In this document: positions 1 through 64,000 of the stretch, piece after piece | How the letters are laid out: every line of letters starts with the position of its first letter | Position numbering within the stretch: position 1 is the first letter of the stretch | Origin: an uncultured Alphaproteobacteria bacterium | Lineage (GTDB): Bacteria > Pseudomonadota > Alphaproteobacteria > Micavibrionales > UBA2020 | NCBI GenBank assembly: GCA_966211335.1 | Contig: CBIHNF010000001.1 | Location: 730,847 to 794,846, forward strand | Reading direction: 5' to 3' | DNA: 64,000 nt | The notes under the pieces: generated by a model | Databases searched by the model: none | What the model saw: the letters and a program-made list of their open reading frames with translations, nothing else | Told to the model about the DNA's origin: nothing | Program-made: the position numbers and the translations under genes

Positions 1-1
1 A

Positions 2-406
2 TATGCGCTCATGTCGGTCGCCGCGCTCTTCTTCGCTATGGTCGTCGCCAGCGCCTCCGGCGCGGCACTCGCAACGCTCGGCCTCTACGTCCTCGCGCGC
101 CTCATCGGCACGGTGCTCGGCATCGCGGCGGAGGCACCGGCAAATTATTTTTACGCCATGCTCAACAACGCGGTCGAGCTGATCTCCGTCTTCGTGCCGC
201 GGCTTGACCTGATGGGGCAGACGTCCTGGCTCGTTTACGGCGTTGCGGGCTCCGGCGGCATCGGCTTCACGCAGGAAGCGGGCACCTATGCGCATATGAT
301 GGTGCATCATTTGGGCCTTCTCGGTTTCATCTCCCTGCAGGGGGTGATTTTTATCATGCTGCTCCTCGCGGCCACAGCCTTCGACTTCCTACGCCGGGAG
401 TTCTGA
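2..406 (+). CDS. integral membrane protein, C-terminal fragment (5' end upstream of window)
   Basis: Frame open from window edge (no stop in 2-10). Track ORF 11-406. Several hydrophobic helices and GC3-rich codons. Stop 404-406 abuts the next start. Confidence 0.5.
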   Translation, partial: YALMSVAALFFAMVVASASGAALATLGLYVLARLIGTVLGIAAEAPANYFYAMLNNAVELISVFVPRLDLMGQTSWLVYGVAGSGGIGFTQEAGTYAHMMVHHLGLLGFISLQGVIFIMLLLAATAFDFLRREF

Positions 407-407
407 C

Positions 408-1211
408 ATGCCGCGCGTCTTCGCCAACGACGGCCAACAGCCCCGCACCGCGGTCAGCCTCTGGCTTGCCTTCGCCGTTAGCATTAACTTCATCATCTGG
501 CTCGGCTCCAGCAGCGTCTTCGCCAAATGGGACGGCGTACCGCCGGCCCCCGCGCGCCGCTCCGCGATCATGATGGGACTTGGCGATTCCGAATTCGCTT
601 ATCGCTACGGTGCGCTCGAGCTGCAAAACCTCGGCGATTCCGGCGGCCAGACGACAGCGCTCAAGGATTACGATTATCAAGAGCTCGGCAAATGGTTCTG
701 GCTGCTCGACAGCCTCGATCCCGCCTCCGACCACGTGCCGATGATGGCGGCATACGTCTTCGGCGCGACGCGTGTGCCGAGCGATGTACGTGTCGTTTAC
801 GACTATCTCGCGAAAATTGGCGACAACCCCGCTGGGCAGAAATGGCGCTGGCTGGTGCATGCCATTTTTCTTGCGCGCCATCGCCTCTATGATCTCGACC
901 TAGCGCTCGGCCTTGCCTACAAACTTTCCAAAATGCAGCTGACCGACGACCATCTGCCAGACTGGGCGCGGCGAATGCCTGCGCTTGTCCTCGCCGAAAA
1001 GGGTGACAAGGAAGACGCGCGCAAGATACTCGAGGATATCCTCGTCAGTTCCGATAAAATTCATCCCAATGAGGTCAATTTCATGAAAGATTACCTCATC
1101 CACCAGCTGGGGGTCGACCCGCGCGAGGTGGAGGCCATCGTCGCGCTGCGCGGCAAGCAGTCCGACGACCATACACTGCCCAAGACCAAGCCAGCGCCGA
1201 TGCCCGAATAA
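408..1211 (+). CDS. hypothetical membrane-anchored protein
   Basis: ATG lies 1 nt after the upstream stop (translational coupling). N-terminal TM helix LWLAFAVSINFIIWLG. No domain recognised. Confidence 0.6.
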   Translation: MPRVFANDGQQPRTAVSLWLAFAVSINFIIWLGSSSVFAKWDGVPPAPARRSAIMMGLGDSEFAYRYGALELQNLGDSGGQTTALKDYDYQELGKWFWLLDSLDPASDHVPMMAAYVFGATRVPSDVRVVYDYLAKIGDNPAGQKWRWLVHAIFLARHRLYDLDLALGLAYKLSKMQLTDDHLPDWARRMPALVLAEKGDKEDARKILEDILVSSDKIHPNEVNFMKDYLIHQLGVDPREVEAIVALRGKQSDDHTLPKTKPAPMPE

Positions 1212-1240
1212 GCCAATTTTTTTGGAGTGGCGGTTTTTAA

Positions 1241-2332
1241 ATGCCTTTTGATTACCAAGCCACCTTTAGTCTCATCGAATGGCTTGCGCTGACGGGCCTT
1301 GCGCAAAGCCTGCTGATCCTTGTGTACATTGTTTTCCGTGTCCGCAACTGGCGACAGGCCTCAATCGCGCTTGCCTACTTCACCTTCCTGGCGCTGGCCT
1401 TCGGGTTGCAATTCGCGCTGCGGCTTGACGACTATGAAACCAATATCCGTCTTGGCCTCGGTTTTTCGCGCGCCATGGGCGCGCCGCTCTGCTATCTGCT
1501 CGTACTACAGGTGTCGCGGCCGCAGACCATGCCGCCTGCGCGTCAGTTCCTGATTTTACTTCTGGTGCCACTCGCTTTCGTTCTTGGCTTCCTCACGGCG
1601 CATTTTGAAAAAGTCTGCGATGACGGTGCGCTGCTCTGCACGCGATCCTTTTCGGTTCTTGGCTGGTTCAGCGCTATGGCGGGCGCCTTCTGCATGCTGG
1701 CGATCTGGTTCCAGAAAAATATCTTCACTATTCTGTGGGAAGAAAAGGGTGGGAGGGAGCGTTACTGGCTCGTCATGACGCTCATCGTCGCCAACGTGCT
1801 GCGCACCGGAGTCAGCCTTCTGACGGCGACGGGCCATGTGGCACGGCCTGATTCGGACGCACTGCAGGTCATGCTCGGCATAGCTTTCGCTTACCTTGTC
1901 ATGACAACTCTATTTCGCATTTACCCCCTGCCTGTGCAGCTGCACACCTCGTCTCGCGCACGGCTGCTACTGCTGTCCGACGAGGAAAAAGAGATCGCTG
2001 AGAAGGTGCGCAAGCTCATGGAGCTCGACAAGGTCTATCACGAGCCTTCTTTCAGCCGCGCGGATCTGGCGCGGGAAGTCGGTACTTCCGAAAATACGCT
2101 TTCCCGCGTCATCAACCAAGCCTTTGGCAAAAGTTTCCCCAAATTGCTGAACGAATTCCGTGTGGAAGATGCAAAACGGATGCTGCATAACCCCGCGATT
2201 GCGATCAATGTGCTGGCCTTTGAAGTGGGTTTCAATTCGCTCGCTTCCTTCAACCGCGTCTTCCGCGAAGTAACGGGGGAGACGCCTTCCCGCTACCGCA
2301 GCCGCCACCAACAGCAGAATACCGGCGCGTAA
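1241..2332 (+). CDS. AraC-family transcriptional regulator with about 7 N-terminal TM helices
   Basis: C-terminal AraC HTH (ADLAREVGTSENTLSRVINQAFGKSF ... FEVGFNSLASFNRVFREVTGETPSRYR). About seven hydrophobic helices in the first 230 aa. GGAG upstream of the ATG. Confidence 0.85.
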   Translation: MPFDYQATFSLIEWLALTGLAQSLLILVYIVFRVRNWRQASIALAYFTFLALAFGLQFALRLDDYETNIRLGLGFSRAMGAPLCYLLVLQVSRPQTMPPARQFLILLLVPLAFVLGFLTAHFEKVCDDGALLCTRSFSVLGWFSAMAGAFCMLAIWFQKNIFTILWEEKGGRERYWLVMTLIVANVLRTGVSLLTATGHVARPDSDALQVMLGIAFAYLVMTTLFRIYPLPVQLHTSSRARLLLLSDEEKEIAEKVRKLMELDKVYHEPSFSRADLAREVGTSENTLSRVINQAFGKSFPKLLNEFRVEDAKRMLHNPAIAINVLAFEVGFNSLASFNRVFREVTGETPSRYRSRHQQQNTGA

Positions 2333-2828
2333 AGGGCAAGCCACTGTATTCAAATGCGGATATTAAATTAGTCTGCGGCGAAAGAATCATGTTTTGATAA
2401 TTCTTATTTCGTGTTTTCCCACGGGCAGAGACTCGCGAAAGGGCCGAGAAATTTTTTCCTGAACTGTCGGTCCGCGCACGGTACAAAAACACGTTTTGAG
2501 AATTTAAAGCGCTCCCACTGTGTCATCTTGACAATGTTAAGAGCGTACGTACTTCTGCTCATTTATCAGCGTTTTCATTCCCATATGCGCATCGTACCTG
2601 CTTATCTTGTCATCCTGAGAAATTAAATGACCGGGTTTAAGGATTCATTTAACTTTTTTGTTGAAAGATAGGATGTAGGTCACCAGACTGAAAATCAGCT
2701 TCGTCGCCATCTATGGGGATGTTCCTAATCTCAAGACGGCAATCGGTTTTCGAACGAGGTGACGGGGCTAAAACCGGCAACGGTTTCGTACTTAACCACT
2801 AGGACTTAACAACTGGGGAGATATCTCT

Positions 2829-3629
2829 ATGAAATGTATTAAAACCCAAAAAGGCTTCACACTCGTCGAATTGGCGATCGTGATGACCATCATCGGTCTT
2901 CTGATCGGTGGTATTCTGAAGGGCCAGGAACTGATGGACAACGCCCGCGTCTCCGCAACGATCGCGCAGACCAAGGGTATTGAAGCCGCCACGACCAGCT
3001 TCCGCGACAGCTATAACTCGATGCCGGGCGATATTCCGAACGCCTCCACGCGCGTTCCGTCCTGCAACGCGTCCTGCAACGTTGTTGCGGCCACGGCTGG
3101 CGACGGCATCATCGGTACGGTTGCCGGTTTCTCCGCCAACTATAACCCGCAGCTAACCACCGCCCTTGGCGGTACCGTGACGGATGAAACCCAGCTGTTC
3201 TGGACCGAACTGCTGCTCGCCAACCTGACGTCGGGCTATACCGATGCGCCGATCCGCGCAACGCCGCCCGCACCGTCGTGGGGCATCACCCAGCCCGCAG
3301 CAAAAATCGGCGGCGGCTATTACGTCGGCTACGCCGTCGGCCTGATCGGCCTTAACTCGCCGATGACGGCAGGTTCCGGCCCGTCCGGCACCGTGCTGGT
3401 GCTGGCGCAGAGCCCGACCGCAGCTATCACTGGTACGGCTGGTAACAACCCGCTCACCCCGGGTCGTGCTGCCCAGATCGACCGCAAGCTCGATGACGGC
3501 AAACCCGGTACCGGCTTCGTCCAGGCTTATGGCGTTGCCACCAAGTGCTGGCAGTCTGCCGCTATCGCAGCCTACGACGAATCCGATACCCAGAAAGATT
3601 GCGGCCTGATCCTGCGTATTCAGGGCTAA
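2829..3629 (+). CDS. type IV pilin (prepilin, copy A)
   Basis: Class III signal MKCIKTQKG|FTLVELAIVMTIIGLLIGGIL with Glu5. C-terminal Cys pair (KCW...KDCG). GGGGAG RBS. Terminator follows. Confidence 0.85.
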   Translation: MKCIKTQKGFTLVELAIVMTIIGLLIGGILKGQELMDNARVSATIAQTKGIEAATTSFRDSYNSMPGDIPNASTRVPSCNASCNVVAATAGDGIIGTVAGFSANYNPQLTTALGGTVTDETQLFWTELLLANLTSGYTDAPIRATPPAPSWGITQPAAKIGGGYYVGYAVGLIGLNSPMTAGSGPSGTVLVLAQSPTAAITGTAGNNPLTPGRAAQIDRKLDDGKPGTGFVQAYGVATKCWQSAAIAAYDESDTQKDCGLILRIQG

Positions 3630-3676
3630 GCTTTCTACCAAGACAAAAGAAGAGCCCGGTGCGAAAGTGCCGGGCT
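2847..3676 (+). repeat. direct repeat unit 1 (830 bp) of tandem pilin duplication
   Basis: Matches 3836-4665 at an offset of 989 bp. The only differences I found are at 3626, 3636, 3665, 3668 and 3669. Confidence 0.9.
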
Positions 3677-3686
3677 CTTCCTTTTA
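3651..3686 (+). terminator. rho-independent terminator after pilin copy A
   Basis: agagcccggtgc-GAAA-gtgccgggctct hairpin (two G-U pairs), then a T-rich tract. Confidence 0.75.
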
Positions 3687-3703
3687 TTAGAGAGACTAAA
3701 ACT

Positions 3704-3719
3704 ATTGCAATTCTGCAAT
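3704..3719. promoter_or_regulatory. inverted repeat ATTGCA-N4-TGCAAT, candidate operator upstream of pilin copy B promoter
   Basis: Perfect 6-bp arms, 8 nt upstream of the predicted -35. Confidence 0.3.
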
Positions 3720-3726
3720 CAAAACC

Positions 3727-3754
3727 TTGTCAACGCGCGTCTTGGTACTATACT
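3727..3754 (+). promoter_or_regulatory. sigma70-like promoter of pilin copy B
   Basis: TTGTCA (3727-3732), 16-nt spacer, TATACT (3749-3754). About 65 nt upstream of ATG 3821. Confidence 0.45.
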
Positions 3755-3820
3755 GGATAAAGGTACTCTTATCCGCAAAAAATCTCGGGGCAGCGGTCAA
3801 CGGTTCAGCAAAGGAAATAT

Positions 3821-4618
3821 ATGCAACGCACATTTCAAAAAGGCTTCACACTCGTCGAATTGGCGATCGTGATGACCATCATCGGTCTTCTGATCGGTGG
3901 TATTCTGAAGGGCCAGGAACTGATGGACAACGCCCGCGTCTCCGCAACGATCGCGCAGACCAAGGGTATTGAAGCCGCCACGACCAGCTTCCGCGACAGC
4001 TATAACTCGATGCCGGGCGATATTCCGAACGCCTCCACGCGCGTTCCGTCCTGCAACGCGTCCTGCAACGTTGTTGCGGCCACGGCTGGCGACGGCATCA
4101 TCGGTACGGTTGCCGGTTTCTCCGCCAACTATAACCCGCAGCTAACCACCGCCCTTGGCGGTACCGTGACGGATGAAACCCAGCTGTTCTGGACCGAACT
4201 GCTGCTCGCCAACCTGACGTCGGGCTATACCGATGCGCCGATCCGCGCAACGCCGCCCGCACCGTCGTGGGGCATCACCCAGCCCGCAGCAAAAATCGGC
4301 GGCGGCTATTACGTCGGCTACGCCGTCGGCCTGATCGGCCTTAACTCGCCGATGACGGCAGGTTCCGGCCCGTCCGGCACCGTGCTGGTGCTGGCGCAGA
4401 GCCCGACCGCAGCTATCACTGGTACGGCTGGTAACAACCCGCTCACCCCGGGTCGTGCTGCCCAGATCGACCGCAAGCTCGATGACGGCAAACCCGGTAC
4501 CGGCTTCGTCCAGGCTTATGGCGTTGCCACCAAGTGCTGGCAGTCTGCCGCTATCGCAGCCTACGACGAATCCGATACCCAGAAAGATTGCGGCCTGATC
4601 CTGCGTATTCAGGGTTAA
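3821..4618 (+). CDS. type IV pilin (prepilin, copy B; mature part identical to copy A)
   Basis: Leader MQRTFQKG|FTLVE... Residues after the cleavage site are identical to copy A. AAGGAA RBS. Terminator follows. Confidence 0.85.
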   Translation: MQRTFQKGFTLVELAIVMTIIGLLIGGILKGQELMDNARVSATIAQTKGIEAATTSFRDSYNSMPGDIPNASTRVPSCNASCNVVAATAGDGIIGTVAGFSANYNPQLTTALGGTVTDETQLFWTELLLANLTSGYTDAPIRATPPAPSWGITQPAAKIGGGYYVGYAVGLIGLNSPMTAGSGPSGTVLVLAQSPTAAITGTAGNNPLTPGRAAQIDRKLDDGKPGTGFVQAYGVATKCWQSAAIAAYDESDTQKDCGLILRIQG

Positions 4619-4665
4619 GCTTTCCACCAAGACAAAAGAAGAGCCCGGTGCGACAGCACCGGGCT
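3836..4665 (+). repeat. direct repeat unit 2 (830 bp) of tandem pilin duplication
   Basis: See unit 1. Identity starts at the codons for QKG|F and ends in the terminator stem. Confidence 0.9.
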
Positions 4666-4671
4666 TTTTTT
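4640..4671. terminator. rho-independent terminator between convergent pilin genes
   Basis: agcccggtgc-GACA-gcaccgggct perfect stem followed by T7. An A-rich tract on the other side makes it usable in both directions. Confidence 0.8.
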
Positions 4672-4690
4672 ATAGACCGAAGAGTGTAAA

Positions 4691-5896
4691 TCAGGGGGAG
4701 CAGATGGCGTTGTTGGAGGCGTCGAAACCTGTAATGAACTTCCCTGTGGGGCAGGTGCGCGGGTTATAGAGCGTCGGGGCGAGGGCGGTGACACACTGCA
4801 GCGTGCCGCCGACAATGCCCTCCACAAGCCCGCCATTACAGTTCATGCCAAGCCCGCCGAAAATCTGCGGGTCAAAGCATTTGGTTCCGGAGGCATCGCA
4901 GACCTTGTCGGCATAGACGTTCTTCGCGCGCACTGTGCCGCGCACATCAAGATCGGCCGTCAGCGTGTTTGTATCCGTGCCAATGCCAACGCGGCCGCCT
5001 GTCTTGGTGTAGATAAGGCCCGTGCCCGCACTTGCCATCTTCCATTTGTCGGAGCTTCCTGAAATTTGGAAGATCATGAAGGGGTCGTCGTAATAAAAGG
5101 GGAGCGAGGCGGCGTCTGTGTTCAGCGAATAAAGGTTCGTATTGGCTGCACTCTGCGACAACAGGAACATAGAATCGCCGTTGCAGTTTTCCACGTCCCG
5201 CCCCGGCGGGGTGCAGGGCGCAACGAGCTTGCCGTTATAGTTGTAAGCGCCCTTGCCATTCTGGCCGGCAGAAAAAATAACGAAGGGAATGGCGTTGACC
5301 TGCAGGTTGCCGATTTTGGAGTTGCCGATCGTCCCATCTGCGGCGTTCTTGGAACTGATGGCGATAGCACCTATAAACTCGTTATAGTGCTTGTTGCCGC
5401 CCGAGGAGTCGGTGGAGCGCGTCATATATTCGGTAACCGTATAGGGGAGCTGGTTGTTCCAGCCGTCGAGAACGTCGGTATAAGCCGCGCCAAGCGTCAC
5501 ATAAGGCAGCGCGCCGGTTAACAAAGGGTCGGGTGTCGGCGCGGGATTGACGACGGGGCGCGCGCCGTTGATGCGGCAGACCTTGCCCGTACCGAAGCAG
5601 CCGAGGGCAGTGGTCGCCGGGCTGCATACCTCTTTGCCGGCGTTAGCGTTATCCGGCGGCAGCGAAGGATCTGCCGGGCAAGGCAGGCGGCCGTTTACGA
5701 ACAGGAACTGCTGCATTTTGTCAGTCGCAACCTGGAAAGCGGAGTCGTTGACGTTTTTAAGGCGCGCAATGCGGTATTGACGATAGCTTTGCAGGCAGGT
5801 GGCAACGGCCAGCGACACAATGCAAAGCAGGATCGCAACCTCTAGAAGCGAGAACCCGGCTTCGGACTTTTTCCTCAGTGCAAGCTTGCGGATCAT
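4691..5896 (-). CDS. large prepilin-type N-terminal domain protein (pilin-like adhesin paralogue 3, 401 aa)
   Basis: Start moved to ATG 5896, which has an AGGAGAG RBS 9 nt upstream. Leader MIRKLALRKKSEAG|FSLLEVAILL. Shares PCPA, SAGQNGKGAY, VGIGT..LDVRG and CPTGK..GF motifs with the two upstream genes. Confidence 0.8.
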   Translation of the reverse strand: MIRKLALRKKSEAGFSLLEVAILLCIVSLAVATCLQSYRQYRIARLKNVNDSAFQVATDKMQQFLFVNGRLPCPADPSLPPDNANAGKEVCSPATTALGCFGTGKVCRINGARPVVNPAPTPDPLLTGALPYVTLGAAYTDVLDGWNNQLPYTVTEYMTRSTDSSGGNKHYNEFIGAIAISSKNAADGTIGNSKIGNLQVNAIPFVIFSAGQNGKGAYNYNGKLVAPCTPPGRDVENCNGDSMFLLSQSAANTNLYSLNTDAASLPFYYDDPFMIFQISGSSDKWKMASAGTGLIYTKTGGRVGIGTDTNTLTADLDVRGTVRAKNVYADKVCDASGTKCFDPQIFGGLGMNCNGGLVEGIVGGTLQCVTALAPTLYNPRTCPTGKFITGFDASNNAICSP

Positions 5897-5944
5897 AATA
5901 ATGGCTCTCCTGAAATCATACACATAGATGAAGAGAAGGCACGG

Positions 5945-7114
5945 TCAAGGTAAAGCGCATTGAATGACGCCCGCACTGTTGAACCCGACGGCGTATTTCC
6001 CTGCCGGGCAGCTCTGCACGCCGGCAGGCGCGGGCAGCGGCACCAGTCCGCAAATGACTTTAGCTTTTTGCAGGCCGATAACGACGTTGCGATAGCCGGG
6101 CGGGGTTAAGGTTTGGGAACAAATGTTGCCGGCCGCAGGATCCGCAATGCTGCTCGGGTTCCAGCAGTTGCCACTGCCTGTATCATCACAGACGCTCGGC
6201 TGGGCGATCTGCGTGCCGGCAAGCGTGCCGGCGACGTCAAGTTTGGCCTGGGGGATGTCCACGCCAACGCCGACGCTGCCGCCGTTCACGTTATGAACAT
6301 CAGGCGTATTCGGATCGGAGGGGTTGGCGATAAAGTCCCACAGCCGCGTCAGCGACCGTTCCGTGTGGCGTACGTAGTCGTCGAAATAGGGCACTTGCGC
6401 GCGGATGCCTTGAATGAAGGTGCCGTTCAAGTTGCAGTTCTTGACCTCACTTGTACCGCCAGCAGCGCAGGGAACAGGGATTTTGCCATCCGCGGAATAG
6501 GCGCCGGCGTGGTTCTGGCCGTAGCCGATAATTACATAGTGGGTACTGGCGGCGGGGTTGGCCAAATCCTGGCCATTTTCCGTCTGGACGCCGATGGAAC
6601 CCCAAGCGTTATCGAAGCTCGCCTTGACCGTCAGCGTCTTGGAGACAGCATAGCCGAACTTGTAGCCGTAGGGATCGAGAGAGTCGCTGACGGTAACGTT
6701 CTTAATCGCGCCGGACGCACTCGCTTGCAGGGTCTTAAAAGGCACCGAACCCATGTAAACGGGGTCCATCGCCCCCACCTGCGGTGCGAGTGTCTTGCGC
6801 GCGCCCGGGAAGGTTGCCAGCGCACAATTCTCAACCCCGGCATTGGCGTCCGTGCTGCGCAGGGTCGGGTCCGCGGGGCAGGGGTAGCGGCCAAAGCCGT
6901 TGTAGAAGTCGGATATAGCTGTATCTATCTTTTCCATCGCCTTCAGCGTATCCGCGCGCTTCCCCGACGCGTTGTAAAGGTCATACAGCTTTACACCCGC
7001 GACAAGCATCAGGCTTGAAATAACCATCACCATGGCGACTTCAACCAGGGAAAAGCCGCCCCTGCTGCGGATACCTTTATGCACTCTCGTTCCCATCAGC
7101 TCTCTCCGGATCAT
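5945..7114 (-). CDS. large prepilin-type N-terminal domain protein (pilin-like adhesin paralogue 2, 389 aa)
   Basis: Start set at ATG 7114, in an ATGA overlap with the upstream stop (7111-7113). Leader MIRRELMGTRVHKGIRSRGG|FSLVEVAMV. The track's longer ORF (to 7282) would overlap the upstream gene. Confidence 0.75.
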   Translation of the reverse strand: MIRRELMGTRVHKGIRSRGGFSLVEVAMVMVISSLMLVAGVKLYDLYNASGKRADTLKAMEKIDTAISDFYNGFGRYPCPADPTLRSTDANAGVENCALATFPGARKTLAPQVGAMDPVYMGSVPFKTLQASASGAIKNVTVSDSLDPYGYKFGYAVSKTLTVKASFDNAWGSIGVQTENGQDLANPAASTHYVIIGYGQNHAGAYSADGKIPVPCAAGGTSEVKNCNLNGTFIQGIRAQVPYFDDYVRHTERSLTRLWDFIANPSDPNTPDVHNVNGGSVGVGVDIPQAKLDVAGTLAGTQIAQPSVCDDTGSGNCWNPSSIADPAAGNICSQTLTPPGYRNVVIGLQKAKVICGLVPLPAPAGVQSCPAGKYAVGFNSAGVIQCALP

Positions 7115-9588
7115 TCGCACGAGCAGGTACCGTACTGGTAGCCGCCACCGCCGGGAAGGGCGGCCGAACAGTTGGCCGTGTCGCTGTAGGTCGAGCAGGT
7201 GGTATTGGCTTGGATGGTGCGCGGCAGGGAACCACTGCCGCTGATGCTCTTCATCTTCCAGAAGTACAGGGTGATGAAGCATTCATTGTCATACGTTGTC
7301 CAGGCACCCCAAGTGCCGCTGCCGCAGTCATAGTCGCGGCGCTGGTTGTCCGCGCCCGTCATGCCGCTCGGGCACGTGGCGGCACGCGTTTCCGTTGCAC
7401 CCGCGCAGGTGCAATGGTCACCGCCGGGAATGGTCGCCCAAGCAGACCAGGAACCGCCGCTCCCGCCGCAGGTCCAGACCCGTTGCTGGCTCAGATAGCC
7501 TGAAAAAGCGGTGGGGCAGGAGGTGGTGCGGGTCTGCGGCGCCTGCGCGGCGCAGGTGCAGGTATTGGAAGGATATGTCGGCGTACCGAAGTATCCTGAT
7601 TTCAAATCCGCGTTGCAAAGCCAAGGCGTGACTTTGGTAATAGAGCCCGAGGTATAGGCCGAGCCGCAGGACAGGTATTCCGTTTTCGTATCCGGCACGC
7701 AGGTGCAAAGGTTGATGTCGTTGGTATAGCTATCGGTATCCGCGGGGCATGTATGCGTATGATGCCGCGTATGCGTGCCTGTAAAGCCGAAGGAAGGGCA
7801 ACCCAAGTTTTCATCCGTATCGATGGCGCTGCAGCTGCAAATGCCGCTTTCCCCGATTTTGCCCCACTGCCCATCGCTCTGGCACTGCCAGGTCTGGCCG
7901 TAGCTGATGCCCGAAACCGGGGTTGTGCCCACAATGGCACCCGGCAGCGCGCTAGGCAGCGTGAAGGTGTCGGGCACGCAAAGTGCGACCGTTCGCGTCG
8001 CGCATTTCAGCACGCTGGAGCAATGAATGGTGCCGTCAGCATTGATCGCGTCCATGATAGAGCCACTCGGGCAGGCGACGTTGACGGCGCTTGCCGTCGT
8101 GCAGTCGATGGCGTCATGCGAGAAGCCGACCGCAAAAGGCGGTTTCAGACCGCCGCAATTGTACTTGGGAGAGGCCGGCGACGCGCCCTTGGCGATTTCC
8201 GCGTTTGTGATGCAGGCGGTGCCGTCGTTCCGACAGACGTAATCGCCGACGGTGGTCGAAGTGTCGGTTTTGATGGTGCCGCGGGCATCCAGCGTCTGGG
8301 TGGGGCTCGACGTCTTGACGCCGATCTTGCCGGTGGATTCAGCATCCACCAGGTCGCGGATGTCATGGCCCGCGGGATCCGCGATGCGCCACAGCGGCGT
8401 ATCGGACGAGGCGTAGAATTTGATGACATCGTCATAGTGCGTGGCTTCGTTGGTCGCCTTGGTCGTCGAGCTGTAATTGGTGATTTTGAAAATTGCCTTG
8501 TTGCCGCCAGCGCAGTTGACGCCGTCCTTGGCGACGGCCGAGCACGGAACGCCGATTTTGCCGAAGTGCGTATAAGCGCCGGCACCGTCTTCGCCGCTGC
8601 TCATGATCACGAAGTGAACCTGACCGGAGCCGTTGTCCAGCTTGCGATAATCACCAGAGCCCGCCGTCGTTTCAACGTCGTCGATAACCGAAATGCCACC
8701 GCCGTTGCGGGTATAATCCGCGGCCGTGCGGGCCAGGGGCTCCGTCACCGCGTAGCGGATGCGGTTGTTATAGCCGTCATCCGCATAGCTTTCATCCATG
8801 CCAAGCGTGCGGAACGGCACGCCACCGACTCGCACACGCTGGAATGTGCCTGCGACCGGGCCCGTAGGCGGGCCGTAAAGCGCCGAGACGCGCATTCTCT
8901 TGAAGGTGCCGGAACACGGGTCGCCAAAGTTGGCGTTGGTCGCCGCGAAAGTGGCTGAGTTCAGCCCTAATACAATCCCCTCCACCACGGTTTTACTCGA
9001 CGTCGAATTGCACGCCCCAACGTTATAAGAGCCGCATATGCCGCTTGGCGTGCCGTAGGAAGCGAAAGTGATGCTCTGAATGACGTTACCCGGCGGTGCT
9101 GTCAGCGTAATATTGGTGTTTTCATCGCCTTCCCCGCAAAGAAGGTTCGAGCCCCCTACTGCCGTCTGGCTTTCCTGAATGTAGACACCGCTGCCAGTAT
9201 GAACGCCGGCTGCATTATAACTGGGCTGGAAGGTGCCGACCGCCTGGCCCGTAGCAGTACAGTCACCGGAAACCCCGAACTCCGGCTTATCGGGCGGAAC
9301 ATCGATGGGGGCGGGGCAGGGGTAATGGCCGTTACGCACGAGGTAATCGTTCAAGGCCTGAACCACCTGGCCGGTATTGGTGGTAGTGGTTATCTGTCTC
9401 TGGGTGCGGCTATAAATATTGTACGCCGAAATCAGCGATGCCATCACCAAGCTGAGGACGACGAGAACAATCGCGGTTTCAATCAGCGTATATCCTGCTT
9501 GGTGCCATTTACCCGTATTCAAGCGCGCAGGCGAAGTTGAATGCTGCTTAGACGAGCGACCAAAAAGGACCACGGGAATTCTCCACAC
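7111..9588 (-). CDS. giant prepilin-type protein with lectin-like domain and Cys-rich C-terminal modules (825 aa)
   Basis: ...KWHQAG|YTLIETAIVLVVLSL class III signal. The track start is GTG 9588. An in-frame TTG at 9522 would give a typical 10-aa leader (MNTGKWHQAG). GC3-rich codons throughout. Confidence 0.75.
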   Translation of the reverse strand: MWRIPVVLFGRSSKQHSTSPARLNTGKWHQAGYTLIETAIVLVVLSLVMASLISAYNIYSRTQRQITTTTNTGQVVQALNDYLVRNGHYPCPAPIDVPPDKPEFGVSGDCTATGQAVGTFQPSYNAAGVHTGSGVYIQESQTAVGGSNLLCGEGDENTNITLTAPPGNVIQSITFASYGTPSGICGSYNVGACNSTSSKTVVEGIVLGLNSATFAATNANFGDPCSGTFKRMRVSALYGPPTGPVAGTFQRVRVGGVPFRTLGMDESYADDGYNNRIRYAVTEPLARTAADYTRNGGGISVIDDVETTAGSGDYRKLDNGSGQVHFVIMSSGEDGAGAYTHFGKIGVPCSAVAKDGVNCAGGNKAIFKITNYSSTTKATNEATHYDDVIKFYASSDTPLWRIADPAGHDIRDLVDAESTGKIGVKTSSPTQTLDARGTIKTDTSTTVGDYVCRNDGTACITNAEIAKGASPASPKYNCGGLKPPFAVGFSHDAIDCTTASAVNVACPSGSIMDAINADGTIHCSSVLKCATRTVALCVPDTFTLPSALPGAIVGTTPVSGISYGQTWQCQSDGQWGKIGESGICSCSAIDTDENLGCPSFGFTGTHTRHHTHTCPADTDSYTNDINLCTCVPDTKTEYLSCGSAYTSGSITKVTPWLCNADLKSGYFGTPTYPSNTCTCAAQAPQTRTTSCPTAFSGYLSQQRVWTCGGSGGSWSAWATIPGGDHCTCAGATETRAATCPSGMTGADNQRRDYDCGSGTWGAWTTYDNECFITLYFWKMKSISGSGSLPRTIQANTTCSTYSDTANCSAALPGGGGYQYGTCSCE
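8872..9150 (-). other. SUEL/rhamnose-binding-lectin-like domain inside the 825-aa pilin-like protein (aa 147-239)
   Basis: The motifs FASYGTPSGIC ... FGDPCSGTFKRMRVSALY follow Gal_Lectin hallmark spacing. Confidence 0.6.
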
Positions 9589-9745
9589 AACTTGAAACTA
9601 CCACGCAAAAAGCGAGCAGGCCTCAATACACCAATATTAACTCTACAGAGCAAAGGTAAAGAAGCCCTTAAACCCGAACGGGTCGCTCCATCTCATTGAA
9701 TTGTATATTCAAAAGAGTATCTCCGCAACGCCTTGCGGAATCGGG

Positions 9746-10888
9746 TCAGGCGTTCAAAAACCAACCCGAGAGAATCCGGAAATATATTTCCTTAAGCTTT
9801 GTCATGTCATCGACGGCAACGCGCTCATCCGTTTTATGCATGGTCTGGCCGACGATGCCGAATTCGACGACAGGGCAGTGGTTGCGGATAAAGCGCGCGT
9901 CGGAGGTGCCGCCGGTGGTGCTGAGTTCGGCCTCCCGGCCCGTGACGTCCTTGATGGCCTTTTGCACCATCTCCGAGAGTTTGCCGGGCGGGGTGTAGAA
10001 GCTTTCGCCGCCGGTGCGGGTCGTCAGGGAATAGGGAATTTTTTGCGCGTCCAGCGTCTCGCGCAGCTTCTTCTCAAGGCTCGCGCCCGTATAGCTGTCG
10101 TTGAAGCGCACGTTGAACACGGCCTTTGCCGCCCGAGGAATGATATTTTCGGCGGTGTTGCCGATGTCGATATTTACAACTTCAAGATTGGACGGCTGGA
10201 AATGGGCGGTGCCCTTGTCCAGCTCCAGCCCGTCAATCGCCTGCAGCAGCGTCATCAGCTTCGGGATCGGGTTATCGGCGAGATGCGGATAGGCCACATG
10301 GCCCTGTACGCCTTCAACGCTTAAATACCCGGTAAAGGTGCCCCTGCGACCGATTTTCATCATGTCACCCAGCTGCTCGCGCGATGTCGGTTCGCCGACG
10401 ATACAGAAATCGATTTTTTCCCCGCGCGCGGCCAGCCAGTCCAGCACCTTTTTCGTGCCATTGACGGAGGGGCCTTCTTCATCGCCTGTGATGAGGAAGC
10501 TGATGGAGCCTTTGGGGTTCTGCGCCTTGATGTAATCAATCGCGGCGGCGGCGAAGCAGGCGATGGGGCCTTTCATATCGGCCGCGCCGCGCCCGCAGAC
10601 AAAGCCGTCCTTGATCTCGCCGCCGAAAGGGTCGAAGCTCCAGCTGGCTTCCGCGCCGACCGGCACCACATCCGTATGGCCCGCAAAGCAGATATGCGGC
10701 GCGGCTTTCCCCCAGCGGGCATAAAGGTTTTCAACGTCCGGCGTATCGACGTCGGAGAAGGTGAGGCGGTGGCATTCAAAGCCGTTTTCTTCCAGCAGCT
10801 TTTGCAGCAGCGTGATCGCGCCGCCCTCGGCCGGCGTCACGCTGGGGCAGCGCAGGAGATCCTGCAGGAGTTTTACAGGATCGGTCAT
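9746..10888 (-). CDS. dapE: succinyl-diaminopimelate desuccinylase
   Basis: 380 aa, M20 peptidase. LLRCPSVTPAEGGA and ICFAGHTDVVP motifs. Adjacent to dapD. Confidence 0.9.
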   Translation of the reverse strand: MTDPVKLLQDLLRCPSVTPAEGGAITLLQKLLEENGFECHRLTFSDVDTPDVENLYARWGKAAPHICFAGHTDVVPVGAEASWSFDPFGGEIKDGFVCGRGAADMKGPIACFAAAAIDYIKAQNPKGSISFLITGDEEGPSVNGTKKVLDWLAARGEKIDFCIVGEPTSREQLGDMMKIGRRGTFTGYLSVEGVQGHVAYPHLADNPIPKLMTLLQAIDGLELDKGTAHFQPSNLEVVNIDIGNTAENIIPRAAKAVFNVRFNDSYTGASLEKKLRETLDAQKIPYSLTTRTGGESFYTPPGKLSEMVQKAIKDVTGREAELSTTGGTSDARFIRNHCPVVEFGIVGQTMHKTDERVAVDDMTKLKEIYFRILSGWFLNA

Positions 10889-10893
10889 GCGGA

Positions 10894-11739
10894 TTAATCC
10901 CTGAGCAATTCGTTGATGCCGGTTTTGGAGCGCGTCTGCGCATCGACGCGTTTCACGATGACGGCGCAGTAAAGCCCCGGGCCGGGGGTGCCGTCCGGCA
11001 ACGGTTTGCCGGGCGTGGTGCCGGCGACGACGACGGAATAGGCGGGCACGCGGCCCGTGAAAACCTCGCCTGTCGCGCGGTCGATGATTTTGGTGGAAGC
11101 GCCAAGGTAGACGCCCATGGACAGCACCGCGCCTTCTTCAATGATAACGCCTTCGGCTACTTCCGAGCGCGCACCGATAAAGCAGTTGTCTTCAATAATG
11201 ACGGGGTTCGCCTGCAGGGGTTCCAAAACGCCCCCAATGCCGACGCCGCCCGAGATATGGCAGTTCTTGCCAACTTGTGCGCAGGAGCCGATGGTGACCC
11301 AGGTGTCGACCATGGTGCCTTCGCCGACATAAGCGCCGACGTTGACGAAGGATGGCATCAGCACCGCTTTCGGGGCAATAAACGCAGAGGGGCGCACGAC
11401 AGCGCCCGGCACCGCGCGGTAGCCGCCGGCCTTGAAGGCAGCTTCATCCATGCCCTCGAACTTCGAGCCCATTTTGTCGTACCAGGTGGAGCCTGCAACG
11501 CCGCCCTTCACAGGCGCGTTATCGTTGAAGCGGAAAGAAAGGAGAATGGCTTTCTTCAGCCACTGGTGCGTGACCCAAGCACCGTCAATTTTTTCCGAGA
11601 CGCGCAGCGTGCCGGCGCCCAAGAGCGCCATGATATCCTCGACCGTCTTCTTGCCGATCAGCTTCATCTTGTCGGTCAGCTGTTCGCGGCCGTCCCAGAC
11701 GTTGTTGATGGCGTTTTCAAGATCGGCGTAGTCGGACAT
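10894..11739 (-). CDS. dapD: 2,3,4,5-tetrahydropyridine-2,6-dicarboxylate N-succinyltransferase
   Basis: 281 aa. Hexapeptide-repeat C-terminal half. Typical DapD length and dapE synteny. Confidence 0.9.
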
Positions 11740-11753
11740 GATATGGCGGCCTT

Positions 11754-12422
11754 TCAGGCAGGTTTTTGGATATTGGCGAGGAACCAGTCGGGCAGTTTTT
11801 CCGCCTTCTGGTGGACGTGCGGGTGGTTGAGGTCTTCCGGCGCGACGTTCTTGCCGTGGAACCAGACCGTCGACATGCCGAGCTCATGCGCAGGGCGCAG
11901 ATTGATTTCAAGGTCCTCGAACATGCAGGCCTTTGCCGGTTCCACGTTGTGGCGCTTCAAAAACGTGTGATAGGTGTCGATCTTCGGTTTCGGCCAGTAA
12001 GCGGCGTCTTCAATCGCGAAGATATCTTCGAAATGGTGGCGGATGCCAAGGTGCTGCGTCATTGCTTCCGCAAAGGCCTTTGGCGCATTGGTGAAAACGA
12101 AGCGGCGGCCGGGCAGGTGGGCGAGCGATTCTTGCGTCACCTTGCAGGGCGGCACGACGGAGATGTCGATGTCGTGCACATGCTCGAGAAAATGATAGGG
12201 GTCGATGCCGTGTTCGGTCATGAGGCCGCGCAGCGTCGTGCCATAGGTTTTGTAGTAGTGCTTGCGCAGGCGCCCTGCTTCTTCGCGCTCCACCTTCAGG
12301 TGGTTTTGCACGAAATCGGTCATGCGGTTGCCGACTTCGACGAAGACATGGCTCTCCGCGTCATAGAGCGTGTTGTCGAGGTCAAAGACCCAAGCGTTGG
12401 TGCGGGAAAGAAGGCCGGTCAT
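11754..12422 (-). CDS. HAD-superfamily hydrolase (pyrimidine 5'-nucleotidase-like)
   Basis: Motif I is [10 protein letters not shown]. Start set at ATG 12422, because the track extension would overlap recR (ends 12433). Confidence 0.75.
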
Positions 12423-12432
12423 GATGGTGAGC

Positions 12433-13026
12433 TTAGACAGCCTTTCTGGATTTGAGCGCGGTCGCAAGGGTGCCTTCGTCAAGGTAATCGATCTGGCCGC
12501 CGATGGGCACGCCATGCGCCAGCTGCGTGACTTTCACGCCCGTGGCGGCAAGGCAGTCGGCGATGTAATGCGCCGTCGTCTGCCCGTCGATGGTGGCGTT
12601 AAGGGCGAGGATGACTTCGCGCGCGCCCCGCGTCTTCACGCGTTCGACAAGATGGGGGATGGACAGGTCTTCAGGGCCGATACCATCCAGCGCCGAAAGC
12701 GTGCCGCCAAGGACGTGGTAATAACCCTTAAAGCCGCCCGTCTTCTCAACCGCCCAGAGGTCCGAGACGTCTTCGACGACGCAGAAGACAGCGGTATCGC
12801 GCGCAGCGCTAGAGCAGATGGCGCAAGGCTTTTGCGTATCAAGGCTGTGGCATTCGGGGCATTCTTCAATCACTTCGGCCGCGCGGGCAAGCGCCTGCGC
12901 CAGCGGCAGCATCAGGCTCTCCCGGCTTTTCAGCAGGTGCAGCGCGGCTCTGCGGCCGGAGCGCGGGCCCATGCCCGGCAGGCGGGCGATGAGCTTCATC
13001 AGATGTTCGATTTCGGTCCCGATCAT
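12433..13026 (-). CDS. recR: recombination protein RecR
   Basis: 197 aa. [21 protein letters not shown] HhH motif, [16 protein letters not shown] zinc finger, Toprim region. Confidence 0.92.
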
Positions 13027-13089
13027 GGGCTTGAGTATAGGCCGCCAAAACGCCTTTTTCCAGAGAATTAGGGGAAAAGAGAAGGCGCG

Positions 13090-13806
13090 TTAGCCGCCGA
13101 AAGCATCACTGAAAATAAAGTCTTTTTCCGCGCCTTGCGCCAGCAGCAGCGGCAGGGTCGCCTCCACCATGGCGGCGGGGCCAGCCATGTAGATATTGAA
13201 CCCAGTCAGGTCGGGCATATCCGCCGTGACTGCCGCACCGATATACCCGCTGCGCCGCCCGGCGGCTTCGCCATGGGCGATCACGGGAATATAACGGAAG
13301 GCGGGCTTGCCAGCGGCAAGGTCATTGAAGAAAGCATCAAGGTAGAGATGCGCCTCATCGCGCACGCCCCAGTAAAGCGTGACACGCACATCGCCGGTTT
13401 TATGCGCCAGCTGCGCCTCGATCACGGCTTTCAGCGGCGCAATGCCGACGCCGCCGGCCAGCGCCAGCAGCGGACGTGTGGACGGACGCCAGTAATGGTC
13501 GCCAAAAGGCGCTTCAAGCGTGACAGCATCGCCTTTTTTCAAGCTGGTAAAGACGGCATTGGAAAAACCGCGGTGGCTGTTCTTGATGTGGAATTCCAAA
13601 ACGGGCTGGTGCGGCGCGGAAGCGATAGAAAACGCGCGCGGCTCCAGACCCTCAAGGCTCAAGTGTGCATATTGCCCGGCCAGAAAATCGAGCGCCGCGC
13701 CGCCCGGCAGCGCAAGCCGCAGGATGCGCGTATCGGCGGCGATATCCTCGATCGATGCGACGTGGGCGATATGCGTTGAGGCGGCGGGCAAGCGGGCATC
13801 CTGCAA
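13090..13806 (-). CDS. FNR-like FAD/NAD(P)H oxidoreductase
   Basis: RAFSIAS (RxYS-type FAD site) and LALAGGVGIAPL (NAD(P)-binding) motifs. 238 aa. Confidence 0.75.
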   Translation of the reverse strand: MQDARLPAASTHIAHVASIEDIAADTRILRLALPGGAALDFLAGQYAHLSLEGLEPRAFSIASAPHQPVLEFHIKNSHRGFSNAVFTSLKKGDAVTLEAPFGDHYWRPSTRPLLALAGGVGIAPLKAVIEAQLAHKTGDVRVTLYWGVRDEAHLYLDAFFNDLAAGKPAFRYIPVIAHGEAAGRRSGYIGAAVTADMPDLTGFNIYMAGPAAMVEATLPLLLAQGAEKDFIFSDAFGG

Positions 13807-13890
13807 GGGTGAAAAAGGGGCTGAAAAATGCTTCGGGCCTGTCTCCCTGAAATGGGGGACGGGCCCGAAAAAGTCAAGAATTAAAGAGAT

Positions 13891-15330
13891 TTAGGCCGGA
13901 GCTACCGCATTTTTGGCGGGTTTCGCTTCCTTCGGCACAATGGCGGCCGGCGTTTCTTTCGCAGCAGCGATTGTCACCGCTGGCAGCTTCAAACCGTCAT
14001 TCGCCTTGTCGGCGGTGCGCAGGAAGCCTTCGATCTCGGCGTATTTTTTCGGCTCTGACGGGGTTGTGTCGTCTTTGCCAAGGGAGGAGCGGATCATGCC
14101 GGCCGAGGTTTCATCGACGGCAATCGCGCCGCTCTTGATACCATCACGCAGGGCGGTGATGCCTTTTTGCAGTTCGGGGTCGCCTTTGGCAGCCTCGATC
14201 TTCTTGTCGAGGAAGCCTTCGAGACCTTCAAGCGCTTTCGGCGCTTCGGTCTTGGCGGTTTCAGCAGGCGGCGCGTCGGCAGTGGTTTCCTGCTTTGGCG
14301 CGTCCTGTTTCGGCGCTTCCGTCTCGGGTTTCTTGTCGGTCGCGGCGAATTTGCTGTTCGACAGGTCAATCGGGCCCTGCTCGGCGGCAGAGGCGCCAAC
14401 GACCAGCTGGTCAGCGGTCGCCGAACTCTTCTGCGCTTCAAACTGGGCGAGTTTTTCGTAAACGGCGCTACCTTCGGGCGGCGCAAAGTTTGCAACGCCA
14501 AGGCCCTGCTTTTTCGCTTCCAGCCACATCATTTCTTTTTGCGCATCGTTACCGTAGACGTTGACCGCTTTCCAGCCGCGCTGGCGGGCTGCCGCCATGA
14601 CGCCATGGGCGTCGACTTCGTCAAAATTCTTGGAGCGGTTCGGCATGCCGATGAATTCAGCGCCGCCGAGGTTGGCGTGCCATTCAATCGCGTGGTTGTT
14701 CTGCAGTTCGAAAACGAGGCCGCCTTTGTGCGGATAAACCTTGCCTTCCGGCCCCAGCGCACGCGCCAGTTCCGCGTCCAGCTGGAAGTCGGGATCCGGC
14801 CAGACTTCACGCATTTTTGCGAGGGAGTCGGGGTGCACAGCGAGGTTGGTCGCAAAGCGCGACTGCTGCAGCTGCTCGTTGTCGATCGGCGTATCGGCGG
14901 TCGGCGCGGTTTGCTGTTGCGGCTGCGCAGGCTTGTTTGCATTCGCTTCCGCTTCTTTTTTCTTGCGGATTTCCTCTTCCGTTTCGGCAACGGGGGCGGC
15001 GGGCGCATCGCCGTCTTTCTTTTCTGCTTTTTCTTCAGCCGGCGGCGCGGTGTTCAGCGGCGCATCGGCCTTTTTCTCTTCCACCGGCGCCGTCGCATTC
15101 GCGGCGGGCGGCGTCACGGGGTCGGCTTTCTTTTCTTCCGCGGTCGCGGTGGCGGTCGAGCCTTCGGCCGAGGGTGCGGTCGCCTTCAGGTCGACCGCAG
15201 GGGTGACTTCGTCGGCATTGCGGACGCCCTGAACCGGGTCTTCCTTCGCTGAGGTGAATTTCGTGTCGGGAGGGGTCACCGGTGCGTCATTTTTGGCGGT
15301 GTCGGCGGGTTGCTTCACATCATCAGCCAT
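13891..15330 (-). CDS. hypothetical protein, Ala/Pro/Glu/Lys-rich disordered arms around a folded core
   Basis: Longest of many overlapping ORFs. GC3-rich codons. GGGATGAGG upstream of the ATG. EEKKAD-type low-complexity repeats. Confidence 0.6.
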   Translation of the reverse strand: MADDVKQPADTAKNDAPVTPPDTKFTSAKEDPVQGVRNADEVTPAVDLKATAPSAEGSTATATAEEKKADPVTPPAANATAPVEEKKADAPLNTAPPAEEKAEKKDGDAPAAPVAETEEEIRKKKEAEANANKPAQPQQQTAPTADTPIDNEQLQQSRFATNLAVHPDSLAKMREVWPDPDFQLDAELARALGPEGKVYPHKGGLVFELQNNHAIEWHANLGGAEFIGMPNRSKNFDEVDAHGVMAAARQRGWKAVNVYGNDAQKEMMWLEAKKQGLGVANFAPPEGSAVYEKLAQFEAQKSSATADQLVVGASAAEQGPIDLSNSKFAATDKKPETEAPKQDAPKQETTADAPPAETAKTEAPKALEGLEGFLDKKIEAAKGDPELQKGITALRDGIKSGAIAVDETSAGMIRSSLGKDDTTPSEPKKYAEIEGFLRTADKANDGLKLPAVTIAAAKETPAAIVPKEAKPAKNAVAPA

Positions 15331-15390
15331 TAAAAAACCTCATCCCTTGAACAAAGAGTTAACGTGTTCTTAATCTTTAGTGTTCTTATA

Positions 15391-15419
15391 AGTATATCCA
15401 AGTTTTCGTAATTAGGCAA
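15391..15419 (-). promoter_or_regulatory. sigma70-like promoter for the 13891-15330 gene
   Basis: On the minus strand: TTGCCT, 17-nt spacer, TATACT. About 60 nt upstream of the ATG. Confidence 0.4.
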
Positions 15420-15453
15420 GAAAACGCGGATTACCCTTTATCTTCAAACACTT

Positions 15454-16161
15454 CTAGCGATTGTACCGCGGATTTTTTGCTTCCGGATCGTAGTAATGGA
15501 AGAGTTCGCTGTCGATATCGATTCCCGTTTGCGCTTCCAGCAGCTCGACTTCCGTCACCTGACCCTGGCCGTCAACGACGCGCCATTTTTTCAGCTGCAT
15601 CGGCTTCTCGGAAAACCCAAGCGTCAGGGAACCGGCAAGGCCGTCTTTCGCCTCCACGACGGTGAGATACAGCATGCCGTTGTCGCGGCGGAGATCCGAG
15701 ACGCGCACATCGCCGGACAATTTCAGGTTTTTGCGCAGGAAGAAATCGGCAAGTGATTTGCTGATGGGGGCGGAGGACGCCTGTTTCATCTGGCCGTCGT
15801 AATAGTGAATCTGCAGCCCATCGGCCACAATCAGGTCTGTCACCGGCTTGTCGTACTCGAAACGCAACCGGCCGGGGCGCTTCATATAGAAGTCGCCGGT
15901 GGTCGATTTGCCGTCATTCGCCGTCTGCAGGAAGCGCGCCTTCATGGTGTGGATGCTGTTCAGGTACTGCTCGACAGCCGCAATCTCCGCTTCACCGGGC
16001 TGCGGCGCATCGGGGTTCCCCACATCGGGCGCACTGCGCACGGCTGGTTTTTCTTCCTGCTGCTGTTGCTGGCCCATGATGCTGCCGACCTGCGCGGAAG
16101 CAGGCGTTGCGGCGATGGCGGCCAGAAGGGCGGCGAGGGAAAGGAAGGGGCGAAGGCGCAT
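15454..16161 (-). CDS. lolA: outer-membrane lipoprotein carrier protein LolA
   Basis: Signal peptide ...ATPASAQ. The segment KRPGRLRFEYDKPVTDLIVADG is typical of LolA. Adjacent to ftsK, as in many proteobacteria. Confidence 0.85.
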   Translation of the reverse strand: MRLRPFLSLAALLAAIAATPASAQVGSIMGQQQQQEEKPAVRSAPDVGNPDAPQPGEAEIAAVEQYLNSIHTMKARFLQTANDGKSTTGDFYMKRPGRLRFEYDKPVTDLIVADGLQIHYYDGQMKQASSAPISKSLADFFLRKNLKLSGDVRVSDLRRDNGMLYLTVVEAKDGLAGSLTLGFSEKPMQLKKWRVVDGQGQVTEVELLEAQTGIDIDSELFHYYDPEAKNPRYNR

Positions 16162-16311
16162 GGTGTTAATATCCTGTCGTTTTAAAAACTAACCTCAACA
16201 TAGGCTGATCGCGCGAAAAGCCCAGTGAATTTATAGCAATGCGGCAGCAAGGCTCTCTATAGCCTTGCACGTTATATATAGCCAAACCCTGCCGGTTAAA
16301 TTTTTACAGCG

Positions 16312-17142
16312 TTAATGGACGTCGTTCAGGGCGACGTTCTGCGCGGCGAATTTGTCGAGCAGGTCGGTCATCTGGCCCACCGAGCGGTCCGCCTTGTCTT
16401 TCGCGGTCGAAGCGATGGACACCTGAATCGGGAACTGGCGGATGAGCGTGGTGCCGACGACGCCGACGGTCGCGTATTTGGTGTATTCCATTTCGACGTT
16501 GGTGGAATAGCCGACCGAGACCAGCGAATCCGTGCGGTGCGCGCGCTCGTCAAAGTGATAGGCGCTGGGGTCCGCCTGCAGCGAGCGGGCGGTGATTTTA
16601 TCGTCCAGCTTCACATCGGCCTTCTTGCCGAACAGTTTGTACGACTTGACCATGTTGTCGTGGATGCTGTCGCGGTAGGCCGGCTGCTGCTTGTCGAGGT
16701 ATTCGGCGAGGGTCGCCTTGGTCCGCGGCTCCTTCGGGGTCAGCCAGCTGATGGTGCCCTGATGCATCAGCATCGCGGAGTTGGGGTCCTCACCGTTGTA
16801 GGACGGGCCCTGGTCTTCGCTCGAGGCCAGCTTCTGCAGCTTGCCGACTTCAAGGCAGTCCGCGAAGACGGCGAGCAGGATGCCGCCGCCGGAGGATTTG
16901 TTCTGCGCGCGCAGCTGCTTGATAAGCTGGCCTTCCAAGTATTGCGATTCATCGAGGAAGCACATGCCAAGCGGCGCTTCCAGCACGGTCATGCTCTGGC
17001 CGAAGGGGATGAACAGGGTGCGGCGCATCTCGTAGATGGGGTCTTGGTATTTCGCTTGCGCCGGCGCGGCGCTCAAAGCGGCCGCAAGGCAGGCGCCGAG
17101 GAGGATTTTTTTAAGACCGGAGACGTGCTTGGAATTTTTCAT
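16312..17142 (-). CDS. hypothetical secreted protein
   Basis: ATG 17142 gives MKNSKHVSGLKKILLGACLAAALSAAPAQA, a signal peptide. The track start at 17172 is a TTG overlapping the ftsK stop. Confidence 0.6.
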   Translation of the reverse strand: MKNSKHVSGLKKILLGACLAAALSAAPAQAKYQDPIYEMRRTLFIPFGQSMTVLEAPLGMCFLDESQYLEGQLIKQLRAQNKSSGGGILLAVFADCLEVGKLQKLASSEDQGPSYNGEDPNSAMLMHQGTISWLTPKEPRTKATLAEYLDKQQPAYRDSIHDNMVKSYKLFGKKADVKLDDKITARSLQADPSAYHFDERAHRTDSLVSVGYSTNVEMEYTKYATVGVVGTTLIRQFPIQVSIASTAKDKADRSVGQMTDLLDKFAAQNVALNDVH

Positions 17143-17168
17143 CGATGTACTTTCTTCGAGGTGCCGTT

Positions 17169-19610
17169 TCAAGTGCCGTAATTATCCACCAGAATTTCGC
17201 GCTTGCCCACATGGTTAGCGGTGCTGACGAGGCCTTCCTTCTCCATCCGCTCCACGATACGCGCGGCGCGGTTGTAGCCGATCTGCAGGTGGCGCTGGAT
17301 GAAGGAGGTGGAAATCTTCCGCTCCCTCAAGACAACCGCGACCGCCTGATCGTAAAGGTCGTCGCCGCTGCCTTCGCCGTCACCGCTGCCGCCGGGAAGG
17401 CCGAATCCGCCTTCTTCTTCGTCGCCTTCGGTGACCCCATCAATGTAATTCGGAACGCCCTGACCGCGCAAGAAGCTGACGATCTTCTGCACCTCATCGT
17501 CGCCGACAAAGGGCCCATGGACTCTGGTAATACGCCCGCCGGAGGCCATATACAGCATATCACCCTGTCCCAGCAGCTGTTCGGCACCGCCTTCCCCTAA
17601 TATGGTGCGGCTGTCGATCTTGGAGGTGACCTGGAAGGAGATGCGGGTCGGGAAGTTTGCCTTAATCACGCCCGTGATGACGTCAACGGACGGCCGCTGC
17701 GTCGCCATGATGAGGTGAATGCCGGCCGCCCGCGCCATCTGCGCCAGACGCTGGATCGCGTTTTCGACTTCCTTGCCGGCGACCAGCATGAGGTCAGCGA
17801 ATTCATCGACGACGATGACGATATAGGGCAGGTCGGTCAGCGGGATCGGCTGTTCTTCATACACGGGCTTGCCGGTGTCGGAATCAAAGCCGGTCTGGAT
17901 CTTGTGCATCAGCACGTCGCCGTTGGCCTTCGCCGTGCGCACGCGCTCGTTAAAGCCGTCGATGTTGCGAACGCCGAGCTTCGACATCGCGCGGTAACGG
18001 TCTTCCATCTCCCGCACGGCCCATTTGAGGGCGGTGACAGCCTTATGCGCTTCCGTCACGACGGGGGTGAGCAGATGCGGAATATCATCATAGACCGAAA
18101 GCTCCAGCATCTTCGGGTCGATCATGATGAAGCGGCACTGCTCCGGCGACAGTTTGTAGAGCAGCGACAAAATCATCGTGTTCATAGCGACCGATTTGCC
18201 CGAGCCCGTGGTCCCCGCGACGAGCAGGTGGGGCATTTTGGCAAGGTCGGCAATCACGGGCTCGCCTGCGATATTTTTGCCAAGCACCAGCGGCAGCTTC
18301 GGCGTCGCTTTCTCATAGTCGCGGGAGCCGAGGAGTTCTTTGAGGTAAATCGTCTCGCGCTTCGCGTTCGGCAGTTCAATGCCAATCGCGTTCTTGCCGG
18401 GGACGACGGCGATACGCGCCGAAATCGCTGACATCGAGCGGGCGATATCGTCTGACAGCCCGATGACGCGGGAGGTCTTGGTGCCGGGCGCGGGCTCCAT
18501 TTCATACAGCGTGACGATGGGGCCGGGGCTGACTTTGAGAATGTCACCCTGCACGCCGAAATCGCCCAAGGTGGTCTGCAGCATTTCGGCGTTCTTTTGC
18601 AGCGCCGATTCATCAAGGCGCACCAATTGCGCATGCGGGCGGTCCAGCAGCAGGTCGACATGCGGGAACTGCCATTCTTCATCGGCGGCGCGCAAATTCA
18701 GCTTTTTCTGCTTGTCTTCCTTTTTGGGCTCGGGCTTGGATTTTTCAAGGCGCGGCGTCACCACGGGCTTGCGGCGCGGCGCGGCGAGGGTTTCATCACC
18801 GGCGCTATCATTTACTTCTTCCGGTGCGGTGTCTTCATTCACGCTGAGGCGGATGCGGCGGGGGCGCGGTGCCGCCGCCTCTTCCTCCACCGGCTGACCG
18901 GTGTATTTCGCGTGCCAGGCGCGGAAGGTGGAAATGAAGAAGCCGGTTTTTTCCGCCGCGACGCGCGAGACGGCATGCGTCGTGCGAATGCCGGTGCCCC
19001 ATTCCGCAAGGCTGATGCCCAGCGACATGAGGTAGGAGATAGAGAACATCACCGCCGCCGAAATCGCAACGAACAGGAAAGCCATGGTGCCGAGCCAGCC
19101 CTGCAGATGGTTGCCGATGCCGGCGAAAATCAGCGCACCCGCGCTGCCGCCCATGTAGGAACCGATGCCGAGCGAATGCGGGGAAGGGATGCGCGCCAGG
19201 GCAATCGCGCCGAACAGCACCGCGAAAATCAGCGCCGGCAGGCGGAAGCCGAAGGAGGGCACGGGTTTGCGCTTAATAATGCGCCAGCCCCAGACGATGA
19301 AAGCCGTCGCCAGCAGGTAGGACGCAAAGCCGAGCGTCTGCAGCAGAATATCGGCGCTGTAAGCGCCCGTGCGGCCGAAAATATTATGCACGGTGTCGGA
19401 GGAGCCGGCCGTGTTGAAGGACGGGTCTTGCGCATTGTAAGTCGCAAGCGAGAGGAACAGCGCTGCGCCGAAAGCGGCAAAACCGGCGCCGCCCAAGTCT
19501 GTCAGGCGGTGGGCGATAAAGCTTTGCATGTAGGCGGGCAGCAATGGCTGCTTGGCGTGACGCGAACGCGAGTTCATTTTGCGCGTGCCGGCGCGTGACA
19601 GAATACCCAT
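17169..19610 (-). CDS. ftsK: DNA translocase FtsK
   Basis: 813 aa. N-terminal TM helices, Walker A GTTGSGKS, C-terminal gamma wHTH. GGAGG RBS. Confidence 0.95.
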   Translation of the reverse strand: MGILSRAGTRKMNSRSRHAKQPLLPAYMQSFIAHRLTDLGGAGFAAFGAALFLSLATYNAQDPSFNTAGSSDTVHNIFGRTGAYSADILLQTLGFASYLLATAFIVWGWRIIKRKPVPSFGFRLPALIFAVLFGAIALARIPSPHSLGIGSYMGGSAGALIFAGIGNHLQGWLGTMAFLFVAISAAVMFSISYLMSLGISLAEWGTGIRTTHAVSRVAAEKTGFFISTFRAWHAKYTGQPVEEEAAAPRPRRIRLSVNEDTAPEEVNDSAGDETLAAPRRKPVVTPRLEKSKPEPKKEDKQKKLNLRAADEEWQFPHVDLLLDRPHAQLVRLDESALQKNAEMLQTTLGDFGVQGDILKVSPGPIVTLYEMEPAPGTKTSRVIGLSDDIARSMSAISARIAVVPGKNAIGIELPNAKRETIYLKELLGSRDYEKATPKLPLVLGKNIAGEPVIADLAKMPHLLVAGTTGSGKSVAMNTMILSLLYKLSPEQCRFIMIDPKMLELSVYDDIPHLLTPVVTEAHKAVTALKWAVREMEDRYRAMSKLGVRNIDGFNERVRTAKANGDVLMHKIQTGFDSDTGKPVYEEQPIPLTDLPYIVIVVDEFADLMLVAGKEVENAIQRLAQMARAAGIHLIMATQRPSVDVITGVIKANFPTRISFQVTSKIDSRTILGEGGAEQLLGQGDMLYMASGGRITRVHGPFVGDDEVQKIVSFLRGQGVPNYIDGVTEGDEEEGGFGLPGGSGDGEGSGDDLYDQAVAVVLRERKISTSFIQRHLQIGYNRAARIVERMEKEGLVSTANHVGKREILVDNYGT

Positions 19611-19769
19611 GAAACCTCCGCCGGTTTAATGCAACCGGCATAACAGCTAAACCCTAGTAACCCAAAAACCAGTCTAGCAAACCGCGGCCCGATTTGGCCA
19701 TACGAAAGCAGGGCGCGAAGGGGCTTCGCGCGCAGTTTGAATCAATATTTCAGGGTTTCGGGAAGAAGC

Positions 19770-19967
19770 TTACTTCTTCTTGTTCTCTTCGGCGCCGAGG
19801 TCGAGGATGCCGTTCGGGTCTTTCTCAACCAGATCAGCGACTTGATCATAGACCGAGGCGTTGTCGTTCATCTGCTCGCGCAGGGGCTCGTTCTGCGCGC
19901 CCACATTGCGGAAGAAGGTCGCGGCATCGCGGAGAAGCTTGGCGGCAAGGTGCGCGTAGGTGGCCAT
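19770..19967 (-). CDS. small hypothetical protein (65 aa)
   Basis: Start set at ATG 19967 (MATYAHLAAKLL...). GC3-rich codons. Weak RBS. Confidence 0.4.
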   Translation of the reverse strand: MATYAHLAAKLLRDAATFFRNVGAQNEPLREQMNDNASVYDQVADLVEKDPNGILDLGAEENKKK

Positions 19968-20061
19968 TTCGGTTGCCCTATCAATCGGTTGAGAACTGCA
20001 TGGAAAAATAGCACGGCTTTTTGATCGCCGCATTGGTTAAATTTATTGCCATAAGTTGTGG

Positions 20062-20901
20062 TTATTTCCGGAATGCGTGGGAGGGGTAGGTGCCGAGCAT
20101 GCGGATATCGGCCGCATAGAACTGCAGCTCGTCAATCGCGTGCTGGAAGCCGGTTTCATCGGGGTGGCTTTCAAATTCGCAGTAGAAGAGGGCGGACTGG
20201 AATTTATTCCCCTCAAGGTAGCTTTCAAGCTTCAGAATGTTGATGCCATTGGTGGCAAAGCCGCCGAGCGCCTTGTAGAGCGCGGCCGGAATGTTGCGCA
20301 CCTTGAAGAGGAGGGAGGTGATATAAACCTCGTCCTTTTTCTTCGCCGGCGTCTTGGCGGTTTTAGCGAGCACGATAAAGCGCGTCGTATTGCCGGCTTC
20401 ATCCTCGATATTTTTTTTGAGAATTTTCAGGCCGTAGAGTTCGGCCGACAGCTCCGATGCAATCGCCGCATGGGTGACGTCTTTTTCCTCGGCGACTTTC
20501 ACGGCGGAACCTGCGGTATCTTCAAACACCACGGGTTTTAAACCCAGCTCGGCAATAAGTTTCCGGCACTGCGGCAGCGCATGTACATGGCTGTAGACCG
20601 TTTTGATGTCGGAAATTTTGGAGCCTGGCACGCCGAGCAGGCAATGATGCACGGGAATAAAATGCTCGCCGACAATCGACAGTTTTGATCGCGGCAGCAG
20701 GTGGTGAATATCGGCGACGCGCCCCGCGATGGAGTTGTCGATGGGAATCATCGCGTAATCTGCCTTGCCGGTCTCGACTGCCTTGAACGCATCCGCAAAG
20801 GAAGGGCAGGGCAGTGGCTCCAGCTTCGGAAAGGCGGTCAAACACGCCATATGCGAATAAGCGCCGGGGCGGCCCTGAAAGGCGATTTTATCGGTCATCA
20901 T
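20062..20901 (-). CDS. pheA: prephenate dehydratase
   Basis: 279 aa. [14 protein letters not shown]-terminus, PDT domain plus C-terminal ACT. ATGA overlap with kdsB. Confidence 0.9.
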
Positions 20902-21650
20902 TTTTGTCCTAGGGTATGGCGCGCGGCTTCAAGGTCTTCCGGTGTGTCGACGCCGAGCGGGACGGTATCGACGACGGCGATATCGATGCGCATGCCGAGT
21001 GCCAAAGCGCGTAGCTGCTCCAGCTTTTCGCGTTTTTCGAGGGCGGAAGGCGGTGACGCAACAAATTTTTCCAAGGCTGCGCGTTTATAGGTGTACAGGC
21101 CGATGTGGTGCAGCAAAGGTCCGTCGCCCGATGGCGCGGTGGTGCGCGAGAAATACAGCGCGCGGCCTTGCCGTTCATTTTTAGCAAAATCAATTTCGGC
21201 AATCGCCTTCACGACGTTGGGGTTGGTTTTTTCCGCGTCCTTCGTGATGATGCAGCCGAGCGTGCCGATATCCGTTGCGGGGTTATCCAGCAGCGCGAAA
21301 GCCGTTTTGATCAGCTTCGGATCCAGCGTCGGCAAATCGCCCTGTACGTTGATGACGGCGTCATGTTCGCCTTTCGCATCCAGGGTTTTCAGCGCTGCGA
21401 GAATGCGGTCGGAGCCCGAGGGCAAATTCGGGTCCGTCAGCACCGCTTCGCCGCCCGCTTTTTCGACCGCGGCTTTAATTTCCGCTTCCGCGCAGGCAAT
21501 CACGACGCGGCCGAGTTTGGCCTCTTCCGCGCGGCGCAGCACATGCACAATCATCGGCAGGCCATGGATATCCGCCAGCGGCTTGTTCGGCAGCCGCGTC
21601 GACGCCATCCGCGCCGGAATCATGACGATGGGGTTTTTAGGGGACGACAT
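20898..21650 (-). CDS. kdsB: 3-deoxy-manno-octulosonate cytidylyltransferase
   Basis: 250 aa. [15 protein letters not shown] motif. Confidence 0.9.
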
Positions 21651-21652
21651 GC

Positions 21653-22057
21653 TTAAACAACCGTCAGCGTCACAGGCACGTTGTTGCGGGTGGCTTTGGA
21701 ATAGGGGCAGATTTGATGCGCTTCCTCGACAAGGGCGGTGAGTTTATCTTTATCGGCGCCGGGCAGGCTGACTTTCAGCTCGGCCTTCAGCGCGAAGCTG
21801 GTTGCATCTTTATCGAGCGTGACGGCGCAGGTGACGCGCGCGGCCGAACCATCCAGCCCATGTTTTTTTGCCAGCAGCAAAATGGCCGAGCCGAAGCAGG
21901 ACGACCAGCCGAGGGCGAAGAGCTGTTCAGGGTTATGCCCCTCGCCGGAGCCGCCGATATCCTTCGGCAGCGCCATGGCCAGCGCAAGGCCGCCGTTTTC
22001 AAGAACCGCGCGGCCATCGCGGCCGCCTTTGGTGGTTGCCTGGGTGGTGTAAGCCAT
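21653..22057 (-). CDS. ohr: OsmC/Ohr-family peroxiredoxin (organic hydroperoxide resistance-like)
   Basis: Start set at ATG 22057, which has an AAGGAG RBS. Conserved Cys contexts GWSSCF and HQICPYS. Confidence 0.8.
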
Positions 22058-22281
22058 GATGGAGCTCCTTAAGATATGTTGAGAATGAATTTCAGCGTCA
22101 TCATTGGGAAATTCGCCGTGCTTGGCAAGGAAAAGCCGCCCGCCCACAATGCGTGGCTCGCCTATCTTGAATTATGAAAACCTGTAAAAAGATTCCAGTT
22201 GGCCTCGCTGTTGCGCTGCCGTAAAACAAAGCTGTAAACAGCCGTTTACGTTTGGGTTGCCATAACAGCAAGAAAACAGCC

Positions 22282-24222
22282 ATGCAGTCCGCTTCCTCCT
22301 CCGCCTCCACTGATAGTCACGCAGCTGATGGCCATGGCCACGGGCATGATGATTCAAAACTGATGTCCCTCACCGTCGGCGCCATCGGCGTCGTTTACGG
22401 CGACGTCGGCACCAGCCCGCTTTACGCGTTTCGCGAGGCGCTGCACTCCATCACCGAAGGCGGCACGGTCGCCATCGGCCAGCCCGAAGTTTTCGGCCTG
22501 CTTTCCCTCATCCTTTGGTCGATGACTCTGATCATCACCTTAAAGTACGTCTCTTTCCTTCTCCGCATCGACAACAGAGGCGAGGGCGGCACGCTCGCGC
22601 TCATGGCACTTGCGCGCTCGGTCATCTACCGCAACACCATCGGCTTCCTCTTCCTCGGCATGGCGGGCGCGGCGCTGTTCTATGGCGACGCCATTATTAC
22701 CCCCGCCATCTCCGTCCTCTCTGCCATTGAGGGTGTGGAAGTTGTGGCGCCACACTTCGGCCCTTATATTATCCCGACGACTCTTGTCATCATCCTCGGC
22801 CTTTTCACCTTCCAGTCGAAGGGCACGGAAAAAGTATCCACCTTCTTCGGCCCTATCATGGTCTTGTGGTTTGCCGTTCTTGGCATCACAGGCGTGAAGC
22901 ACCTGATCCAGATGCCGAGCGTGATTTTGTCCGCCAACCCGATTTACGCGATCCAGTTCATGATCACGCATGGCAAGCTCGCCATGGTCGCGGTCGGCTC
23001 CGTCTTCCTCTGCGTCACGGGCGCGGAAGCGCTTTATGCCGACCTTGGCCACTTCGGCCGCAAGCCGGTGCAGATGGCATGGCTCTGCTTCATCTTCCCC
23101 TGCCTCGCACTGAACTACTTAGGCCAAGGCGCGATGGTCCTGCTCGACCCCTCGACCATGGATAACCCGTTCTTTAAGCTCGTCTCCGACACCTGGCAGA
23201 TCCCCTTCGTACTGCTGGCGACCTGCGCCACCATCATTGCCAGCCAGGCGGTTATCACCGGCGCGTATTCGCTCACACGTCAGGCGGTTAACCTTGGCCT
23301 GCTGCCGCGCATGAAGATTTTGCACACGTCCGAACATTCGGGGCAGGTTTATATGCCGCAGGTGAACTACATCCTGATGGTTGGCGTCATCATCCTCGTC
23401 CTGCTGTTCAAAACCTCCACCAACCTTGCCGCCACCTACGGCATTTCGGTCACGGGCGCGATGTGCGTGGACGCCATCATGGGTTTCTTCGTCGTCTGGC
23501 AGATCCGCGAATGGTCGCTGTGGAAGACAATTGCTATTTTCGGCACCTTCCTGTTTGTCGACCTCGTCTTCCTCGGCTGTAACCTGATGAAGCTGTTTTC
23601 GGGCGGCTGGGTTCCGCTCGCCATGGCCTCGGTCATGATGGCGATCATGACGACCTGGATTCAGGGCACCTTCATCCTCACCTCCCGCGCGCGCAAACGC
23701 GAAGTGAAGGTCGACAAGTTCATCGAGGAATATAAAACCCGCCACGGCGACCTGAAGCGCGTCAAGGGCTCCGCCTTCTTCTTCGCGGGCGACCCCAACC
23801 ATGCGCCGACATCGCTTATGCAGAACATCCGCCACAACAAGGTTCTGCATGAAAAGAACATCATTTTGTCGGTGAAGATCGAGCCGTTCCCGCATGTGGA
23901 GCCGGAACACCGCGCGCTGGTCCAGCACCTCAACCATGAATTCAGCGTCGTCGTGCTGCGCTTCGGGTTTAAAGACCATCCGGACGTTCAGGAAGAACTT
24001 ATCAAGCTTAATCGCAAGGACGGCAACGGCATTCATTTCGACTGGGAAGATACGTCGCTGTTCCTCTCCCGCCGCTCCATCAAGTCACACCCGAAATACG
24101 GCCTGCCAGGCTGGCAGGACCTGATTTACATCTGGCTGTCGAAACACGCGGCGGAGCCGACCGACTTCTATAAACTGCCCGTCGGCCGCGTCATCGAAAT
24201 CGGCCGGCACGTCATTATCTAA
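22282..24222 (+). CDS. kup: KUP-family potassium uptake transporter
   Basis: GVVYGDVGTSPLY signature and about 12 TM helices. ATG 22282 preferred over the track's TTG 22252. Confidence 0.92.
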   Translation: MQSASSSASTDSHAADGHGHGHDDSKLMSLTVGAIGVVYGDVGTSPLYAFREALHSITEGGTVAIGQPEVFGLLSLILWSMTLIITLKYVSFLLRIDNRGEGGTLALMALARSVIYRNTIGFLFLGMAGAALFYGDAIITPAISVLSAIEGVEVVAPHFGPYIIPTTLVIILGLFTFQSKGTEKVSTFFGPIMVLWFAVLGITGVKHLIQMPSVILSANPIYAIQFMITHGKLAMVAVGSVFLCVTGAEALYADLGHFGRKPVQMAWLCFIFPCLALNYLGQGAMVLLDPSTMDNPFFKLVSDTWQIPFVLLATCATIIASQAVITGAYSLTRQAVNLGLLPRMKILHTSEHSGQVYMPQVNYILMVGVIILVLLFKTSTNLAATYGISVTGAMCVDAIMGFFVVWQIREWSLWKTIAIFGTFLFVDLVFLGCNLMKLFSGGWVPLAMASVMMAIMTTWIQGTFILTSRARKREVKVDKFIEEYKTRHGDLKRVKGSAFFFAGDPNHAPTSLMQNIRHNKVLHEKNIILSVKIEPFPHVEPEHRALVQHLNHEFSVVVLRFGFKDHPDVQEELIKLNRKDGNGIHFDWEDTSLFLSRRSIKSHPKYGLPGWQDLIYIWLSKHAAEPTDFYKLPVGRVIEIGRHVII

Positions 24223-24974
24223 TGAAGCGCGTTCTTCATATCTCTCGCCGCGCGGCGCGGGTCTGCGCCGGCGTTGCGGTTGCGGGCGCCCTTTATTACT
24301 TCGTCTCCAGCGGCTATGAAGACGGCAAGCGGCAGTCGCAGGAACAGCAGCTGCGCGAAACCCCCGTCTATGCGCAGCTGAAAGCGCAAGCGGCCGAACT
24401 TGATGAAAACGCCATGACGCTGAAGATTGATGAAGCCATCGGAAATATGAAGGACAAGCAGACCGGCGATGCGATCATCCAGTACCTCGAGGATGACAGC
24501 TACGACCACGGCGACGACGCGCGGCTGAAAACCAGCTATTTCGCGCGGCTTGCGGATTTATACATTTCCGAAGCGCGCGGCTTTTCGGCCGAGGCCGATA
24601 AGGCGACGGCCTACCGCAAAGGCCTCGGCGCCCTGCTGACGCTGGAAGCGCTGGCAAGGGCGGATGCGCTGCGCTGTAAAGACACCACGGCCTTCAACGG
24701 CTTTGCCGAAGATGTGCTGAACCCGCGCTATCTTGCGCTGCAGCCGGGCTTTAAATATGTGGGCGACAGCAATGCCTCCCGCCTCGTCAACGATGCCTTC
24801 GCTTTTGAAATGTCGCATAGCCATCGCGCGCCAAACGCCGCCGTCTGCAAGCGCGGCGCGGAAGAAACGCCGCAATATATCGAACCCGATTTGTGGCAGG
24901 CCAAGCGCATTGCCCTGCAGGCAGGCCTGCGCGACGCGCTGAACGCGCGCCTCGCGTCTATTTCAAAACGGTAA
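24222..24974 (+). CDS. hypothetical membrane-anchored protein
   Basis: TAATG overlap with the kup stop. N-terminal TM helix VCAGVAVAGALYYFV. Confidence 0.55.
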   Translation: MKRVLHISRRAARVCAGVAVAGALYYFVSSGYEDGKRQSQEQQLRETPVYAQLKAQAAELDENAMTLKIDEAIGNMKDKQTGDAIIQYLEDDSYDHGDDARLKTSYFARLADLYISEARGFSAEADKATAYRKGLGALLTLEALARADALRCKDTTAFNGFAEDVLNPRYLALQPGFKYVGDSNASRLVNDAFAFEMSHSHRAPNAAVCKRGAEETPQYIEPDLWQAKRIALQAGLRDALNARLASISKR

Positions 24975-24987
24975 CTTGAAAAAAAAA

Positions 24988-25569
24988 TCAGCGGCCCGGC
25001 GGTTTTTGCGTCGCGGGGTTTTGCTGGACCATCTTCGGCGCCTCGAAAGGCTTCACGAACTGCTGCCACTTGTTCTGCAGCGCCGCGATGGCGAGATGGG
25101 TGGAGGAAAGATTTTTGGTATCTTTGTCCTGCGCCGAGGCGATAAGACCGACACCCCAGTTGCAATTGCCGAATTTGTCGGTCGCATTCGCGGCCTTGGC
25201 GAGCGCCGCCACCGCCTGACCGCGGCCTTGCGGTTTGGATGCCGCCGCTTTCAAAATCGCGTCAACAACGGGTGCCGCCGCCTTGTAGGTGACATGGCCG
25301 GAGCGGTCGCTGTTATTGATCTGCACGGATTCCAGCTTGCCCTTGTCGTCATAGGTCATGCGCGCCGGCGCGAAATTGGGATCGCCGAGGCCGAACATAA
25401 GGTTCACTTTGCCGTTTTCAACAAGAATGCCGACCGAAGGATTTTTCTGCGAGGAGGACTGCAGCCGCCCAATGCTCTGGATGTGCTTCGAGCCCGCAAC
25501 GCCGGCCAGATCATCCGCGCCAATGCGTTTTAGGTGTTCGCTGATATCGGAGGTCTGTGGCTGCGGCAT
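24988..25569 (-). CDS. hypothetical protein
   Basis: Start set at ATG 25569, which has an AAGGA RBS. GC3-rich codons. Confidence 0.55.
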   Translation of the reverse strand: MPQPQTSDISEHLKRIGADDLAGVAGSKHIQSIGRLQSSSQKNPSVGILVENGKVNLMFGLGDPNFAPARMTYDDKGKLESVQINNSDRSGHVTYKAAAPVVDAILKAAASKPQGRGQAVAALAKAANATDKFGNCNWGVGLIASAQDKDTKNLSSTHLAIAALQNKWQQFVKPFEAPKMVQQNPATQKPPGR

Positions 25570-25665
25570 ATCGGAATCCTTCAAAAAATGCTGATGAGGC
25601 AAAGGATAAAGCAAATTCGTTAAGAACGGGTTATTGACATATAAATAGTCATTTACCTTACGTTC

Positions 25666-27396
25666 TCAAGGCGATGGCGTCCGGCGGAGACGCGATGCGC
25701 GCGGCAGGGCGGGCAGTGCTTCGATGCCGAAGGTTTTTGCTGTCTCCGCATCGATGCCGCGCAGCTTTTCGGCGGACTCCAGGCGGAGGGTTTTCAAGGC
25801 ATCGGTTTCCGTCGGTACGGCACCCTGCGTTGCGAGGAAGTTCATCACTTCCGCCAGCGGCTTGAGGCCCGCGAAATCCGCCTTGAAGAAATTATAGCCT
25901 GCGGCGGATTGCAGCAAGGCTGTCGGCGCATCGGCGACCTCTTGCGTATAGGGCACGGCGTGCTCATCGTGCAGATAGCGCATGAAGTCTACCGCCTCTG
26001 CACCTGAAACGTTGCGTTCCATCGGAAATCCCCTACCGTAAAAAACCGGCGTCAGCAGCTTGATCATCAGCGAAGCATCGGGCAGCGCACCCGCCTCGAT
26101 CAGGATTTTCGCAAGGTCAAGGTTGCCGTTCTCGACCGCCATCTGCACGGGCGTGCCGGCGGGGCCTTTGGAGGTGAAATCATAACCATTGTCGATCAGG
26201 TAGTGCAGCATGGCGGGATAACCGTCTTCAGCGCCCATGGCAGCCGCACGTTGGCGTCGGCCGCTCGCGACAACCGCATGGACGAAGGAGCGGAGGTTAT
26301 TCCCCGCCGTTTGCGTTTTGTCGAGCCCTTGCGACTCCAGCCATTTAAAGGCGTCAAGATCGGCGCGGCAGGCGGCGTTGCCGCCGGCGCTATTATCGAA
26401 TTTTTTTGCGTTCACATCGGGTGCATAGGGGCGCAGGACTTTCAGCGTCTCCAGCGTCGGCCCCTGCGGGTCATGGTCGCCGGCATCGACAAAATGCGAG
26501 GCGTCGGGCCGTGCGCCCAGCTCAATCAGGCGGGGGATAAGGTCGTAAACGTTATGCAGCGATGCCTGACGCAGCGTCATATCGCTGTGGATTTTGTCGT
26601 TGTCTTTTGCCTGTGCAGCCACGGCTTCGAACAACTCTCGGCGCTGTTCGGGTGTAAAGGGCGCGGCGTTGTTTTTGTGGCCGATCTCTTCATGGCGCGA
26701 CATCAGCACCCAGTCGAGCGGCAGGAACTTGCCGGGATATTCATCGTAGACATGGGCGGGGTTCATGCCGCTGGTCACGAAGTCCAGCACCTTTTCAAAC
26801 GGTGCTGATTTGATGATCTCGAGGAAAACAGCCGGGCGGTAGTCGACGGTTTCAATCAACCTCTGCAGCACAGGTGCAGCCTGCGCGGCGGGGATGCGGA
26901 AAGATGAATCAAGGTGATTTGCCAGTTTTCCCTCGACGTCTGCCATGGTTGCGGCGGGGCCATTCTGTATCATGGCAAGGCTGATACCGCCGGCTCCGGA
27001 ATTTTCCTCCGCCTCGACGAAGTAGCCGGCGTCGGTCGCCGATACCTTGAAGTTCATCAGTTGCTTGCCGTCCTGCAGCAGCTGCACCTTCGCGCCCGTG
27101 ACGTTGAAGTCCCAGACATCGTCAGGAACATCTTCCATGATTTGCTCGGCGCTCAGCTTTAGCGGCACTTTCATTTTTTCCAGCGCGAAGCTGAGCTGGT
27201 AGACCTCGTTGACGAAGTTCGCCAGTAGATCTGTCTTTAGCGCTTTCGGCGTCATTCCCGCCCGCTCGGCGTCACGTTCTGGCAACGTGGGTGTAATGGG
27301 GTCGGCTTTCACGCCTTCCGCCAGCAATTCTTTGGCCGTATCCGCATCGGGAATACGCGCGGCAATTTTCTCGAACAACGCGGAGAAGACAGTCAT
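25666..27396 (-). CDS. ankyrin-repeat protein (576 aa)
   Basis: ANK-type repeats in the C-terminal half (e.g. TPVQMAVENGNLDLAKILIEAGALPD, YPAMLHYLIDNGYDF). Confidence 0.7.
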   Translation of the reverse strand: MTVFSALFEKIAARIPDADTAKELLAEGVKADPITPTLPERDAERAGMTPKALKTDLLANFVNEVYQLSFALEKMKVPLKLSAEQIMEDVPDDVWDFNVTGAKVQLLQDGKQLMNFKVSATDAGYFVEAEENSGAGGISLAMIQNGPAATMADVEGKLANHLDSSFRIPAAQAAPVLQRLIETVDYRPAVFLEIIKSAPFEKVLDFVTSGMNPAHVYDEYPGKFLPLDWVLMSRHEEIGHKNNAAPFTPEQRRELFEAVAAQAKDNDKIHSDMTLRQASLHNVYDLIPRLIELGARPDASHFVDAGDHDPQGPTLETLKVLRPYAPDVNAKKFDNSAGGNAACRADLDAFKWLESQGLDKTQTAGNNLRSFVHAVVASGRRQRAAAMGAEDGYPAMLHYLIDNGYDFTSKGPAGTPVQMAVENGNLDLAKILIEAGALPDASLMIKLLTPVFYGRGFPMERNVSGAEAVDFMRYLHDEHAVPYTQEVADAPTALLQSAAGYNFFKADFAGLKPLAEVMNFLATQGAVPTETDALKTLRLESAEKLRGIDAETAKTFGIEALPALPRASRLRRTPSP

Positions 27397-27541
27397 TACA
27401 CACCTGATTTTTTGTTTTTATCGTTTTTGCAGTTTAACATAACTATCACTGCGCGGCGTGGATTGTCAAATGCGATGCAGCCATGGAATGCACAACGCAA
27501 CAGTGTTGCGCGATGGCTGAAATTGGTTTTTTGGGGGGAAG

Positions 27542-27616
27542 TGGTGGACACAACAGGGATTGAACCTGTGACCCCTACCATGTCAAGATAGTGCTCTACC
27601 GCTGAGCTATGTGTCC
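27542..27616 (-). tRNA. tRNA-Val: tRNA-Val (anticodon GAC)
   Basis: 75-nt cloverleaf GGACACATAGCTCAGCGGTAGAGCA CTATC-TTGACAT-GGTAG GGGTC ACAGGTTCAATCCCTGT TGTGTCCACCA. CCA is encoded. Confidence 0.9.
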
Positions 27617-27821
27617 GTACCAAGGTGCTATTAGGTAGCATAAGTGCGCGTTTTGCGGCAAGCGATTCTTTAAATCATTGAAATAAAGGCCTTCCCCGCC
27701 CTTTTTTGGCTGGAAGTTGCTGCTGATTCCCAAAAGTTTGCCCCCGCCGGGGGGACGGCGGGGGCAGGGGTTACGGAGTGGGGGAAGTGCTCCGTTGGGG
27801 TCAATCTATATGTGGTGCCAT

Positions 27822-28286
27822 TTACTGCGCGTGTTGATGGCGCGGCGTGGTTCTGGCGAAATCTGCGTAGATAATTTTGCCGTCGGTATTGCCGGGGCCG
27901 AAGCTTGCTTTCTGCGGCAGGCTGCCCTGGCCCATCATGTAGCGGACGCGGCTGACAATCTCCTTCAGGTGGAAGGGACGCGATGTGACAGGTGCCGGCG
28001 CATAAGCGGGGGTTGCATGGGTATCCATGGCGACGCCGGCGAAACCGGTCAGGAAAATCACCTGCAGGCCGGGGTTATCCTGCAGCGCTTTCTGCGCGAG
28101 GACGAAACCATCGATGCCGGGCATCACGACGTTCACGAGCAGAACGTCATACAAATCTTTGGAAGACACGCGCCAGGCATCCAGGCAATTGTCGACGATC
28201 TCGACGCTGTTGCCGGCCTTTTTCAGCGTGGTGTAGAGGTAATCTGCGGTGGTGGTGTTGTGTTCTGCGATCAGGATGCGTGCCAT
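27822..28286 (-). CDS. CpdR-like single-domain response-regulator receiver with substituted phospho-acceptor pocket
   Basis: The receiver fold aligns with CpdR (RILIAE..., LLVNVVMPGIDG, FLTGFAGVA, SRPFHLKEIV). It has H9/N10, N52 and R103 where D/D, D and K are expected. Confidence 0.7.
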   Translation of the reverse strand: MARILIAEHNTTTADYLYTTLKKAGNSVEIVDNCLDAWRVSSKDLYDVLLVNVVMPGIDGFVLAQKALQDNPGLQVIFLTGFAGVAMDTHATPAYAPAPVTSRPFHLKEIVSRVRYMMGQGSLPQKASFGPGNTDGKIIYADFARTTPRHQHAQ

Positions 28287-28606
28287 TTGTTCAGTACTCC
28301 CCAGTATGTTTTGCGTTCTTAAGGCTTCTTAACCCCAACTAAGTCTTCATCTGTGCGTCGTCGTTATCGTCTTTTTCATCGCCTTTTTCGTCGGCGTCTT
28401 ATGTTAATAGTAAAACATCTTACGGAAACTAGGTCAAGGGTCTTTATGAACAAAAGGTTAAGGATTGGCGACAGATAATTTCTTGGTCAAGTGTGAAAGG
28501 CTTTTATATCAATCACTTGCAGAAACCGGCACAGAGGGCGAAAACTTTACAAATTGTTAAAACTTCGCGCTATGGTTTGGGCACTGGCAAGCCTTCAGGA
28601 GTTTTC

Positions 28607-29575
28607 ATGGCCCGTTTATTCACCGCTATGCTGCTGTTTTCGCTGCTGTTTACAGGAGTCGCGCAAGCTGCGGATCCGGCTCCCGTCGCGAACCCACGGC
28701 CGTTAACGCTTCAGGAATTTAAGGAAGCGCTGCCGGTGAACGCGGAAGAGCTCGATATGGCGGGTTTCAAGGCGCTACAGGCCAAGGGCGGCGTTGTGGT
28801 GCTGGATGTGCGCTCCAAGGAAAGCTTCGCCTACCGCCACCTCAAAGGCTCCGTGAATGCGCCGCTGACGGATCTGACCGAAAAGAACCTGCCGCAGCTG
28901 GCGCCCGATAAATCCGCCCCGGTTGTCCTCGCCTGCGATTACAGCTTCATGCCGACGCGCATGGTCGCCATGACCATCCAGGCCTATCCGGTGCTGAAGG
29001 CAAGCGGCTACCAGCATATTTACCGCCTCAACCTCTGGAAGGGTGCTGCTAATTCGCAGATGCTGATGGACGCGGCGCAGGAAAAAGAACTCAGCTTTGA
29101 GGGCACCGGGGTGCAGAAAAGCACCGCGAAGGAATTGCTCGGCATTCCGCTCACCGACGATACGGCAACGAATGCGCGCTATCCGTTTTTGAAAGACCTT
29201 AAATCCGAAAACGACGAGCTCGTTGATAAAAATCAAATCGACTTCACGCTTTATAATTTTTCGACCGCCGATATCGTGGCCGTCAGCCTGCAGCACCATG
29301 AGCTATGCAAGAACGGCAGCTGCCCTTTGGCTCTCTTCCGCCGCAGCGGCGTGATTTATGAGAGAATTCCAACAACCGTGGTGGTCAACGGCTCAAAGCT
29401 GTTTGAACTCGCCTGCGGTGGTGCCACGGGCATCGTCTTTACCGGTGCCAATGCCGCACATCTCTGGACGTACAACGGCGGCGATTTTAAAGGTAAAGAT
29501 TTTAAGGATGTGAAGGGTGCTTTGACGCATGTGCGCGATTACAACGCGCCGGAAGACATCCATGATTGCCAATAA
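28607..29575 (+). CDS. secreted rhodanese-domain protein
   Basis: ATG 28607 has an AGGAG RBS. Signal peptide MARLFTAMLLFSLLFTGVAQA. Rhodanese-like VVVLDVRSKESFAYRHLKGSVNAP ... VVLACD. Confidence 0.7.
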   Translation: MARLFTAMLLFSLLFTGVAQAADPAPVANPRPLTLQEFKEALPVNAEELDMAGFKALQAKGGVVVLDVRSKESFAYRHLKGSVNAPLTDLTEKNLPQLAPDKSAPVVLACDYSFMPTRMVAMTIQAYPVLKASGYQHIYRLNLWKGAANSQMLMDAAQEKELSFEGTGVQKSTAKELLGIPLTDDTATNARYPFLKDLKSENDELVDKNQIDFTLYNFSTADIVAVSLQHHELCKNGSCPLALFRRSGVIYERIPTTVVVNGSKLFELACGGATGIVFTGANAAHLWTYNGGDFKGKDFKDVKGALTHVRDYNAPEDIHDCQ

Positions 29576-29608
29576 AAAAACGGCGCCTGTTAAAGGGCGC
29601 CGTTTTTA
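29574..29608. terminator. bidirectional rho-independent terminator
   Basis: A7-cggcgcc-tgttaaag-ggcgccg-T5, between convergent genes. Confidence 0.8.
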
Positions 29609-29628
29609 ATTATATCGCGAGGGAAAGA

Positions 29629-30489
29629 TTACTCTTTCTTGTCGTCGTCTTTCTTTTCGTCTTTCGCGTCATCTTTCACAGAGTCGTCCTTGCCGGTCAG
29701 GCTATCTTTGTCGTCGGCCTTGGCGTCATCGGGTTTCTTGTCATCGGCGCTATCCTTGGCGGCGCGCACATCAGCGATTTTCTTTTTCAGGTCTTCCTTA
29801 TCAGGAACGCCCGAGAAAGCGGTTTCGTTGATGACGAAGCTCGGCGTGCCGTTGAAGGACATCTGGCTGGCAAGGGCGCGGTTGCGCTCCAGCTGCATCA
29901 TGGCGTCGGTGCTATCGACATAGCTGCGGGCCGCCGACAGGTCCAAGTTCACGGCTTTGGCGACTTTCTCGATGTCTTCATCAGTGATGGGGCCTTTATG
30001 CTCCATCATCTTCTGGTGGAATTCAAAATACTTGTCCTGACGCTGCGCGGCGAGCGCCCATTTGGCGGCGGTTTCCGACGACGGGGCGAGGATGGGGAAA
30101 TCCTTGAAGATGATCTTCAGGTTCTTGTCGCCGTCCGACAGCGACTTCAGCGTCGGGAAGACGTCTTTGCAATAGTGGCAGTTGTAATCGAAGAATTCGA
30201 TGAGCGTCACATCGCCCTTCGGGTTGCCGATGAAGGGGGATTTTTCGTTGTTGAACAATTCATCGTGGTTGACCTTCAGCGCCTGCGCCTGACGGTCGTT
30301 GAGGTCTTTTTTCTGGTAGCTCTCGACCGAGTTCAGCACAACGTCGCCATGCGCCATCAGGTAATCATGCACAATCGTCTCGACCTGCTCCTTCGTCAGC
30401 GCATCGGCCGCGAAAGAAGCCGTGGAGCCCATCAGCCCCAGCACGATCACGGCGGAGGTTGCGAATTTCTTGAAAGAAGTCTGGAACAT
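29629..30489 (-). CDS. DsbA-family thiol:disulfide oxidoreductase
   Basis: CXXC in FFDYNCHYCK. Signal peptide. Lys/Asp-rich C-terminal tail. ATG 30489 preferred (SD-like AGGGGTGA upstream). Confidence 0.85.
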   Translation of the reverse strand: MFQTSFKKFATSAVIVLGLMGSTASFAADALTKEQVETIVHDYLMAHGDVVLNSVESYQKKDLNDRQAQALKVNHDELFNNEKSPFIGNPKGDVTLIEFFDYNCHYCKDVFPTLKSLSDGDKNLKIIFKDFPILAPSSETAAKWALAAQRQDKYFEFHQKMMEHKGPITDEDIEKVAKAVNLDLSAARSYVDSTDAMMQLERNRALASQMSFNGTPSFVINETAFSGVPDKEDLKKKIADVRAAKDSADDKKPDDAKADDKDSLTGKDDSVKDDAKDEKKDDDKKE

Positions 30490-30599
30490 AAAGGTCACCC
30501 CTGAAAGCTGTTGTATTGTTTTATTAAACCACGAATTATCTTAACAATTTCAACCCACCCGAAACAATCTGGTTGCGGATGCGCCGTTATCAATAGCGG

Positions 30600-31964
30600 C
30601 TACTCACCGTGATCATGTTTATCCTTGTCCTTGCGGGCGCGGATGGCGGCATCAAGGATATCATCGGCGCGAAGCCAACCGGTTGAATTCTTTGGCAAAC
30701 CCTGCCGCGCCAGCTTGGCTTGGCGGAAGGCGAAATCAAATTTCCCCTGCATCAGGGATTCTTCCGCCAGATGCAGCTGCGCTTCCGGCTGGTTGCCCTG
30801 TTTGCCATAGGCAATGGCGAGATAGCGGTGAATCGCGGGCTCTTTCTTTTCCGTCTGAAGGGATGCTTCAAACTGGCGTATGGCTTCGGCGGTATTGGCC
30901 TTTTCATTGGTTTTGGATTCCAGCAGCGCATGGCCATAGGCGGTGCGGATAAGGCCGGAGCGCGGGGCGTACTGCGCGGCCTTGGCATAGGCCGCAACGG
31001 CGTCATCCACTTTCGCATGCTCGAATAATATCTGGCCCTTCAGCTCGTAGAAGTAGGGATTCTGCGGTTCCGCCTTGATGAGCGGCTCCAGCTGCGCCAG
31101 CGCGGCATCGCTCCGGCCCAGGCGATAGGTCGCAACGGCGCGGCCGTATTGCGACGCGATAGATGTGCCCTTATCCGCAAGCGCGCGGTCAGGGAACAGG
31201 TAGCCCATCAGTTTCGCTTTCAGCCGCGCGTGCATTTCGACCCAGGCGGGCGGCACATGGGCATCGCTGCCTTTGGCCTGCGCCACCATGTTCTCAAGGA
31301 AGTTCACGCGGTCTTGCGTCAGCGGGTGGGTCTGCACATATTCCGACTGCTGCGATTCCGGCAGCAGTTCCTGGTTTTTCAGCTTCTCCATGAAGCTGAG
31401 GAAGCCGGTAATCGGCAGGTGGGAATCTTCAAGGAAGCGGACGCCCGCCTGATCGGCCGCCGTCTCCGCCATGCGGTTATGGCGCAGAATGACGCGCGTG
31501 CCATAGGTGCCGGCGCCCGAAAGCACGGCCGCCGCGGCGTCCGAGGAGCCGGAGGCGGCAGCGCCCGCAAGGCCCAGCAGGCTCATCAAAATCGTCTGTA
31601 CCGTCGCATCGCGAATTTCTTCCTTCATGCGGAAGAGGTCGCCGTGCGCGATGTGGCCCGTCTCGTGCGCGACAACGCCGAGGAGTTCTTCGGGATTGGA
31701 GGTCTCAAGGATCAGGCCGGAGTAGATGAAAATATTCTGCCCGCCCGCGACAAAGGCGTTGAGGTCATTCTGATCGACCAGCACGAAGCGCACAGCCTCC
31801 GGCGACACGCCTGCCTGCTGGAAGATAGGGCGGCAAAAGGTGCGAAGGTCGCTCTCTGTCTCCTCGTCGCGCAGAATCGACATGCCTCCCGCCGCCTCGG
31901 CCGATGCGGCAGAGGCGAGGAGGGAGAAAATTAGCGCGGTGATGAAGAGGCAGGTTTTTGTCAT
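30600..31964 (-). CDS. M48-family metallopeptidase with TPR repeats (BepA-like)
   Basis: Signal peptide. HExxH in VAHETGHIAHGD. TPR-like C-terminal half. Confidence 0.85.
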   Translation of the reverse strand: MTKTCLFITALIFSLLASAASAEAAGGMSILRDEETESDLRTFCRPIFQQAGVSPEAVRFVLVDQNDLNAFVAGGQNIFIYSGLILETSNPEELLGVVAHETGHIAHGDLFRMKEEIRDATVQTILMSLLGLAGAAASGSSDAAAAVLSGAGTYGTRVILRHNRMAETAADQAGVRFLEDSHLPITGFLSFMEKLKNQELLPESQQSEYVQTHPLTQDRVNFLENMVAQAKGSDAHVPPAWVEMHARLKAKLMGYLFPDRALADKGTSIASQYGRAVATYRLGRSDAALAQLEPLIKAEPQNPYFYELKGQILFEHAKVDDAVAAYAKAAQYAPRSGLIRTAYGHALLESKTNEKANTAEAIRQFEASLQTEKKEPAIHRYLAIAYGKQGNQPEAQLHLAEESLMQGKFDFAFRQAKLARQGLPKNSTGWLRADDILDAAIRARKDKDKHDHGE

Positions 31965-32018
31965 GGCTGTTTCGGATGAGGTGCCGAGCGGCGCTGCCCC
32001 TTTGCGCTGATCAGCTGG

Positions 32019-32780
32019 TTATTTATTGACGGCGGTGCCGGCGGTTTTGTAATCGCTCTGGCTCCAGCCATTGTCTTTCCATTTCCAGCCGGTGTAATCG
32101 TCGGGCCAGAAGGCGCCGGAGAGTTTCGTCGTGACCATGCCGGTTTTATCCATGCTCGCAAGCTGGAAGTGGAAATCATCCCCCCAGATCACGCCTTCGG
32201 AATTGGTTTTCTGGTAGCCGGCCGGTTCACCCTCGACGGCGAGGCGGATATGCGCCTTGCGGAAGCTCAAAGCCTTGAAGTCTTCCATCGGCGTCGTGAC
32301 AGAAATGGGCAGCCATTCGCTGCCATCAGTCGCGGCAACAGCGGGGCCCTTGTAGCAGACGGGGTCTTTCTTGGCGGTGTCGTAGCAGATTTCAAGGCGC
32401 GCCGAATAGCCTTTCAGGCTGCGGGTCTTGATGAATGCCTGCGCGCCGACCGCCATTTGGCACTTGTCGCCGCAGGAGGCGAGCGAAAGCATCGCGCCCT
32501 TGTTACCCGAGGTTTCGTTCCAGTCGAACCAGGGCTCTACATTGCCGGCGAAGGGCGGCGTGCCGCGCATGGTGAAAGAACGATCGCCGACCTTGAACAC
32601 ATGTGTATCCGTGCCGGTGAAGCCGTTGACGTAGGGCGTGTAGCCTTCGTTATGCGGCGCGTAGGTGGTGCCGGTCGCGGGCGAGAAATCCGCCAGCATA
32701 TTGTCCATCTCGCCGCGGTGGCAGCCGGCGGTGGCGAACAGCGCCATCAGCGCGAAAGCGGGAAGGAGGGCTTTTTTCAT
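32019..32780 (-). CDS. hypothetical lipoprotein
   Basis: ATG 32780 gives MKKALLPAFALMALFATAGC (lipobox). Confidence 0.6.
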   Translation of the reverse strand: MKKALLPAFALMALFATAGCHRGEMDNMLADFSPATGTTYAPHNEGYTPYVNGFTGTDTHVFKVGDRSFTMRGTPPFAGNVEPWFDWNETSGNKGAMLSLASCGDKCQMAVGAQAFIKTRSLKGYSARLEICYDTAKKDPVCYKGPAVAATDGSEWLPISVTTPMEDFKALSFRKAHIRLAVEGEPAGYQKTNSEGVIWGDDFHFQLASMDKTGMVTTKLSGAFWPDDYTGWKWKDNGWSQSDYKTAGTAVNK

Positions 32781-32838
32781 GTCGTCAACTTTCAAAAGAG
32801 ATTTCGAGTTGAAGTGCCAGATGGAAAATAGAGTGGGG

Positions 32839-33426
32839 TTAGTTTAGGAACATGCCTTTTTCGGTGTAGGTGCCGACCATTTTATGCGTGTGCCAGTCAA
32901 CCAGCTCGATCACGGGGAAATTCTGCTCGAAGATCTGGTTATAGTCGGCGATCAATTTAAGCATGCGGCGCTGGTCGAGATCCGACAGGCCGTAGAAATT
33001 GGGGCCGAGTTCCAGCACCGGCAGCGGCGGCTTGCCTTGCTTCATGTATTGGCGCTCGAAATAGCGGTTCTGGTAGAATTTGTTGATGGCGATTTCGGGC
33101 GTCCATTGCGCCTGGTTCCACATGGACGGATCCCAGTCCTGGCCCTGCCACTGCTGCGGGTGCTTGTTCTGCGCATCCCAGTTGGAGACGAGCGGCAGGA
33201 AGCCGTAATGTTCCGGCTTGATGGTGATGCGTTCCGGCACGTAAATCACGCCGGCGGGCAGGCGGTTGACGGTGCGCATCTCTTCCGTGAAGTGCGGGCT
33301 GTTCGGCACATAGTCGCCGTCGTTGTCATTGGGGAAGTGGCCTGCCTGCGCGGTCGAGGCACTGAAAAGCGCCGCAAAACCGATGGCGGTCGAAACCGAC
33401 AGAAGGCGTTTGAAGGTGATGGACAT
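32839..33426 (-). CDS. hypothetical secreted protein
   Basis: Signal peptide ...LFSASTAQA. Trp/Gln-rich mature region. Confidence 0.55.
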   Translation of the reverse strand: MSITFKRLLSVSTAIGFAALFSASTAQAGHFPNDNDGDYVPNSPHFTEEMRTVNRLPAGVIYVPERITIKPEHYGFLPLVSNWDAQNKHPQQWQGQDWDPSMWNQAQWTPEIAINKFYQNRYFERQYMKQGKPPLPVLELGPNFYGLSDLDQRRMLKLIADYNQIFEQNFPVIELVDWHTHKMVGTYTEKGMFLN

Positions 33427-33638
33427 TATATGACTCCCCGAAAGAACGTGTCGCTACCTTGCTCGAATCTAAACCAAATTTACTATATAATCAAAAGCAT
33501 AACTTATTATTAAGCGCTCATATGGCATAATGAAACTATCGCTTGGACTCTGTAATCTCCACTCCGCCGTATTTGGGAAAAGCGGCGGTATGTTTCGTGG
33601 GTTTTACCGGGGTGCGATTTGGGAACGGGGATAACGTC

Positions 33639-34043
33639 ATGACCGATGCGTTGACGATTGCGATATCCGGCCTGCGCGCGCAGGAAACGCGGCTGAATGC
33701 GGCGGCGAGCAATATCGCCAATGTCAGCACCAGTGGCGCGGTCCCAAGCAGCGATCCCGCAGCGCCGGCCTCCACCGTCTACCGTCCGTTGCAAGTGAAT
33801 CTCACCTCGCTGGAATCGGGCGGCGTTCAGGCCAATGTGACGGCCGATCCCAAGGGCTATACCCTCGCCTATGACCCTTCCTCGAGTTATGCAAATAGCG
33901 AGGGGCTTGTTGCGACGCCGAACTTCGATCTTGCCACCGAGGCGGTCAATACCATTGAAAGCAAAGCGCTTTTCAAGGCCAACCTTGCCGTCATCAAAAC
34001 GCAGGACAAGCTTCTCGGCGAGCTGATCGACTCTATCGCCTGA
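33639..34043 (+). CDS. FlgC-like flagellar basal-body rod protein (orphan)
   Basis: ATG 33639. N-terminus ISGLRAQETRLNAAASNIANVST. C-terminus YDPSSSYANSEGLVATPNFDLATEAVN. The layout matches rod-protein FlgC. Confidence 0.65.
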   Translation: MTDALTIAISGLRAQETRLNAAASNIANVSTSGAVPSSDPAAPASTVYRPLQVNLTSLESGGVQANVTADPKGYTLAYDPSSSYANSEGLVATPNFDLATEAVNTIESKALFKANLAVIKTQDKLLGELIDSIA

Positions 34044-34092
34044 TATTCAGTATCCCGCGCAGGCGTTCATTAGTTTCTATAAACATTCCAGC

Positions 34093-34120
34093 TTGACTCG
34101 TTTTTCCGGAACTCTATAGT
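34093..34120 (+). promoter_or_regulatory. sigma70-like promoter
   Basis: TTGACT (34093-34098), 16-nt spacer, TATAGT (34115-34120). Confidence 0.5.
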
Positions 34121-34263
34121 CCGGTTCACAGCAAAGCTTTGCCTGCGGCCATACCGAAAGAGGGTGTGGATAAGATTTTGAGAAAACGGCCACATCGTGC
34201 CGCACCTCATGCAGGGTTTTGAATGACTGAACCCTAATTTATTTTGTTTGGAGAGTACCCCTT

Positions 34264-35097
34264 ATGGACAACCCCGGTTTCGACCTGCTCAAAGCAGCTT
34301 TCAATAAATTCGCCCAGAAACTTGATGGCGACGATATCAGCAACCGCCTGACGCGCAGCGTCGCCGCCGGTGCTGAAGCCGCCGTCAACAAAGCCGTCAT
34401 CGAATTCCCGAAACCCTTCGTGAAGACGATCGCGCAAGACTTCTACGCCATGGTCACCAGCCAGGAAATCGCCGACGGCGTTTCCCTGACCGTCCGTTCC
34501 TTCGACGAAGAAAAAGTGAAAGACGTCCTCGACCAGCTGGTCACCAAGCTGCAAGAGCCGGAAACCTCGCTCAAAGTCGCAAAGCAAATCAAAGACGTGC
34601 TGTCCAAAGCATCGACCGATGACCTCGAAGGCTCGATCGAAGCCCTCATCTCCGGCCGTCCGATGGGCGAGCAGATGGTCTTCAAGATGTTCTTCGCGCA
34701 GGCTAAACCGATGATCGACGGCATGCGCAACTCTTCGGAAGAAGAAATCGCCGAGCAGATCAAAGACCTCGCAGCGACGATCCCGACCGACGCCATCGCC
34801 CAGCAAGTGGCGGCGCTGACGAAAGAAGTCACGCCCGAGCGCGTTTCCAAGCAAGCCCATGACGTCGTCGGCAAACTGCCCTCGGCCAACGCGGTTGCGG
34901 AAATCCTGCACGGCGTTGCCGGCCTCGCGTCGGAAAAACTGAAACAGATCAGCAATGCTGCCGACGCGAAAGCGGAAGCGCAAGGCGTTCTCGGCCAGTT
35001 CGTGTCCGAAGCGCAAGCGATCGTCTCCGACAAAATCGCCAACGACAACAACAACAAGAAAACCTTCAAAAAAGGCGGCCAGGACTTCTCCCTGTAA
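34264..35097 (+). CDS. hypothetical helical protein (277 aa)
   Basis: GGAGAG RBS and GC3-rich codons. The 346-aa antisense ORF (34234-35274) is judged a shadow. Confidence 0.65.
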   Translation: MDNPGFDLLKAAFNKFAQKLDGDDISNRLTRSVAAGAEAAVNKAVIEFPKPFVKTIAQDFYAMVTSQEIADGVSLTVRSFDEEKVKDVLDQLVTKLQEPETSLKVAKQIKDVLSKASTDDLEGSIEALISGRPMGEQMVFKMFFAQAKPMIDGMRNSSEEEIAEQIKDLAATIPTDAIAQQVAALTKEVTPERVSKQAHDVVGKLPSANAVAEILHGVAGLASEKLKQISNAADAKAEAQGVLGQFVSEAQAIVSDKIANDNNNKKTFKKGGQDFSL

Positions 35098-35237
35098 GCT
35101 TTGACTTGAAGTCATAGAATTCTTCTTTCCGATTTCCCTATTGGAAGAAGAGGTTGGACGGGCAGGAACACCTTTATGGTTTCCTGCCCGTTTTCTTTTG
35201 GTGTAGGCTTCGGATGGTTTCAAAGGGGACGCCTGCC

Positions 35238-36440
35238 ATGACCTCCCGCAGCTTCTACAAAAATCTATCCGCAACGCCGCCGAGCGGGCTGGTTGACCGT
35301 GCGTCTTACCGCGCCGCGCCGGATGACTGGTATATTTTGGTTGCGGATATCGTCGGCTCGACCAAGGCGATTGCGGCGGGGAAATATAAAGACGTTAATA
35401 TGGTCTCGGCCTCCGCCATTACGGCGGTCATCAATGCGGCCGATAAATCGGAAATCGCCTATATTTTCGGCGGCGACGGCGCAACCCTCCTCGTGCCGCC
35501 GGATGTGCTGCTGGAAGTGGCGCAGGCGCTGCATGGCACAAGGGTTATGGCGCGGGATGCCTTCCAGCTGGAAATGCGCGTCGGCGCGGTGAAGTTGGCA
35601 GACCTTGCCGCCAAAGGCGCGCCCGTGCGTGTTGCGAAAACCGAAACCGCACCTGCGATTTATCAGGCGGCCCTTGCAGGGGAGGGCGTGACGCTGGCGG
35701 AAAAGCTCATCAAGGATAAAGAACATGGCAGCCGCTACGACATCACGCAATTGTTCAGCTCAGAACAACTGACGGCGAAGGAAGCGAACTTTAACGGCCT
35801 TGAATGCCGCTGGCAGCCGCTGCACAGCCGCCACGGTGCCGATGTATCTCTTATCATCGCGGCGCGGGGGACAGATGAAGCCGCAAATGCCGCTCTATAT
35901 GCGGAGGTGCTGGCAAAGGTTGGCGATATCTGCGGCCATGCGGATGACTGGAAACCCGCCCATGCCGATAACCTAAATGTGAGCGCCACCGCCGGCGGCA
36001 TCGCCGGGGAAACCCGCGTGCGCACCCATGGCATGGGCAGCTTCGCGCGCCTTAAATATATCGTGAATGTCCGGCTGCTGTGCTGGACAGGCATTCTCTG
36101 CCTTGCCACCGGCAAAAAGGCCGGCAACTTCGACGGCGCGAAGTACCGTGACGACACCGCCCGCCATACCGACTTCATCAAGTTTGATAACGCCCTGCGC
36201 CTTGTCATGGATGTGACCAGGGAACAGCAGAAAAATTTGACTGCGTATCTTGAAGACCTGCGCAGCGCCGGAAAAATTTTCTATGGTCTCCACGCCGCAC
36301 CCGCCGCGCTGATGACCTGTTTGGTGTTCGACTACGGCCACGACCACTTCCACTTCGTTGACGGCGCCGACGGTGGCTATGCCTTGGCCGCTCTCCAGCT
36401 TAAGAGCCAGATCAGGGAAGCTTCTGACCTGCCAATTTAA
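35238..36440 (+). CDS. DUF3095-like protein (nucleotidyl-cyclase-like N-terminal motif)
   Basis: ATG 35238 has an AAAGGGGA RBS. N-terminal WYILVADIVGSTKAIAAGKYKDVN resembles the metal-binding strand of class III cyclases. Confidence 0.55.
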   Translation: MTSRSFYKNLSATPPSGLVDRASYRAAPDDWYILVADIVGSTKAIAAGKYKDVNMVSASAITAVINAADKSEIAYIFGGDGATLLVPPDVLLEVAQALHGTRVMARDAFQLEMRVGAVKLADLAAKGAPVRVAKTETAPAIYQAALAGEGVTLAEKLIKDKEHGSRYDITQLFSSEQLTAKEANFNGLECRWQPLHSRHGADVSLIIAARGTDEAANAALYAEVLAKVGDICGHADDWKPAHADNLNVSATAGGIAGETRVRTHGMGSFARLKYIVNVRLLCWTGILCLATGKKAGNFDGAKYRDDTARHTDFIKFDNALRLVMDVTREQQKNLTAYLEDLRSAGKIFYGLHAAPAALMTCLVFDYGHDHFHFVDGADGGYALAALQLKSQIREASDLPI

Positions 36441-37350
36441 AATAGACGCTTTTTACAGTAAGGTATTCTTATGAAGTTAGTTTTAAGAAAATACATACGA
36501 CAGCTTGCTGTTTTACTGGTTATTTTCATGTTGGCTTTCGGGTTTTATTATAGCCGGCCGCAGAAAATGGGTAGCAATCTTACGACATCCATTAATGGTA
36601 GAGAAATAGAGCCATATTTAACGAAGGGCTTTTCAACAGCCAAAGATGACTGGATAGGATTAGGGTACACTAGTGCATTAATTTCAGAGTATTTAAAAAT
36701 CGCGTACGACGGTGGAAAAATAAGCGCAGATGATTTAGAGGCGTTGGACTTCCAAAACGGAAATCCATTAATCGGCTGGAAGCGGATTAATCAAAATACT
36801 CCGGGCGATGAAAGAACAGAATACATTTTCCCAAAAGGTTCATTCGAGGCGGTGAAAATTAAAAGTCAGGTTACGGCTTTTAGTGAAAATGGTGACGGAG
36901 AGGTTAAAATAAATCTGCGCCACGTCGCGCCCAACGAAGACGTTCTGTACTTGATTTTAACGAATGTCAGTGAATCTCATTGTCGCCCTAGAATTAGTGG
37001 TGAGACTGAGAAAAAATTTACAATCGCCGCTGACAATCATCAAGTTATAGATGAGCCGGGTTATATGTACGGATGTGGAAAAACTTTTGACAATCATAAT
37101 TACATTTTCTTACCGATAATTTCTAGAATTTATAACAACGATTCTAAATCGTTGGCATTCAAGAAAGAAGGGTATGCCTTTGCCATGAACTGCGCGCTTG
37201 GCGTGAGGGAGCCGCCGGTAAACTTTGTAAACAATGTCGATAAGTTTTTGATCGACATTCTTGTTAAAATTTTAAATTTTTAGAGTTTAGATCATGAAAT
37301 ATTACAGCCGAATAACCCTAGCTTCCTTTATTTCTATATTCTTTTTTTCT
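36441..37350. other. AT-rich compositional island
   Basis: Abrupt switch to AT-rich sequence and rare codons (AGA, ATA, TTA). GC-rich composition resumes inside the next gene at about 37350. Confidence 0.7.
36471..37283 (+). CDS. hypothetical membrane-anchored protein, atypical composition
   Basis: N-terminal TM helix LAVLLVIFMLAFGFYY. AT-rich codon usage unlike the neighbouring genes. Confidence 0.6.
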   Translation: MKLVLRKYIRQLAVLLVIFMLAFGFYYSRPQKMGSNLTTSINGREIEPYLTKGFSTAKDDWIGLGYTSALISEYLKIAYDGGKISADDLEALDFQNGNPLIGWKRINQNTPGDERTEYIFPKGSFEAVKIKSQVTAFSENGDGEVKINLRHVAPNEDVLYLILTNVSESHCRPRISGETEKKFTIAADNHQVIDEPGYMYGCGKTFDNHNYIFLPIISRIYNNDSKSLAFKKEGYAFAMNCALGVREPPVNFVNNVDKFLIDILVKILNF

Positions 37351-38217
37351 TACGCTCACGCCGGCCTCCTCGACAACCTGAAAACACGGTTTGATAGCCG
37401 CTCAGGGGCGCGGCAGCATGAGAATAGGACGGAGTCCGACAAGGCGGTGGCGGAGCCGCATGCTTCGGTGACGCGGATGAACGGCATCACCGTTGCCTAC
37501 TGGTTGCCGCCAACGGAAATGCTGCCGGCGCCGCTGGTGATTTTCTCGCATGGTTTCCACGGCTGCAAAACCCAGAGCGCATTTTTGATGGAGGCGCTGG
37601 CGGCGCATGGCTATGTCGTCGTCGCGCCGGACCATGAAGACAATTCCTGCGGCACCGGCAACATGAAGCCGCCGGTCGAGGCCTTCCGCAAGGTCGACGG
37701 CTGGACGGAGAACACCTATGTCAACCGCGCCGACGATATTAGGTCGGTTTATAAGTCACTGCATGATGACCGTATCTGGTCAAAGCGCATCGACTGGAAC
37801 AATGTAGGCTTGGCTGGCCATTCGCTCGGCGGTTACACGGTGCTGGGGCTCGGGGGTGCTTGGAAGAAATGGACGATGGCGGGCATCAAATCCATCCTCG
37901 CGCTCTCGCCTTATTGCGCGCCCTTTGTCGCCGAAGAAACCTTGAAGAATATTTCGGTGCCGGTCATGTATCAGGGCGGCACGCGTGATCTTGGCATTAC
38001 GCCTGGCCTGCGGCAGGAACACGGCGCCTTTGACCAGACGCCGCATGGCTATTATGTGGAGCTGGATAGAACCGGCCATTTCGGCTGGACAAACCTCATG
38101 ACCGAAACGCATGACGAAATTTCCAAATACGCGCTGGCCTTCTTCGACAAGACGCTGAAGGGCGATGATACGCCCATCACCAAAGATGCGGGCGTCGTCA
38201 CGCTGCGCTCAAAGTAA
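37294..38217 (+). CDS. secreted alpha/beta hydrolase (PAF-acetylhydrolase/dienelactone-hydrolase-like)
   Basis: Signal peptide. GHSLGG nucleophile elbow. VIFSHGFHG ... VVAPDHED. Confidence 0.8.
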   Translation: MKYYSRITLASFISIFFFSYAHAGLLDNLKTRFDSRSGARQHENRTESDKAVAEPHASVTRMNGITVAYWLPPTEMLPAPLVIFSHGFHGCKTQSAFLMEALAAHGYVVVAPDHEDNSCGTGNMKPPVEAFRKVDGWTENTYVNRADDIRSVYKSLHDDRIWSKRIDWNNVGLAGHSLGGYTVLGLGGAWKKWTMAGIKSILALSPYCAPFVAEETLKNISVPVMYQGGTRDLGITPGLRQEHGAFDQTPHGYYVELDRTGHFGWTNLMTETHDEISKYALAFFDKTLKGDDTPITKDAGVVTLRSK

Positions 38218-39861
38218 TCAGTCTTTGCGCTTGAAGCCCGGGAAGCGCTTCGGCTCTTCCAAGGGGCCAACGCAGGTCTGCGTTGTCTGGTAGTTGCCGC
38301 GGTCGCGCTTACCGTTACCGCCGACATAGCTTTCCGCCTTCGGCGCGCCGAAGGTCGTGATGAGATAGGCGTTGTCGCGATAATCGAACTTCGCGCCCAC
38401 ATCCGGTGTGCAGCCCGCAAAACAGGTCAGCAGGTTCTGGCTGGCGTTCAGCGATTTGATCGGCGCGGTGGGCAGGCCTTCGAGCGTCAAAAGTTTGTTG
38501 CCGGAAACGTCGATCGAGCCATTGACGATCACATCGCGGAGATCCGGCAGGCGCGAGAGGCCCATTTTCGACATATTGATATCGCCATCCACCGTGATCT
38601 GACCATCGCGGTCTTTTTTGAATTTGACGCCGAGCCATTTCAGCGCGCCTTCGGCATCCTGCGGGATGCGGGTGCGTTGTGTCAGCTCCTGATAGGATTC
38701 GCAATTGTCCGGCAGCTTGAACTTGCCGTATTTCTGGCCGTTCAGGTTCTCTTCCGCAAAGCGGTTCACGGCATCGACAAAGCCTGGGTGGTGCAGGCCG
38801 ATGGGGTTGAAAGTCATGTAAATCGTATCGCTCTTCGGACCGTCGTTATCCATGCGGTGATAGGGCTTGAGGTTGATGCGGCCGAGCGGGTTGTGGATAT
38901 CGGGGTCGTCTTCCCGCACCAGATAGGCGGCGATGACACCGAGGTCGATTTCAGCGACGCCATAGCGCACGGCGGTCGAGCTTTCGGCACGGCAGCTCTG
39001 CCAGCCGCGGGCGTAGGACGCTCTGGCCAGGTCTTCATAGCTGCGCGTCAATACCACGGTGAGTCCGCCGCTGTTGAGGCGGTAGGGGTCTTCCTGATAG
39101 GCCTGCAGCAGCGCCGGCTGGTCTTTCAACAGTTTGCCGATTTTAAGGGTGTTCTTGCGATTATCTGTCGCATAGCCGCCGGCATAGTCGGAAATTTTAT
39201 AGCCCTGTTCCGTCAGATATTTTTCAATATAGGGCAGCACGGGGGAAGAGCTGGAATCCGCGAGCTTAAAGTAGATGCGCTGGTTTTCATTCCAGCTGAA
39301 TTCCTGCGGCTTGTTTTCATTCGCGGGGGCTTCGGCATTTTCGGGCGTGGGCGGGCTCACGGCCTTGGTGCCGAACATATTGCGGAAGAAGGAAACAACC
39401 GGATGCACCGGTTTTTCAATGAAAGGCGCGACGGAGGCGCTGGATTTCGGGTTATCCCTGCGGCGACGCAATTCGCGTTGCAAATCCTGCTCCAGCTCGT
39501 CCAGCTTGTACATCATGGAACGGATATCTTGCTTGATTGCCGCTTCGCCTTGCGCAAATTTTTCTTTCAGTTCTTTACCGGTTTTATCGGTGCGCGTACG
39601 GGAAAGCGCGATGCAGTATTCGGTCGCCGCGGCACGCAACGTTTCGCTGGCGCCTTCCGGCAATGCCGCATCCACTTTAGCTTTGATCTGCTGCTGATGG
39701 CGTTCGTACATTCCCTTCACGGCATCCATCGATGCTTGTGTGAGCTCGCCATGGATAAAGCTGGCGGCCTTGTCAAAGGCGGCGCTGAGTGCGCCTTTGA
39801 CAAGCGTTTCATCACTCAACGGAGCAAAGGCGGCAGCCTGTTCCTGCGGGGCGAACTCCAT
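38218..39861 (-). CDS. hypothetical protein with central GWQSC-motif domain and C-terminal LRR-like repeats (547 aa)
   Basis: LSRLPDLRDVIVNGSIDVSGNKLLTLEGLP..IKSLNASQNLLT is LRR-like. The start overlaps the upstream stop (TAATG). Confidence 0.6.
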   Translation of the reverse strand: MEFAPQEQAAAFAPLSDETLVKGALSAAFDKAASFIHGELTQASMDAVKGMYERHQQQIKAKVDAALPEGASETLRAAATEYCIALSRTRTDKTGKELKEKFAQGEAAIKQDIRSMMYKLDELEQDLQRELRRRRDNPKSSASVAPFIEKPVHPVVSFFRNMFGTKAVSPPTPENAEAPANENKPQEFSWNENQRIYFKLADSSSSPVLPYIEKYLTEQGYKISDYAGGYATDNRKNTLKIGKLLKDQPALLQAYQEDPYRLNSGGLTVVLTRSYEDLARASYARGWQSCRAESSTAVRYGVAEIDLGVIAAYLVREDDPDIHNPLGRINLKPYHRMDNDGPKSDTIYMTFNPIGLHHPGFVDAVNRFAEENLNGQKYGKFKLPDNCESYQELTQRTRIPQDAEGALKWLGVKFKKDRDGQITVDGDINMSKMGLSRLPDLRDVIVNGSIDVSGNKLLTLEGLPTAPIKSLNASQNLLTCFAGCTPDVGAKFDYRDNAYLITTFGAPKAESYVGGNGKRDRGNYQTTQTCVGPLEEPKRFPGFKRKD

Positions 39862-40142
39862 TATTCTTTCTCCTTCACGGCAAGGGCGACGGTGCTGTCG
39901 GGGGAGGTGTGCTTTAAAATCTCGTCCATTACATTGCGGATCTGCGCAAAGGCGGCATCCAGGCTTTCGGCGTCGCCCTTCAGGGTTTTGTCTTCATCCT
40001 TCAGTACCATCTTCCAGGCGACGTCGCCGCTATACAGCATGGAAAGGCCGGACGTGAGGAAATGGTCAATCTGCTCCTGCTTCTGGCGCAGGGGGCCGGG
40101 GCGCAAAATTTCCGCGACTTTTTTCATTGTGTTCTTTGTCAT
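39861..40142 (-). CDS. small hypothetical protein (93 aa), translationally coupled to the 547-aa gene
   Basis: ATG 40142 has a GAGAAGGA RBS. The track's N-terminal extension lacks an RBS. Confidence 0.55.
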   Translation of the reverse strand: MTKNTMKKVAEILRPGPLRQKQEQIDHFLTSGLSMLYSGDVAWKMVLKDEDKTLKGDAESLDAAFAQIRNVMDEILKHTSPDSTVALAVKEKE

Positions 40143-40277
40143 GGGCCCGGTCCTTCTCTCCGCTGAATCAGTCGAATGAAAGTGATGGTGAATAATATTA
40201 TATTTGCCATAAAAATTCAAGGAAATTGAGTATTGGAATACCCCAGCGCGGGGTTTAGCGCGCGAGATCGCGGACAT

Positions 40278-40316
40278 AATAAAAGCCCGCCTTTGGAGGA
40301 GCGCGGGCTTTTATAT
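40278..40316. terminator. rho-independent terminator downstream of the 81-aa gene
   Basis: aagcccgc-12 nt-gcgggctt, flanked by A-rich and T-rich tracts. Confidence 0.65.
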
Positions 40317-40338
40317 TTTGGAGAAACTGTTGTGGTGC

Positions 40339-40584
40339 CTAGCGGCGGAAAACCCGCTTCGCAACGGCCGGCACGGTGGCAAGCGCCATCTCGCGGCCAA
40401 AGGCGGCTGACTGGAAGGTTTCCTTGAGGGATTCCGCGCCCATCATGGCGCCGGTAATGCCAAGAAGCACAGCGCCGACAGGATTGCCGCCGGTAAGTAC
40501 GTAGCCCGCAGACGCGCCCATGGCTGCCCCTTTGACACGGTCCATGGAGAAGATATCGTTAAATGCGTCCTGCAAACGGCTCAT
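40339..40584 (-). CDS. small Gly-zipper membrane protein (81 aa)
   Basis: GGAAGGGA RBS. Gly/Ala-rich segment GAAMGASAGYVLTGGNPVGAVLLGITGAMMGA. Confidence 0.6.
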   Translation of the reverse strand: MSRLQDAFNDIFSMDRVKGAAMGASAGYVLTGGNPVGAVLLGITGAMMGAESLKETFQSAAFGREMALATVPAVAKRVFRR

Positions 40585-40775
40585 CGCGTTTATGTCCCTT
40601 CCTCTATGCTGTTGTAATTATGAATATAACAATCGCATAAGGAAATGTCAAGGAAGAGTCATAAAATGACAGAATATTATTACATTATGGAAGAAAACGG
40701 GTGGTTTTTGATGCTTTCCGCCCGCGCGGCCCGCGGTGGCGCAAGGGAATCGAGATGTAAGGGGAGGGGGAGGAA

Positions 40776-40850
40776 TGGTGCCGACGGAGAGGATTGAACT
40801 CCCGACCTTCGGTTTACAAAACCGCTGCACTACCGCTGTGCTACGTCGGC
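40776..40850 (-). tRNA. tRNA-Thr: tRNA-Thr (anticodon TGT)
   Basis: 75-nt cloverleaf GCCGACG TA GCAC AGCGGTA GTGC A GCGGT-TTTGTAA-ACCGA AGGTC GGGAG TTCAATC CTCTC CGTCGGC A CCA. One G-A mismatch at the top of the anticodon stem. Confidence 0.85.
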
Positions 40851-41105
40851 ACTAATCTTGGGTGCAGAATACATAAATTTTCCGCGAAAATAACCTCTTT
40901 TTTGCATAGCGCTTGAATATTCAGCGCCCACGCCCGCGCCGTTTATCCATTCTCAATAATAATCATATAGCCTTGAAAGACGGGCGGTTGTTTTACGGCA
41001 TATATATTAATGTCGGGATTGAAACTCTGGCGGCAGGGGCAATATGTGTTAATATATCAGGATGATATTCCGATGATGCCGCTTTTCAGGGGAAAGTTTT
41101 AAAGC

Positions 41106-42287
41106 GTGTCGCAAGCCAAAAGTCCGCATGAAGATTTCATCATGACGTTCACCGTCTGCTTCATCGTGGGCGGTCTTGCCTGGGTCATCTGGCACTTCTT
41201 TCACATTCAGCTCACCTGGGCGCTGTCCCGCATCCGCATCGGCGAGCTGTATCTCGACTATTTCCTCTTCGGCGACAAGACGACCTCCGTCACTTCCGTG
41301 GGCCCTGAAACCGTTGGCGTCTGGCGCAATTACCTGCCCAAAATGGCCATCCCCGACATCAGCGTCGATGTGCTGAAACGCACGACCGTCGTCGCAGTGC
41401 AGCCGCTGCGCGTCGTCTTCCTCGCCTTCATGAGCGTCATGGTCATCGCCATTATTTTCCGCGGCCCCGGCACGCAGTACAAGCGCCGCATGGGGCTTGA
41501 AACGCTGCTGAAGGAACAGGCCAAATCCTTCCCCGCTATCCGCCCCTTCATCAAGTTCGATCCGCGCAAACTGCCCTTCCGCGCGCCCGGCCAGCCGGTG
41601 CCGGCGCAGCTGCCGCTGTTCTCCGAGCAGTTGTCGCCGGAGGAGTGGATGTCGTACCACGAAATCTCCATCGTTAACGGGCAGATCGATTATAACCGCG
41701 CCTACCAGGCCATGGCCGAGCAGCTCGGCCGCCGCTGGCAGGGGCCGGAAAAACTGCCGCTCTATGCCCAAGGCCTCTATGCCGTCTGCGCGCTGAAAAT
41801 GGTGCGCAAACGCAAAGAGAGCGTCGAGATGATGAACATGCTGTCCGATTCCTGGACCGCGGAAAAAGGCTTCCGCCCGACGGCGAAAGTGAAGTCGAAA
41901 ATCCGCGCCGTGCTGAAAAACCCGAAGCAGGGCGAGGCCTTGCGCAAGTTCGCGGATATGCACGCCTATGAAACCACCGCCCTTATGCGCTGCTTGCAGC
42001 GCGCAAGGGAGGAGGGCGGGGTTCTGGCTCCTGCAGAATTCATCTGGCTGCGCGGCGTCGACCGCACGCTGTGGTATCCGCTCAACAACCTTGGCCGCAA
42101 GTCGTACTGCGCCGAAGCCTCCGGCGCCATGGTGCATTACACTAACGAACTTATCGCCGGGCAGAAAATCCCGACGCCGCGCTTTGATGAATCTATCCGC
42201 GGCCTCGAAGGCTATATGAAAGGCCCGGCAGGGCGCGCGATACCGGAACTCGACAAATCGGCCGGCGGCCGTAAATACTTCAAGTAA
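41106..42287 (+). CDS. dotM: DotM/IcmP-like (IncI TrbA-like) type IVB coupling-complex protein
   Basis: GTG start with an AGGGGAAAG RBS. N-terminal TM helices. The C-terminal block HAYETTALMRCLQRAREEGGVLAPAEFIWLRGVDRTLWYPLNNLGR matches my recollection of the Legionella DotM conserved region. Sits upstream of the DotL-like gene. Confidence 0.65.
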   Translation: MSQAKSPHEDFIMTFTVCFIVGGLAWVIWHFFHIQLTWALSRIRIGELYLDYFLFGDKTTSVTSVGPETVGVWRNYLPKMAIPDISVDVLKRTTVVAVQPLRVVFLAFMSVMVIAIIFRGPGTQYKRRMGLETLLKEQAKSFPAIRPFIKFDPRKLPFRAPGQPVPAQLPLFSEQLSPEEWMSYHEISIVNGQIDYNRAYQAMAEQLGRRWQGPEKLPLYAQGLYAVCALKMVRKRKESVEMMNMLSDSWTAEKGFRPTAKVKSKIRAVLKNPKQGEALRKFADMHAYETTALMRCLQRAREEGGVLAPAEFIWLRGVDRTLWYPLNNLGRKSYCAEASGAMVHYTNELIAGQKIPTPRFDESIRGLEGYMKGPAGRAIPELDKSAGGRKYFK

Positions 42288-42299
42288 GGAGCTACGCTG

Positions 42300-42803
42300 A
42301 TGTTCGCCTTCACAGAGAAAGACGTCGACGCGAAAATCGTCAACAACGCGCTCGTCGTTTCCCTTCTCGGCACCGACCAGCCGCGCGTCTGGCGCGCGGA
42401 CATGACGGGCCTCAGCTCCGCCACGCTCGATGTGATGGAAGAAAAAGGCAAATATTCGGTCGTCCTGCGCCGCAACGGCGCGGCGCCTGAAAGCATCGTC
42501 ACCTTCAACGACAAGGACAGCGCCAGCTATGCCCTGCGCACCCTGTCAGACGCGATGCTGAAGGGCGAGGCGCGCGGCGTCATCCAGGGCGGCGGCGGCG
42601 TTTTCGGCACGCTGCTGCGCACGCTCGTCGTCGTCGGCATCGTGCTCGGACTTGGCAGCCTTGTCGTCAGCCACCTGTTCACGCCGCCGGCGACCGATGT
42701 GTCGACCTCCAGCCGCGTGCCCATTCCGGCGCTTGGCAAATCGTCGGGCTCGAAAGTTGAAAGCGGCAAGCCGGTGCCGGCAGACCAGCTGTTCGGCAAG
42801 TAA
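42300..42803 (+). CDS. hypothetical protein with C-terminal TM helix, between dotM-like and dotL-like genes
   Basis: AAGGAG RBS 8 nt upstream. TM helix VFGTLLRTLVVVGIVLGLGSLVV. No Cys and no recognisable domain. Confidence 0.6.
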   Translation: MFAFTEKDVDAKIVNNALVVSLLGTDQPRVWRADMTGLSSATLDVMEEKGKYSVVLRRNGAAPESIVTFNDKDSASYALRTLSDAMLKGEARGVIQGGGGVFGTLLRTLVVVGIVLGLGSLVVSHLFTPPATDVSTSSRVPIPALGKSSGSKVESGKPVPADQLFGK

Positions 42804-42828
42804 TTTTTTTTGAAGGGTTAAGCGTCAC

Positions 42829-45441
42829 GTGGCGTTAAAGGAGAAATATCAGATCAAAGGCGCGGACCTCCTCCGCGATGCGCGTCCCTGGACGACGCGC
42901 ATGACCGACGCCGCGCGCGACCCTTCCACCGCCGGCGTCGCTTTTGCCATGGCGGGTATCGGCATTTTCACCGACCCCATGGTGTCGAACTTCGCAGACC
43001 TTATCTTCTTCATCTTCTGCATCTATTTTTACTGGCTGATGTCCCGGCCGGTGAAGCTGCCTTTCAAGCTGCCGAAATCTGCCGGTATCAAAGACCCCAA
43101 CTACAAGCGCCCCGACGGCTCGCTCGGCATTGCCGACGGCATTCTTTATCTTGGCAACGACAGCGACACGCAGGAAGAGATCTGGTTCACCAACTCCGAC
43201 GCGCGGACGCACTGCCTCTACCTCGGCACGACGGGTTCGGGTAAAACCTTTGGTCTTAAGTCATACGCCGTCAACGCGCTCTGCTGGGCGTCGGGCTTCA
43301 TCTACATCGACGGTAAAGCGGATACCGATTTGTGGTCGACGCTCTCCGCCATGGCGCGCCGCTTCGGCCGTGACGACGATCTGCTCATCATGAACTACAT
43401 GACGGGTAACGCGACCGGCCGCGTGCCGTCCAACACCATGAACCCGTTCTCTTCCGGTTCGGCGTCGTACCTTACCAACATGCTCGTCTCGCTGATGCCG
43501 GATTCCGAAGGCGACAACGCGATGTGGAAAGACCGCGCCGTCGCGCTCGTCTCCGCCCTTATGCCCTGCCTTGTCTGGAAGCGCGAAAACCAGAACATGC
43601 CGCTCTCCATCGGCGTCATTCGTACTTATCTTACCTTCAAGGCGGTCATTAAACTGTCGCGCGACAGCGTCATTCCTGACCTGCTGCGCTCGCCCGTGCG
43701 CGGCTACCTGAACGAGCTGCCCGGCTATGTCGACCATGTCTTCGATGACGAGGGCAACGAAAAGCCGATGCCGCCCGATGCCGGCGCCGTTGATACTTCC
43801 GTCCCGCGCCAGCAGCACGGTTACCTGTCCATGCAGTTCACGCGCTCCATGCAGTCGCTGGGTGACGACTACGGCTTTATCTTCGACACGCAGGCGGCCG
43901 ACATCGACATGCTCGACGTGGTCCTCAACCGCCGCATCCTCATCGTCCTCATCCCCGCCCTTGAAAAATCGTCGGATGAAACGGCCAACCTTGGTAAAAT
44001 CATTTCGTCCACGCTGAAGGGGATGATGGGCGCGACGCTCGGCAACTCGGTCGAGGGCTCGACCGAGACGGCGATCGAGAACAAGCCGACGCGCTCCGAA
44101 ACCCCCTTCATCGCCATCTTCGACGAGGTCGGTTACTATACGGCGCAGGGTATGGCGGTCATGGCGGCGCAGGCCCGCTCGCTCGGCTTCTCCCTCGTCT
44201 TCGCGGGTCAGGATTTACCCGCCCTTGAAAAGCGCGTGAAGGAAGAAGCGCGTTCCATCACGGCGAACTGCAACATCAAATTGTTCGGCAAGCTCGAGGA
44301 TCCGACCCAGACGAAGGACTTTTTCGAGAAAACCGTTGGTACCGCGCTTGTCACCGAAGTCTCCGGCTTCCAGCGGGGCGGCCAGCAGGGCGGCGGCGGC
44401 AGGGGCTATACCGATTCCGCCAACGCCTCCGTCCAGTCGCGCGCACGCGCGTCCTATGACGGCCTTAAAGGTTTCAACGAAGGCCGCGCCGTCGCCGCCT
44501 TCGGCAAGAGCGTTGTTGAAATTCAAGTCTATAACTCCGACATCGGCCATGCGAAGGCGATGCGCGTCCACCGCTTCCTGCCCATCCCACCGCCGGCGGA
44601 AGAAGCGCTGGAATCCCTCCGCCTCGTCAACGATGTGCTGAAGCGCATCCGCAACCCGAAGTGGAGCGCGGAAGCGCTACAGTCCCCGCCGTCCGCCGAT
44701 ATCGAGGCGCTGGCGCAGGGCTTTGCCGCCGCGAAAAAGGGCGGCGCGAACCTGCTCGAATGCGGCATCAACGGCGTTGCCGCGGTTGCCGAAGCGCATA
44801 GCACCATCAAGCCGGAAGACGCTAATGCCGCCGACACGCCGGCTGGCGATTCCACCGTCCGCAAACAGCCCGCTGCCATGGCGGAGGCCGAAAAAGCCGC
44901 TGTTGCCGCCGTTGCGAAAGCGACGGGTAATGCAGGCCCGCTCAGCTGGACGGAAGTTATTGGCGGCGCTGCCGCGGCCGAAGCAACGCAGCTGCGCCGC
45001 GACCCCCCTGTCACGGAAGCGCCTGCGCAAAAACAACAGGCCGCCGCCGCAGCCGCTGCACCGGCACCGGTTACTTGGGAAGATGTCATCAGTTCCGGCG
45101 GCCGTCAGGCGAAGGAATCCGCGGCCTCCGCCGCTTCCGCCGCCCTGCCGCAGCCGATTTCCTGGATGGATGTTATCGGCGGCGCTGCCGCAACGCTCGG
45201 CCCCAATGCCGTGCAGGAAATGACGCTTGGCAGCCTCACGGGCATGCCCGACCTTGCCGGCGTCGGCCCCGCCGATGCGACACCGCCGTGGCAGGCAGCA
45301 GCGGAAACGCCGGCGGCGCCTGCGGAAAGCCCGCTGAAGGCGCCTGAAGACAATACCGTCAAGTCACCGCTCAGCTGGGCCGATGTTATCGGCGCGGCGA
45401 CACAAACGGCTGCCAAAGAAGGCGGCGAAGCTGCGGAATAA
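42829..45441 (+). CDS. dotL: DotL/IcmO-like (IncI TrbC-like) type IV coupling protein ATPase
   Basis: 870 aa. Two N-terminal TM helices. Walker A LGTTGSGKT. Walker B region FIAIFDEVGYY. Blocks LNRRILIVLIPALEKSSDE and AQARSLGFSLVFAGQDLPAL resemble IcmO as I recall it. GTG start. Confidence 0.8.
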   Translation: MALKEKYQIKGADLLRDARPWTTRMTDAARDPSTAGVAFAMAGIGIFTDPMVSNFADLIFFIFCIYFYWLMSRPVKLPFKLPKSAGIKDPNYKRPDGSLGIADGILYLGNDSDTQEEIWFTNSDARTHCLYLGTTGSGKTFGLKSYAVNALCWASGFIYIDGKADTDLWSTLSAMARRFGRDDDLLIMNYMTGNATGRVPSNTMNPFSSGSASYLTNMLVSLMPDSEGDNAMWKDRAVALVSALMPCLVWKRENQNMPLSIGVIRTYLTFKAVIKLSRDSVIPDLLRSPVRGYLNELPGYVDHVFDDEGNEKPMPPDAGAVDTSVPRQQHGYLSMQFTRSMQSLGDDYGFIFDTQAADIDMLDVVLNRRILIVLIPALEKSSDETANLGKIISSTLKGMMGATLGNSVEGSTETAIENKPTRSETPFIAIFDEVGYYTAQGMAVMAAQARSLGFSLVFAGQDLPALEKRVKEEARSITANCNIKLFGKLEDPTQTKDFFEKTVGTALVTEVSGFQRGGQQGGGGRGYTDSANASVQSRARASYDGLKGFNEGRAVAAFGKSVVEIQVYNSDIGHAKAMRVHRFLPIPPPAEEALESLRLVNDVLKRIRNPKWSAEALQSPPSADIEALAQGFAAAKKGGANLLECGINGVAAVAEAHSTIKPEDANAADTPAGDSTVRKQPAAMAEAEKAAVAAVAKATGNAGPLSWTEVIGGAAAAEATQLRRDPPVTEAPAQKQQAAAAAAAPAPVTWEDVISSGGRQAKESAASAASAALPQPISWMDVIGGAAATLGPNAVQEMTLGSLTGMPDLAGVGPADATPPWQAAAETPAAPAESPLKAPEDNTVKSPLSWADVIGAATQTAAKEGGEAAE

Positions 45442-45465
45442 TTTGCGGCATAAAGGAAGCGCATC

Positions 45466-45804
45466 ATGGAAATTTTCAAAAAGCTCGGCATTCTGTTTTT
45501 CGTTCCCGGCGTCGTCATGCTGGTATGGGATCTGGTCGAGCAGTTCTTCGTCCACAACCGCTTCATGATCCGCAGCTTCAAGGAATGGGGCAATTTCATT
45601 TCCGTGACAGGCTACAGCAAACTGCAGAACGGCATGCATGTCATCTTTCCGTCCGACATCTGCGCCAAAATCGGCGATTATCCCGCGCCACTCGTTTTCA
45701 TCGTGCCGGGTGTCGTTTTTTACCTGCTCTACCGCATCTTCTTCATGGTCTTCGGCGGCAAGAGCGGCGGCGACGGCGGCTTTGTCTATAAATCGCGCCA
45801 CTAA
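45466..45804 (+). CDS. small membrane protein (112 aa)
   Basis: AAAGGAAG RBS. Two hydrophobic helices. 24 nt after the dotL-like stop. Confidence 0.55.
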   Translation: MEIFKKLGILFFVPGVVMLVWDLVEQFFVHNRFMIRSFKEWGNFISVTGYSKLQNGMHVIFPSDICAKIGDYPAPLVFIVPGVVFYLLYRIFFMVFGGKSGGDGGFVYKSRH

Positions 45805-45894
45805 GCGACTGATTTTACTCCAGCAAATTTAATTGCCTTGCGGCTTTTGCCGCCGTGGCTAGTATTGCCTTCTTAAATCAACAAGGATGCAATC

Positions 45895-46614
45895 ATGCTC
45901 GGCGGTGCTTTCCGGCGCAAGAAGGACGATGACTGGCTCGTGCAGCTCGAGCGCAGCGATCCCAACCGCGCCCTAGTGCAATACGCCGGTGCCGGTAAAA
46001 CAGCGAAGGTCGAAGAATTATTGCAGCAGGGTACTGACCCTGATCTGCTGGTGCTGTTCGATATCACCGTCGATACCGTCGCCGATGCCGCGCTGAACGC
46101 CGCCGCCGAAAACGGCCATATCAAAACCGCCGAGGCCCTGCTGAAAGCGGGCGCGAACTTGAACATCAAGGTCGAGAACGATTATACACCCCTGCTCAGC
46201 GCCGCGCTGAACGGCAAGGCCGAGATGATCAGCTTCCTCGCCGGTAAAGGCGCAGACCTTGAAGCGCGGGATGATATGTACCAGCGCACCCCGCTGCAGC
46301 TCGCCTGCCGCATGGGGCATATCGCCGCCGTGCGCGCGCTGATTGCAGCAGGGGCCGACCGCACTTCGCGCGATGGCGACAATCTCCGCGCGCAGGATAT
46401 GATCTGCGATCAGGCAGGCTTAGAGCCGCAACAGAAGCTAAATGTCCACAAGACTATTCTTGAGCTGTTTTTTCAGGCCGAGCAGAACGACAAGCGCATC
46501 GCCGCCGAAAAAGCCGCCGCGCTAAAGGTGGAACAGGAGGCCTTGAAAAAAGCGCCCGTCCTGCAGCGCGGCATGAATCCGGTCCGCACCGTCCGCTTCA
46601 AAGGACCGCAGTAG
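45895..46614 (+). CDS. ankyrin-repeat protein (239 aa)
   Basis: Clear ANK repeats (NAAAENGHIKTAEALLKAGANLN, TPLLSAALNGKAEMISFLAGKGADL, TPLQLACRMGHIAAVRALIAAGAD). AAGGA RBS. Confidence 0.85.
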   Translation: MLGGAFRRKKDDDWLVQLERSDPNRALVQYAGAGKTAKVEELLQQGTDPDLLVLFDITVDTVADAALNAAAENGHIKTAEALLKAGANLNIKVENDYTPLLSAALNGKAEMISFLAGKGADLEARDDMYQRTPLQLACRMGHIAAVRALIAAGADRTSRDGDNLRAQDMICDQAGLEPQQKLNVHKTILELFFQAEQNDKRIAAEKAAALKVEQEALKKAPVLQRGMNPVRTVRFKGPQ

Positions 46615-47394
46615 CTATTTTTCTTCCGTCTGTTCCAGCTGGTACATATGACTCAGCTCCACGACGGCGGCGTCGATGGCGGCGAGGTCTGTGGGCGTCG
46701 ACAGGCGATGGTCGCCGTCATCCAGATAGGTAATTTTCACATCGCGCGAAGTGAGCCGAGATTTTATCTGCTCTGATTTTTGCCACGGCACCGATTTATC
46801 CTTGCGACCGTGGATCAGCCGCACCGGCGCGTGGATATTGATGCGGTCGTGCAATAGCAGGTGCTTGCGTCCGTCGTCAAACAGCTGCTGGGTGAGAGGG
46901 TAGGGATCGCCGTAATCGCTGGGGCGGTAGATAAGGCCGGTTTTGGCAAGGTGCCGCCGTTCTTCCTCGCCGAATTCCTGCCAGTAAATATCTTCGGAAA
47001 AATCCGGCGCCGGTGCGAGCAGCACAAGACCGCACACACGTTCCGGCCGCGACAGGGCGAGGAGGAGCGCAAGCCAGCCGCCCATGGAGGAGCCGACGAT
47101 AACCTGTTCGCCCTCCGTCAGCTCGTCCAGCACGAGCTGGCTGTCGCGCAGCCAGGTGGAAATATTCCCCGCGGTGAATTCGCCGCTCGATTTGCCGTGA
47201 CCTGTGTAATCAAAGCGGATGTAGCTCTGGTGCCGCTCGAAGCAGCGGCCTTCAAGGTAGGTCGCCTTGGTGCCCGTCATATCCGACATAAAGCCGCCCA
47301 TGAACATGACGCCGGGCAAAGTGGCGGAAGCGCCTTCCGTGCGGTGGAAGGCAATCGTCGTGTCTTTGCGCGGGCTGAAGGTCTGGTGCGTCAT
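46615..47394 (-). CDS. alpha/beta-fold hydrolase
   Basis: 259 aa. GSSMGG nucleophile elbow. Its stop abuts the stop of the convergent ANK gene. Confidence 0.8.
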   Translation of the reverse strand: MTHQTFSPRKDTTIAFHRTEGASATLPGVMFMGGFMSDMTGTKATYLEGRCFERHQSYIRFDYTGHGKSSGEFTAGNISTWLRDSQLVLDELTEGEQVIVGSSMGGWLALLLALSRPERVCGLVLLAPAPDFSEDIYWQEFGEEERRHLAKTGLIYRPSDYGDPYPLTQQLFDDGRKHLLLHDRINIHAPVRLIHGRKDKSVPWQKSEQIKSRLTSRDVKITYLDDGDHRLSTPTDLAAIDAAVVELSHMYQLEQTEEK

Positions 47395-47421
47395 GCCGAC
47401 ATGCTAGCGCAAATATCCGCA

Positions 47422-47454
47422 CAAAAAAAGAGCCCGGCGGGTGAACGCCGGGCT
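47422..47454 (-). terminator. rho-independent terminator after phoH
   Basis: Minus strand: agcccggcg-ttcaccc-gccgggct, followed by CTTTTTTTG. Confidence 0.7.
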
Positions 47455-47518
47455 GCAAGGCTTAAAGGCAGGTGCTCAAGAAGGAGTGCCAAGTACCATG
47501 ACAAGTGCCGAGTAAACG

Positions 47519-48274
47519 TTAGATGACTTCCAGCATTTTCGCGACCAGCGGGTGGCGCACGATGTCGGTGTCTTTCAGATATTCAACCGCGATGCCTTCG
47601 ACGGTCGCAAGCTTCTTCGCCATGTCGCGCAGGCCCGAAATGCCGTCCAGCAGGTCGCTCTGGTCGGGGTCGCCCGTGATGATCATGGTGGAATTGTGGC
47701 CAAGGCGGCTGACGATCATTTTGATTTGCGCGTAGGTGCAGTTCTGCGCCTCGTCTATCACGACATAGGCGTTGTTGAGGGTGCGGCCGCGCATGTAACC
47801 GATCGGCGCAATCTCGATCTCGCCGGTGTCGATGCAGTTTTTGAGGCGCTTGATGCCCATGCGGTCATTGAGCGCGTCGTAGAGCGGGCGCAGGTACGGC
47901 GCCATCTTGTCCTGCAGGTCGCCCGGCAGGAAGCCGATTTTTTCGCCGGCTTCAACGGCGGGGCGGGAGAGAATGATGCGGTCGACCTTGCCGGCCTCGA
48001 AAGCCTCGACGGCGGCGGAGACGGCGAGGTAGGTTTTGCCAGAGCCCGCGGGGCCGATCGCGAAGACAAGGTTGTGATTGTCGATCGCCGTCATCAGCCG
48101 TTTCTGGCCTTCCGAGCGGGGACGGACGTTCTTGACGTATTTCTGGTCGCGCTGGCCGCCGATTTTCTCCAGCGGATCCCAAGAGCCGTGATTACTGCCG
48201 AAAAGACTGGTGACGCGCTCGGACGAGGGCGCCTTGTTGGCGTTGTACGCGGCGATCTTGGATTTTTTCCCCAT
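47519..48274 (-). CDS. phoH: PhoH-family ATPase
   Basis: Walker [19 protein letters not shown] Walker B. AAAGGGGAAG RBS. Confidence 0.88.
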
Positions 48275-48631
48275 GCTTATTTCTTCCCCTTTGTTGTCGT
48301 GGATGGTTTCAGCTTCTGCGGTTTCGGTAGTAATGGATGGAAAACTGGCCGGCGTGTTCCGGGCGTAAAAAAACCTCCCAAGGGGAGGCGGCGGAACACT
48401 TGACGATGCGGGTGGCGGGGCTGGCGATGATGAGACGCGCGATGTCTTGGGCGCGATACGAAGGGGGTAGGACGTGAAGCCTGATGAGATCCAAAGGAAC
48501 TCCCCGAAGTTTGAGGTTAATCGAAAATTAACTAAAACTCTTAATTTGAATATACGTCAGACCGAATCACTTGTCATCAAGATTTTGCGGCGGTGCGAAA
48601 AATTTCTTCCATTAGTTGTGCCTCGACTCTT

Positions 48632-48674
48632 TCGGGAAAACAAAAACGCCGCGTGCAAATTTGCGCCGCGGCGT
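48632..48674 (-). terminator. rho-independent terminator after sodC
   Basis: acgccgcg...cgcggcgt stem. The minus strand continues TTTTTGTTTT. Confidence 0.7.
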
Positions 48675-48698
48675 TTTGTAGGAGTAAAAAACGAGTGC

Positions 48699-49253
48699 TT
48701 ATTTCTTGTCGCTCTCCGCAACGCTGATCACGCCGCAAATCACGCGGTCGCCGGAATTGCCGGCGGGATCTGTTTTGTAATCATCCTCGCCTGCGTGAAT
48801 CATGAGGGCAGAACCGTCCGCATCTTTCAATGACGCCAGAGAAATTTCCGGCGTGTAAAACGCGGCCTTTCCGCTGCCATCCGTACCGATCCACATATTC
48901 GGCAGGTCGCCGGTATGCGGGCCTTTGGCGCTGAAAAAGCCATGCGTCTGGCCCTCGTCCTTCATATGGCCGCCAGCGTTATTGAAATGTTCGTGATCAC
49001 TGCAGTTGCCGAAGGCGTGAATATGCACGCCGTGCCAGCCGGGGGCGAGGCCGTTTGCGGAAACTTCAAACACAACGCCCTTCGTCGCTTCGGAAATTTT
49101 CACGTTGCCGGCGGCCTTGTTGTCATGGCTCAGCAGCATGATTTCCAGCGGAACGGCATCCGCCTGTTTTTCGGTGACCACCGGTTTATCGGCGGGCTTG
49201 TCTTCTGCATAGGCAGAAGGAACAGCGGCAAACAGAAACAGCGCGAGCAGCAA
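48699..49253 (-). CDS. sodC: periplasmic Cu,Zn superoxide dismutase
   Basis: HGVHIHAFGNC, GGHM, HTGDLPN and GDRVICGVI motifs. The start is uncertain: the track start is a TTG without an SD (see finding). Confidence 0.88.
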   Translation of the reverse strand: MLLALFLFAAVPSAYAEDKPADKPVVTEKQADAVPLEIMLLSHDNKAAGNVKISEATKGVVFEVSANGLAPGWHGVHIHAFGNCSDHEHFNNAGGHMKDEGQTHGFFSAKGPHTGDLPNMWIGTDGSGKAAFYTPEISLASLKDADGSALMIHAGEDDYKTDPAGNSGDRVICGVISVAESDKK

Positions 49254-49347
49254 AGATTTTTTAATGACAGGAGATCCTTTGATGAGACGGAAACCGATGC
49301 CGCCATTATGGCGGATAGCGGCGGGCAGGCCAAGAAATTAGCGGGGA

Positions 49348-49755
49348 TTATATCCTGCGGCTTTCAACCGACTGGCGCACAGCCTCCGACCCGTGGCGGG
49401 CGGCATAATCCACCAGCGCGGGCGTGATCGTCACATGGGTCATCAGCATATCGGCAAGCCGCGCGTCGCGCATATCAATCGCAAAGCGCACCATGGCTTC
49501 ATTCGGCTTGACGCCGCCATCAAGGCAGGCGCGTGAGAGGTTGTGGTCACGAAAGCCCACGGCCACCTGCAGCATTTCCGCATTGAACTGCGCGCCCTGG
49601 CCCGCCAGCAGCACAACGGTTTCATGCTCCCGCCGGTAAAAGGCCTGCAGCATGCTTTCGGACAGGGCGCTGGTGTGAAAGTCATTCGCAATGCGCCCGT
49701 TGAAGATGGCGCTGATGGAGGCGACGGAAATGACTTTGCCGAGGAGAGCTTTCAT
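49348..49755 (-). CDS. hypothetical protein (weak ANK-like helices)
   Basis: 135 aa with GC3-rich codons. Only a weak repeat resemblance. Confidence 0.45.
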   Translation of the reverse strand: MKALLGKVISVASISAIFNGRIANDFHTSALSESMLQAFYRREHETVVLLAGQGAQFNAEMLQVAVGFRDHNLSRACLDGGVKPNEAMVRFAIDMRDARLADMLMTHVTITPALVDYAARHGSEAVRQSVESRRI

Positions 49756-49902
49756 TGGAAGACTCTTTTTTTCTGAGAATAATTCTCAACTATTATTATA
49801 CATAAATATTAAAAATGATTTTTGAGCGCCTGCGCAGCGAAGAAATAAATTCAAAATTATTCTTTATAATCAGAGCCTTATAAATAATTTTGCCGAGTTT
49901 TG

Positions 49903-49931
49903 TTGACATAACTAAACCCGAGGCCTAACAT
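49903..49931 (+). promoter_or_regulatory. sigma70-like promoter for the 49962 gene
   Basis: TTGACA, 17-nt spacer, TAACAT, within an AT-rich intergenic region. Confidence 0.45.
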
Positions 49932-49961
49932 CTCCCGAATTGAAATTGAAGGAGAGAACGT

Positions 49962-50420
49962 ATGCGCGAGATCGCGGGTGAAAAATACAAACTGGCCGGC
50001 ATCGGCGTTTATCAAAAAGGCACGCTGGTGGATGTTTTCGCCAAATTCTGCCGCACCGATGAAAACATCGAGCAGATCATCGCGGATGAAAACAAGGCGC
50101 AGAAACCCCGCGGTAACGCCAAGGCAAAACCCGGCACTGTCGGCGCGCTGCTCGCCAACCTTCCGCCGCTGCCGCGCATGGCCTCCCTTCCCTCGCTCTC
50201 CGTCCAGGATATCGTCGAAGCTGTCGCCGGCAAAAGCGACCTGCAGCGCAGCGAGATGAGCCGCCTGCGCCTGACTGATACTGAAGGCGTCATCAAGGAC
50301 TTGGGCCCCGAAAAACTGGCGCAAGTCCTCGTCGAAATGGGTGAAGCCCGCAAACAGGTTCTGGAGCAGGGCCAATACACCTTCGTCCCGCTCAAAGCGC
50401 CGGCGGCACCGAAGGCGTAA
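49962..50420 (+). CDS. hypothetical protein (152 aa)
   Basis: AAGGAGAG RBS. The antisense ORF 49878-50375 is judged a shadow. Confidence 0.55.
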   Translation: MREIAGEKYKLAGIGVYQKGTLVDVFAKFCRTDENIEQIIADENKAQKPRGNAKAKPGTVGALLANLPPLPRMASLPSLSVQDIVEAVAGKSDLQRSEMSRLRLTDTEGVIKDLGPEKLAQVLVEMGEARKQVLEQGQYTFVPLKAPAAPKA

Positions 50421-50483
50421 CGCTTCAACATATTGTCATTCCGAACGAAGTGAGGAATCTCCCTTCGTGCCGCAAGCCGCGTT

Positions 50484-50882
50484 CTATTTTATCTCGGCTA
50501 TTTTTTCTATGCGCGAGGCTTTGCGGTTTTTCGCCTGCAGGTGTTTCAGCAGCGGGTCGAAGCCCTTATCCTTCGACAGCACAAAGCATTCCGCCAGCGG
50601 CTCCTTCTCGAAAATTTTGCCGAGCTGGTAGGCGATGAAGAAGTCGAGCGCATTGTTGCCCGCCTTGTCGATATGCTTCCATTCAAGGCGGCTGCCCATC
50701 TTCTGCGTCTTCGCCACAAGCTCCAGCGGAATTTTCGTCTGCGCCGCGCCCGTGAAAACGACAACATGAATGCTGCCATCGAGCTTGGCAAAATCAACCG
50801 CCTGCACGTTTTCAAAGTCGATGAGCAGATAGCGGTGTTGTTTGGGAGCTTGGGATTTTTCGGGCAACGAATATACCTCCAA
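50484..50882 (-). CDS. NYN/LabA-like (PIN-fold) nuclease-domain protein
   Basis: YLLIDFENV, GNNALDFFIAYQLG and VLSKDKGFDPLLKHL follow the NYN/LabA motif order. Confidence 0.5.
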   Translation of the reverse strand: MEVYSLPEKSQAPKQHRYLLIDFENVQAVDFAKLDGSIHVVVFTGAAQTKIPLELVAKTQKMGSRLEWKHIDKAGNNALDFFIAYQLGKIFEKEPLAECFVLSKDKGFDPLLKHLQAKNRKASRIEKIAEIK

Positions 50883-50883
50883 A

Positions 50884-51396
50884 TCAATGGATATCGGTAA
50901 CAGGTTTCCAGTTATGAATTCGGGTCTTAAGTTCGCCTAGTTTTTCAGGAGTGAGTTTAGTAGCCAGTTGTCGACGTAGCACAATGCAGTAGTTATCGCT
51001 GACGGGCTTGACATTACAAGATACAGAAAGCCAAAAATAAGCCTCTTGCTTATTTGATGTAAAATTTACACCACCATACCGTCCTTCATTATATGCGATA
51101 GCCACCAAAATTTGTGCGCCCGTATCGCCGTGCTGTGCGGTGGTTAAGTAGTAATTAAAATTTTTATATGCAAAAAAGTTCGCCCAAATAATAGGCTGAA
51201 ATATAGCAATAGCTGCAAGGGTCAGGAAAAATTTATAAAACCTTTTCTTTTGCTCCTTGGAACGATGTTCGCGCCAGAAAATAAGACACCCTAAAAGAAG
51301 GGCGGCCAAGAAGCATAGTATGTTCAATAATAAATGAGTTTCGATACTCCACGGGCAGCTACCGGGGCATCTCATATAGTCGATTATCATTGCCAT
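50884..51396 (-). CDS. membrane protein with one Sel1-like repeat, AT-rich composition
   Basis: Two TM helices. AQILVAIAYNEGRYGGVNFTSNKQEAYFWLSVS is Sel1-like. Its stop is 1 nt from the NYN gene start. Confidence 0.5.
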   Translation of the reverse strand: MAMIIDYMRCPGSCPWSIETHLLLNILCFLAALLLGCLIFWREHRSKEQKKRFYKFFLTLAAIAIFQPIIWANFFAYKNFNYYLTTAQHGDTGAQILVAIAYNEGRYGGVNFTSNKQEAYFWLSVSCNVKPVSDNYCIVLRRQLATKLTPEKLGELKTRIHNWKPVTDIH

Positions 51397-51499
51397 GATT
51401 TTGCCAATTAAAAATTATTGCAATTTTTTTTGCCGACTTTCACTAATCAAAGTGGGCAAAACCAAGACAAAAAATAATCTATGCAAAAGCTGATCGGGA

Positions 51500-51802
51500 T
51501 CAGAAATTATCCGACAGGTAGCAGGGCGTGCAGCGCATGGGCTGCTGGTTCTCGAATTCGACGAGCATGAGGACGCCGCGCTGGCGGGCGGTGTCGAGGA
51601 TGGTGGGGCTGACGTCTTCGAAAATCGCGTAATTGGTTTCGGTGCCGGCGATGATGCGGCTTTCCTGGATGGTGAACCAGAAGGGGCCTTCTTCCGCGTT
51701 ATTATCCAGCGTGTTGTGGCGGTAGAAGAAGAACGCCAGCGCGTTGCGCCCGTTCTTGAAGACTTCGTATTCGGAAACGACTGCGTTATTGGCCTGCGCC
51801 AT
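51500..51802 (-). CDS. hypothetical protein (100 aa)
   Basis: GC3-rich ORF. No domain recognised. Confidence 0.45.
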   Translation of the reverse strand: MAQANNAVVSEYEVFKNGRNALAFFFYRHNTLDNNAEEGPFWFTIQESRIIAGTETNYAIFEDVSPTILDTARQRGVLMLVEFENQQPMRCTPCYLSDNF

Positions 51803-51828
51803 GATATGCCCCGGTTGGAATTAGCTGA

Positions 51829-52008
51829 TTAACGCGGCTCGATGAGCTTGTCGCCGGCGCCGGTGCCTTTCGGCTGGTTGCCCGCGGTCATTTCAATGGT
51901 GCGGTTGAGGGCCATGGTGGGGCTGGTCGCGACATAGGCCTGCAGAATGGCCTTGGCGTCTTCGCCATCCTTGCGCCCGACGGCGGTGGTGTTCAACAGG
52001 CTGGACAT
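51829..52008 (-). CDS. small hypothetical protein (59 aa, below the ORF-track cutoff)
   Basis: My translation: MSSLLNTTAVGRKDGEDAKAILQAYVATSPTMALNRTIEMTAGNQPKGTGAGDKLIEPR. GAGGGAG RBS about 10 nt upstream. GC3-rich. Confidence 0.45.
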   Translation of the reverse strand: MSSLLNTTAVGRKDGEDAKAILQAYVATSPTMALNRTIEMTAGNQPKGTGAGDKLIEPR

Positions 52009-52179
52009 GTTCTAAACACTCCCTCGTAGAATTCTTTTGCTACTTCCATTGTAACGTACAATGTCATTAAACAGCAAAAAAGTTAATTTTGCATTTACAT
52101 ATGGATTGCAAAAAACGTGAATTATCAGACTCGTAAGATTGTTACGAGAGGGGCCTGAAAAAACCCAAAAACAGGGGGA

Positions 52180-52677
52180 TCAGAGCGCGAAGCTGCGCGG
52201 CAGCGGCTTGTCTTCCGGCTCCGGCAGGCCGGCGGCCTTGCGCAGCGTCGTCAGTTCCTTCTTCGCTTCCAGCAGCTGCTGGCGCAAAAGGTCGCATTCG
52301 TAATCCTTGCGCATGAAGCGCAGCTTCACGAGATAGTCATTCGCCTGTTCCGACGGCACGGCGGAGGCAAAATCAAAACCCTTGTCGACCAGCAGGCGGA
52401 ACATATCAACATTACCGGCATAGACGGTCGAGCGCAGGGAAGAATTGCTGATGGCGCGTGTGCCAGGTGCCGCCAGCAGCATTTCGGCGAGGCGCACCTG
52501 ATTTTTATCGACCGCGCGGGTGAGCGGGTCGTTGAGCGCTTCCGGCGGCGCGTCGATGTTCGACTTCAGCAGTTCCTGCAGCTGCGCGGTGTCGCCGTTT
52601 TTCACGGCGGCCATCAGGCTCCGGCGGTAGATGGTGACGGCATCATCGGTGCCGCCGAACAGGGTGCGCAGGCTCAT
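52180..52677 (-). CDS. ANK-like repeat protein (165 aa)
   Basis: LMAAVKNGDTAQLQELLKSNID, DPLTRAVDKNQVRLAEMLL and TVYAGNVDMFRLLVDKGFDF. Confidence 0.55.
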   Translation of the reverse strand: MSLRTLFGGTDDAVTIYRRSLMAAVKNGDTAQLQELLKSNIDAPPEALNDPLTRAVDKNQVRLAEMLLAAPGTRAISNSSLRSTVYAGNVDMFRLLVDKGFDFASAVPSEQANDYLVKLRFMRKDYECDLLRQQLLEAKKELTTLRKAAGLPEPEDKPLPRSFAL

Positions 52678-52688
52678 GGTGTCAGCTC

Positions 52689-53282
52689 CTAATCAAATAT
52701 CTTGGGCGCTTTGATGCGCGGCTTGTTCACGGGCACGCCGTGATTGGCTTCGTATATCTCTTTTTTAATCGCGCGTATTTCGCGCAAGGTTTCCTGCTGC
52801 AGCCGCACGGATTCCAGCGGCATAATTTCGGCGATGAATTTCTTCTGGTAGTCCTCGAGGGTTTTGACGAGTGTGGCGATGTCACTCCAGCGGGCTTTCT
52901 CCACCTTGTTCTTGAAGGTGTAGCCGGTGCTGTCGCCCCATTCGTTGTATTTCTTCTTGCGCTGGATGGCGGCTTGCTCCGCCTTCAGGTTTTCGACCGC
53001 ATGGGGGATATCCGCGCCGTTCACGACCAGCTCTTTCATGAACAGGAAGTTACGGGCGGCAGCCGCTTCCTGCAGCGGTTTGCCACCGGCATAATTCACA
53101 TCGGCTTCCGCCGCGATCGCGCGCTTGAAGACATGGCTGTCGCCGGTGCGGATGGCGCTGAGCAGGTATTCGTTGATACGGGTATGACGCTCCAGTGCCT
53201 CAAGTGCATCGTCCGGCGCGGAGGCATCGCCGAAAACGCGGGCAAGGCTGGCGGCATCGGGTGGGGGTGTCGGCATCGGCAA
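52689..53282 (-). CDS. ANK-like repeat protein (197 aa)
   Basis: LLSAIRTGDSHVFKRAIAAEADVN and GKPLQEAAAARNFLFMKELVVNGADI. Helical C-terminus. Confidence 0.55.
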   Translation of the reverse strand: MPMPTPPPDAASLARVFGDASAPDDALEALERHTRINEYLLSAIRTGDSHVFKRAIAAEADVNYAGGKPLQEAAAARNFLFMKELVVNGADIPHAVENLKAEQAAIQRKKKYNEWGDSTGYTFKNKVEKARWSDIATLVKTLEDYQKKFIAEIMPLESVRLQQETLREIRAIKKEIYEANHGVPVNKPRIKAPKIFD

Positions 53283-53361
53283 TTCCCGCGATAAATGGAT
53301 TCGTCAGAACAGCCCAAGTCTTACGACAAACGGCGTATTCTGTCAATGCGGGAGAAATTCA

Positions 53362-53982
53362 TCAACGAGTTGATTTGAAAGTCTTTTTCGGGCGGGGAGT
53401 GAGCTTGTCGCGGGGCGTCACATGGCGGCGGATATGCTGGATCGCGGAATCCAGCACGTAGCGCGGCGATTTGTCGGCGCGGATGACGCACCACGGCAGG
53501 TCGCGCACGGGGCGTTTGGAGGCGCCCTTGAATTGCCGCTGCACGACGCTCGGCGTTGCATCCGAGGCGCTGTCCTTGCGGCGGGCGACGCGGTCATAGA
53601 GCGTGCCGAGCGGCGCATGTAGGTAGAGGCCGATAAAATCGGCACCGTTGCGTGACGCCAGTTTTTCCTGCTTGTGGCGCGTGTCATGGTCGAGGAAGGT
53701 GCCGGTCACGACAACGCTTTTGCCGGCGCGCAAATGCTTGGCCGCCTGCGCATGCAGGTATGAAATCAGTCTTTCGCGGTTGTGCTTCGCATAGGCTTCC
53801 AGCGGCAGCGGCGTTTTGGGATCAACGCCGTGCATCTGCTTGTGCAGCACATCTGAATCGAGGATGACGAGGTCGGGATAGGCTTTGCCAAGGCTCTCGG
53901 CCAGCGTCGATTTGCCGCTGCCCGACATGCCGCCAATCGCAATCATACCCTTGCGTGCGGTAAATGGATTGGCTGCGTTCAT
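53362..53982 (-). CDS. P-loop kinase/ATPase (AAA_33-like)
   Basis: Walker A GGMSGSGKSTLAE. Start uncertain: ATG 53982 chosen, the track's TTG is at 54114. Confidence 0.6.
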   Translation of the reverse strand: MNAANPFTARKGMIAIGGMSGSGKSTLAESLGKAYPDLVILDSDVLHKQMHGVDPKTPLPLEAYAKHNRERLISYLHAQAAKHLRAGKSVVVTGTFLDHDTRHKQEKLASRNGADFIGLYLHAPLGTLYDRVARRKDSASDATPSVVQRQFKGASKRPVRDLPWCVIRADKSPRYVLDSAIQHIRRHVTPRDKLTPRPKKTFKSTR

Positions 53983-54188
53983 GGGCGGCGTTGCCCCGCC
54001 GGTAAAGACATTCGTGCCATGCTGATAAAGAATTCCCCCGTTATCGGCATTATTATAGCTATTTCCGTAATAAACTGTCAAGAGAATAGCTAGTGTATTG
54101 TTATTTAATGACAATTTTTAGCGCCATGGAACTGTCGCGAGGCTTAACGGTAAGCTGCTGCATTGGTTTTCAAAACAAGGAGCAGCCC

Positions 54189-54560
54189 ATGCGCGTAATG
54201 GTATTCGTGAAAGCGACGGAAGAGAGCGAAAAGGGCTTCAAGATGACGCCCGAAAATAAAATCCTGCTGGAGGAGATGGGCCGCTATAACGACGAACTTA
54301 TAAAAGCCGGCATTCTTGTGACCGCAGACGGGTTGAAAGAGTCTGCCGCCGGCAAGCGCGTCGCTTTTGACGGCAAGACCCGCACGGTCAGCGACGGTCC
54401 TTTCGAAAACCCGCGCGATCTTGTGGCTGGTTTCTGGCTCTGGGAAGTGAAGGACATGGATGAAGCGGTCGAATGGGTCAAGCGCTGCCCTAACCCCATG
54501 CCCGGCCCCAGCATCATCGAAATCCGCCCGCTGCACGGGCCGGAGGATTTTGAGGAGTAA
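54189..54560 (+). CDS. YCII-related (DGPF) domain protein
   Basis: ATG 54189 has an AAGGAG RBS. SDGPFENPRDLVAGFWLWEV motif. Confidence 0.75.
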   Translation: MRVMVFVKATEESEKGFKMTPENKILLEEMGRYNDELIKAGILVTADGLKESAAGKRVAFDGKTRTVSDGPFENPRDLVAGFWLWEVKDMDEAVEWVKRCPNPMPGPSIIEIRPLHGPEDFEE

Positions 54561-54571
54561 ATCCCCAAAAG

Positions 54572-54601
54572 AAAACCCCGGCGTTACGGGCCGGGGTTTT
54601 T
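54572..54601. terminator. bidirectional rho-independent terminator
   Basis: aaaaccccggc-gttacgg-gccggggtttt, between convergent genes. Confidence 0.8.
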
Positions 54602-54626
54602 ATGCTCCAAGGAGATGGAGAATTTT

Positions 54627-55610
54627 TTAGGCGACTTTAAAGACTTCGTCTTCGAAGGCTTCTTCCCATGAACCTTGGGTCGAGGCTTTAGAATATTCCG
54701 TCGCGCGGTTTTCGAAGAAGTTGGTGTGCTCGGCGCCGTTCAGCATCGCGTCCATCCAGGGCAGCGGGTTTTTCTCGATGCCGAAGACGGGGACGAGGCC
54801 GAGCTGGGTCAGGCGGCGGTCGCCGATGTAGCGGATGTAATCCTTCACTTCCTGCGCGGTGAGGCCTTCGACTTCGCCCATTTCAAAGGCGAGGTCGATG
54901 AAGGCGTCTTCATGGTGGATGATGGTCTTGCAGGCTTCCGTGATGTCGGTGCGGAGCTTTTCCGTCCAGACTTCCGGGTTTTCCTGGATGAAGGTCTTGA
55001 ACAGTTTGATGACGGAGAGCGTGTGCAGCGTTTCATCGCGCACCGACCAGGTCACGATCTGCCCCATGCCCTTCATTTTATTGAAGCGCGGGAAGTTCAT
55101 GAGCATGGCGAAGGAGGCGAACAGCTGCAGGCCTTCCGTGAAGCCGCCGAAAACCGCCATGGTCATGGCGATGCTTTCCTTGTCCTTCACGTTGAAGCTC
55201 TGCATGTAGTCGAACTTGTCCTTCATTTCCTTGTATTTCATGAAGGCCGAATATTCGACTTCCGGCATGCCGAGAGTGTCGAGCAGGTGGGAATAGGCCG
55301 CGATGTGGATCGTCTCGATGTTCGAGAAGGCGCAAAGCATCATCTGCACTTCGGTCGGCTTAAAGACCTGGCTGTAATGCTTCATGTAGCAGTTGTTGAC
55401 TTCGACGTCAGCCTGCGTGAAGAAGCGGAAGATCTGCGTCAGCAGGTTTTTCTCCGCCGGCGTCAGCTTCTTCTTCCAGTCGCGCACGTCTTCCGCCATC
55501 GGCACTTCTTCCGGCAGCCAGTGCACGCGCTGCTGCGTCAGCCAGGCTTCATAGGCCCAGGGATAGTAGAAGGGTTTGTAAACGTGGTTCTCGGTCAGAA
55601 GACGCGACAT
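54627..55610 (-). CDS. nrdB: ribonucleoside-diphosphate reductase beta subunit
   Basis: 327 aa, ferritin-like R2. Typical N-terminus and acidic C-terminal tail. Confidence 0.9.
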   Translation of the reverse strand: MSRLLTENHVYKPFYYPWAYEAWLTQQRVHWLPEEVPMAEDVRDWKKKLTPAEKNLLTQIFRFFTQADVEVNNCYMKHYSQVFKPTEVQMMLCAFSNIETIHIAAYSHLLDTLGMPEVEYSAFMKYKEMKDKFDYMQSFNVKDKESIAMTMAVFGGFTEGLQLFASFAMLMNFPRFNKMKGMGQIVTWSVRDETLHTLSVIKLFKTFIQENPEVWTEKLRTDITEACKTIIHHEDAFIDLAFEMGEVEGLTAQEVKDYIRYIGDRRLTQLGLVPVFGIEKNPLPWMDAMLNGAEHTNFFENRATEYSKASTQGSWEEAFEDEVFKVA

Positions 55611-55641
55611 TTTTTTCTCCGGTATTTTTGCTTATTCCCAA

Positions 55642-55995
55642 TTATACTTTGGCATATGTAGGTTGCAGGCGCTCGTCGTGCGGATTGTAATCGGGTCTGT
55701 TTTCTAAGAACACCTTGTCCGATATGATTAGATCCTTGATTTCCTCGACTTTAAAAGTTCTCCAAGGTGGATCTTGGTTGGATTTGCTGGCTCCAGCAAT
55801 TTGGTAACCAATCAAGACAGTCCTGCCATTTTCAAAGACTCCACAAGCATGGGGTTCAACTATTCTGACGCGGTCATCATAAATAAATTGGACTATTTGC
55901 CGCTTCTCTATTGCCAGCAATAAAGAAGGTGGCGGAGCTGCCGTGTATACTTTTGTGCTAGGCTTAGCCTTTTTTTTGGTCGGTTTAAAAAACAT
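55642..55995 (-). CDS. WYL-domain protein (117 aa), AT-rich
   Basis: IVQFIYDDRVRIVEPHACGVFENGRTVLIGYQ...PPWRTFKVEEIKDL fits the WYL pattern. Lies between nrdA and nrdB. Confidence 0.55.
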   Translation of the reverse strand: MFFKPTKKKAKPSTKVYTAAPPPSLLLAIEKRQIVQFIYDDRVRIVEPHACGVFENGRTVLIGYQIAGASKSNQDPPWRTFKVEEIKDLIISDKVFLENRPDYNPHDERLQPTYAKV

Positions 55996-56168
55996 TAGCT
56001 TTTGACCTGAAGTAATACTTGTCCCTTGGGGGACAGGCAGACGCCGCCCGCGCAGGGCTCGATAAGGTCAAGGCGGGAAAGCTTCTCGAGATGCGAGCGG
56101 GAAACCGGCTCGCAGCGCTCGGGGTTCGACAAAATTTCAAGCGTGGTCAGTTCAGCTGTGCTCAACAT
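55995..56168 (-). CDS. small winged-helix-like protein (57 aa, below the ORF-track cutoff)
   Basis: My translation: MLSTAELTTLEILSNPERCEPVSRSHLEKLSRLDLIEPCAGGVCLSPKGQVLLQVKS. GGAG RBS. TAATG overlap with the WYL gene start. Confidence 0.45.
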   Translation of the reverse strand: MLSTAELTTLEILSNPERCEPVSRSHLEKLSRLDLIEPCAGGVCLSPKGQVLLQVKS

Positions 56169-56235
56169 GATTTGTTGCTCCGTGACGTTTCTTTTTAACG
56201 TGAAATTATCGGCAATAGATTATTGGCAAGCCCAA

Positions 56236-58056
56236 TTACTGGCAAGCCAGGCATTCGTCGTACTTGTTGCCCGTCTCCGATGACCGCGCGGTGGCGGAGG
56301 TCTTCGACTTGCCATCGCCACCATGCGCGTTTTCGGCGCGCTGGATGGATTTGGAGCGGCAGTAGTACAGCGACTTGACGCCGCGCTTCCAGGCCATCCA
56401 GTGAATCTGGTGCAGGTCGCGCTTGTGCACGTCTGCCGGCAGGAAGATGTTCAGCGACTGCGCCTGGCACACATAGGGCGTGCGGTCGGCGGCATGTTCG
56501 ATCAGCCAGCGCTGGTCCAGCTCGAAGGCCGTCTTGAAAACGTCCTTCTCGTCGGCCGAGAGGAAGTCGAGATGCTGGACGGTGCCTTCATTGGTGATGA
56601 TGGACGACCAGGTCTCTTCGTCGTTCTTGCCCTTCTGCTCCAGCAGCTGCTCGAGGTACTTGTTGCGCACGAAATGCGAACCGGAAAGGGTTTTATGTGT
56701 GTAGGCGTTGGCCGTGTTCGGCTCGATGCCCGGCGATGCGCCGCCCGTGATGATCGAGATCGACGCCGTCGGCGCAATCGCGATCTTGTTGGAGAAGCGT
56801 TCCATGATGCCGTATTCCTTGGCATCGGGGCAGGGGCCGCGCTCGTGCGCCAGTTTAATGGAGGCCGCGTCGCAATCTTTCTTGATGTGCTTGAACATGC
56901 GCTTGTTCCAGACTTTCGCCATCACGGATTCAAGCGGGATCATTTTGGACTGCAGGAAGGAGTGGAAGCCCATGACGCCAAGGCCAATCGAGCGCTCGCG
57001 CATGGCGGCGTATTTGGCGCGCATCATGCTGTCCGGCGCACGCGTGATGAAATCGGTCAGCACGTTGTCGAGGAAGCGGGTGCAGTCTTCGATAAAGGTC
57101 GGGTGATCTTCCCATTCCTCGAAATTCTCGAGGTTGAGGGAGGAGAGGCAGCAGACCGCGGTGCGTTCCTGGCCGTGATGGTCTTTCCCCGTCGGCAGCG
57201 TGATTTCCGAGCAGAGGTTGGACATCTTCACGTTGAGGCCCGCAAGCTTGTGATGCTCGGGGATCGCGCGGTTGACGTGATCGGAGAAGAGCAGGTACGG
57301 CTCGCCCGTTTCGATGCGGGCGGTGAGGATGCGGATCCAGAGGGCGCGCGCATTGATGCGCTCCACAACCGAACCGTCTTTCGCCGACAGCAGTGCCCAT
57401 TCTTCGTCTTTTTCGACAGCGCGCATGAACGCATCGGAAATGACAACGCCATGGTGCAGGTTGAGGGCTTTGCGGTTAGGGTCGCCGCCGGAAGGTTTGC
57501 GGAGTTCGACGAACTCTTCAATTTCCGGGTGATGGACGGGCAGGTACACAGCGGCAGAACCGCGGCGCAGCGAACCTTGGGAAATCGCGAGGGTCAGGCT
57601 GTCCTGAACGCGGATGAAGGGGATGATGCCGGAGGTCTTGCCGTTGCGGCCGACTTTTTCGCCGATGGAGCGCAGGTTACCCCAGTAGGAGCCGATGCCG
57701 CCGCCGCGGGAGGCGAGCCAGACGTTCTCGTTCCAAAGGTCGACGATGCCGGACAGGCTGTCATCGCATTCGTTCAGGAAGCAGGAGATGGGCAGGCCGC
57801 GGTCGGTGCCGCCGTTCGAGAGAACGGGGGTTGCGGGCATGAACCAGAGTTTCGAGATATAGTCGTACAGACGCTGCGCATGCGCAGAATCGTCGCTATA
57901 GAACATCGCCACGCGGGCGAAGAGGTCCTGGAAGGACTCGCCCGGCAGCAGATAGCGATCCAGAAGGGTGGCTTTGCCGAATTCCGTTAAATTAGCGTCC
58001 CGTGCGCGGTCAATCGTGACTTTCGCGCCCTTCGCAACCTGTGCGACATCGAACAT
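56236..58056 (-). CDS. nrdA: ribonucleoside-diphosphate reductase alpha subunit
   Basis: Active-site MSNLCSEITLP. C-terminal YDECLACQ. Start set at ATG 58056 (GGGGAGAAG RBS). The track extension to 58200 lacks an RBS. Confidence 0.9.
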   Translation of the reverse strand: MFDVAQVAKGAKVTIDRARDANLTEFGKATLLDRYLLPGESFQDLFARVAMFYSDDSAHAQRLYDYISKLWFMPATPVLSNGGTDRGLPISCFLNECDDSLSGIVDLWNENVWLASRGGGIGSYWGNLRSIGEKVGRNGKTSGIIPFIRVQDSLTLAISQGSLRRGSAAVYLPVHHPEIEEFVELRKPSGGDPNRKALNLHHGVVISDAFMRAVEKDEEWALLSAKDGSVVERINARALWIRILTARIETGEPYLLFSDHVNRAIPEHHKLAGLNVKMSNLCSEITLPTGKDHHGQERTAVCCLSSLNLENFEEWEDHPTFIEDCTRFLDNVLTDFITRAPDSMMRAKYAAMRERSIGLGVMGFHSFLQSKMIPLESVMAKVWNKRMFKHIKKDCDAASIKLAHERGPCPDAKEYGIMERFSNKIAIAPTASISIITGGASPGIEPNTANAYTHKTLSGSHFVRNKYLEQLLEQKGKNDEETWSSIITNEGTVQHLDFLSADEKDVFKTAFELDQRWLIEHAADRTPYVCQAQSLNIFLPADVHKRDLHQIHWMAWKRGVKSLYYCRSKSIQRAENAHGGDGKSKTSATARSSETGNKYDECLACQ

Positions 58057-58704
58057 CGACTTCTCCCCGTAATACATTTTTTTGTTTTTGTTTTCCGCTT
58101 CGACTTTCCGCGCTAAGCCATTCATGTTGAATGAAAAGCACCCGCGAATGATCAGGCTAAGGCACAAGACCTTGGGGCCCGATGAAACAAAGCATACCAC
58201 ATCTTGGTGGGCTGTCTATAAACGGGAGCCGACTAAATTTTCTGCAACAGTCACTTTTTCTCTTGAAAAATAGCGAAGCCCAATAAAAAACCGCGCCGCA
58301 GCATCGCAAGTTTTTTTGCGCTGCAATCGGCGGTCAGAGCTTCGCGCATTCTCCTAATAAACATATGGTAAGCGGAGGGCGCAAAATCCAGTTTCAGAGG
58401 CGTCTTGAGGTTTGATTTTAGCCTTGCCGTCTTAAAAAACCGTTAAGCGAAAAGGCCGCGCCGCGTCGGCAACCCGCGTGGGTCACAAAGTTTTATTGGC
58501 GGATAATTTTTTGGATGATTGTTATGCGTGTGGGCTTATCATACCCCATTTTGCACTTTTTTTACGCATTTTCTGCATTTATTGCACCGCAACACGATAA
58601 TGAATAACGAAGCCGCCGCTTGTGAGTCTATTCCTTGCGGAACCGGGCTTCCGAGAGACCGGCAATACGATCTCCCCGACATACATGTAAGAAAGTAACT
58701 AACA

Positions 58705-58995
58705 ATGCGACCCGATTCCGCGCGCAGCAACCGCTTTGCGCGCAGCCTGACGATTGCCTTTTTGCTGGCCGGCCTTGGCAGTGAAGCCGTCCATACCGAA
58801 GAGGTGCATAACCCCCACGGCAACCGCCGCGAACGTATTGAAGAAATGCGCCAGCGCAGCTTTGAAGCCGCGCACAGCCGCCACGCGCAGCGCAATTTCA
58901 ACGATGGCAACGGCGGGCCTGATCCGCATCCGCTGCTGTCGCAACTGCGCTATGGCCTGCGCCGCCGTGATAAGAAGGGCAGCCAGCCCGCCTGA
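58705..58995 (+). CDS. small hypothetical secreted protein (96 aa)
   Basis: Signal-like N-terminus. Two hairpins and a T-tract follow the stop. Weak RBS. Confidence 0.35.
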   Translation: MRPDSARSNRFARSLTIAFLLAGLGSEAVHTEEVHNPHGNRRERIEEMRQRSFEAAHSRHAQRNFNDGNGGPDPHPLLSQLRYGLRRRDKKGSQPA

Positions 58996-59024
58996 TTGCC
59001 GGGGTTTAACCCCGGTATTCTCCG

Positions 59025-59056
59025 AAAACCCGCGGGCCGTAACCCCGCGGGTTTTT
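59025..59056 (+). terminator. rho-independent terminator
   Basis: acccgcggg-7 nt-cccgcgggt followed by T5. Confidence 0.7.
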
Positions 59057-59310
59057 CATTTGGGTGGAAAGATTCGCCAAAACCTTGAAACGAAGTTGCG
59101 AGCGGTGAGTAATAATATTACCCGCGCAATAAAATAACCAGCCCTAAAGTTGCCGTAGGAACGAGTGACGCAGCAACTTTCCGTTTATTTTCTGAGCCTT
59201 ATTGACATTGGTGCGCTGCGGCATGATGTTGTGCGCGAAATCAACGGCGACCCCGCCCAAAAGCAATCAAGCAATAACCGGGGCGCTTCTTTAAACTCAA
59301 GGTGTGCACT

Positions 59311-59523
59311 ATGCGTCATAATAACTCTGCTACGGAATGCTTCTTCACCCGCTCGCTGATGGACGTCTTCGTCGTCGCGCTCGCGGCTCCCGAAACCTTC
59401 AAAACCCCCGCTGCCCGCAAAGCCTTCCCCCGCGCGAACCCCTTCGCGATCCAGGAAGTCCGTGTCGACATCAACAAGCGCAGCAACGACGGCTGGGACA
59501 ACCCGCCCATGATGTGCGCGTAA
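59311..59523 (+). CDS. small hypothetical protein (70 aa)
   Basis: ATG 59311 has an AAGGTG RBS. Terminator downstream. Confidence 0.4.
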   Translation: MRHNNSATECFFTRSLMDVFVVALAAPETFKTPAARKAFPRANPFAIQEVRVDINKRSNDGWDNPPMMCA

Positions 59524-59569
59524 CAAGTTTCTTGAACTAAAGCCTTTTACTTGGCCTCTCCAAGCCTTA

Positions 59570-59608
59570 AACCCCTTTAGCCCTTACCGGCGAAGGGGTT
59601 TTTCTTTT
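59570..59608 (+). terminator. rho-independent terminator
   Basis: aacccctt...aaggggtt followed by TTTTCTTTT. Confidence 0.6.
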
Positions 59609-59616
59609 GGCGTATA

Positions 59617-60210
59617 TCACAGGAAATCGCAGCCGCTCGAAGTGAACGTCTCAAAGCCGCTGATCTTCCAGGCGATGAGTTTCAACGACGCATCGTATTC
59701 CGCGCGTATGCGAACGCCGGGGCTTCCACCCATCGGGAAACACACCCATTTTGACACGGAAAGCCGGTAAATCGCGATTGCGGTGTCTTTTTTCTTAAGC
59801 TCGTCTGTAATGACATCAGCTGCGTCGGTTGATGCCCCTTCGCGCAGCACAAGGATGTCGTCGATCTGTTGCTTCGGGGTGCCTGCGGGAAACAGTTTAT
59901 CAAGCACAAATTTCAATGCCGAATGGCTTTGATAATAGTCAGCCATATGAAAGGTCTCTATCGAGACAGTTTCCGGCGCCGGAACTTTCGGCGTCAGAGC
60001 AGACTTGATTGAGGTAAAGCTGAAAAACAGAACAACAGAAAGCGCGCAGGTGAGCAGGAATACATCTCTCAGGGCGCTTTTAAACGAAGGACGCTTTTTT
60101 GGTACGACAGACCTAAGCAAGACAATACCGATTGCCAGCGCCGCGCAAGGGATCGCAAAGCTCAGGAATAGAGCGAAAAAAATTGATAAAACGGCCAGAG
60201 GTTCTCCCAT
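59617..60210 (-). CDS. hypothetical membrane protein
   Basis: ATG 60210 (the track's TTG 60264 is unlikely). Two N-terminal TM helices. Confidence 0.55.
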   Translation of the reverse strand: MGEPLAVLSIFFALFLSFAIPCAALAIGIVLLRSVVPKKRPSFKSALRDVFLLTCALSVVLFFSFTSIKSALTPKVPAPETVSIETFHMADYYQSHSALKFVLDKLFPAGTPKQQIDDILVLREGASTDAADVITDELKKKDTAIAIYRLSVSKWVCFPMGGSPGVRIRAEYDASLKLIAWKISGFETFTSSGCDFL

Positions 60211-60429
60211 AAAAAACACTGTAACGGCTCGAGACAGTTTTTGCCCGTGCAATTCCGGCGGCAAATGCGGCAGCTTTATTCATAATACAAGGTATTTTGG
60301 TGCAAGGCGTCATTTCCCATGCCCCAACGCTTGCCCATCGGTTTCACGGGCGGTAAAAGAAGGGCAACGGCGGCGGGGACAAGCCTCGACCGAATGAACT
60401 CGACCTCAGCGGAAAGATAAAAAATCGTC

Positions 60430-61848
60430 ATGGCCAAACGCAACCGCAAGACAAAAATCGTCGCCACCCTCGGCCCCGCGTCCTCGACGCCGGAGATGGT
60501 GCGCAAATTGTTTGATGCGGGCGTCGATATTTTCCGCCTCAACTTCAGCCATGGCGTGCATGAAGACCATGCGAAACGCGTCGAGATGATCCGCGCGCTT
60601 GAAAAAGACGTCGGCACACCAATTGGCATTTTCGCCGACCTGCAGGGCCCGAAATTGCGCCTTGGCACCTTTAAAGATGGTTTCATCGACATTGAAAAGG
60701 GCATGCGCATCACGCTCGACTCAAACCCCGCGCCCGGCAACCAGCAGCGCATCTTTTTGCCGCACCCTGAAATCATGGAGGTGCTGGTCGAAGGCGCCGA
60801 TATTCTGCTCGATGACGGCAAGGTGCATCTGCATGTCATTAAAAAAGGCGCCGACTTTGTTGAAACCGAAGTCATCGCCGGCAAGCGCCTGTCTGACCGC
60901 AAGGGCGTCAACCTGCCGAACGTGCTGCTGAAAGTTTCCGTCCTCACCGAAAAAGACCGCAGAGACCTTGAGGCCGCTCTCAACATGGGCGTTGAATGGA
61001 TTGCGCTGTCCTTCGTGCAGCGCCCGGATGACGTCGCCGAAGCCCGCCGCCTTATTAATGGCCGCGCGAAAATTATCGCCAAACTCGAAAAACCCTCCGC
61101 CATCGAACACCTGGCGCAGATCGTCGATATGTCGGATGCCATCATGGTCGCGCGCGGCGACCTCGGCGTTGAAATTCCGTCGGAAAAAGTGCCGGCCGTG
61201 CAAAAGCGCATCATCCGCGCCTGCCGCCACGCGGGCAAGCCCGTGATCGTGGCAACGCAGATGCTGGAATCCATGATCTCCTCGCCGCGCCCGACGCGGG
61301 CCGAAGCCTCCGACGTTGCGACCGCCATTTATGACGCGGCCGATGCCGTGATGCTCTCGGCCGAAACTGCCTCCGGCGAATATCCCATCGAAGCCGTCTC
61401 CATCATGGACCGCATCGCGATTGATGTGGAGAAGGATGATCTTTACCGCAAAATCATGGACGCGGAACACCCCGACCCCGATAAAAACTCGTCCGACGCT
61501 ATTACGGCGGCTGCCTCTGAAGTCGCCTCCACCATTTCGGCGGCGGCGATTGTGAACTACACGACGTCGGGCTCCACGACGCTCCGCACCGCGCGGGAGC
61601 GGCCGTCTGTGCCCATCCTCTGCCTCACGGCGCATCTGGAAGTCGCGCGGCGTCTGCAGCTGTCTTACGCCGTCCATGCCGTGCATACCGACGATATCGA
61701 CAATTTTGCCGATATGGTGAAAAAGGCCGTGCGCTTTGCGCAGGAACATGGCATCGCCGCCAGCGGCCAGCGCGTCGTCATTACCGCCGGCGTTCCCTTC
61801 GGCACGCCCGGCTCCACCAACATCCTGCGCGTGGCATGGGTTGAATAA
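60430..61848 (+). CDS. pyk: pyruvate kinase
   Basis: 472 aa. KIVATLGPAS N-terminus. MVARGDLGVEIP signature. The large antisense ORFs are shadows. Confidence 0.95.
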   Translation: MAKRNRKTKIVATLGPASSTPEMVRKLFDAGVDIFRLNFSHGVHEDHAKRVEMIRALEKDVGTPIGIFADLQGPKLRLGTFKDGFIDIEKGMRITLDSNPAPGNQQRIFLPHPEIMEVLVEGADILLDDGKVHLHVIKKGADFVETEVIAGKRLSDRKGVNLPNVLLKVSVLTEKDRRDLEAALNMGVEWIALSFVQRPDDVAEARRLINGRAKIIAKLEKPSAIEHLAQIVDMSDAIMVARGDLGVEIPSEKVPAVQKRIIRACRHAGKPVIVATQMLESMISSPRPTRAEASDVATAIYDAADAVMLSAETASGEYPIEAVSIMDRIAIDVEKDDLYRKIMDAEHPDPDKNSSDAITAAASEVASTISAAAIVNYTTSGSTTLRTARERPSVPILCLTAHLEVARRLQLSYAVHAVHTDDIDNFADMVKKAVRFAQEHGIAASGQRVVITAGVPFGTPGSTNILRVAWVE

Positions 61849-61896
61849 CTTTTAACGAAGCATTTTAAAAATCGAATTTTCATCAAGGGGCGAAAT

Positions 61897-63777
61897 ATGT
61901 CTTTTAAAACCTTTCTTCAGCGTTTTCAGGTCGAATATCTGGTCAATGTATTGAAAGCGGCCTTCAACCGCTTCCCGCTGTCGGTCAGCGTTTGTGCCTT
62001 CGGTACCGTGCTTTGCATGCTGATGACGCATGACGTGAAAATTTTCAGCGACGACATGAATGCCCGCATCATGCTGTTTGTTTCCAACAGCGCGGTGCTG
62101 TTCACCGCGGCGAAGCTGTTTGCTGAAAGTTCCGGTTTTGATGCGGCGAAGCGTTGGAGCGTGATGGCGGTTTGCGGTGCGGTTGTTGCCGCGTTCGCCT
62201 TTATCCCCGATCATTTTTCGGCATCGCACCTGTTCTTCGGCGCGGCGCTCTCCCTCTCGATGCTTTTCGCGCCGTACATTCTGCGCAAAAGCGATGAAGA
62301 CAGCGTCTGGTATTACAACTACAGCAACGGTATCTCGCTGGTTATTTCGGGCCTTTCAACACTTCTGCTGTGCATCGGCCTCTGCGCCATTGTCGGCAGC
62401 ATGGATTATCTGTTCGAGCTGCATGTGCCCGGCAAGCTGTACGGCGATATCTGGATTTTCGGCGCCGGTTTCTTCGGCCCGCTGTTGTTCCTCTCCTACC
62501 TGCCGCGCCAGTTCGATTTCGCCAAGGAAGAATGCGTCCTGCTGCCCGGCATCTATTTCATCGCCAATTATCTCCTCGTGCCGCTTGTCCTGATCATGAC
62601 CTGGGTGCTCTACGCCTATTTCGCCAAGATTGTGTACAAATGGGAACTGCCGCGCGGCAACCTTGCCTATATGGTGACGGGCTTTGGCGCGGCCGGCATC
62701 ATCGCCCGCCTAGCCGTCTTCCCGATGCGCGAGAATGGCACCAAGCTGCTGCAGCAGTTCTACCGCTATTTCTATTACCTGCTGCTGATCCCCGTTGGCC
62801 TGCTCGCCTTGGGGCTTTACACGCGCCTGACACAATACGGCATGACGGAGGAACGCTACGCCATTCTGCTGGCGCTTATCTGGCTGGCGGCGCTGTCCGT
62901 CTTTTCCTTCATCAAACCGAAGCAGGCGCATATCAAGCATGTGCCCATGCTGCTGTGTGCCCTGTTTCTGCTCGCTTCCTTCGGCCCCTGGGGCGCCGTG
63001 CCGGTCTCGACCGCCAGCCAGGTCTCCCGCCTTGAAAACTTCCTGAAAGCGGCGGAGGTGATAAAGGCCGACGGCAGCATCGCCAAAACCACCAAAGAAG
63101 TCGCCTTCAACGACCGCAAGGAAATCAGCTCGATTACCGAATACCTGATCTCCCGCGACCGCGAAGCGTCGATCGATAAATATGTCGCGCCTTTCGCCAA
63201 AGAAATCGCCCCGACCAAAGAACAGGTAAGCTACAGCGATGCCTGCAAGGAGCGCAGCTTCTTCAACTGCACCGCGCAATATGACCGCGCCGAAAAACTC
63301 GTCAATGCCTGGGGCATGAAATGGGTGACGCGCTGGGACAGCGATGAGTCGGACGAATATTATTCCCTGACCACGACCGACAATAACTGGTACGGCGACA
63401 AGCTGATGAAGGTTGCGCCCTATGAATATATCGCACGGCTCAATCTCGGCGTTGGCGAAAACCCGTCGGCGCAGCCCTTCTCCCAGCAGGACAAGGACGG
63501 CATCAAGCTGAAGTATAAGCTGTCGCCGGATGGTAAGCTGCAGCTGCAGGAAGGGGAGGCAGGACCCCTGCTGGCCTTCGACCTCGCCCCCATTGCGAAA
63601 AAATTCTATGACGAGAAAGTCACCAGCGTTCCGGCGGATAAAGCCGCCACCATGGTGCTGACCGCAGAATCGGGCAGCTTCCGGGCACGTCTCGAGATAT
63701 CGGACATCCGCGGGCGCATGAAAAACGGCGTGCTGGTATTTGAATCCGCCACCATGACGGCCTTCATTTCGCCTTGA
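61897..63777 (+). CDS. polytopic membrane protein with C-terminal soluble domain (DUF4153-like?)
   Basis: 626 aa. About 10-12 hydrophobic helices in the first 370 aa. The family assignment comes from memory only. Confidence 0.65.
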   Translation: MSFKTFLQRFQVEYLVNVLKAAFNRFPLSVSVCAFGTVLCMLMTHDVKIFSDDMNARIMLFVSNSAVLFTAAKLFAESSGFDAAKRWSVMAVCGAVVAAFAFIPDHFSASHLFFGAALSLSMLFAPYILRKSDEDSVWYYNYSNGISLVISGLSTLLLCIGLCAIVGSMDYLFELHVPGKLYGDIWIFGAGFFGPLLFLSYLPRQFDFAKEECVLLPGIYFIANYLLVPLVLIMTWVLYAYFAKIVYKWELPRGNLAYMVTGFGAAGIIARLAVFPMRENGTKLLQQFYRYFYYLLLIPVGLLALGLYTRLTQYGMTEERYAILLALIWLAALSVFSFIKPKQAHIKHVPMLLCALFLLASFGPWGAVPVSTASQVSRLENFLKAAEVIKADGSIAKTTKEVAFNDRKEISSITEYLISRDREASIDKYVAPFAKEIAPTKEQVSYSDACKERSFFNCTAQYDRAEKLVNAWGMKWVTRWDSDESDEYYSLTTTDNNWYGDKLMKVAPYEYIARLNLGVGENPSAQPFSQQDKDGIKLKYKLSPDGKLQLQEGEAGPLLAFDLAPIAKKFYDEKVTSVPADKAATMVLTAESGSFRARLEISDIRGRMKNGVLVFESATMTAFISP

Positions 63778-63885
63778 TTTACGGGCTTTTCGGGCAATTG
63801 TACCGCAGGCGGCTTTTCTGATTGACATATACTCTTAACGACTATATGTTATGCTCTTATTGAGAATAACAGAAAAGAGCCCGTC

Positions 63886-64000
63886 ATGATGTTCGCCGCC
63901 CTCAAATACGCTGCACCCGCAACGCCTGCCCCCACCAACGACCAGCTAAATGCACTGCTGGCCGCAGCGGGCGTCAGTAAAACGGTGTACAGCTACGTCA
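63886..64000 (+). CDS. hypothetical protein, 5' fragment (runs off window)
   Basis: ATG 63886, frame open to the window end (MMFAALKYAAPATPAPTNDQLNALLAAAG...). Confidence 0.3.
   Translation, partial: MMFAALKYAAPATPAPTNDQLNALLAAAGVSKTVYSYV

Follow-up and report, generated by a model that had tools for sequence, protein, structure and literature searches.

What maintains two complete pilin genes side by side, each behind its own leader and its own upstream DNA, when both encode the same mature protein? This question is raised by a locus in a 64-kb stretch of DNA (hereafter, the window), in which the mature parts encoded by two neighboring genes, copy A and copy B, comprise 257 amino acids each and are identical, behind unrelated leaders and unrelated upstream DNA, as the initial annotation of the locus had described (Table 1). 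On the basis of their sequences, both genes are best explained as tandem paralogues that encode the major type IV pilin in a Micavibrio-like predatory alphaproteobacterial pilus system. Our preferred reading, to which we assign a probability of about 80%, is that gene conversion between the copies keeps the mature-coding region identical, i.e., concerted evolution of a major type IV pilin gene. Predatory bacteria are thought to attach to their prey by means of type IV pili, and one subunit encoded twice behind different control regions offers a genetic handle on pilin supply through the predatory cycle. In M. aeruginosavorus, the syntenic pilin gene ranks among those with the strongest expression during attachment (PMC3189940).

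Table 1. Features of the twin pilin locus (positions in the window)
Feature	Position	Strand	Description
AraC-family regulator gene, just upstream of copy A	1241..2332	+	Pfam HTH_18 2.4e-22, HTH_AraC 1.2e-12
Conserved non-coding region before copy A	2508..2692	+	~185 nt; candidate operators and promoter
Palindrome CTTGACAaTGTTAAG in block M1	2527..2541	+	includes TTGACA at 2528
Candidate copy A promoter, TTGAAA-N17-CAGACT	2661..2689	+	weak; read from alignment
Pilin gene copy A	2829..3629	+	266 aa; leader MKCIKTQKG; 257-aa mature protein
Repeat unit 1	2847..3676	+	830 nt, Gln(-3) codon to end of terminator stem
Strain-variable patch	3419..3461 (copy B 4408-4450)	+	12 sites, 11 within 25 nt
Copy A intrinsic terminator	3649..3680	+	14-bp stem, two G-U pairs, GAAA loop, short U tract
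Unique spacer	3677..3835	+	159 nt; promoter-like site, ribosome-binding site and leader codons of copy B
Inverted repeat ATTGCA-N4-TGCAAT	3704..3719	+	8 nt upstream of copy B -35 hexamer
Sigma-70-like promoter of copy B, TTGTCA-N16-TATACT	3727..3754	+	10/12 consensus matches
Pilin gene copy B	3821..4618	+	265 aa; leader MQRTFQKG; mature part same as copy A
Repeat unit 2	3836..4665	+	830 nt
Copy B terminator	4636..4671		perfect stem, GACA loop, T7 tract
Three convergent large prepilin-type genes	4691..9588	-	~401, ~383 and ~800-825 aa

Both proteins show the features of a class III signal peptide, i.e., a short basic leader, Gly(-1), Phe(+1), Glu(+5) and a hydrophobic N-terminal helix, with cleavage placed between MKCIKTQKG and FTLVELAIVMTIIGLL in copy A and between MQRTFQKG and FTLVEL... 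in copy B. The pilin matched the Pfam N_methyl family (1.4e-07, 31.2 bits against a cut-off of 21.2) as well as TIGR02532 (26.8 against a cut-off of 16.3). An AlphaFold2 model (pLDDT 92.5) placed a 50-residue N-terminal helix (residues 12-62) before a beta-sheet head with four or five strands, which is the pilin arrangement of a long alpha-1 helix on an antiparallel beta-sheet; Cys79, Cys83 and Cys258 are invariant and Cys240 is nearly so, the pair Cys240 and Cys258 fitting the disulfide expected at the C-terminus of this fold. Foldseek matches in the PDB were exclusively to type IV pilins (ETEC type IVb, C. difficile PilA1, CofA and TcpA) and were weak, with query-normalised TM-scores of at most 0.32 and a best E of 2.4e-3, suggesting a head domain without a close solved relative; in a sequence search against solved structures, the match was confined to the N-terminal helix of known pilins. 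Exact-protein look-ups of the two window pilins recorded no contig. Identity as the major pseudopilin GspG was rejected, since TIGR01710 reached only 24.2 bits against a cut-off of 88.85, with the match confined to the N-terminal 60 residues, and since the mature pilin has 257 amino acids compared to the approximately 140 expected for GspG. The PilT-like ATPases of the cluster described below also argue against GspG, as they point to a retractile pilus.

The AraC-family regulator encoded just upstream of copy A is hydrophobic in its N-terminal half and carries its HTH at the C-terminus, and the gene order hypothetical gene-AraC-pilin is kept in approximately 50 related loci, being represented by GMV_1531/1530 in M. 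aeruginosavorus ARL-13. The pilus machinery lies outside the window. On a contig of the same species (L006) the order is Peptidase_A24, T2SSE, T2SSE, Secretin, hypothetical, hypothetical, AraC and pilin, so that a prepilin peptidase, two PilT-like ATPases and a secretin accompany the pilin in this species; this order of machinery, AraC and pilin genes is also found in L003 and in ARL-13. The ARL-13 locus therefore resembles ours in its AraC regulator, two hypothetical genes, secretin, two PilT-like ATPases and prepilin peptidase, but differs in that a single pilin gene is listed at the position (PMC3189940 Additional file 4) where the window has two. This gene, GMV_1530, encodes a highly expressed pilin that is up-regulated on attachment to prey (PMC3189940), with an expression index of 34.5 in the attack phase and 196.5 in the attachment phase (PMC3189940 Additional file 4). 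The three convergent prepilin-type proteins have N-termini in which Gly precedes F/Y-[TS]-L-[ILV]-E, match N_methyl and have homologues in related loci, and the last of them carries a SUEL_Lectin domain (3.1e-11). Judging by context only, the same filament probably includes these proteins as minor or tip pilins.

Base-by-base comparison of the two copies recovered the 830-nt direct repeat (2847-3676 against 3836-4665, offset 989) and exactly the five mismatches that the initial annotation had named, i.e., 3626 C/T, 3636 T/C, 3665 A/C, 3668 T/C and 3669 G/A (copy A/copy B), of which 3626 is synonymous and lies in the final Gly codon of the pilin. Identity opens at 2847, the first base of the CAA codon for Gln(-3) in QKG/F, and closes at 3676, the final base of the terminator stem, while the DNA flanking the units on both sides is unrelated between the copies. 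The claim that identity starts at the prepilin cleavage motif is therefore correct for this species but does not extend to three relatives, in which it extends back to the start codon or its vicinity and the leaders are only one or a few residues apart. The mismatches are far from evenly spread, with none in 779 nt followed by five in the final 51 nt (P ~9e-7 if differences were spread uniformly); the pair thus forms a sharp-ended tract with non-uniform differences, set in unrelated flanks. Searches of the 64-kb window with blastn (word size 7) and tblastn revealed no further full or partial pilin copies.

Variation among strains of the species also favours gene conversion. In a table of variable sites covering the window and contigs L001, L002 and L004-L007, a patch of 12 sites, which in codon view causes only 2 amino acid changes, was present in one form in both copies of the window and in another form in copy A of L006 and copy B of L004 and L005. 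Polymorphisms thus co-vary between the copies as expected under concerted evolution, with the second strain's copies A and B taken from different samples of one study, all of them short-read assemblies. Neither the fetched loci nor the rest of the window contained a donor for the divergent part of the patch (3419-3443). In the other samples, too, the five mismatches near the 3' end distinguish copy A from copy B (copy A in L004, L005 and L006; copy B in L004 and L005).

Tandem pairs were also found at the hypothetical gene-AraC-pilin locus of three other species (L008, L009 and L019), with identities of 98.6, 97.8 and 96.7%, respectively, over 877-905 nt; the mature pilins of a pair are 0-2 residues apart and the leaders differ. 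At fourfold-degenerate sites, identity was 97.7-99.4% within each of the four genomes versus 47-59% between species, so paralogues are closer to each other than orthologues are, synonymous sites included. In the L009 pair, identity covers the coding sequence only and the two terminators differ in sequence, a structure that simple duplication of a segment cannot produce. Mismatches are clustered in these relatives too; under a uniform distribution P was ~1e-5 for L009, and none of 200,000 simulations reached the run observed in L019.

We infer that the mechanism is gene conversion of the RecA type and that the duplication is older than the species splits. Repeated non-reciprocal homologous recombination between the copies would homogenise the mature-coding region, with conversion tracts extending only as far as the homology. 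Tracts limited in this way would leave sharp edges at the leader codons and the terminator, would allow the outermost 50 nt to retain old, copy-specific differences, and would let the promoter, ribosome-binding site, leader and downstream DNA stay unrelated. The spacers themselves cannot date the duplication, as local alignments among the four species gave scores that do not exceed those of shuffled controls; the unconstrained part of the copy A upstream region is equally unalignable between species. Two details, the opening of copy B with ATG-CAA and a TTGT..-N16-TATA.. geometry, are common to the window and L008 only.

Copy number at the locus varies among relatives, with 1, 2, 3 or 6 pilin genes. 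Apparently single copies are present in L018 (82% identical to L009) and L020 (65% identical to L019), whereas a MAG of M. aeruginosavorus (L086) has two copies with only 67% nucleotide identity. L091 has three copies, of which copies 1 and 2 differ by 45 nt but 7 amino acids; since these differences are mostly synonymous, each copy appears to be under purifying selection. Among JGI metagenome contigs, a search for closer relatives gave only distant matches, at most 43% identical. The absence of significant similarity among the four species' spacers, the single-copy close relatives and the one gene of ARL-13 run against conversion of one old pair, and independent duplications in the four species are conceivable. 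As the array has different numbers of copies in related genomes, the locus offers a clean natural setting in which the length of bacterial gene-conversion tracts, as well as edge effects, could be measured.

The initial annotation had proposed a recent duplication or ongoing gene conversion. The second of these agrees with the co-variation among strains and with the pairs of the three other species; the first, a very recent tandem duplication without gene conversion in which the copies are identical for want of time to diverge, appears improbable. Although it would account for near-identity that includes synonymous sites, a newly arisen tandem pair would not be separated by a unique 159-nt spacer, and the spacer found here is without similarity to the repeat flanks, is 100% identical between the window and L004, L005 and L006, and is followed and preceded by copies whose leaders and upstream DNA are unrelated. 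The frequent changes in copy number would be expected of recent duplication, but all five differences fall within the final 51 nt and are old enough to be shared with other strains, while the interior patch varies between strains and not between copies. Unalignable spacers would equally fit independent events in each species; even so, four such events would have to share the same gene-limited boundaries, and the coding-sequence-limited identity and unrelated terminators of L009 would be left unexplained.

An assembly or polishing artefact, in which two strain variants would have been wrongly joined into a tandem or the interior identity would be a consensus of differing copies, is less probable still. 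Same-species contigs L001, L002 and L007 show a single-copy form, running from the copy A upstream DNA through one coding region to the copy B downstream DNA; however, both repeat collapse and recombinational deletion predict a copy A leader joined to a copy B 3' end, so these contigs are uninformative as proof of a one-copy strain. The tandem arrangement is real and not an assembly artefact. In three further samples, metaSPAdes contigs of this species run collinear with the window (L004 3512-5703, L005 3571-5211 and L006 1-3890) and contain the independently assembled junctions between the copy A 3' end, the spacer and copy B; both pilin proteins are recorded together on one 2.2-Mb contig, and a single-copy genome could not give rise to a spacer attached to the terminator variant peculiar to copy A. 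As for the interior, De Bruijn bubble-popping or short-read polishing can erase sparse interior differences and keep those within approximately one k-mer of the edges, which would mimic a pattern of differences at the edges only, and in the window, L009 and L019 all differences do lie within ~50 nt of the repeat edges. The repeat interior could therefore be less perfectly identical than the assembly consensus shows. Nevertheless, interior differences survived assembly in L008 and L091, and collapse requires copies that are at least ~97% identical, so the contrast with the 47-59% between species holds. Since near-identical tandem genes easily collapse in short-read metagenome assemblies, MAG surveys probably underestimate pilin copy number.

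In Neisseria, conversion between pilin gene copies diversifies one expressed gene, pilE, from silent, truncated and divergent pilS cassettes. A system of this type, with one copy serving as sequence donor for the other, is very unlikely here: it shares with the reading preferred here non-reciprocal recombination between pilin gene copies and might explain the short, highly divergent patch at 3419-3443 that differs between strains, but each copy is full length and equipped with its own ribosome-binding site and start codon as well as a leader, a cleavage site and a terminator, their identity leaves no reservoir of diversity, the 64-kb window holds no partial copies such as truncated donor cassettes, and the L091 copies differ in a manner that reflects purifying selection. 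Conversion in the window would instead homogenise two complete genes, both apparently expressible.

Gene conversion as the preferred reading makes the twin pilin locus a clean example of a known process and not a new kind of system, its nearest counterparts being flaA/flaB of Campylobacter and pilA1/pilA2 of Sulfolobus. Enterobacterial tufA and tufB encode a very abundant protein and are kept near-identical through RecA-dependent gene conversion, with flanks that are different; unlike the tandem pilin pair, these genes are far apart in separate operons and encode a cytoplasmic translation factor. Campylobacter jejuni flaA and flaB, for which inter-copy recombination has been discussed, are adjacent flagellin genes that are ~95% identical, with a sigma-28 promoter for flaA and a sigma-54 promoter for flaB (PMC5126078). 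They resemble our locus as adjacent, near-identical filament-subunit genes with a promoter each (those in the window being predicted), but they encode non-identical flagellins with major and minor roles, whereas the window encodes type IV pilins with identical mature parts. Duplicate and often identical type IV pilin genes are also known from Sulfolobus, where pilA1 and pilA2 are present in all Sulfolobales genomes examined, are identical in 7 of 12 S. islandicus genomes, and either alone complements the mutant phenotype; the term "gene conversion" is absent from the text of that paper (PMC7217056). These archaeal pilins are processed by PibD, their genes are not always in tandem or on the same strand, and the protein family is unrelated to ours beyond the class III signal peptide.

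The two copies also differ in their control regions. Copy A had initially been described as lacking a comparable promoter nearby, but upstream signals are present: the TTGACA at 2528 sits in a block within a region of ~185 nt that is conserved in at least 10 species. This region aligns gap-free across 10 species with long invariant blocks, two of which, M1 and M2, are exactly 120 nt apart in every species, and it probably represents operators plus a promoter. The palindrome CTTGACAaTGTTAAG is nearly invariant across the 10 species and has one exact match in the 64-kb window, its reverse strand matching itself with 3 mismatches. Both hexamers of the candidate copy A promoter fall on invariant or nearly invariant alignment columns; a consensus scan missed this site because its -10 hexamer matches at only 3 of 6 positions. 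A structured RNA (riboswitch or small RNA) was rejected, as the RNAalifold energy of -6.6 kcal/mol and the lack of covariation among the 10 species indicate that the region behaves as DNA sites. Neither the M1 nor the M2 motif was found in the spacer before copy B, and the conserved blocks precede copy A only. In this spacer, the promoter and preceding inverted repeat are present as first described, but the promoter-like site, although the sole one of its kind in 2200-4800, is insignificant alone, as shuffled sequences average 1.1 such sites. The spacer of L008 has its own TTGTGT-N16-TATATA; the inverted repeat is absent from the spacers of L008, L009 and L019.

The strong copy A terminator followed by a promoter-like site before copy B suggests that the two copies are likely separate transcription units. 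One pilin would thus be made from two units, copy A behind a long, deeply conserved operator/promoter region beside an AraC-type regulator gene, and copy B from a short spacer with a sigma-70-like promoter directly after the copy A terminator. From these predicted elements, two regulatory inputs driving one subunit are plausible; the copies may be regulated differently, or the pair may meet the gene-dosage needs of a protein expressed at a very high level. It is possible, though we consider it rather unlikely as a whole, that a membrane-anchored AraC-type regulator switches copy A through the upstream operators (e.g., upon prey contact) while copy B supplies a basal pool, with conversion keeping the filament chemically uniform, selection in Micavibrio-like obligate predators maintaining two (sometimes three) separately controlled genes for the one pilin, and recombination between the repeats giving one- and two-copy dosage variants within populations.

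An Rfam scan of 2200-4800 (E up to 1) gave sub-threshold chance matches on the terminators only. The two terminators differ as the initial annotation had stated, with two G-U pairs and a GAAA loop in copy A compared to perfect pairs and a GACA loop in copy B, and both fold at -28.3 kcal/mol. Moreover, the copy B terminator also scores as a terminator on the minus strand, where it would serve the convergent gene.

Copies A and B, the tandem type IV pilin genes, share an 830-nt repeat in which base-by-base comparison (offset 989 nt) found only 5 mismatches, all of them listed in the initial annotation. Identity runs from the first base of the cleavage-site codon Gln(-3) (QKG|F) to the final base of the terminator stem, and the DNA flanking both ends is unrelated between the copies. 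The earlier description of identical mature pilins (257 residues each) behind unrelated leaders was thus borne out, as were its terminator details, with two G-U pairs and a GAAA loop in copy A and perfect pairs and a GACA loop in copy B; both terminators have a folding energy of -28.3 kcal/mol.

Features of the pilin locus, collinear contigs of the same species and pilin arrays of relatives (window positions unless stated)
Feature	Position	Strand	Description
AraC-family regulator	1241-2332	+	
Conserved block 1	2527-2541		palindrome CTTGACAaTGTTAAG, includes TTGACA at 2528
Conserved block 2	within 2508-2692		TGTACG..CGTAC palindrome
Conserved block 3	2649-2666		TTAAC-T6-GTTGAA
Conserved block 4	within 2508-2692		GGTCACCA
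Candidate copy A promoter	2661-2689		TTGAAA-N17-CAGACT, weak
Copy A ORF	2829-3629		266 aa, leader MKCIKTQKG
Repeat units	2847-3676, 3836-4665		830 nt
Mismatch 1	3626		C/T, last Gly codon, synonymous
Mismatch 2	3636		T/C, directly past stop codon
Mismatches 3-5	3665, 3668, 3669		A/C, T/C, G/A, terminator
Sigma-70-like site	3727-3754		TTGTCA-N16-TATACT
Copy B ORF	3821-4618		265 aa, leader MQRTFQKG
Prepilin-type gene	4691-5923	-	
Prepilin-type gene	about 5945-7096	-	
Prepilin-type gene	7111-9588	-	825 aa, SUEL (galactose/rhamnose-binding) lectin domain (Pfam 3.1e-11)
L004	3512-5703		collinear
L005	3571-5211		collinear
L006	1-3890		collinear
L008, Micavibrio sp. Chal_Metagen_Bin5			A vs B 98.6%, 877 nt aligned
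L009, MAG006 D1-2020			A vs B 97.8%, 897 nt aligned
L019, uncultured Micavibrio sp.			A vs B 96.7%, 905 nt aligned
L091, GCA_041287865.1	2927-5840 of locus		three copies, 91-95% identical, differences evenly spread, mostly synonymous
L092, MAG	5001-6901 of locus		two copies, about 55% identical
L086, M. aeruginosavorus			two copies, 67% identical
L034, Micavibrio sp. UBA6929	10001-14988 of locus		six divergent tandem pilin genes

The initial annotation proposed either recent duplication or ongoing gene conversion; the spacer, the edge differences, a strain-specific patch and other species all favour gene conversion, in which a change arising in, or imported into, one copy would be passed to the other. 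A recent tandem duplication, as the source of the identity, would have produced two units with a common junction, not a unique spacer that carries a separate promoter, ribosome-binding site and leader, and the identical cores sit inside unrelated DNA. Also against recent duplication is the clustering of the differences: the first 779 nt are free of them and all 5 fall in the last 51 nt (P about 9e-7 under a uniform distribution). These 3'-end differences are copy-specific and conserved in other samples, and therefore older than the strain split. The interior patch at 3419-3461 has 12 sites variable between strains, with two amino-acid changes; 11 of these, mostly third positions, fall in nine consecutive codons (3419-3443; copy B, 4408-4432). 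Here the window strain differs from the other samples (L006 for copy A, L004 and L005 for copy B), and copies A and B share the same state within each. The patch thus varies by strain and not by copy, indicating that a change in one copy has spread to the other. The nine-codon cluster resembles a short segment imported from a divergent allele, for which neither the window nor any fetched locus yielded a donor.

Gene conversion is also favoured by comparison with relatives, for which one genome per species was scanned and the loci were then searched with HMMs. Three further species (L008, L009 and L019) carry near-identical tandem pairs at the syntenic locus, where a hypothetical gene and an AraC-type regulator gene accompany the pilin. 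Fourfold-degenerate sites are 97.7-99.4% identical within each of the four genomes and only 47-59% identical between the species; therefore, purifying selection on the protein cannot account for the identity. In all four, the A and B leaders differ, and 0-2 residues separate the mature proteins. In L009, A/B identity is limited to the coding sequence and the terminators are two different sequences, which is beyond any simple segmental duplication. One ancient duplication for all four species would be the most economical reading. Comparison of the four spacers found no significant similarity, and the ATG-CAA start of copy B and the TTGT..-N16-TATA.. promoter geometry are common to the window and L008 only. 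Some close relatives have an apparent single copy (L018 relative to L009, L020 relative to L019), which could reflect loss, assembly collapse or independent gain. Overall, the pilin array expands, contracts and diverges depending on the lineage.

The pair most likely represents concerted evolution of duplicated filament-subunit genes, a known process, and its closest analogues are flaA/flaB, pilA1/pilA2 and tufA/tufB. In Campylobacter, flaA and flaB are tandem, 95% identical and have sigma-28 and sigma-54 promoters (PMC5126078), and Sulfolobus islandicus has two pilin genes per genome, pilA1 and pilA2, which are identical in 7/12 genomes and either of which complements (PMC7217056). Variation of the pilE/pilS type was rejected, as A and B are both full-length and identical, and the 64-kb window has no silent cassettes. 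No description of this locus emerged from a literature search on concerted evolution of tandem pilin genes; the locus is a new, rather tidy example from a group of predatory bacteria that has received little study.

The concern that the tandem could be an assembly artefact was eased by junctions assembled independently elsewhere. Both window pilins are recorded on one 2,203,028-bp contig, and independent metaSPAdes contigs from three other samples of the species (L004, L005 and L006; 99.2-99.7% nucleotide identity) jointly cover the 3' end of copy A, the spacer, copy B and downstream DNA, as well as upstream DNA, copy A, the spacer and the start of copy B; the 159-nt spacer is 100% identical in all three. 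Short-read contigs of the same species (L001, L002 and L007; aligned to 1252-7268) have a single-copy form, in which the upstream region and leader of copy A run into one coding region followed by the 3' end and downstream DNA of copy B. Either the assembler collapsed the repeat or the contigs come from a genuine deletion variant produced by recombination; because both predict this form, these contigs are indecisive. De Bruijn graph bubble removal and short-read polishing can erase sparse interior differences while sparing those near the edges, so the repeat interiors of the window, L009 and L019 may be somewhat less perfectly identical than assembled. For such erasure the copies must already be very similar, and interior differences survive in the L008 and L091 assemblies.

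Copies A and B are likely two separately controlled transcription units, judging from the strong terminator hairpin of copy A, the sigma-70-like site of copy B and the absence of the conserved upstream motifs of copy A from the spacer. The initial annotation saw no comparable promoter near copy A; this needs correction, as the non-coding region upstream (2508-2692, about 185 nt), which includes that annotation's TTGACA, aligns without gaps across 10 species, with long invariant blocks. The spacing from the CTTGACAaTGTTAAG block to the TTAAC-T6-GTTGAA block is exactly 120 nt in every species. RNAalifold found no covarying RNA structure in this region, and the blocks are therefore read as protein-binding DNA sites; they could plausibly act as an operator array to which the neighbouring AraC-type regulator binds. 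The only other occurrence in the window of the conserved TTAACTTTTTTGTTGAA motif is a near-match (3 mismatches) at 52070-52086 (-). Before copy B, the spacer contains the sigma-70-like site and a small inverted repeat. This site is the sole such match in 2200-4800 and shuffled sequence yields about one, so the promoter is credible by position only. Dual regulation of one pilin subunit is plausible from this arrangement. About 50 related loci have an AraC-family gene adjoining the pilin gene. The regulator has a long hydrophobic N-terminal half, which suggests that it may be membrane-anchored.

Both proteins carry the prepilin cleavage/methylation motif above curated cut-offs (Pfam N_methyl, TIGR02532) and fail the GspG pseudopilin model (24 bits, cut-off 88.85). 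An AlphaFold2 model (118 homologues, pLDDT 92.5) has a 50-residue N-terminal helix and a beta-sheet head, and its PDB structural matches are type IV pilins only, although weak (query-normalised TM-score <=0.32). The four cysteines are invariant or nearly so; of the 118 sequences, at least 90% have Cys240. Homologues number >4,000, the named ones being from Micavibrio or unclassified alphaproteobacterial MAGs. Pilus machinery lies directly upstream of the window, as read from L006, in the order prepilin peptidase, two PilT-size ATPases, secretin, two hypothetical genes, AraC-type gene and pilin. Micavibrio sp. GCA_028283745.1 shares this order, as does M. aeruginosavorus ARL-13 (GMV_1537 to GMV_1530), where the expression index of the syntenic pilin rises from 34.5 (attack phase) to 196.5 (attachment phase) and the adjacent AraC gene is almost silent (PMC3189940, Additional file 4). 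Motif, fold, gene order and ARL-13 expression best fit copies A and B encoding the major pilin subunit of a retractile type IV pilus in a predatory alphaproteobacterium. Three large prepilin-type genes lie beyond the 3' end of copy B, on the opposite strand, and their products may be tip adhesins for prey recognition.

Follow-up and report, generated by a model that had tools for sequence, protein, structure and literature searches.

Three conserved paralogous modular minor pilins of a Micavibrio-like alphaproteobacterium: a candidate pilus-tip complex

Introduction

Trimeric, heteromeric and modular pilins are known from several described systems. The minor pilin CofB (ETEC CFA/III) builds a trimeric initiator complex there: it is tip-located, starts assembly and bears a lectin-fold domain. 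As in TcpB (V. cholerae TCP), its pilin domain is followed by trimerising beta-rich domains at the C-terminus. GspI-GspJ-GspK is a heterotrimer at the tip and represents, with PilV/W/X-FimU, the heteromeric minor-pilin tip complexes of low abundance. Modular pilins are widespread. In the modular type IV pilins, e.g., PilB and PilC of S. sanguinis, an N-terminal pilin module bears grafted modules such as lectins; these pilins, predicted to be tip-exposed, include an uncharacterised IPR012902-Peptidase_S74 architecture (Raynaud et al. 2021). In PilV, the shufflon adhesin of IncI thin pili, the C-terminal part of the pilin binds the receptor.

The mosaic adhesive trimer (MAT) fibres of the bacterial predator Bdellovibrio bacteriovorus bind prey glycans through lectin-type tips. 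[quoted passage not shown] This motif is also found in the S74-containing MyRF, and the beta-helix of Bd3182 has been shown to resemble phage S74 fibres (Caulton 2024). Carbohydrate receptors have been implicated in the Micavibrio-prey interaction (Wang 2011).

The window analysed here (64,000 nt) contains three adjacent genes, A, B and C (the trio), which appear to fit known kinds, i.e., modular pilins and CofB-type trimeric tips. The earlier note on this DNA described them as direct pilin fusions, a build that had already been described under the name of modular pilins (Raynaud 2021).

Gene layout

The open reading frames and the sequence bear out the three minus-strand prepilin-type genes of the earlier note, including their ATGA overlap.

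7111-9588, minus strand: gene A, open reading frame of 825 aa with a GTG start, the large member, assigned to group b
5945-7114, minus strand: gene B, open reading frame of 389 aa, group a
4691-5896, minus strand: gene C, 401 aa with the ATG at 5896 as start, group c
4642-4665, minus strand: terminator-like hairpin, 10-bp stem and then a T run (consensus match only)

The start of B overlaps the stop of A (ATGA at 7111-7114; reverse complement ...TGC GAA TGA / ATG ATC...). The reading frame of C reaches upstream to a GTG at 5923 (4691-5923), which would give 410 aa; an AGGAG ribosome-binding site precedes the ATG at 5896. The public gene call for A (P0032) has 777 aa and starts at M49, 48 codons later; this start falls within the helix, so that the prepilin signal of A is hidden. 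The hairpin lies directly downstream of C, between the convergent trio and second pilin gene.

Paralogy and pilin domain

A, B and C are true paralogues, with a similarity far beyond chance (pairwise BLASTP: 1e-32 for B/C, 4e-23 for A/C and 6e-14 for A/B; identity 26-30%). Each begins with G|[FY][ST]L[LIV]E and a hydrophobic helix. The four further scaffold motifs noticed earlier are found in all three: (i) [YL]PCPA; (ii) [FY]VI..G...GAY...GK...PC; (iii) G.[VI]G[VI]...LD[VA].GT[LIV]; (iv) a C-terminal CP.G...G...C. The RYPCPA motif is the mark of the family to which the pilin domain belongs.

9424-9495, minus strand: class III signal and alpha1N of A, cleavage G32|Y33, E at +5
6986-7057, minus strand: class III signal and alpha1N of B, cleavage G20|F21, E at +5
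5786-5857, minus strand: class III signal and alpha1N of C, G|FSLLE

N_methyl (Pfam) or IV_pilin_GFxxxE (TIGR02532) is at or above its cut-off in A and B, and the same searches give weak N-terminal pilin matches in C. Nearly all of the 134 family members, which come from all three groups, have Gly at −1, Phe, Tyr or Leu at +1 and Glu or Asp at +5. The AF2 model of B comprises a helix and a globular domain (aa 20-250, pLDDT about 90). In the structure search, it matches best in the PDB to CofA (prob 0.99), a type IVb pilin and the cognate major pilin of CofB. The class III signals and this match support the pilin anchoring that had been proposed.

All three proteins have a prepilin signal, a pilin domain, a fibre motif and a small disulfide-rich Cys module, in this order in B. 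In A, a lectin insertion is added to the pilin domain and a 300-aa Cys-rich C-terminal extension follows the Cys module. A C-terminal divergence of all three had been claimed: B and C are in fact colinear up to their C-termini, and only A differs, by its lectin-type insertion (about aa 100-245) and its extension (aa 525-825).

Fibre motif

Motif (iii) is the repeat known from the capping loops of trimeric beta-helix fibres (MAT, S74 tail-fibre type).

8272-8331, minus strand: fibre capping-loop motif of A, degenerate group-b version, GKIGVKTSSPTQTLDARGTI
6221-6280, minus strand: fibre capping-loop motif of B, GSVGVGVDIPQAKLDVAGTL; the profile match to Bd2133 and other MAT fibres spans this region
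4931-4996, minus strand: fibre capping-loop motif of C, GRVGIGTDTNTLTADLDVRGTV

The family profile matches the Bdellovibrio MAT fibre Bd2133 (8ond) over three repeats (E 2.8e-9), the MAT structures 8oml, 8ol4, 8ojn and 8on4, and, weakly, MyRF. The profile of the C-terminal module is matched by 102,241 proteins; the top matches are giant proteins with 20-57 motif copies, and three of five sampled end in Peptidase_S74. The likeness to tail fibres noticed in the earlier note is thus real. It extends to the pilin family itself: in the relatives P0297, P0298 and L054, the same pilin domain and the motif at the same position are followed by Peptidase_S74 with SDxxxK, and those in L054 have an extra C-terminal TM segment after S74.

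Nevertheless, the trio differs from MAT and S74-type fibres by its pilin N-terminus, by a Cys-knot module in place of an S74 domain and by a single motif copy per protein. Since this copy is moreover degenerate in group b, a full MAT-type beta-helix domain is unlikely. In the monomer models, the prediction for the motif region is poor (pLDDT 45-70), which fits a dependence on oligomerisation but does not prove one.

Lectin domain and cysteine-rich modules

8884-9102, minus strand: SUEL-type galactoside/rhamnose-binding lectin domain of A, aa 163-235 (Pfam PF02140)
8854-9291, minus strand: insertion of about 145 aa in A relative to B and C, enclosing the lectin domain
8017-8235, minus strand: Cys module of A, common to B and C, C452...C523, including CPSGS...C
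5954-6190, minus strand: Cys module of B, C309, C317, C332, C355, C369 and C386
4697-4900, minus strand: Cys module of C, C342...C408
7114-8016, minus strand: Cys-rich C-terminal extension of A, aa 525-825

The lectin domain scores 43.9 bits (E 3.1e-11) against a Pfam cut-off of 31.4, and Foldseek matches it to 5iaz (prob 1.00) and 2jx9 (prob 0.99). It is 49-58% identical to lectin domains of Bacteroidota proteins. Another SUEL insertion occurs in L003, in a different paralogue and at a different site. The adhesin role suggested for the whole family is made plausible by this domain, which exceeds the gathering score in one member.

In the extension of A, a CxC..C..C pattern recurs in four repeats, each about 45-50 aa long, and some of these also have W..W; the extension is predicted to be all-beta (AF2 pLDDT 65-88 for aa 560-825), and no relative was found in Pfam or the PDB. 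According to jackhmmer and the alignment, this region of roughly 300 aa is kept in every group-b orthologue. Known modular pilins are single genes with Pfam-recognisable modules, whereas most of the sequence added in the trio matches no model and the three genes form a fixed paralogous triplet.

Conservation of the trio

In 39 related loci, window included, from MAGs of Micavibrio-like Alphaproteobacteria, there is one member of each of three orthologous groups, i.e., two of about 400 aa and a large one. The groups were defined by reciprocal-best-hit clustering and checked with a NJ tree (clade purity 0.99, 1.0 and 0.99); identity inside each group is only about 30%. The trio therefore consists of three ancient orthologous groups and not of exchangeable variants. 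The C-terminal module is conserved, with nearly equal spacings of the anchor residues across the groups. No covariation in length between paralogues was seen across genomes.

The best explanation of the trio, with a probability of about one half, is that a Micavibrio-like predator has conserved three modular minor type IV pilins as a set, which would form a tip complex binding prey glycans. Joined through the alpha1 helices, A, B and C would be the first three subunits of a retractile pilus made of the 265-aa pilin encoded next to them. The C-terminal modules of the three would meet around a pseudo-threefold axis, and at the pilus tip the 1:1:1 complex would probably take the form of a short heterotrimeric fibre. 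Surface glycans of the prey would be bound by the lectin and by the Cys-rich domain, both on the large subunit; PilT-driven retraction would then draw predator and prey together. So read, the trio is the best candidate yet for prey capture by these predators. Some observations speak against this reading: E5 is kept in all three groups, which sets them apart from the tip-most T2SS subunits of GspK type; the lengths of the paralogues do not covary; linkage to pilus genes is missing in most genomes; and the presumed orthologues in M. aeruginosavorus are weakly transcribed (see below).

The comparison with CofB leads to a second explanation, close to that of the earlier note: three alternative tip adhesins, each paralogue being homotrimeric on its own pilus tip and differing in receptor specificity. 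CofB is indeed a homotrimeric tip minor pilin encoded by one gene, and as S74-type relatives carrying the chaperone would be expected to be homotrimeric, a homotrimer of each paralogue is also conceivable. Only one paralogue of the window has a lectin. Moreover, the identity of the three tandem paralogues of L054 falls from 85% in the pilin domain to about 23% past it, i.e., a near-identical carrier with divergent fibres. This PilV-like pattern is however seen only in that distant relative: divergence within the trio of the window is uniform along its length. Groups a and c are alike in their short architecture and show no obvious binding module of their own, and alternative adhesins should undergo lineage-specific gain and loss, yet one of each is strictly kept in 39 loci despite the low identity within groups. 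This explanation is thus unlikely. The same data do not support the exchangeable receptor-binding ends, by analogy with PilV variants, of the earlier note; Pfam finds no match to Shufflon_N in the trio, the architecture is fixed across genomes and there is no sign of cassette exchange. In contrast to CofB, the trio consists of three ancient paralogues in a 1:1:1 set and matches neither its beta-repeat nor its H-type lectin domains in sequence or fold.

Genomic context

11-406, plus strand: gene truncated by the window edge, no Pfam match
408-1211, plus strand: gene, no Pfam match
1241-2332, plus strand: AraC-family regulator with a hydrophobic N-terminal half (HTH_18 E 2.4e-22)
2829-3629, plus strand: pilin gene copy 1, 266 aa, leader MKCIKTQKG|FTLVE (N_methyl E 1.4e-7)
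3821-4618, plus strand: pilin gene copy 2, 265 aa

Both pilin copies have identical DNA over 779 nt (2847-3625 = 3836-4614). Orthologues of copy 1 adjoin the trio in L001, L002, L003, L006, L007 and L033. In the close relatives L002 and L007, PilD, two PilT-like ATPases, a secretin, AraC, the pilin and the trio lie side by side, and M. aeruginosavorus has the same pilin-side cluster. In these two loci and in M. aeruginosavorus (GMV_1531), the AraC gene has the pilus machinery on one side and the pilin on the other, and two genes of about 270 aa separate it from the secretin (GMV_1532/1533 in M. aeruginosavorus). By position and size, the genes at 11-406 and 408-1211 are probably their counterparts. 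As stated earlier, the window holds no pilus assembly gene (Pfam on 20 large ORFs); synteny with the relatives places the assembly cluster immediately to its left, starting just off the edge. The PilT-type ATPases and the short-leader pilin with Phe at +1 are unlike a classical type IVb operon.

It may also be asked whether the trio is a priming complex only (GspH/I/J/K or FimU-PilVWX equivalent), for a pilus or for a hydrolase-exporting T2SS-like pseudopilus, without being directly involved in prey binding. The formation of trimeric initiator complexes is a general theme, and the pilin domain has GspG-like features (LDxWG..YAV; SHG.NG.GAY), relatives being named 'PulG' or 'type II secretion system protein' in the sources. 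GspC/G/H/K are missing from the M. aeruginosavorus annotation. The presumed orthologues in that species, GMV_742-744, picked on size and annotation alone, show weak transcription in both phases, as is typical of minor pilins. Against this, the trio stays well short of the cut-off of every NCBIfam pseudopilin equivalog (e.g., 21 bits vs. 88.85 for GspG); its scores are also far below the cut-offs of the GspI-GspJ-GspK and PilV/W/X-FimU type, the subunits of which are not close paralogues, are small apart from GspK and have no fibre motif. Lectin insertions in two different paralogues and a 300-aa Cys-rich domain fit a purely structural primer poorly, and the two PilT-type retraction ATPases of the linked cluster mark a retractile pilus and not a T2SS. 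Moreover, a second cluster of shorter pilin-domain relatives, seen in at least one such genome (L043) and probably corresponding to GMV_901-905 in M. aeruginosavorus, could be the core primer set. A role limited to priming is therefore doubtful.

It must be noticed that most genomes have the trio surrounded by housekeeping genes and away from any pilus gene. This, together with the TM segment of the L054 relatives, would suit proteins with no role in a filament, their prepilin signal being an inner-membrane anchor or export route for periplasmic or cell-surface fibres independent of pili. Such a function is very improbable. E5 and the full alpha1 helix are required for filament packing, and both are conserved. 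In the clade of the window, the trio directly adjoins the pilin and the pilus machinery.

Gene organization and annotation

The three paralogous proteins A, B and C are modular minor pilins carrying a fibre-type motif, a reading to which we give a probability well above 0.9. Their genes (the trio) and the features next to them are the following:

7111-9588, minus strand: A, ORF of 825 aa
5945-7114, minus strand: B, ORF of 389 aa
4691-5923, minus strand: C, 410 aa from a GTG start, or 401 aa from the ATG at 5896, which has AGGAG upstream
4665-4642: terminator-like hairpin downstream of C, between the trio and the convergent pilin genes
2829-3629 and 3821-4618, plus strand: pilin copies 1 and 2, in tandem
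1241-2332, plus strand: AraC-family regulator immediately preceding the pilin genes; its N-terminal half is long and hydrophobic

Reading of the ORFs bears out the layout described in the earlier note, i.e., three minus-strand ORFs, the stop of A and the start of B sharing ATGA. Each of the four motifs listed there, among them the «tail-fibre» motif G.[VI]G[VI]...LD[VA].GT[LIV], is found in A, B and C. The BLASTP E-values (B/C 1e-32, A/C 4e-23, A/B 6e-14; identity 26-30%) are well past the chance level, and on this sequence comparison the three proteins are paralogues. B and C are colinear up to their ends; A has two parts that they lack, an insertion of about 145 aa at roughly aa 100-245 and a C-terminal extension of 300 aa.

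It must be noticed that at least one public gene call conceals the prepilin signal of this family. The call of A (P0032; NCBI/Logan/ENA, 2.2-Mb contig) has 777 aa and begins at M49, inside the alpha1 helix, so that the annotated product is devoid of the signal. For B, the ENA product (P0001) has 383 aa and lacks six codons of the 389-aa ORF. Past the N-terminal motif, the family is covered by no model of Pfam or NCBIfam.

Pilin nature of the three proteins

The class III signal (leader ended by Gly, hydrophobic residue at +1, Glu at +5 and about 20 hydrophobic residues of alpha1N) is seen in A, B and C. A and B reach the cut-off of N_methyl (Pfam)/TIGR02532; C gives weak N-terminal pilin matches against Pfam/NCBIfam, yet its G|FSLLE site is plain. 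The signal is kept in nearly all of the 134 family members, and the three orthologous groups described below (a, b and c, containing B, A and C, respectively) all retain G-1, F/Y/L at +1 and E/D at +5, with leaders of about 14 aa. The mature proteins contain about 12 Cys in groups a and c and about 40 in group b.

The AF2 model of B has a pLDDT of about 90 for aa 20-250 and predicts a long helix (23-74) packed on a beta domain. Its top Foldseek match in the PDB is the type IVb pilin CofA (9iuf; prob 0.99, E 0.029); other pilins and pseudopilins of the GspG type come next. As modelled, B thus has the pilin fold, i.e., a long N-terminal helix on a beta-sheet globular domain.

Membership in the T2SS pseudopilins (GspG/H/I/J/K) is rejected: the scores are far under the NCBIfam equivalog cut-offs (GspG, 21.1 bits vs. 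88.85; GspH, 15.5 vs. 80; GspI, 15.5 vs. 44.35), and these models align to the trio at the N-terminal helix only.

Fibre-type motif

A profile of 26 family members matches the solved mosaic adhesive trimer (MAT) fibres of Bdellovibrio exactly over the «tail-fibre» motif. Against the PDB, Bd2133 (8ond) is matched with E 2.8e-9 and three repeats; 8oml, 8ol4, 8ojn (Bd3182) and 8on4 are matched as well, and MyRF weakly. The motif, of pattern V-G-G/N-pi-x-x-P-x-x-x-L, is a capping loop on the edges of intertwined trimeric beta-helices (Caulton et al. 2024); according to these authors it is also present in MyRF, and the beta-helix of Bd3182 is like that of phage S74 fibres. When a profile of the C-terminal module was run against 1.84 billion representatives, 102,241 proteins were obtained; the best matches are giants of 2-8 kaa with 20-57 copies of the motif stretch, and Peptidase_S74 ends three of the five giants sampled. 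The MAT matches, the published structures and the S74-ending giants together show that the motif is one of tail fibres, as the earlier note had it.

The trio is not itself of the MAT or S74 type: Peptidase_S74 (PF13884, Pfam) is absent from A, B and C, and their N-terminus is that of a pilin, not a Sec signal followed by the MAT beta-rich domain. The PHROGs scan of the three proteins gave no significant match, and a Foldseek search of the B model against the viral structures of BFVD gave none below E 0.05, S74 and tail-fibre entries appearing among the noise only. The motif is present in one copy per chain in the trio, is degenerate in group b, and has low pLDDT in the monomer AF2 models.

Lectin and Cys-rich modules of A

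Residues 163-235 of A correspond to a SUEL galactoside/rhamnose-binding lectin domain (PF02140; 43.9 bits vs. a cut-off of 31.4). The model of this region retrieves the Gal_lectin domains of rice beta-galactosidase and latrophilin (Foldseek; 5iaz, prob 1.00; 2jx9, prob 0.99), and A has ASYGTP and GDPCSGTFKRMRV, to be compared with the SUEL motifs YG..DPC.GT.K. By Pfam score, predicted fold and motifs, A thus carries a SUEL lectin domain, for which sugar binding is predicted. Its identity to lectin domains in surface proteins of Bacteroidota is 49-58%, which points to its acquisition as a module, and the A-type lectin is confined to the nearest relatives of the window. In the related locus L003, a SUEL lectin is found, independently, at another site of another paralogue (group c, 11280-12878; aa 219-288, E 1.2e-9), suggesting that the same type of lectin may have been grafted repeatedly onto the complex.

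The extension of A (aa 525-825) is Cys-rich: four repeats of about 45-50 aa with CxC..C..C, some with W..W, predicted as all-beta (AF2 pLDDT 65-88). It is found in all group-b orthologues with a varying number of repeats. No match was obtained in Pfam, in PDB sequences or, meaningfully, by fold: besides the lectin, the A model retrieved from the PDB (Foldseek) nothing but beta-propeller-like matches to the extension, which carry no meaning (TM 0.04-0.1, rmsd about 30 Å), and the profile of the group-b alignment matched PDB entries at the N-terminal helix only. The Cys-rich domain of A is new. Its repeats (7114-8016, minus strand; A aa 584-770), with CxC-x10-C-x16-C, W..W and R residues, e.g., GSWSAW...CTC...ETR..C, loosely resemble thrombospondin type 1 repeats; the Pfam TSP_1 model gives no match.

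Orthologous groups and distribution

This is a rare family without a name. Out of 5.8 billion clusters searched, 31 matched, and the most that their labels say is «PulG» or «type II secretion system protein». The genome scan gave 48 loci, nearly all in Micavibrio or unclassified alphaproteobacterial MAGs, the few «Bdellovibrionales» labels reflecting the placement of Micavibrio by NCBI. HMM search of six-frame ORFs followed by reciprocal-best-hit clustering defines three groups:

group a: about 420 aa, B in the window
group b: about 670-980 aa, A in the window
group c: about 400-460 aa, C in the window

Nearly every complete locus has one member of each group, and 39 loci, including the window, have all three. 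In the NJ tree, the purity of the groups is 0.99, 1.0 and 0.99; group b has strong bootstrap support, groups a and c moderate support. The gene order differs between loci (c-b-a, a-c-b, b-a-c, c-a-b). Between paralogues of these 39 loci, the segments of the C-terminal module have nearly equal spacings, with no convincing covariation in length.

The receptor-binding ends had been supposed to be exchangeable, in analogy to the PilV variants of IncI thin pili. This proposal is not supported. The reciprocal-best-hit groups and the tree give one-of-each orthology, for which a family of variant cassettes is rejected, and the architecture of the trio is fixed across genomes, which argues against cassette exchange. 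Shufflon_N (PF04917), the constant region that marks IncI PilV, has no match in A, B or C at E ≤ 1, and membership in shufflon PilV is rejected.

Pilus genes and neighbourhood

Most genomes have the trio by itself, surrounded by housekeeping genes; in the clade of the window it adjoins a 265-aa pilin. The order in the related locus L007 is PilD, two PilT-like ATPases, secretin, two unnamed genes, AraC, pilin and trio, so that a PilD-type gene is linked to the trio there. L002 has the same genes in mirror order, as far as the fetched stretch extends. The same pilin-side cluster is found in M. aeruginosavorus ARL-13 (GMV_1530-1544), with PilT, PilD, PilC-like and PilB-like genes. Pfam on 20 large ORFs of the window agrees with the earlier note that no assembly gene lies within it. 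By position and size, the first genes of the window probably correspond to the unnamed pair located after the secretin in relatives, which would place the machinery just beyond the left edge.

The two pilin genes are 100% identical in DNA over 779 nt (2847-3625 = 3836-4614). The two proteins differ in the leaders alone (MKCIKTQKG vs. MQRTFQKG) and are the same once mature, which points to a recent duplication or gene conversion. Two copies are also present in L002 and L033. The AraC-family gene, which has this position in L002, L007 and M. aeruginosavorus (GMV_1531) as well, may regulate the pilin genes.

Elsewhere in ARL-13, three consecutive «prepilin-type» genes, GMV_742-744 (391, 692 and 377 aa), fit the c-b-a pattern and have low transcription in both phases. 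By size and annotation, they are probably the trio of M. aeruginosavorus.

Relatives joining the pilin domain to other modules

Two proteins obtained by profile search (P0297 and P0298) have a pilin domain of the RYPCPA type, the fibre motif at the same position, then Peptidase_S74 with SDxxxK. The locus L054 (8001-14349) has three tandem pilin-fibre-Peptidase_S74 genes of 687, 622 and 763 aa, each with a prepilin signal, several copies of the motif, S74 and then a predicted C-terminal TM segment. Between the first two paralogues, identity is 85% as far as the first motif, pilin domain included, and falls to about 23% beyond. L054 is thus a constant carrier with exchangeable fibres, as imagined in the earlier note, but in another lineage. 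Its contig is crowded with ankyrin-repeat genes.

The C-terminal modules of other relatives are RCC1 repeats or a LamG domain. L043 (6862-11275; same Micavibrio genome as L017, OY762938.1) has four tandem relatives with the RYPCPA pilin domain, no fibre motif and unrelated Cys-containing C-terminal tails. Its probable counterpart in ARL-13 is GMV_901-905, where two prepilin genes are expressed in attack phase (GEI 20-60). The core minor-pilin set may be this second cluster. In a «Rickettsiales» MAG (L048, 9995-13744), a 1250-aa pilin of the RYPCPA family contains short repeats with 115 Cys in total and ends in a Laminin_G_3 (concanavalin-like lectin) domain.

Comparison with known systems and proposed role

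A modular pilin has an N-terminal pilin motif and at least one module not specific to pilus biology (Raynaud 2021). A corresponds to this definition by its SUEL lectin, B and C by the fibre motif and a Cys module without database signature. An uncharacterised pilin-S74 architecture is already among the modular pilins of Raynaud et al. (2021). CofB/TcpB are homotrimers with pilin, beta-repeat and H-type-lectin-like domains; the trio has none of these domains, no CofB/TcpB chain is among its PDB profile or Foldseek matches, and the architecture is analogous only. MAT/S74 fibres have the capping-loop motif in common with the trio, which is devoid of the domains at both of their ends. The GspIJK-type tip complexes are among the closest systems, and are separated from the trio by the equivalog cut-offs. 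Among CofB/TcpB, modular pilins, MAT and GspIJK, the trio belongs only to the «modular type IV pilins». Its novelty lies in the set: in a predatory lineage, three paralogues, all pilin-fibre hybrids, are kept as a fixed triplet, and a new Cys-rich domain comes with them.

The strict 1:1:1 conservation and, in the clade of the window, the linkage to a retractile type IV pilus are shown. The three proteins would form the tip or initiation complex of this pilus; their C-terminal modules would pack into a short fibre, heterotrimeric and with a pseudo-threefold axis; this fibre would display the lectin and the Cys-rich domain of the large subunit to prey glycans, and retraction by PilT would then pull the cells together. 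The proposal of a heterotrimer at the tip is drawn from precedents, from the S74-type relatives and from the retention of one member of each group. CofB, which has a lectin fold, acts at the tip as a trimeric initiator, GspI-J-K form a heterotrimer at the tip, and trimerisation is obligatory in the S74-type relatives. If A, B and C were redundant alternative adhesins, one of each would not be expected to be retained at about 30% identity, which supports a co-assembled set. Against the complete mechanism count the single copy of the motif per chain, its degeneracy in group b, the lack of length covariation and the retention of E5 in all three groups. On balance, its chances are even.

A bolder version, to which we lean less, would be that a pilin-tail-fibre (S74) fusion was triplicated and that the three pilins co-assemble 1:1:1 into a tail-fibre-like stalk capping the retractile pilus, with a lectin and a new Cys-rich binding domain, i.e., the prey-capture hook of epibiotic predators of the Micavibrio type; this is tentative, with the odds somewhat against it. 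For pilus biology, the trio would extend the trimeric tip of the CofB type to a heterotrimer of paralogues, and it would show that pilins were fused repeatedly with trimeric fibres of the phage type.

According to a 2025 review, the molecular basis of the prey-predator junction is unknown and epibiotic predators do possess type IV pilus genes. The trio, which ties a retractile pilus to tail-fibre-type and lectin modules, is a concrete and conserved candidate for the recognition or holding of prey by epibiotic predators such as Micavibrio, testable in the culturable M. aeruginosavorus, probably on GMV_742-744.

Other observations in the window

Between the FAD-oxidoreductase and LolA genes, 13891-15330 (minus strand) encodes a protein of 479 aa that has LPD7 (large polyvalent protein-associated domain 7) and is rich in Ala, Pro, Lys and Glu. 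A 576-aa ankyrin-repeat protein (25666-27396, minus strand) is unusual for a free-living bacterium and may be compared with the ankyrin-rich contig of L054. The region 36000-45500 may be an integrated mobile element: GC falls to 0.49 at 36-38 kb, a tRNA is located at 40779-40850, and an 870-aa protein (42829-45441) has a TraG-D_C coupling-protein domain.

Follow-up and report, generated by a model that had tools for sequence, protein, structure and literature searches.

The product of one gene in the 64,000-nucleotide stretch of DNA analyzed here (the window), a giant type IV pilin-like protein that we call P825, carries within its head a real SUEL/rhamnose-binding lectin domain. We consider it probable, with some reserve, that P825 is a modular minor pilin which belongs to a retractile type IV pilus and binds glycans, most likely those of prey cells.

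The domain lies exactly where the first-pass annotation, made from the sequence alone, had claimed a SUEL match (PF02140), and the coordinates and residues that it quoted were exact. The SUEL_Lectin model (PF02140, IPR000922; gathering cut-off 31.4 bits) matched the whole protein with E = 3.1e-11 and 43.9 bits, and the 93-aa segment with E = 5e-13 and 49.7 bits, residues 163-235 covering model positions 2-77 of 80. Searches of PDB sequences with the domain retrieved the rhamnose-binding lectin SUL-I (1.9e-22), the lectin region of F. johnsoniae RemA (1.2e-15) and the C-terminal domain of rice beta-galactosidase (1.4e-15). The AF2 model of residues 140-246 (pLDDT 90.5) superposes on the lectin domains of sea-urchin SUL-I, rice beta-galactosidase and latrophilin, so the structural comparison proposed with the annotation also supports it. 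In Foldseek against the PDB, the best 14 matches were all SUEL/RBL domains (TM 0.66-0.80, probability 1.00), among them 5iaz (rice beta-galactosidase, TM 0.80, rmsd 1.4 A) and 2jx9 (latrophilin, TM 0.73), and the first match beyond these 14 drops to E 0.3. The fold was recovered from the full-length AF2 model too, in which confidence in the domain is only moderate. A chance resemblance of motifs was rejected on the E-values and the fold match, and the identity of the domain is confirmed.

The domain does not conform to the animal-lectin pattern of eight cysteines in four disulfides with YGR, DPC and KYL motifs. Some canonical cysteines are indeed replaced, as had been noticed, with four present (151, 185, 193, 225) instead of eight, and the motifs read YGT, DPC and KRM, the buried Arg of YGR being a Thr. 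RemA and the rice domain deviate likewise (YGT/FGT for YGR, KRL/KRV for KYL, and fewer cysteines in RemA). Thus, the eight cysteines and the YGR/KYL motifs mark an animal subgroup and not the domain family.

P825 is also a type IV pilin-like protein, as had been claimed from its N-terminus. N_methyl (PF07963, 21.7 bits against a gathering cut-off of 21.2) and TIGR02532 (16.7 against 16.3) both come just over their cut-offs, with GspG and other pseudopilin models as the next-best, weak matches, and the gene sits in a pilus gene cluster. Cleavage is predicted after G32 (AG/YTLIE, at the slash), which places E37 at position +5; G32, L35 and E37 are conserved across the P825 family. The full-length AF2 model contains a 52-residue helix with pLDDT about 88-94, and the family profile matched the alpha1 helices of solved type IV pilins with E-values of 1.5e-10 to 1e-3 (geopilin 1.5e-10, Neisseria/Pseudomonas PilE/PilA 2e-7 to 3e-4). 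The open reading frame extends to a GTG at 9588 (7111..9588, reverse strand, 825 aa). The likely start is the GTG at 9573, with GGAG 7 nt upstream, and an 820-aa Logan gene call of the protein exists (P0302). The public call (P0001) begins at M49 and loses the pilin signal, so that databases show a SUEL protein and no pilin.

The lectin domain had been thought to sit directly after the pilin helix, which is wrong: about 60 conserved residues, containing a YPCPAP motif and a strand, separate the end of the helix (aa 86) from the domain. It is inserted in a loop of the head, immediately before a conserved RVRVGGVPFR motif, and since conserved scaffold both precedes and follows it, its position is internal and not C-terminal. 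A mis-assembled fusion is unlikely, as the in-frame insertion recurs in homologues from four further assemblies (L002/P0002, L003/P0003, P0164 and the independent contig L001), each time with conserved scaffold on either side.

About 580 residues follow the SUEL domain, comprising the rest of the head, a fibre-like motif and Cys-rich repeats. The fibre-like motif, GKIGVKTSSPTQTLDARGT, resembles the capping loop of Bdellovibrio MAT fibres as defined in PMC10769870. Positions 279-310 of the family profile A3 match these fibres (Bd2133, 8ond_A, 6.2e-7), and the motif is common to all three giant pilins of the cluster (P825, P445, P410). The family profile was needed to see this match: with P410 as the sole query sequence, the PDB search returned chance antibody matches and weak pilin matches, and no MAT fibre. 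The Cys-rich repeats follow the pattern CxC...CPxGxxG...QxR...C...GxWxxW and are modelled by AF2 as all-beta (pLDDT 80-94). They had no match in Pfam, and the PDB sequence search returned nothing at E<=10. Their likeness to thrombospondin type-1 repeats is by eye only, and this assignment was dropped for want of a TSP_1 match in Pfam or any match in the PDB.

P825 heads an operon with two paralogous giant pilins, P445 and P410 (Table 1), the start of P445 overlapping the stop of P825 (ATGA). A terminator-like hairpin separates this operon from two convergent major-pilin-like genes, whose copies are identical over 779 nt. Genes for a secretin and a T2SSE-family ATPase adjoin the cluster, the secretin and PilT/PilU genes lying just past the window start. 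At syntenic loci the secretin is MshL-like, and two ATPases belong to the PilT/PilU family, with scores of 443 and 417 bits (cut-off 319). The synteny of the cluster is kept in 8 loci. No prepilin peptidase, PilB assembly ATPase or PilC platform protein was seen in the stretches examined. The remaining window holds no more pilus genes, its genes being those for FtsK, Kup, RNR, an M48 peptidase and similar proteins.

Table 1. Features of the P825 locus (positions in the window; aa, residues of the protein concerned).
Feature	Position	Strand	Basis or remark
3' part of g273 and all of g267, conserved cluster genes	11..1211	+	synteny
Membrane-associated AraC-type regulator	1241..2332	+	conserved in cluster
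Major-pilin-like gene, copy 1, 266 aa, MKCIKTQKG/FTLVE (cleavage at slash)	2829..3629	+	TIGR02532, 26.8 bits
Major-pilin-like gene, copy 2, 265 aa	3821..4618	+	identity to copy 1
Terminator-like hairpin, 10-bp stem, 8 GC pairs	4642..4665	-	consensus match only
Paralogous giant pilin P410, 401 aa	4691..5896	-	homology
Paralogous giant pilin P445, 389 aa from ATG 7114	5945..7114	-	homology
Giant pilin-like gene P825	7111..9573	-	likely start GTG 9573, 820 aa
Four Cys-rich repeats of P825, about 45-49 aa each, aa 584-770	7279..7839	-	pattern, AF2
Capping-loop-like motif of P825, aa 423-441	8266..8322	-	profile match to trimeric fibre proteins
SUEL/rhamnose-binding lectin domain, aa 147-239	8872..9150	-	Pfam, PDB sequence matches, fold
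Pfam envelope of the SUEL domain, aa 163-235	8884-9102	-	PF02140
Span of predicted sugar-contact residues	8899..9123	-	alignment to latrophilin-1 RBL
Predicted contact K230	8899-8901	-	aligns with latrophilin-1 Lys120
Predicted contact G227	8908-8910	-	aligns with latrophilin-1 Gly117
Predicted contact Y178	9055-9057	-	aligns with latrophilin-1 Tyr63
Predicted contact E156	9121-9123	-	aligns with latrophilin-1 Glu42
Predicted pilin alpha1 helix, aa 35-86	9331..9486	-	AF2 full-length model
Class III (prepilin) signal and N-methylation motif, aa 30-52	9433..9501	-	PF07963, TIGR02532

The scaffold family is large, with 2240 representatives matching at E<=1e-30, and it is concentrated, as is the cluster, in Micavibrio-type MAGs, the relatives of P825 coming from MAGs labelled Micavibrio sp. 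or Alphaproteobacteria. The SUEL insert is absent from most of the P825 homologues examined and, among the best 150 of the 2240 representatives, was found only in P0002 and P0164. In a sister clade it occupies another loop, in the orthologue of P410 rather than that of P825. This position in different loops of different paralogues indicates two independent insertions; a neighbour-joining tree, weak evidence in itself, did not cluster the two groups of pilin-borne SUEL sequences together. A module that most of the scaffold family lacks and that yet was apparently gained twice suggests selection for a lectin on this pilus. Also, relatives carry unrelated inserts at the same scaffold loops (a Cys-rich module and a beta-rich module). 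The cultured species M. aeruginosavorus has weakly expressed homologues of the giant-pilin triad (GMV_742-744), seemingly without the SUEL insert as judged by size, the middle gene encoding 692 aa. Most of the nearest database homologues of the domain itself are Bacteroidota LamG/T9SS-tail proteins.

From these data we propose the following sequence of events. P825 would be made with a class III signal cut after G32, and its hydrophobic alpha1 helix would anchor it in a type IV pilus built with the two major pilins, the MshL-like secretin and PilT/PilU. At about 790 aa it appears too bulky for the shaft and would therefore most likely stand at the pilus tip, alongside P445 and P410, a placement for which GspK and S. 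sanguinis PilB/PilC provide the analogy. There the SUEL domain could bind L-rhamnose/D-galactose-type residues in the polysaccharides of another cell (LPS, capsule or EPS), the binding of such sugars by SUEL/rhamnose-binding lectins being calcium-independent and both binding and specificity being predicted for P825, and retraction of the pilus would then draw the two cells together. The most likely target would be a prey-cell glycan, and the outcome possibly attachment to prey. We favour such a target on account of the nearest relatives, which are epibiotic predators of the Micavibrio type, the predatory lifestyle of the present lineage being read from MAG labels only. Type IV pili have been proposed for adhesion in M. 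aeruginosavorus (PMC3189940). This genome paper also cites an early study that implicated carbohydrate receptors in the interaction with prey, and states that their role needs further investigation.

P825 might instead be a glycan-binding pilus adhesin with a ligand unrelated to prey, such as the own exopolysaccharide of the cell or environmental or host surfaces, which we regard as unlikely. Binding of this kind would serve movement over surfaces, aggregation or entry into biofilms, in the way proposed for RemA, whose SUEL domain is, among solved bacterial structures, the closest to that of P825 (E 1.2e-15). PilT/PilU imply a twitching-type retraction that would suit it, and the dependence of the predatory lifestyle on MAG labels leaves room for it. 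However, the scaffold and cluster are concentrated in a group whose cultured members are obligate epibiotic predators (PMC3189940), and the patchy, repeated gain of the module, with unrelated inserts at the same loops, looks like diversification of a target range rather than housekeeping of self-EPS.

The predicted sugar-contact site bears on whether the domain binds sugar at all. Rhamnose binding by the latrophilin-1 RBL involves Glu42, Tyr63, Gly117 and Lys120, as established by NMR and mutagenesis (PMC2430599). In an alignment bridged by the 'CE', 'YG' and 'DPCxGxxK' motifs of SUL-I, all four positions are kept in P825 (E156, Y178, G227, K230). Across 60 homologues, the E, Y and K positions are at least 90% conserved. 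The direct glycan-targeting pilus adhesin put forward in the first-pass annotation may reasonably be inferred, the more so as the Glu/Tyr/Gly/Lys set is intact. A pilus-displayed SUEL fold that binds protein or is structural appears quite improbable to us. Many receptor-attached RBLs work via protein contacts (PMC2430599), latrophilin lectin domains bind teneurin, the fold matches of the P825 domain include latrophilin-teneurin and TOL-1 complexes, and ETEC CofB is reported to be a type IVb minor pilin whose lectin-fold domain is involved in interplay with a secreted protein (PMC6048534). Moreover, P825 has a single SUEL domain, whereas lectin RBLs are usually clustered and so gain avidity, single domains binding monosaccharides weakly (Kd 1.8 mM for Lat-1) (PMC2430599). 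Against this, protein-binding RBLs typically have the Glu and Lys substituted (PMC2430599), while the set is invariant in 8/8 SUEL-bearing pilins, which share just 41-53% overall identity in this domain, and in the lectin RemA. Avidity could also arise if many pili took part or if the targeted glycans were polymeric. Very improbable, finally, is an unpolymerised P825 that has no more than the signal in common with pilins, being either similar to a pseudopilin or anchored in the membrane as a periplasmic or surface protein, with a lectin that acts on polysaccharide of the envelope or on secreted polysaccharide. In favour of this, P825 is very large, its N_methyl score barely passes, pseudopilin models come next, and pilus proteins may stand in for missing T2SS parts in M. 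aeruginosavorus (PMC3189940). However, retraction ATPases such as the PilT/PilU of the cluster typify type IVa pili rather than T2SS, the cluster has dedicated major-pilin genes and a secretin, and large modular pilins are known to enter pilus tips.

A bolder form of the glycan-binding minor pilin is doubtful at present. Here the three giant pilins of Micavibrio-type epibiotic predators would cap the retractile pilus, two surface loops would be hot spots for the exchange of receptor-binding modules, and the SUEL domain would read prey LPS or capsule with rhamnose or galactose in it. Given the shared MAT-type capping-loop motif, the giant-pilin tip could possibly be a heterotrimeric fibre-like complex. 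If pilus-tip modules do contact prey, their content would help to determine prey range. Prey recognition by obligate bacterial predators is poorly understood, and carbohydrate receptors of Micavibrio were suggested decades ago and never identified (PMC3189940). The P825 locus offers a concrete and clonable candidate, a pilus subunit with an intact predicted rhamnose/galactose-type site. Its relatives provide natural controls, in which the insert is absent, lies in the other paralogue, or is replaced by different inserts at the same loops. The giant-pilin family is large and unannotated, with more than 2000 representative clusters.

Among known systems, RemA (8gl6_D, residues 713-805) has the closest solved bacterial SUEL domain. 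It is a motility-associated surface adhesin and shares with P825 the four-Cys subtype 'FASYGTPxG...DPCxGTxKR', but it is a T9SS-secreted gliding adhesin of Bacteroidota and no pilin. The lectins SUL-I (5h4s), CSL3 (2zx0), latrophilin (2jx9) and the plant domain (5iaz) have in common with P825 the Pfam family, the fold, the DPC loop and the contact positions; unlike the animal SUEL/RBL lectins, with their tandem domains, P825 has one copy in a prokaryotic pilin. The MAT fibres of Bdellovibrio bacteriovorus are surface adhesins of a predator; their exchangeable tips include lectin folds, and their binding to LPS/glycans has been demonstrated (Caulton 2024, PMC10769870). They are, however, signal-peptide-bearing homotrimeric fibres and not pilins, and their likeness to the giant pilins extends over about 30 residues only; trimerisation of the latter is only an idea.

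The pairing of pilin and lectin had been presented as undescribed, which overstates its novelty. That a modular pilin may carry a lectin is an established idea (Raynaud 2021, PMC8179133; Shahin 2023, PMC9934059), and the exact N_methyl and SUEL architecture (IPR012902-IPR000922) is listed once, as an uncharacterised entry in Dataset S1 of PMC8179133; P0119 has the same domain pair in its precomputed annotation. Searches of the literature that paired SUEL with pilins, or rhamnose-binding lectins with type IV pili, brought up nothing but spurious matches. In S. sanguinis PilC, a modular pilin located at the pilus tip, the lectin module binds glycans (PMC9934059). As in P825, the pilin N-terminal module of PilC/PilB bears a functional domain foreign to pili, and a tip location with partner minor pilins has been proposed. 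The PilC lectin, however, has a ConA-like fold and is a C-terminal graft via a linker in a Gram-positive commensal, whereas that of P825 has the SUEL fold and is inserted inside the pilin head in a diderm. P825 combines N_methyl and an extra domain in one polypeptide, as modular pilins do (Raynaud 2021), without their C-terminal fusion via a short linker. Its arrangement rather resembles that of GspK, which has been discussed as a likely modular pilin (PMC8179133). GspK/PilX-type proteins are bulky tip minor (pseudo)pilins with an extra domain in the beta-sheet region, which cap a minor-pilin complex (PMC8179133, PMC9934059). No sequence or fold match between P825 and GspK was obtained. P825 differs from GspK in that its inserted domain is a recognisable lectin and that its partners belong to a set of three paralogous giant pilins and not to HIJK. 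With the P825 locus, the idea of modular pilins, so far one of grafting at the C-terminus, comes to include insertion into a loop.

The lectin domain of P825, a giant pilin-like protein, had been proposed as SUEL-type in the first-pass annotation from sequence alone, and the residues 147-239 quoted there correspond letter for letter to window positions 8872-9150. The Pfam profile PF02140 (SUEL_Lectin) aligned to aa 163-235, with positions 2-77 of its 80 covered, and scored 43.9 bits for the whole protein and 49.7 bits for the excised segment, both above the gathering cut-off of 31.4 bits. A PDB sequence search with the segment produced three strong matches: the sea-urchin rhamnose-binding lectin SUL-I, each of whose three repeats aligned (1.9e-22); Flavobacterium johnsoniae RemA, through its lectin region (1.2e-15); and rice beta-galactosidase 1, through its C-terminal domain (1.4e-15). 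The AlphaFold2 model of aa 140-246, with 60 homologues as input, reached a mean pLDDT of 90.5, and its 14 best PDB matches in Foldseek were all SUEL or rhamnose-binding lectin (RBL) domains, including 5iaz (TM 0.80, rmsd 1.4 A), the latrophilin lectin domains and 2jx9 (TM about 0.73), SUL-I and CSL3; directly past them the E-value rose from 9e-5 to 0.3. The same folds were found again with the full-length P825 model, which is of lower confidence. The SUEL reading thus withstood its refutation test, by profile score as well as by fold.

In the latrophilin-1 RBL, rhamnose is contacted by Glu42, the residue next after the first Cys, by Tyr63, by the backbone of Gly117 and by Lys120; binding is lost or falls sharply in the variants E42D/Q and K120R/A, and in RBLs that do not bind sugar either the Glu or the Lys is typically missing (PMC2430599). 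By alignment to SUL-I with HMMER and MAFFT, the P825 equivalents are E156, Y178, G227 and K230. None of the four varies in RemA or in any of the eight SUEL domains carried by pilins, and among 60 homologues the conservation of E, Y and K is 90% or more. The P825 domain has four Cys instead of eight, a displaced first Cys and YGT for YGR. As these deviations are common to RemA and largely also to the rice domain, we take them as marks of a bacterial/plant subtype and not of decay. Based on residue conservation, the domain is predicted to bind sugar.

The N-terminus of P825 presents the motif AG/YTLIE, in which G32 occupies position -1 and E37 position +5. Taken alone, the matches to PF07963 (21.7 bits, cut-off 21.2) and TIGR02532 (16.7, cut-off 16.3) are borderline. 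The prepilin motif is conserved throughout the giant-pilin family, a 52-residue helix is predicted by AlphaFold2 at aa 35-86 (pLDDT near 90), and a family profile of 46 members matched alpha1 of solved type IV pilins (geopilin, 1.5e-10; Neisseria and Pseudomonas PilE/PilA, 2e-7 to 3e-4). Several lines, namely motif scores, conservation, predicted helix and profile matches, thus support P825 as a type IV pilin. In the NCBI/ENA gene call (P0001), the protein begins at M49, which gives 777 aa and leaves out the pilin signal (window 9445-9588), so that the public annotation shows a SUEL protein and misses the pilin.

Features of the P825 gene cluster in the window
Feature	Position	Strand	Remarks
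P825 SUEL domain	8872-9150	-	aa 147-239 of ORF 7111..9588 (825 aa)
Likely P825 start	GTG 9573	-	820 aa; GGAG 7 nt upstream; independent 820-aa gene call (P0302)
GxVGIGxxxPxxxLDVxG motif of P825	8266-8322	-	aa 423-441
Four Cys-rich repeats, about 45-49 aa each	7279-7839	-	aa 584-770, within the C-terminal 240 residues of P825
Terminator-like hairpin			after dapE, upstream of the P825 operon
Strong terminator-like hairpin	4642-4665		downstream of the P825 operon; consensus match
Major-pilin-like gene	3821..4618		265 aa; convergent to the operon
Major-pilin-like gene	2829..3629		266 aa; convergent to the operon

Alignment of P825 with its homologues revealed a conserved scaffold in the order alpha1, GxYPCPAP, a Cys-containing loop, RVRVGxVPFR and YAVTE. 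The SUEL domain, about 95 residues long, lies between the Cys-containing loop and RVRVG, where most homologues have nothing. In an exhaustive profile search, 2240 representative clusters matched the scaffold at E<=1e-30, and among the 150 listed with the best scores only P0002 and the divergent P0164 contain SUEL. Seven of the 16 related loci encode the domain: it occupies the same site of the P825 orthologue in L002 and L003, and in the sister clade L004-L008 it is found in the orthologue (525-529 aa) of P410, a paralogous giant pilin, in another loop, after YAVTEMLASS. The SUEL sequences of the two groups share about 40-50% identity, no more than either group shares with SUEL domains of Bacteroidota, and a neighbour-joining tree, which is based on a short domain and carries no support values, places them apart. 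The different paralogue, the different site and the lack of joint clustering thus indicate two independent insertions, and this repetition is taken as evidence for an advantage of having a lectin on the pilus. Unrelated Pfam-negative inserts of about 90-170 aa occupy the same loops in P0153, P0170 and P0006 (before RVRVG) and in P0169 (after YAVTEMLASS), and the two loops appear to be module-display sites, or insertion hot spots. Among these inserts, one is rich in Cys and another looks beta-rich.

The motif GxVGIGxxxPxxxLDVxG is present in P825, P410 and the third giant pilin, P445, and the family profile matched it in the MAT fibre adhesins of Bdellovibrio, with E 6e-7 for Bd2133. In those adhesins the motif makes up the capping loops of trimeric beta-helices (PMC10769870). 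The three paralogues are an invariable triad in the related loci. Together with the capping-loop motif, this suggests that they may form a heterotrimeric tip fibre. The C-terminal repeats of P825 follow the pattern CxC...CPxGxxG...QxR...C...GxWxxW, with 30 Cys in aa 440-825; AlphaFold2 predicted confident beta structure for this region, and the repeats had no match in Pfam or in the PDB sequence search. By eye they resemble thrombospondin type-1 repeats; an IPR012902-TSP1-TSP1 protein is present in the 2021 modular-pilin dataset (PMC8179133).

P825, P445 and P410 form an apparent operon on the minus strand. The P825 stop and P445 start overlap as ATGA (7111-7114), which suggests translational coupling. 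A perfect 779-nt direct repeat (2847-3625 / 3836-4614) covers nearly the whole coding region of both major-pilin-like genes, their leader peptides and upstream regions being different; related loci have one or two copies. The repeat could have arisen by a duplication in the recent past or by gene conversion, or be an effect of the assembly. Upstream of these two genes, the window has an AraC-type regulator and two conserved genes of unknown function; just past the window start, an independent contig with an identical P825 gene shows a secretin and a T2SSE-family ATPase. The cluster order is ATPase, ATPase, secretin, g273, g267, AraC, pilin(s) and three giant pilins, adjoining dapE/dapD, and the whole cluster or parts of it are found in eight related loci. 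In L005, both ATPases match the PilT/PilU family model (443 and 417 bits, cut-off 319), and the secretin is closest to the MshL model, with a score below its cut-off. Gene order and orientation of the giant pilins in L004-L008 (e.g., L005 9692-11281; P0119, P0120, P0124) differ from the window; they are co-directional with the major pilin there and convergent here. No other pilus genes were found elsewhere within the 64-kb window, and genes for an assembly ATPase, a platform protein or a prepilin peptidase did not turn up in the stretches covered.

A protein identical to P825 is encoded on a 2.2-Mb contig. Every related locus stems from a MAG labelled Micavibrio sp., Alphaproteobacteria or Rhodospirillaceae, and from these labels the host is probably predatory. 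The genome of M. aeruginosavorus ARL-13 has dispersed pil genes, with three operons encoding eight prepilin-type proteins, and pili were proposed to serve in adhesion (PMC3189940). Its expression table lists the triad GMV_742/743/744 with 391, 692 and 377 aa (PMC3189940), lengths that fit an insert-free form. According to the same paper, carbohydrate receptors were implicated in the Micavibrio-prey interaction by an early study, and a later one suggested that this calls for further investigation (PMC3189940).

Elsewhere in the window, we observed an 870-aa protein with a TraG-D_C (conjugative coupling protein) domain (42829-45441) and a 479-aa protein with an LPD7 (large polyvalent protein-associated) domain (13891-15330), either of which could be a mobile-element remnant. 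The GC content falls to 0.48-0.52 around 36-41 kb. A 576-aa protein (25666-27396) contains ankyrin repeats (Ank_4, E 7e-7), which are unusual in bacteria.

We hypothesize that the P825 prepilin is processed and enters the pilus via alpha1, its size of about 790 residues placing it, with its two paralogues, at the tip. The SUEL loop domain would then bind rhamnose/galactose-type residues of a surface polysaccharide, and PilT/PilU retraction would draw the cells together. Given the lineage, prey LPS or capsule would be the most attractive target. Two alternatives for the ligand are live: a polysaccharide of the cell itself or of its environment, as has been proposed for RemA, or a protein, as in latrophilin and CofB.

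Modular pilins, defined by an N-terminal IPR012902 motif and a non-pilus domain, are an established concept, and more than 1200 proteins in 264 architectures, various lectin domains included, have been catalogued (PMC8179133). For example, the pilin PilC of Streptococcus sanguinis sits at the pilus tip and binds sialylated glycans and glycosaminoglycans through a ConA-like module (PMC9934059). The IPR012902-IPR000922 architecture appears as a single, uncommented protein in Dataset S1 of the 2021 paper (PMC8179133), and in the literature searched we found no description of a SUEL-bearing pilin. Compared with known modular pilins, P825 differs in its lectin family, SUEL; in its topology, a GspK-like loop insertion instead of a C-terminal graft; in its scaffold, which belongs to a large family of giant pilins that lacks annotation and occurs as triads; in the evidence for repeated independent lectin gain; and in its lineage, which the MAG labels suggest to be predatory.
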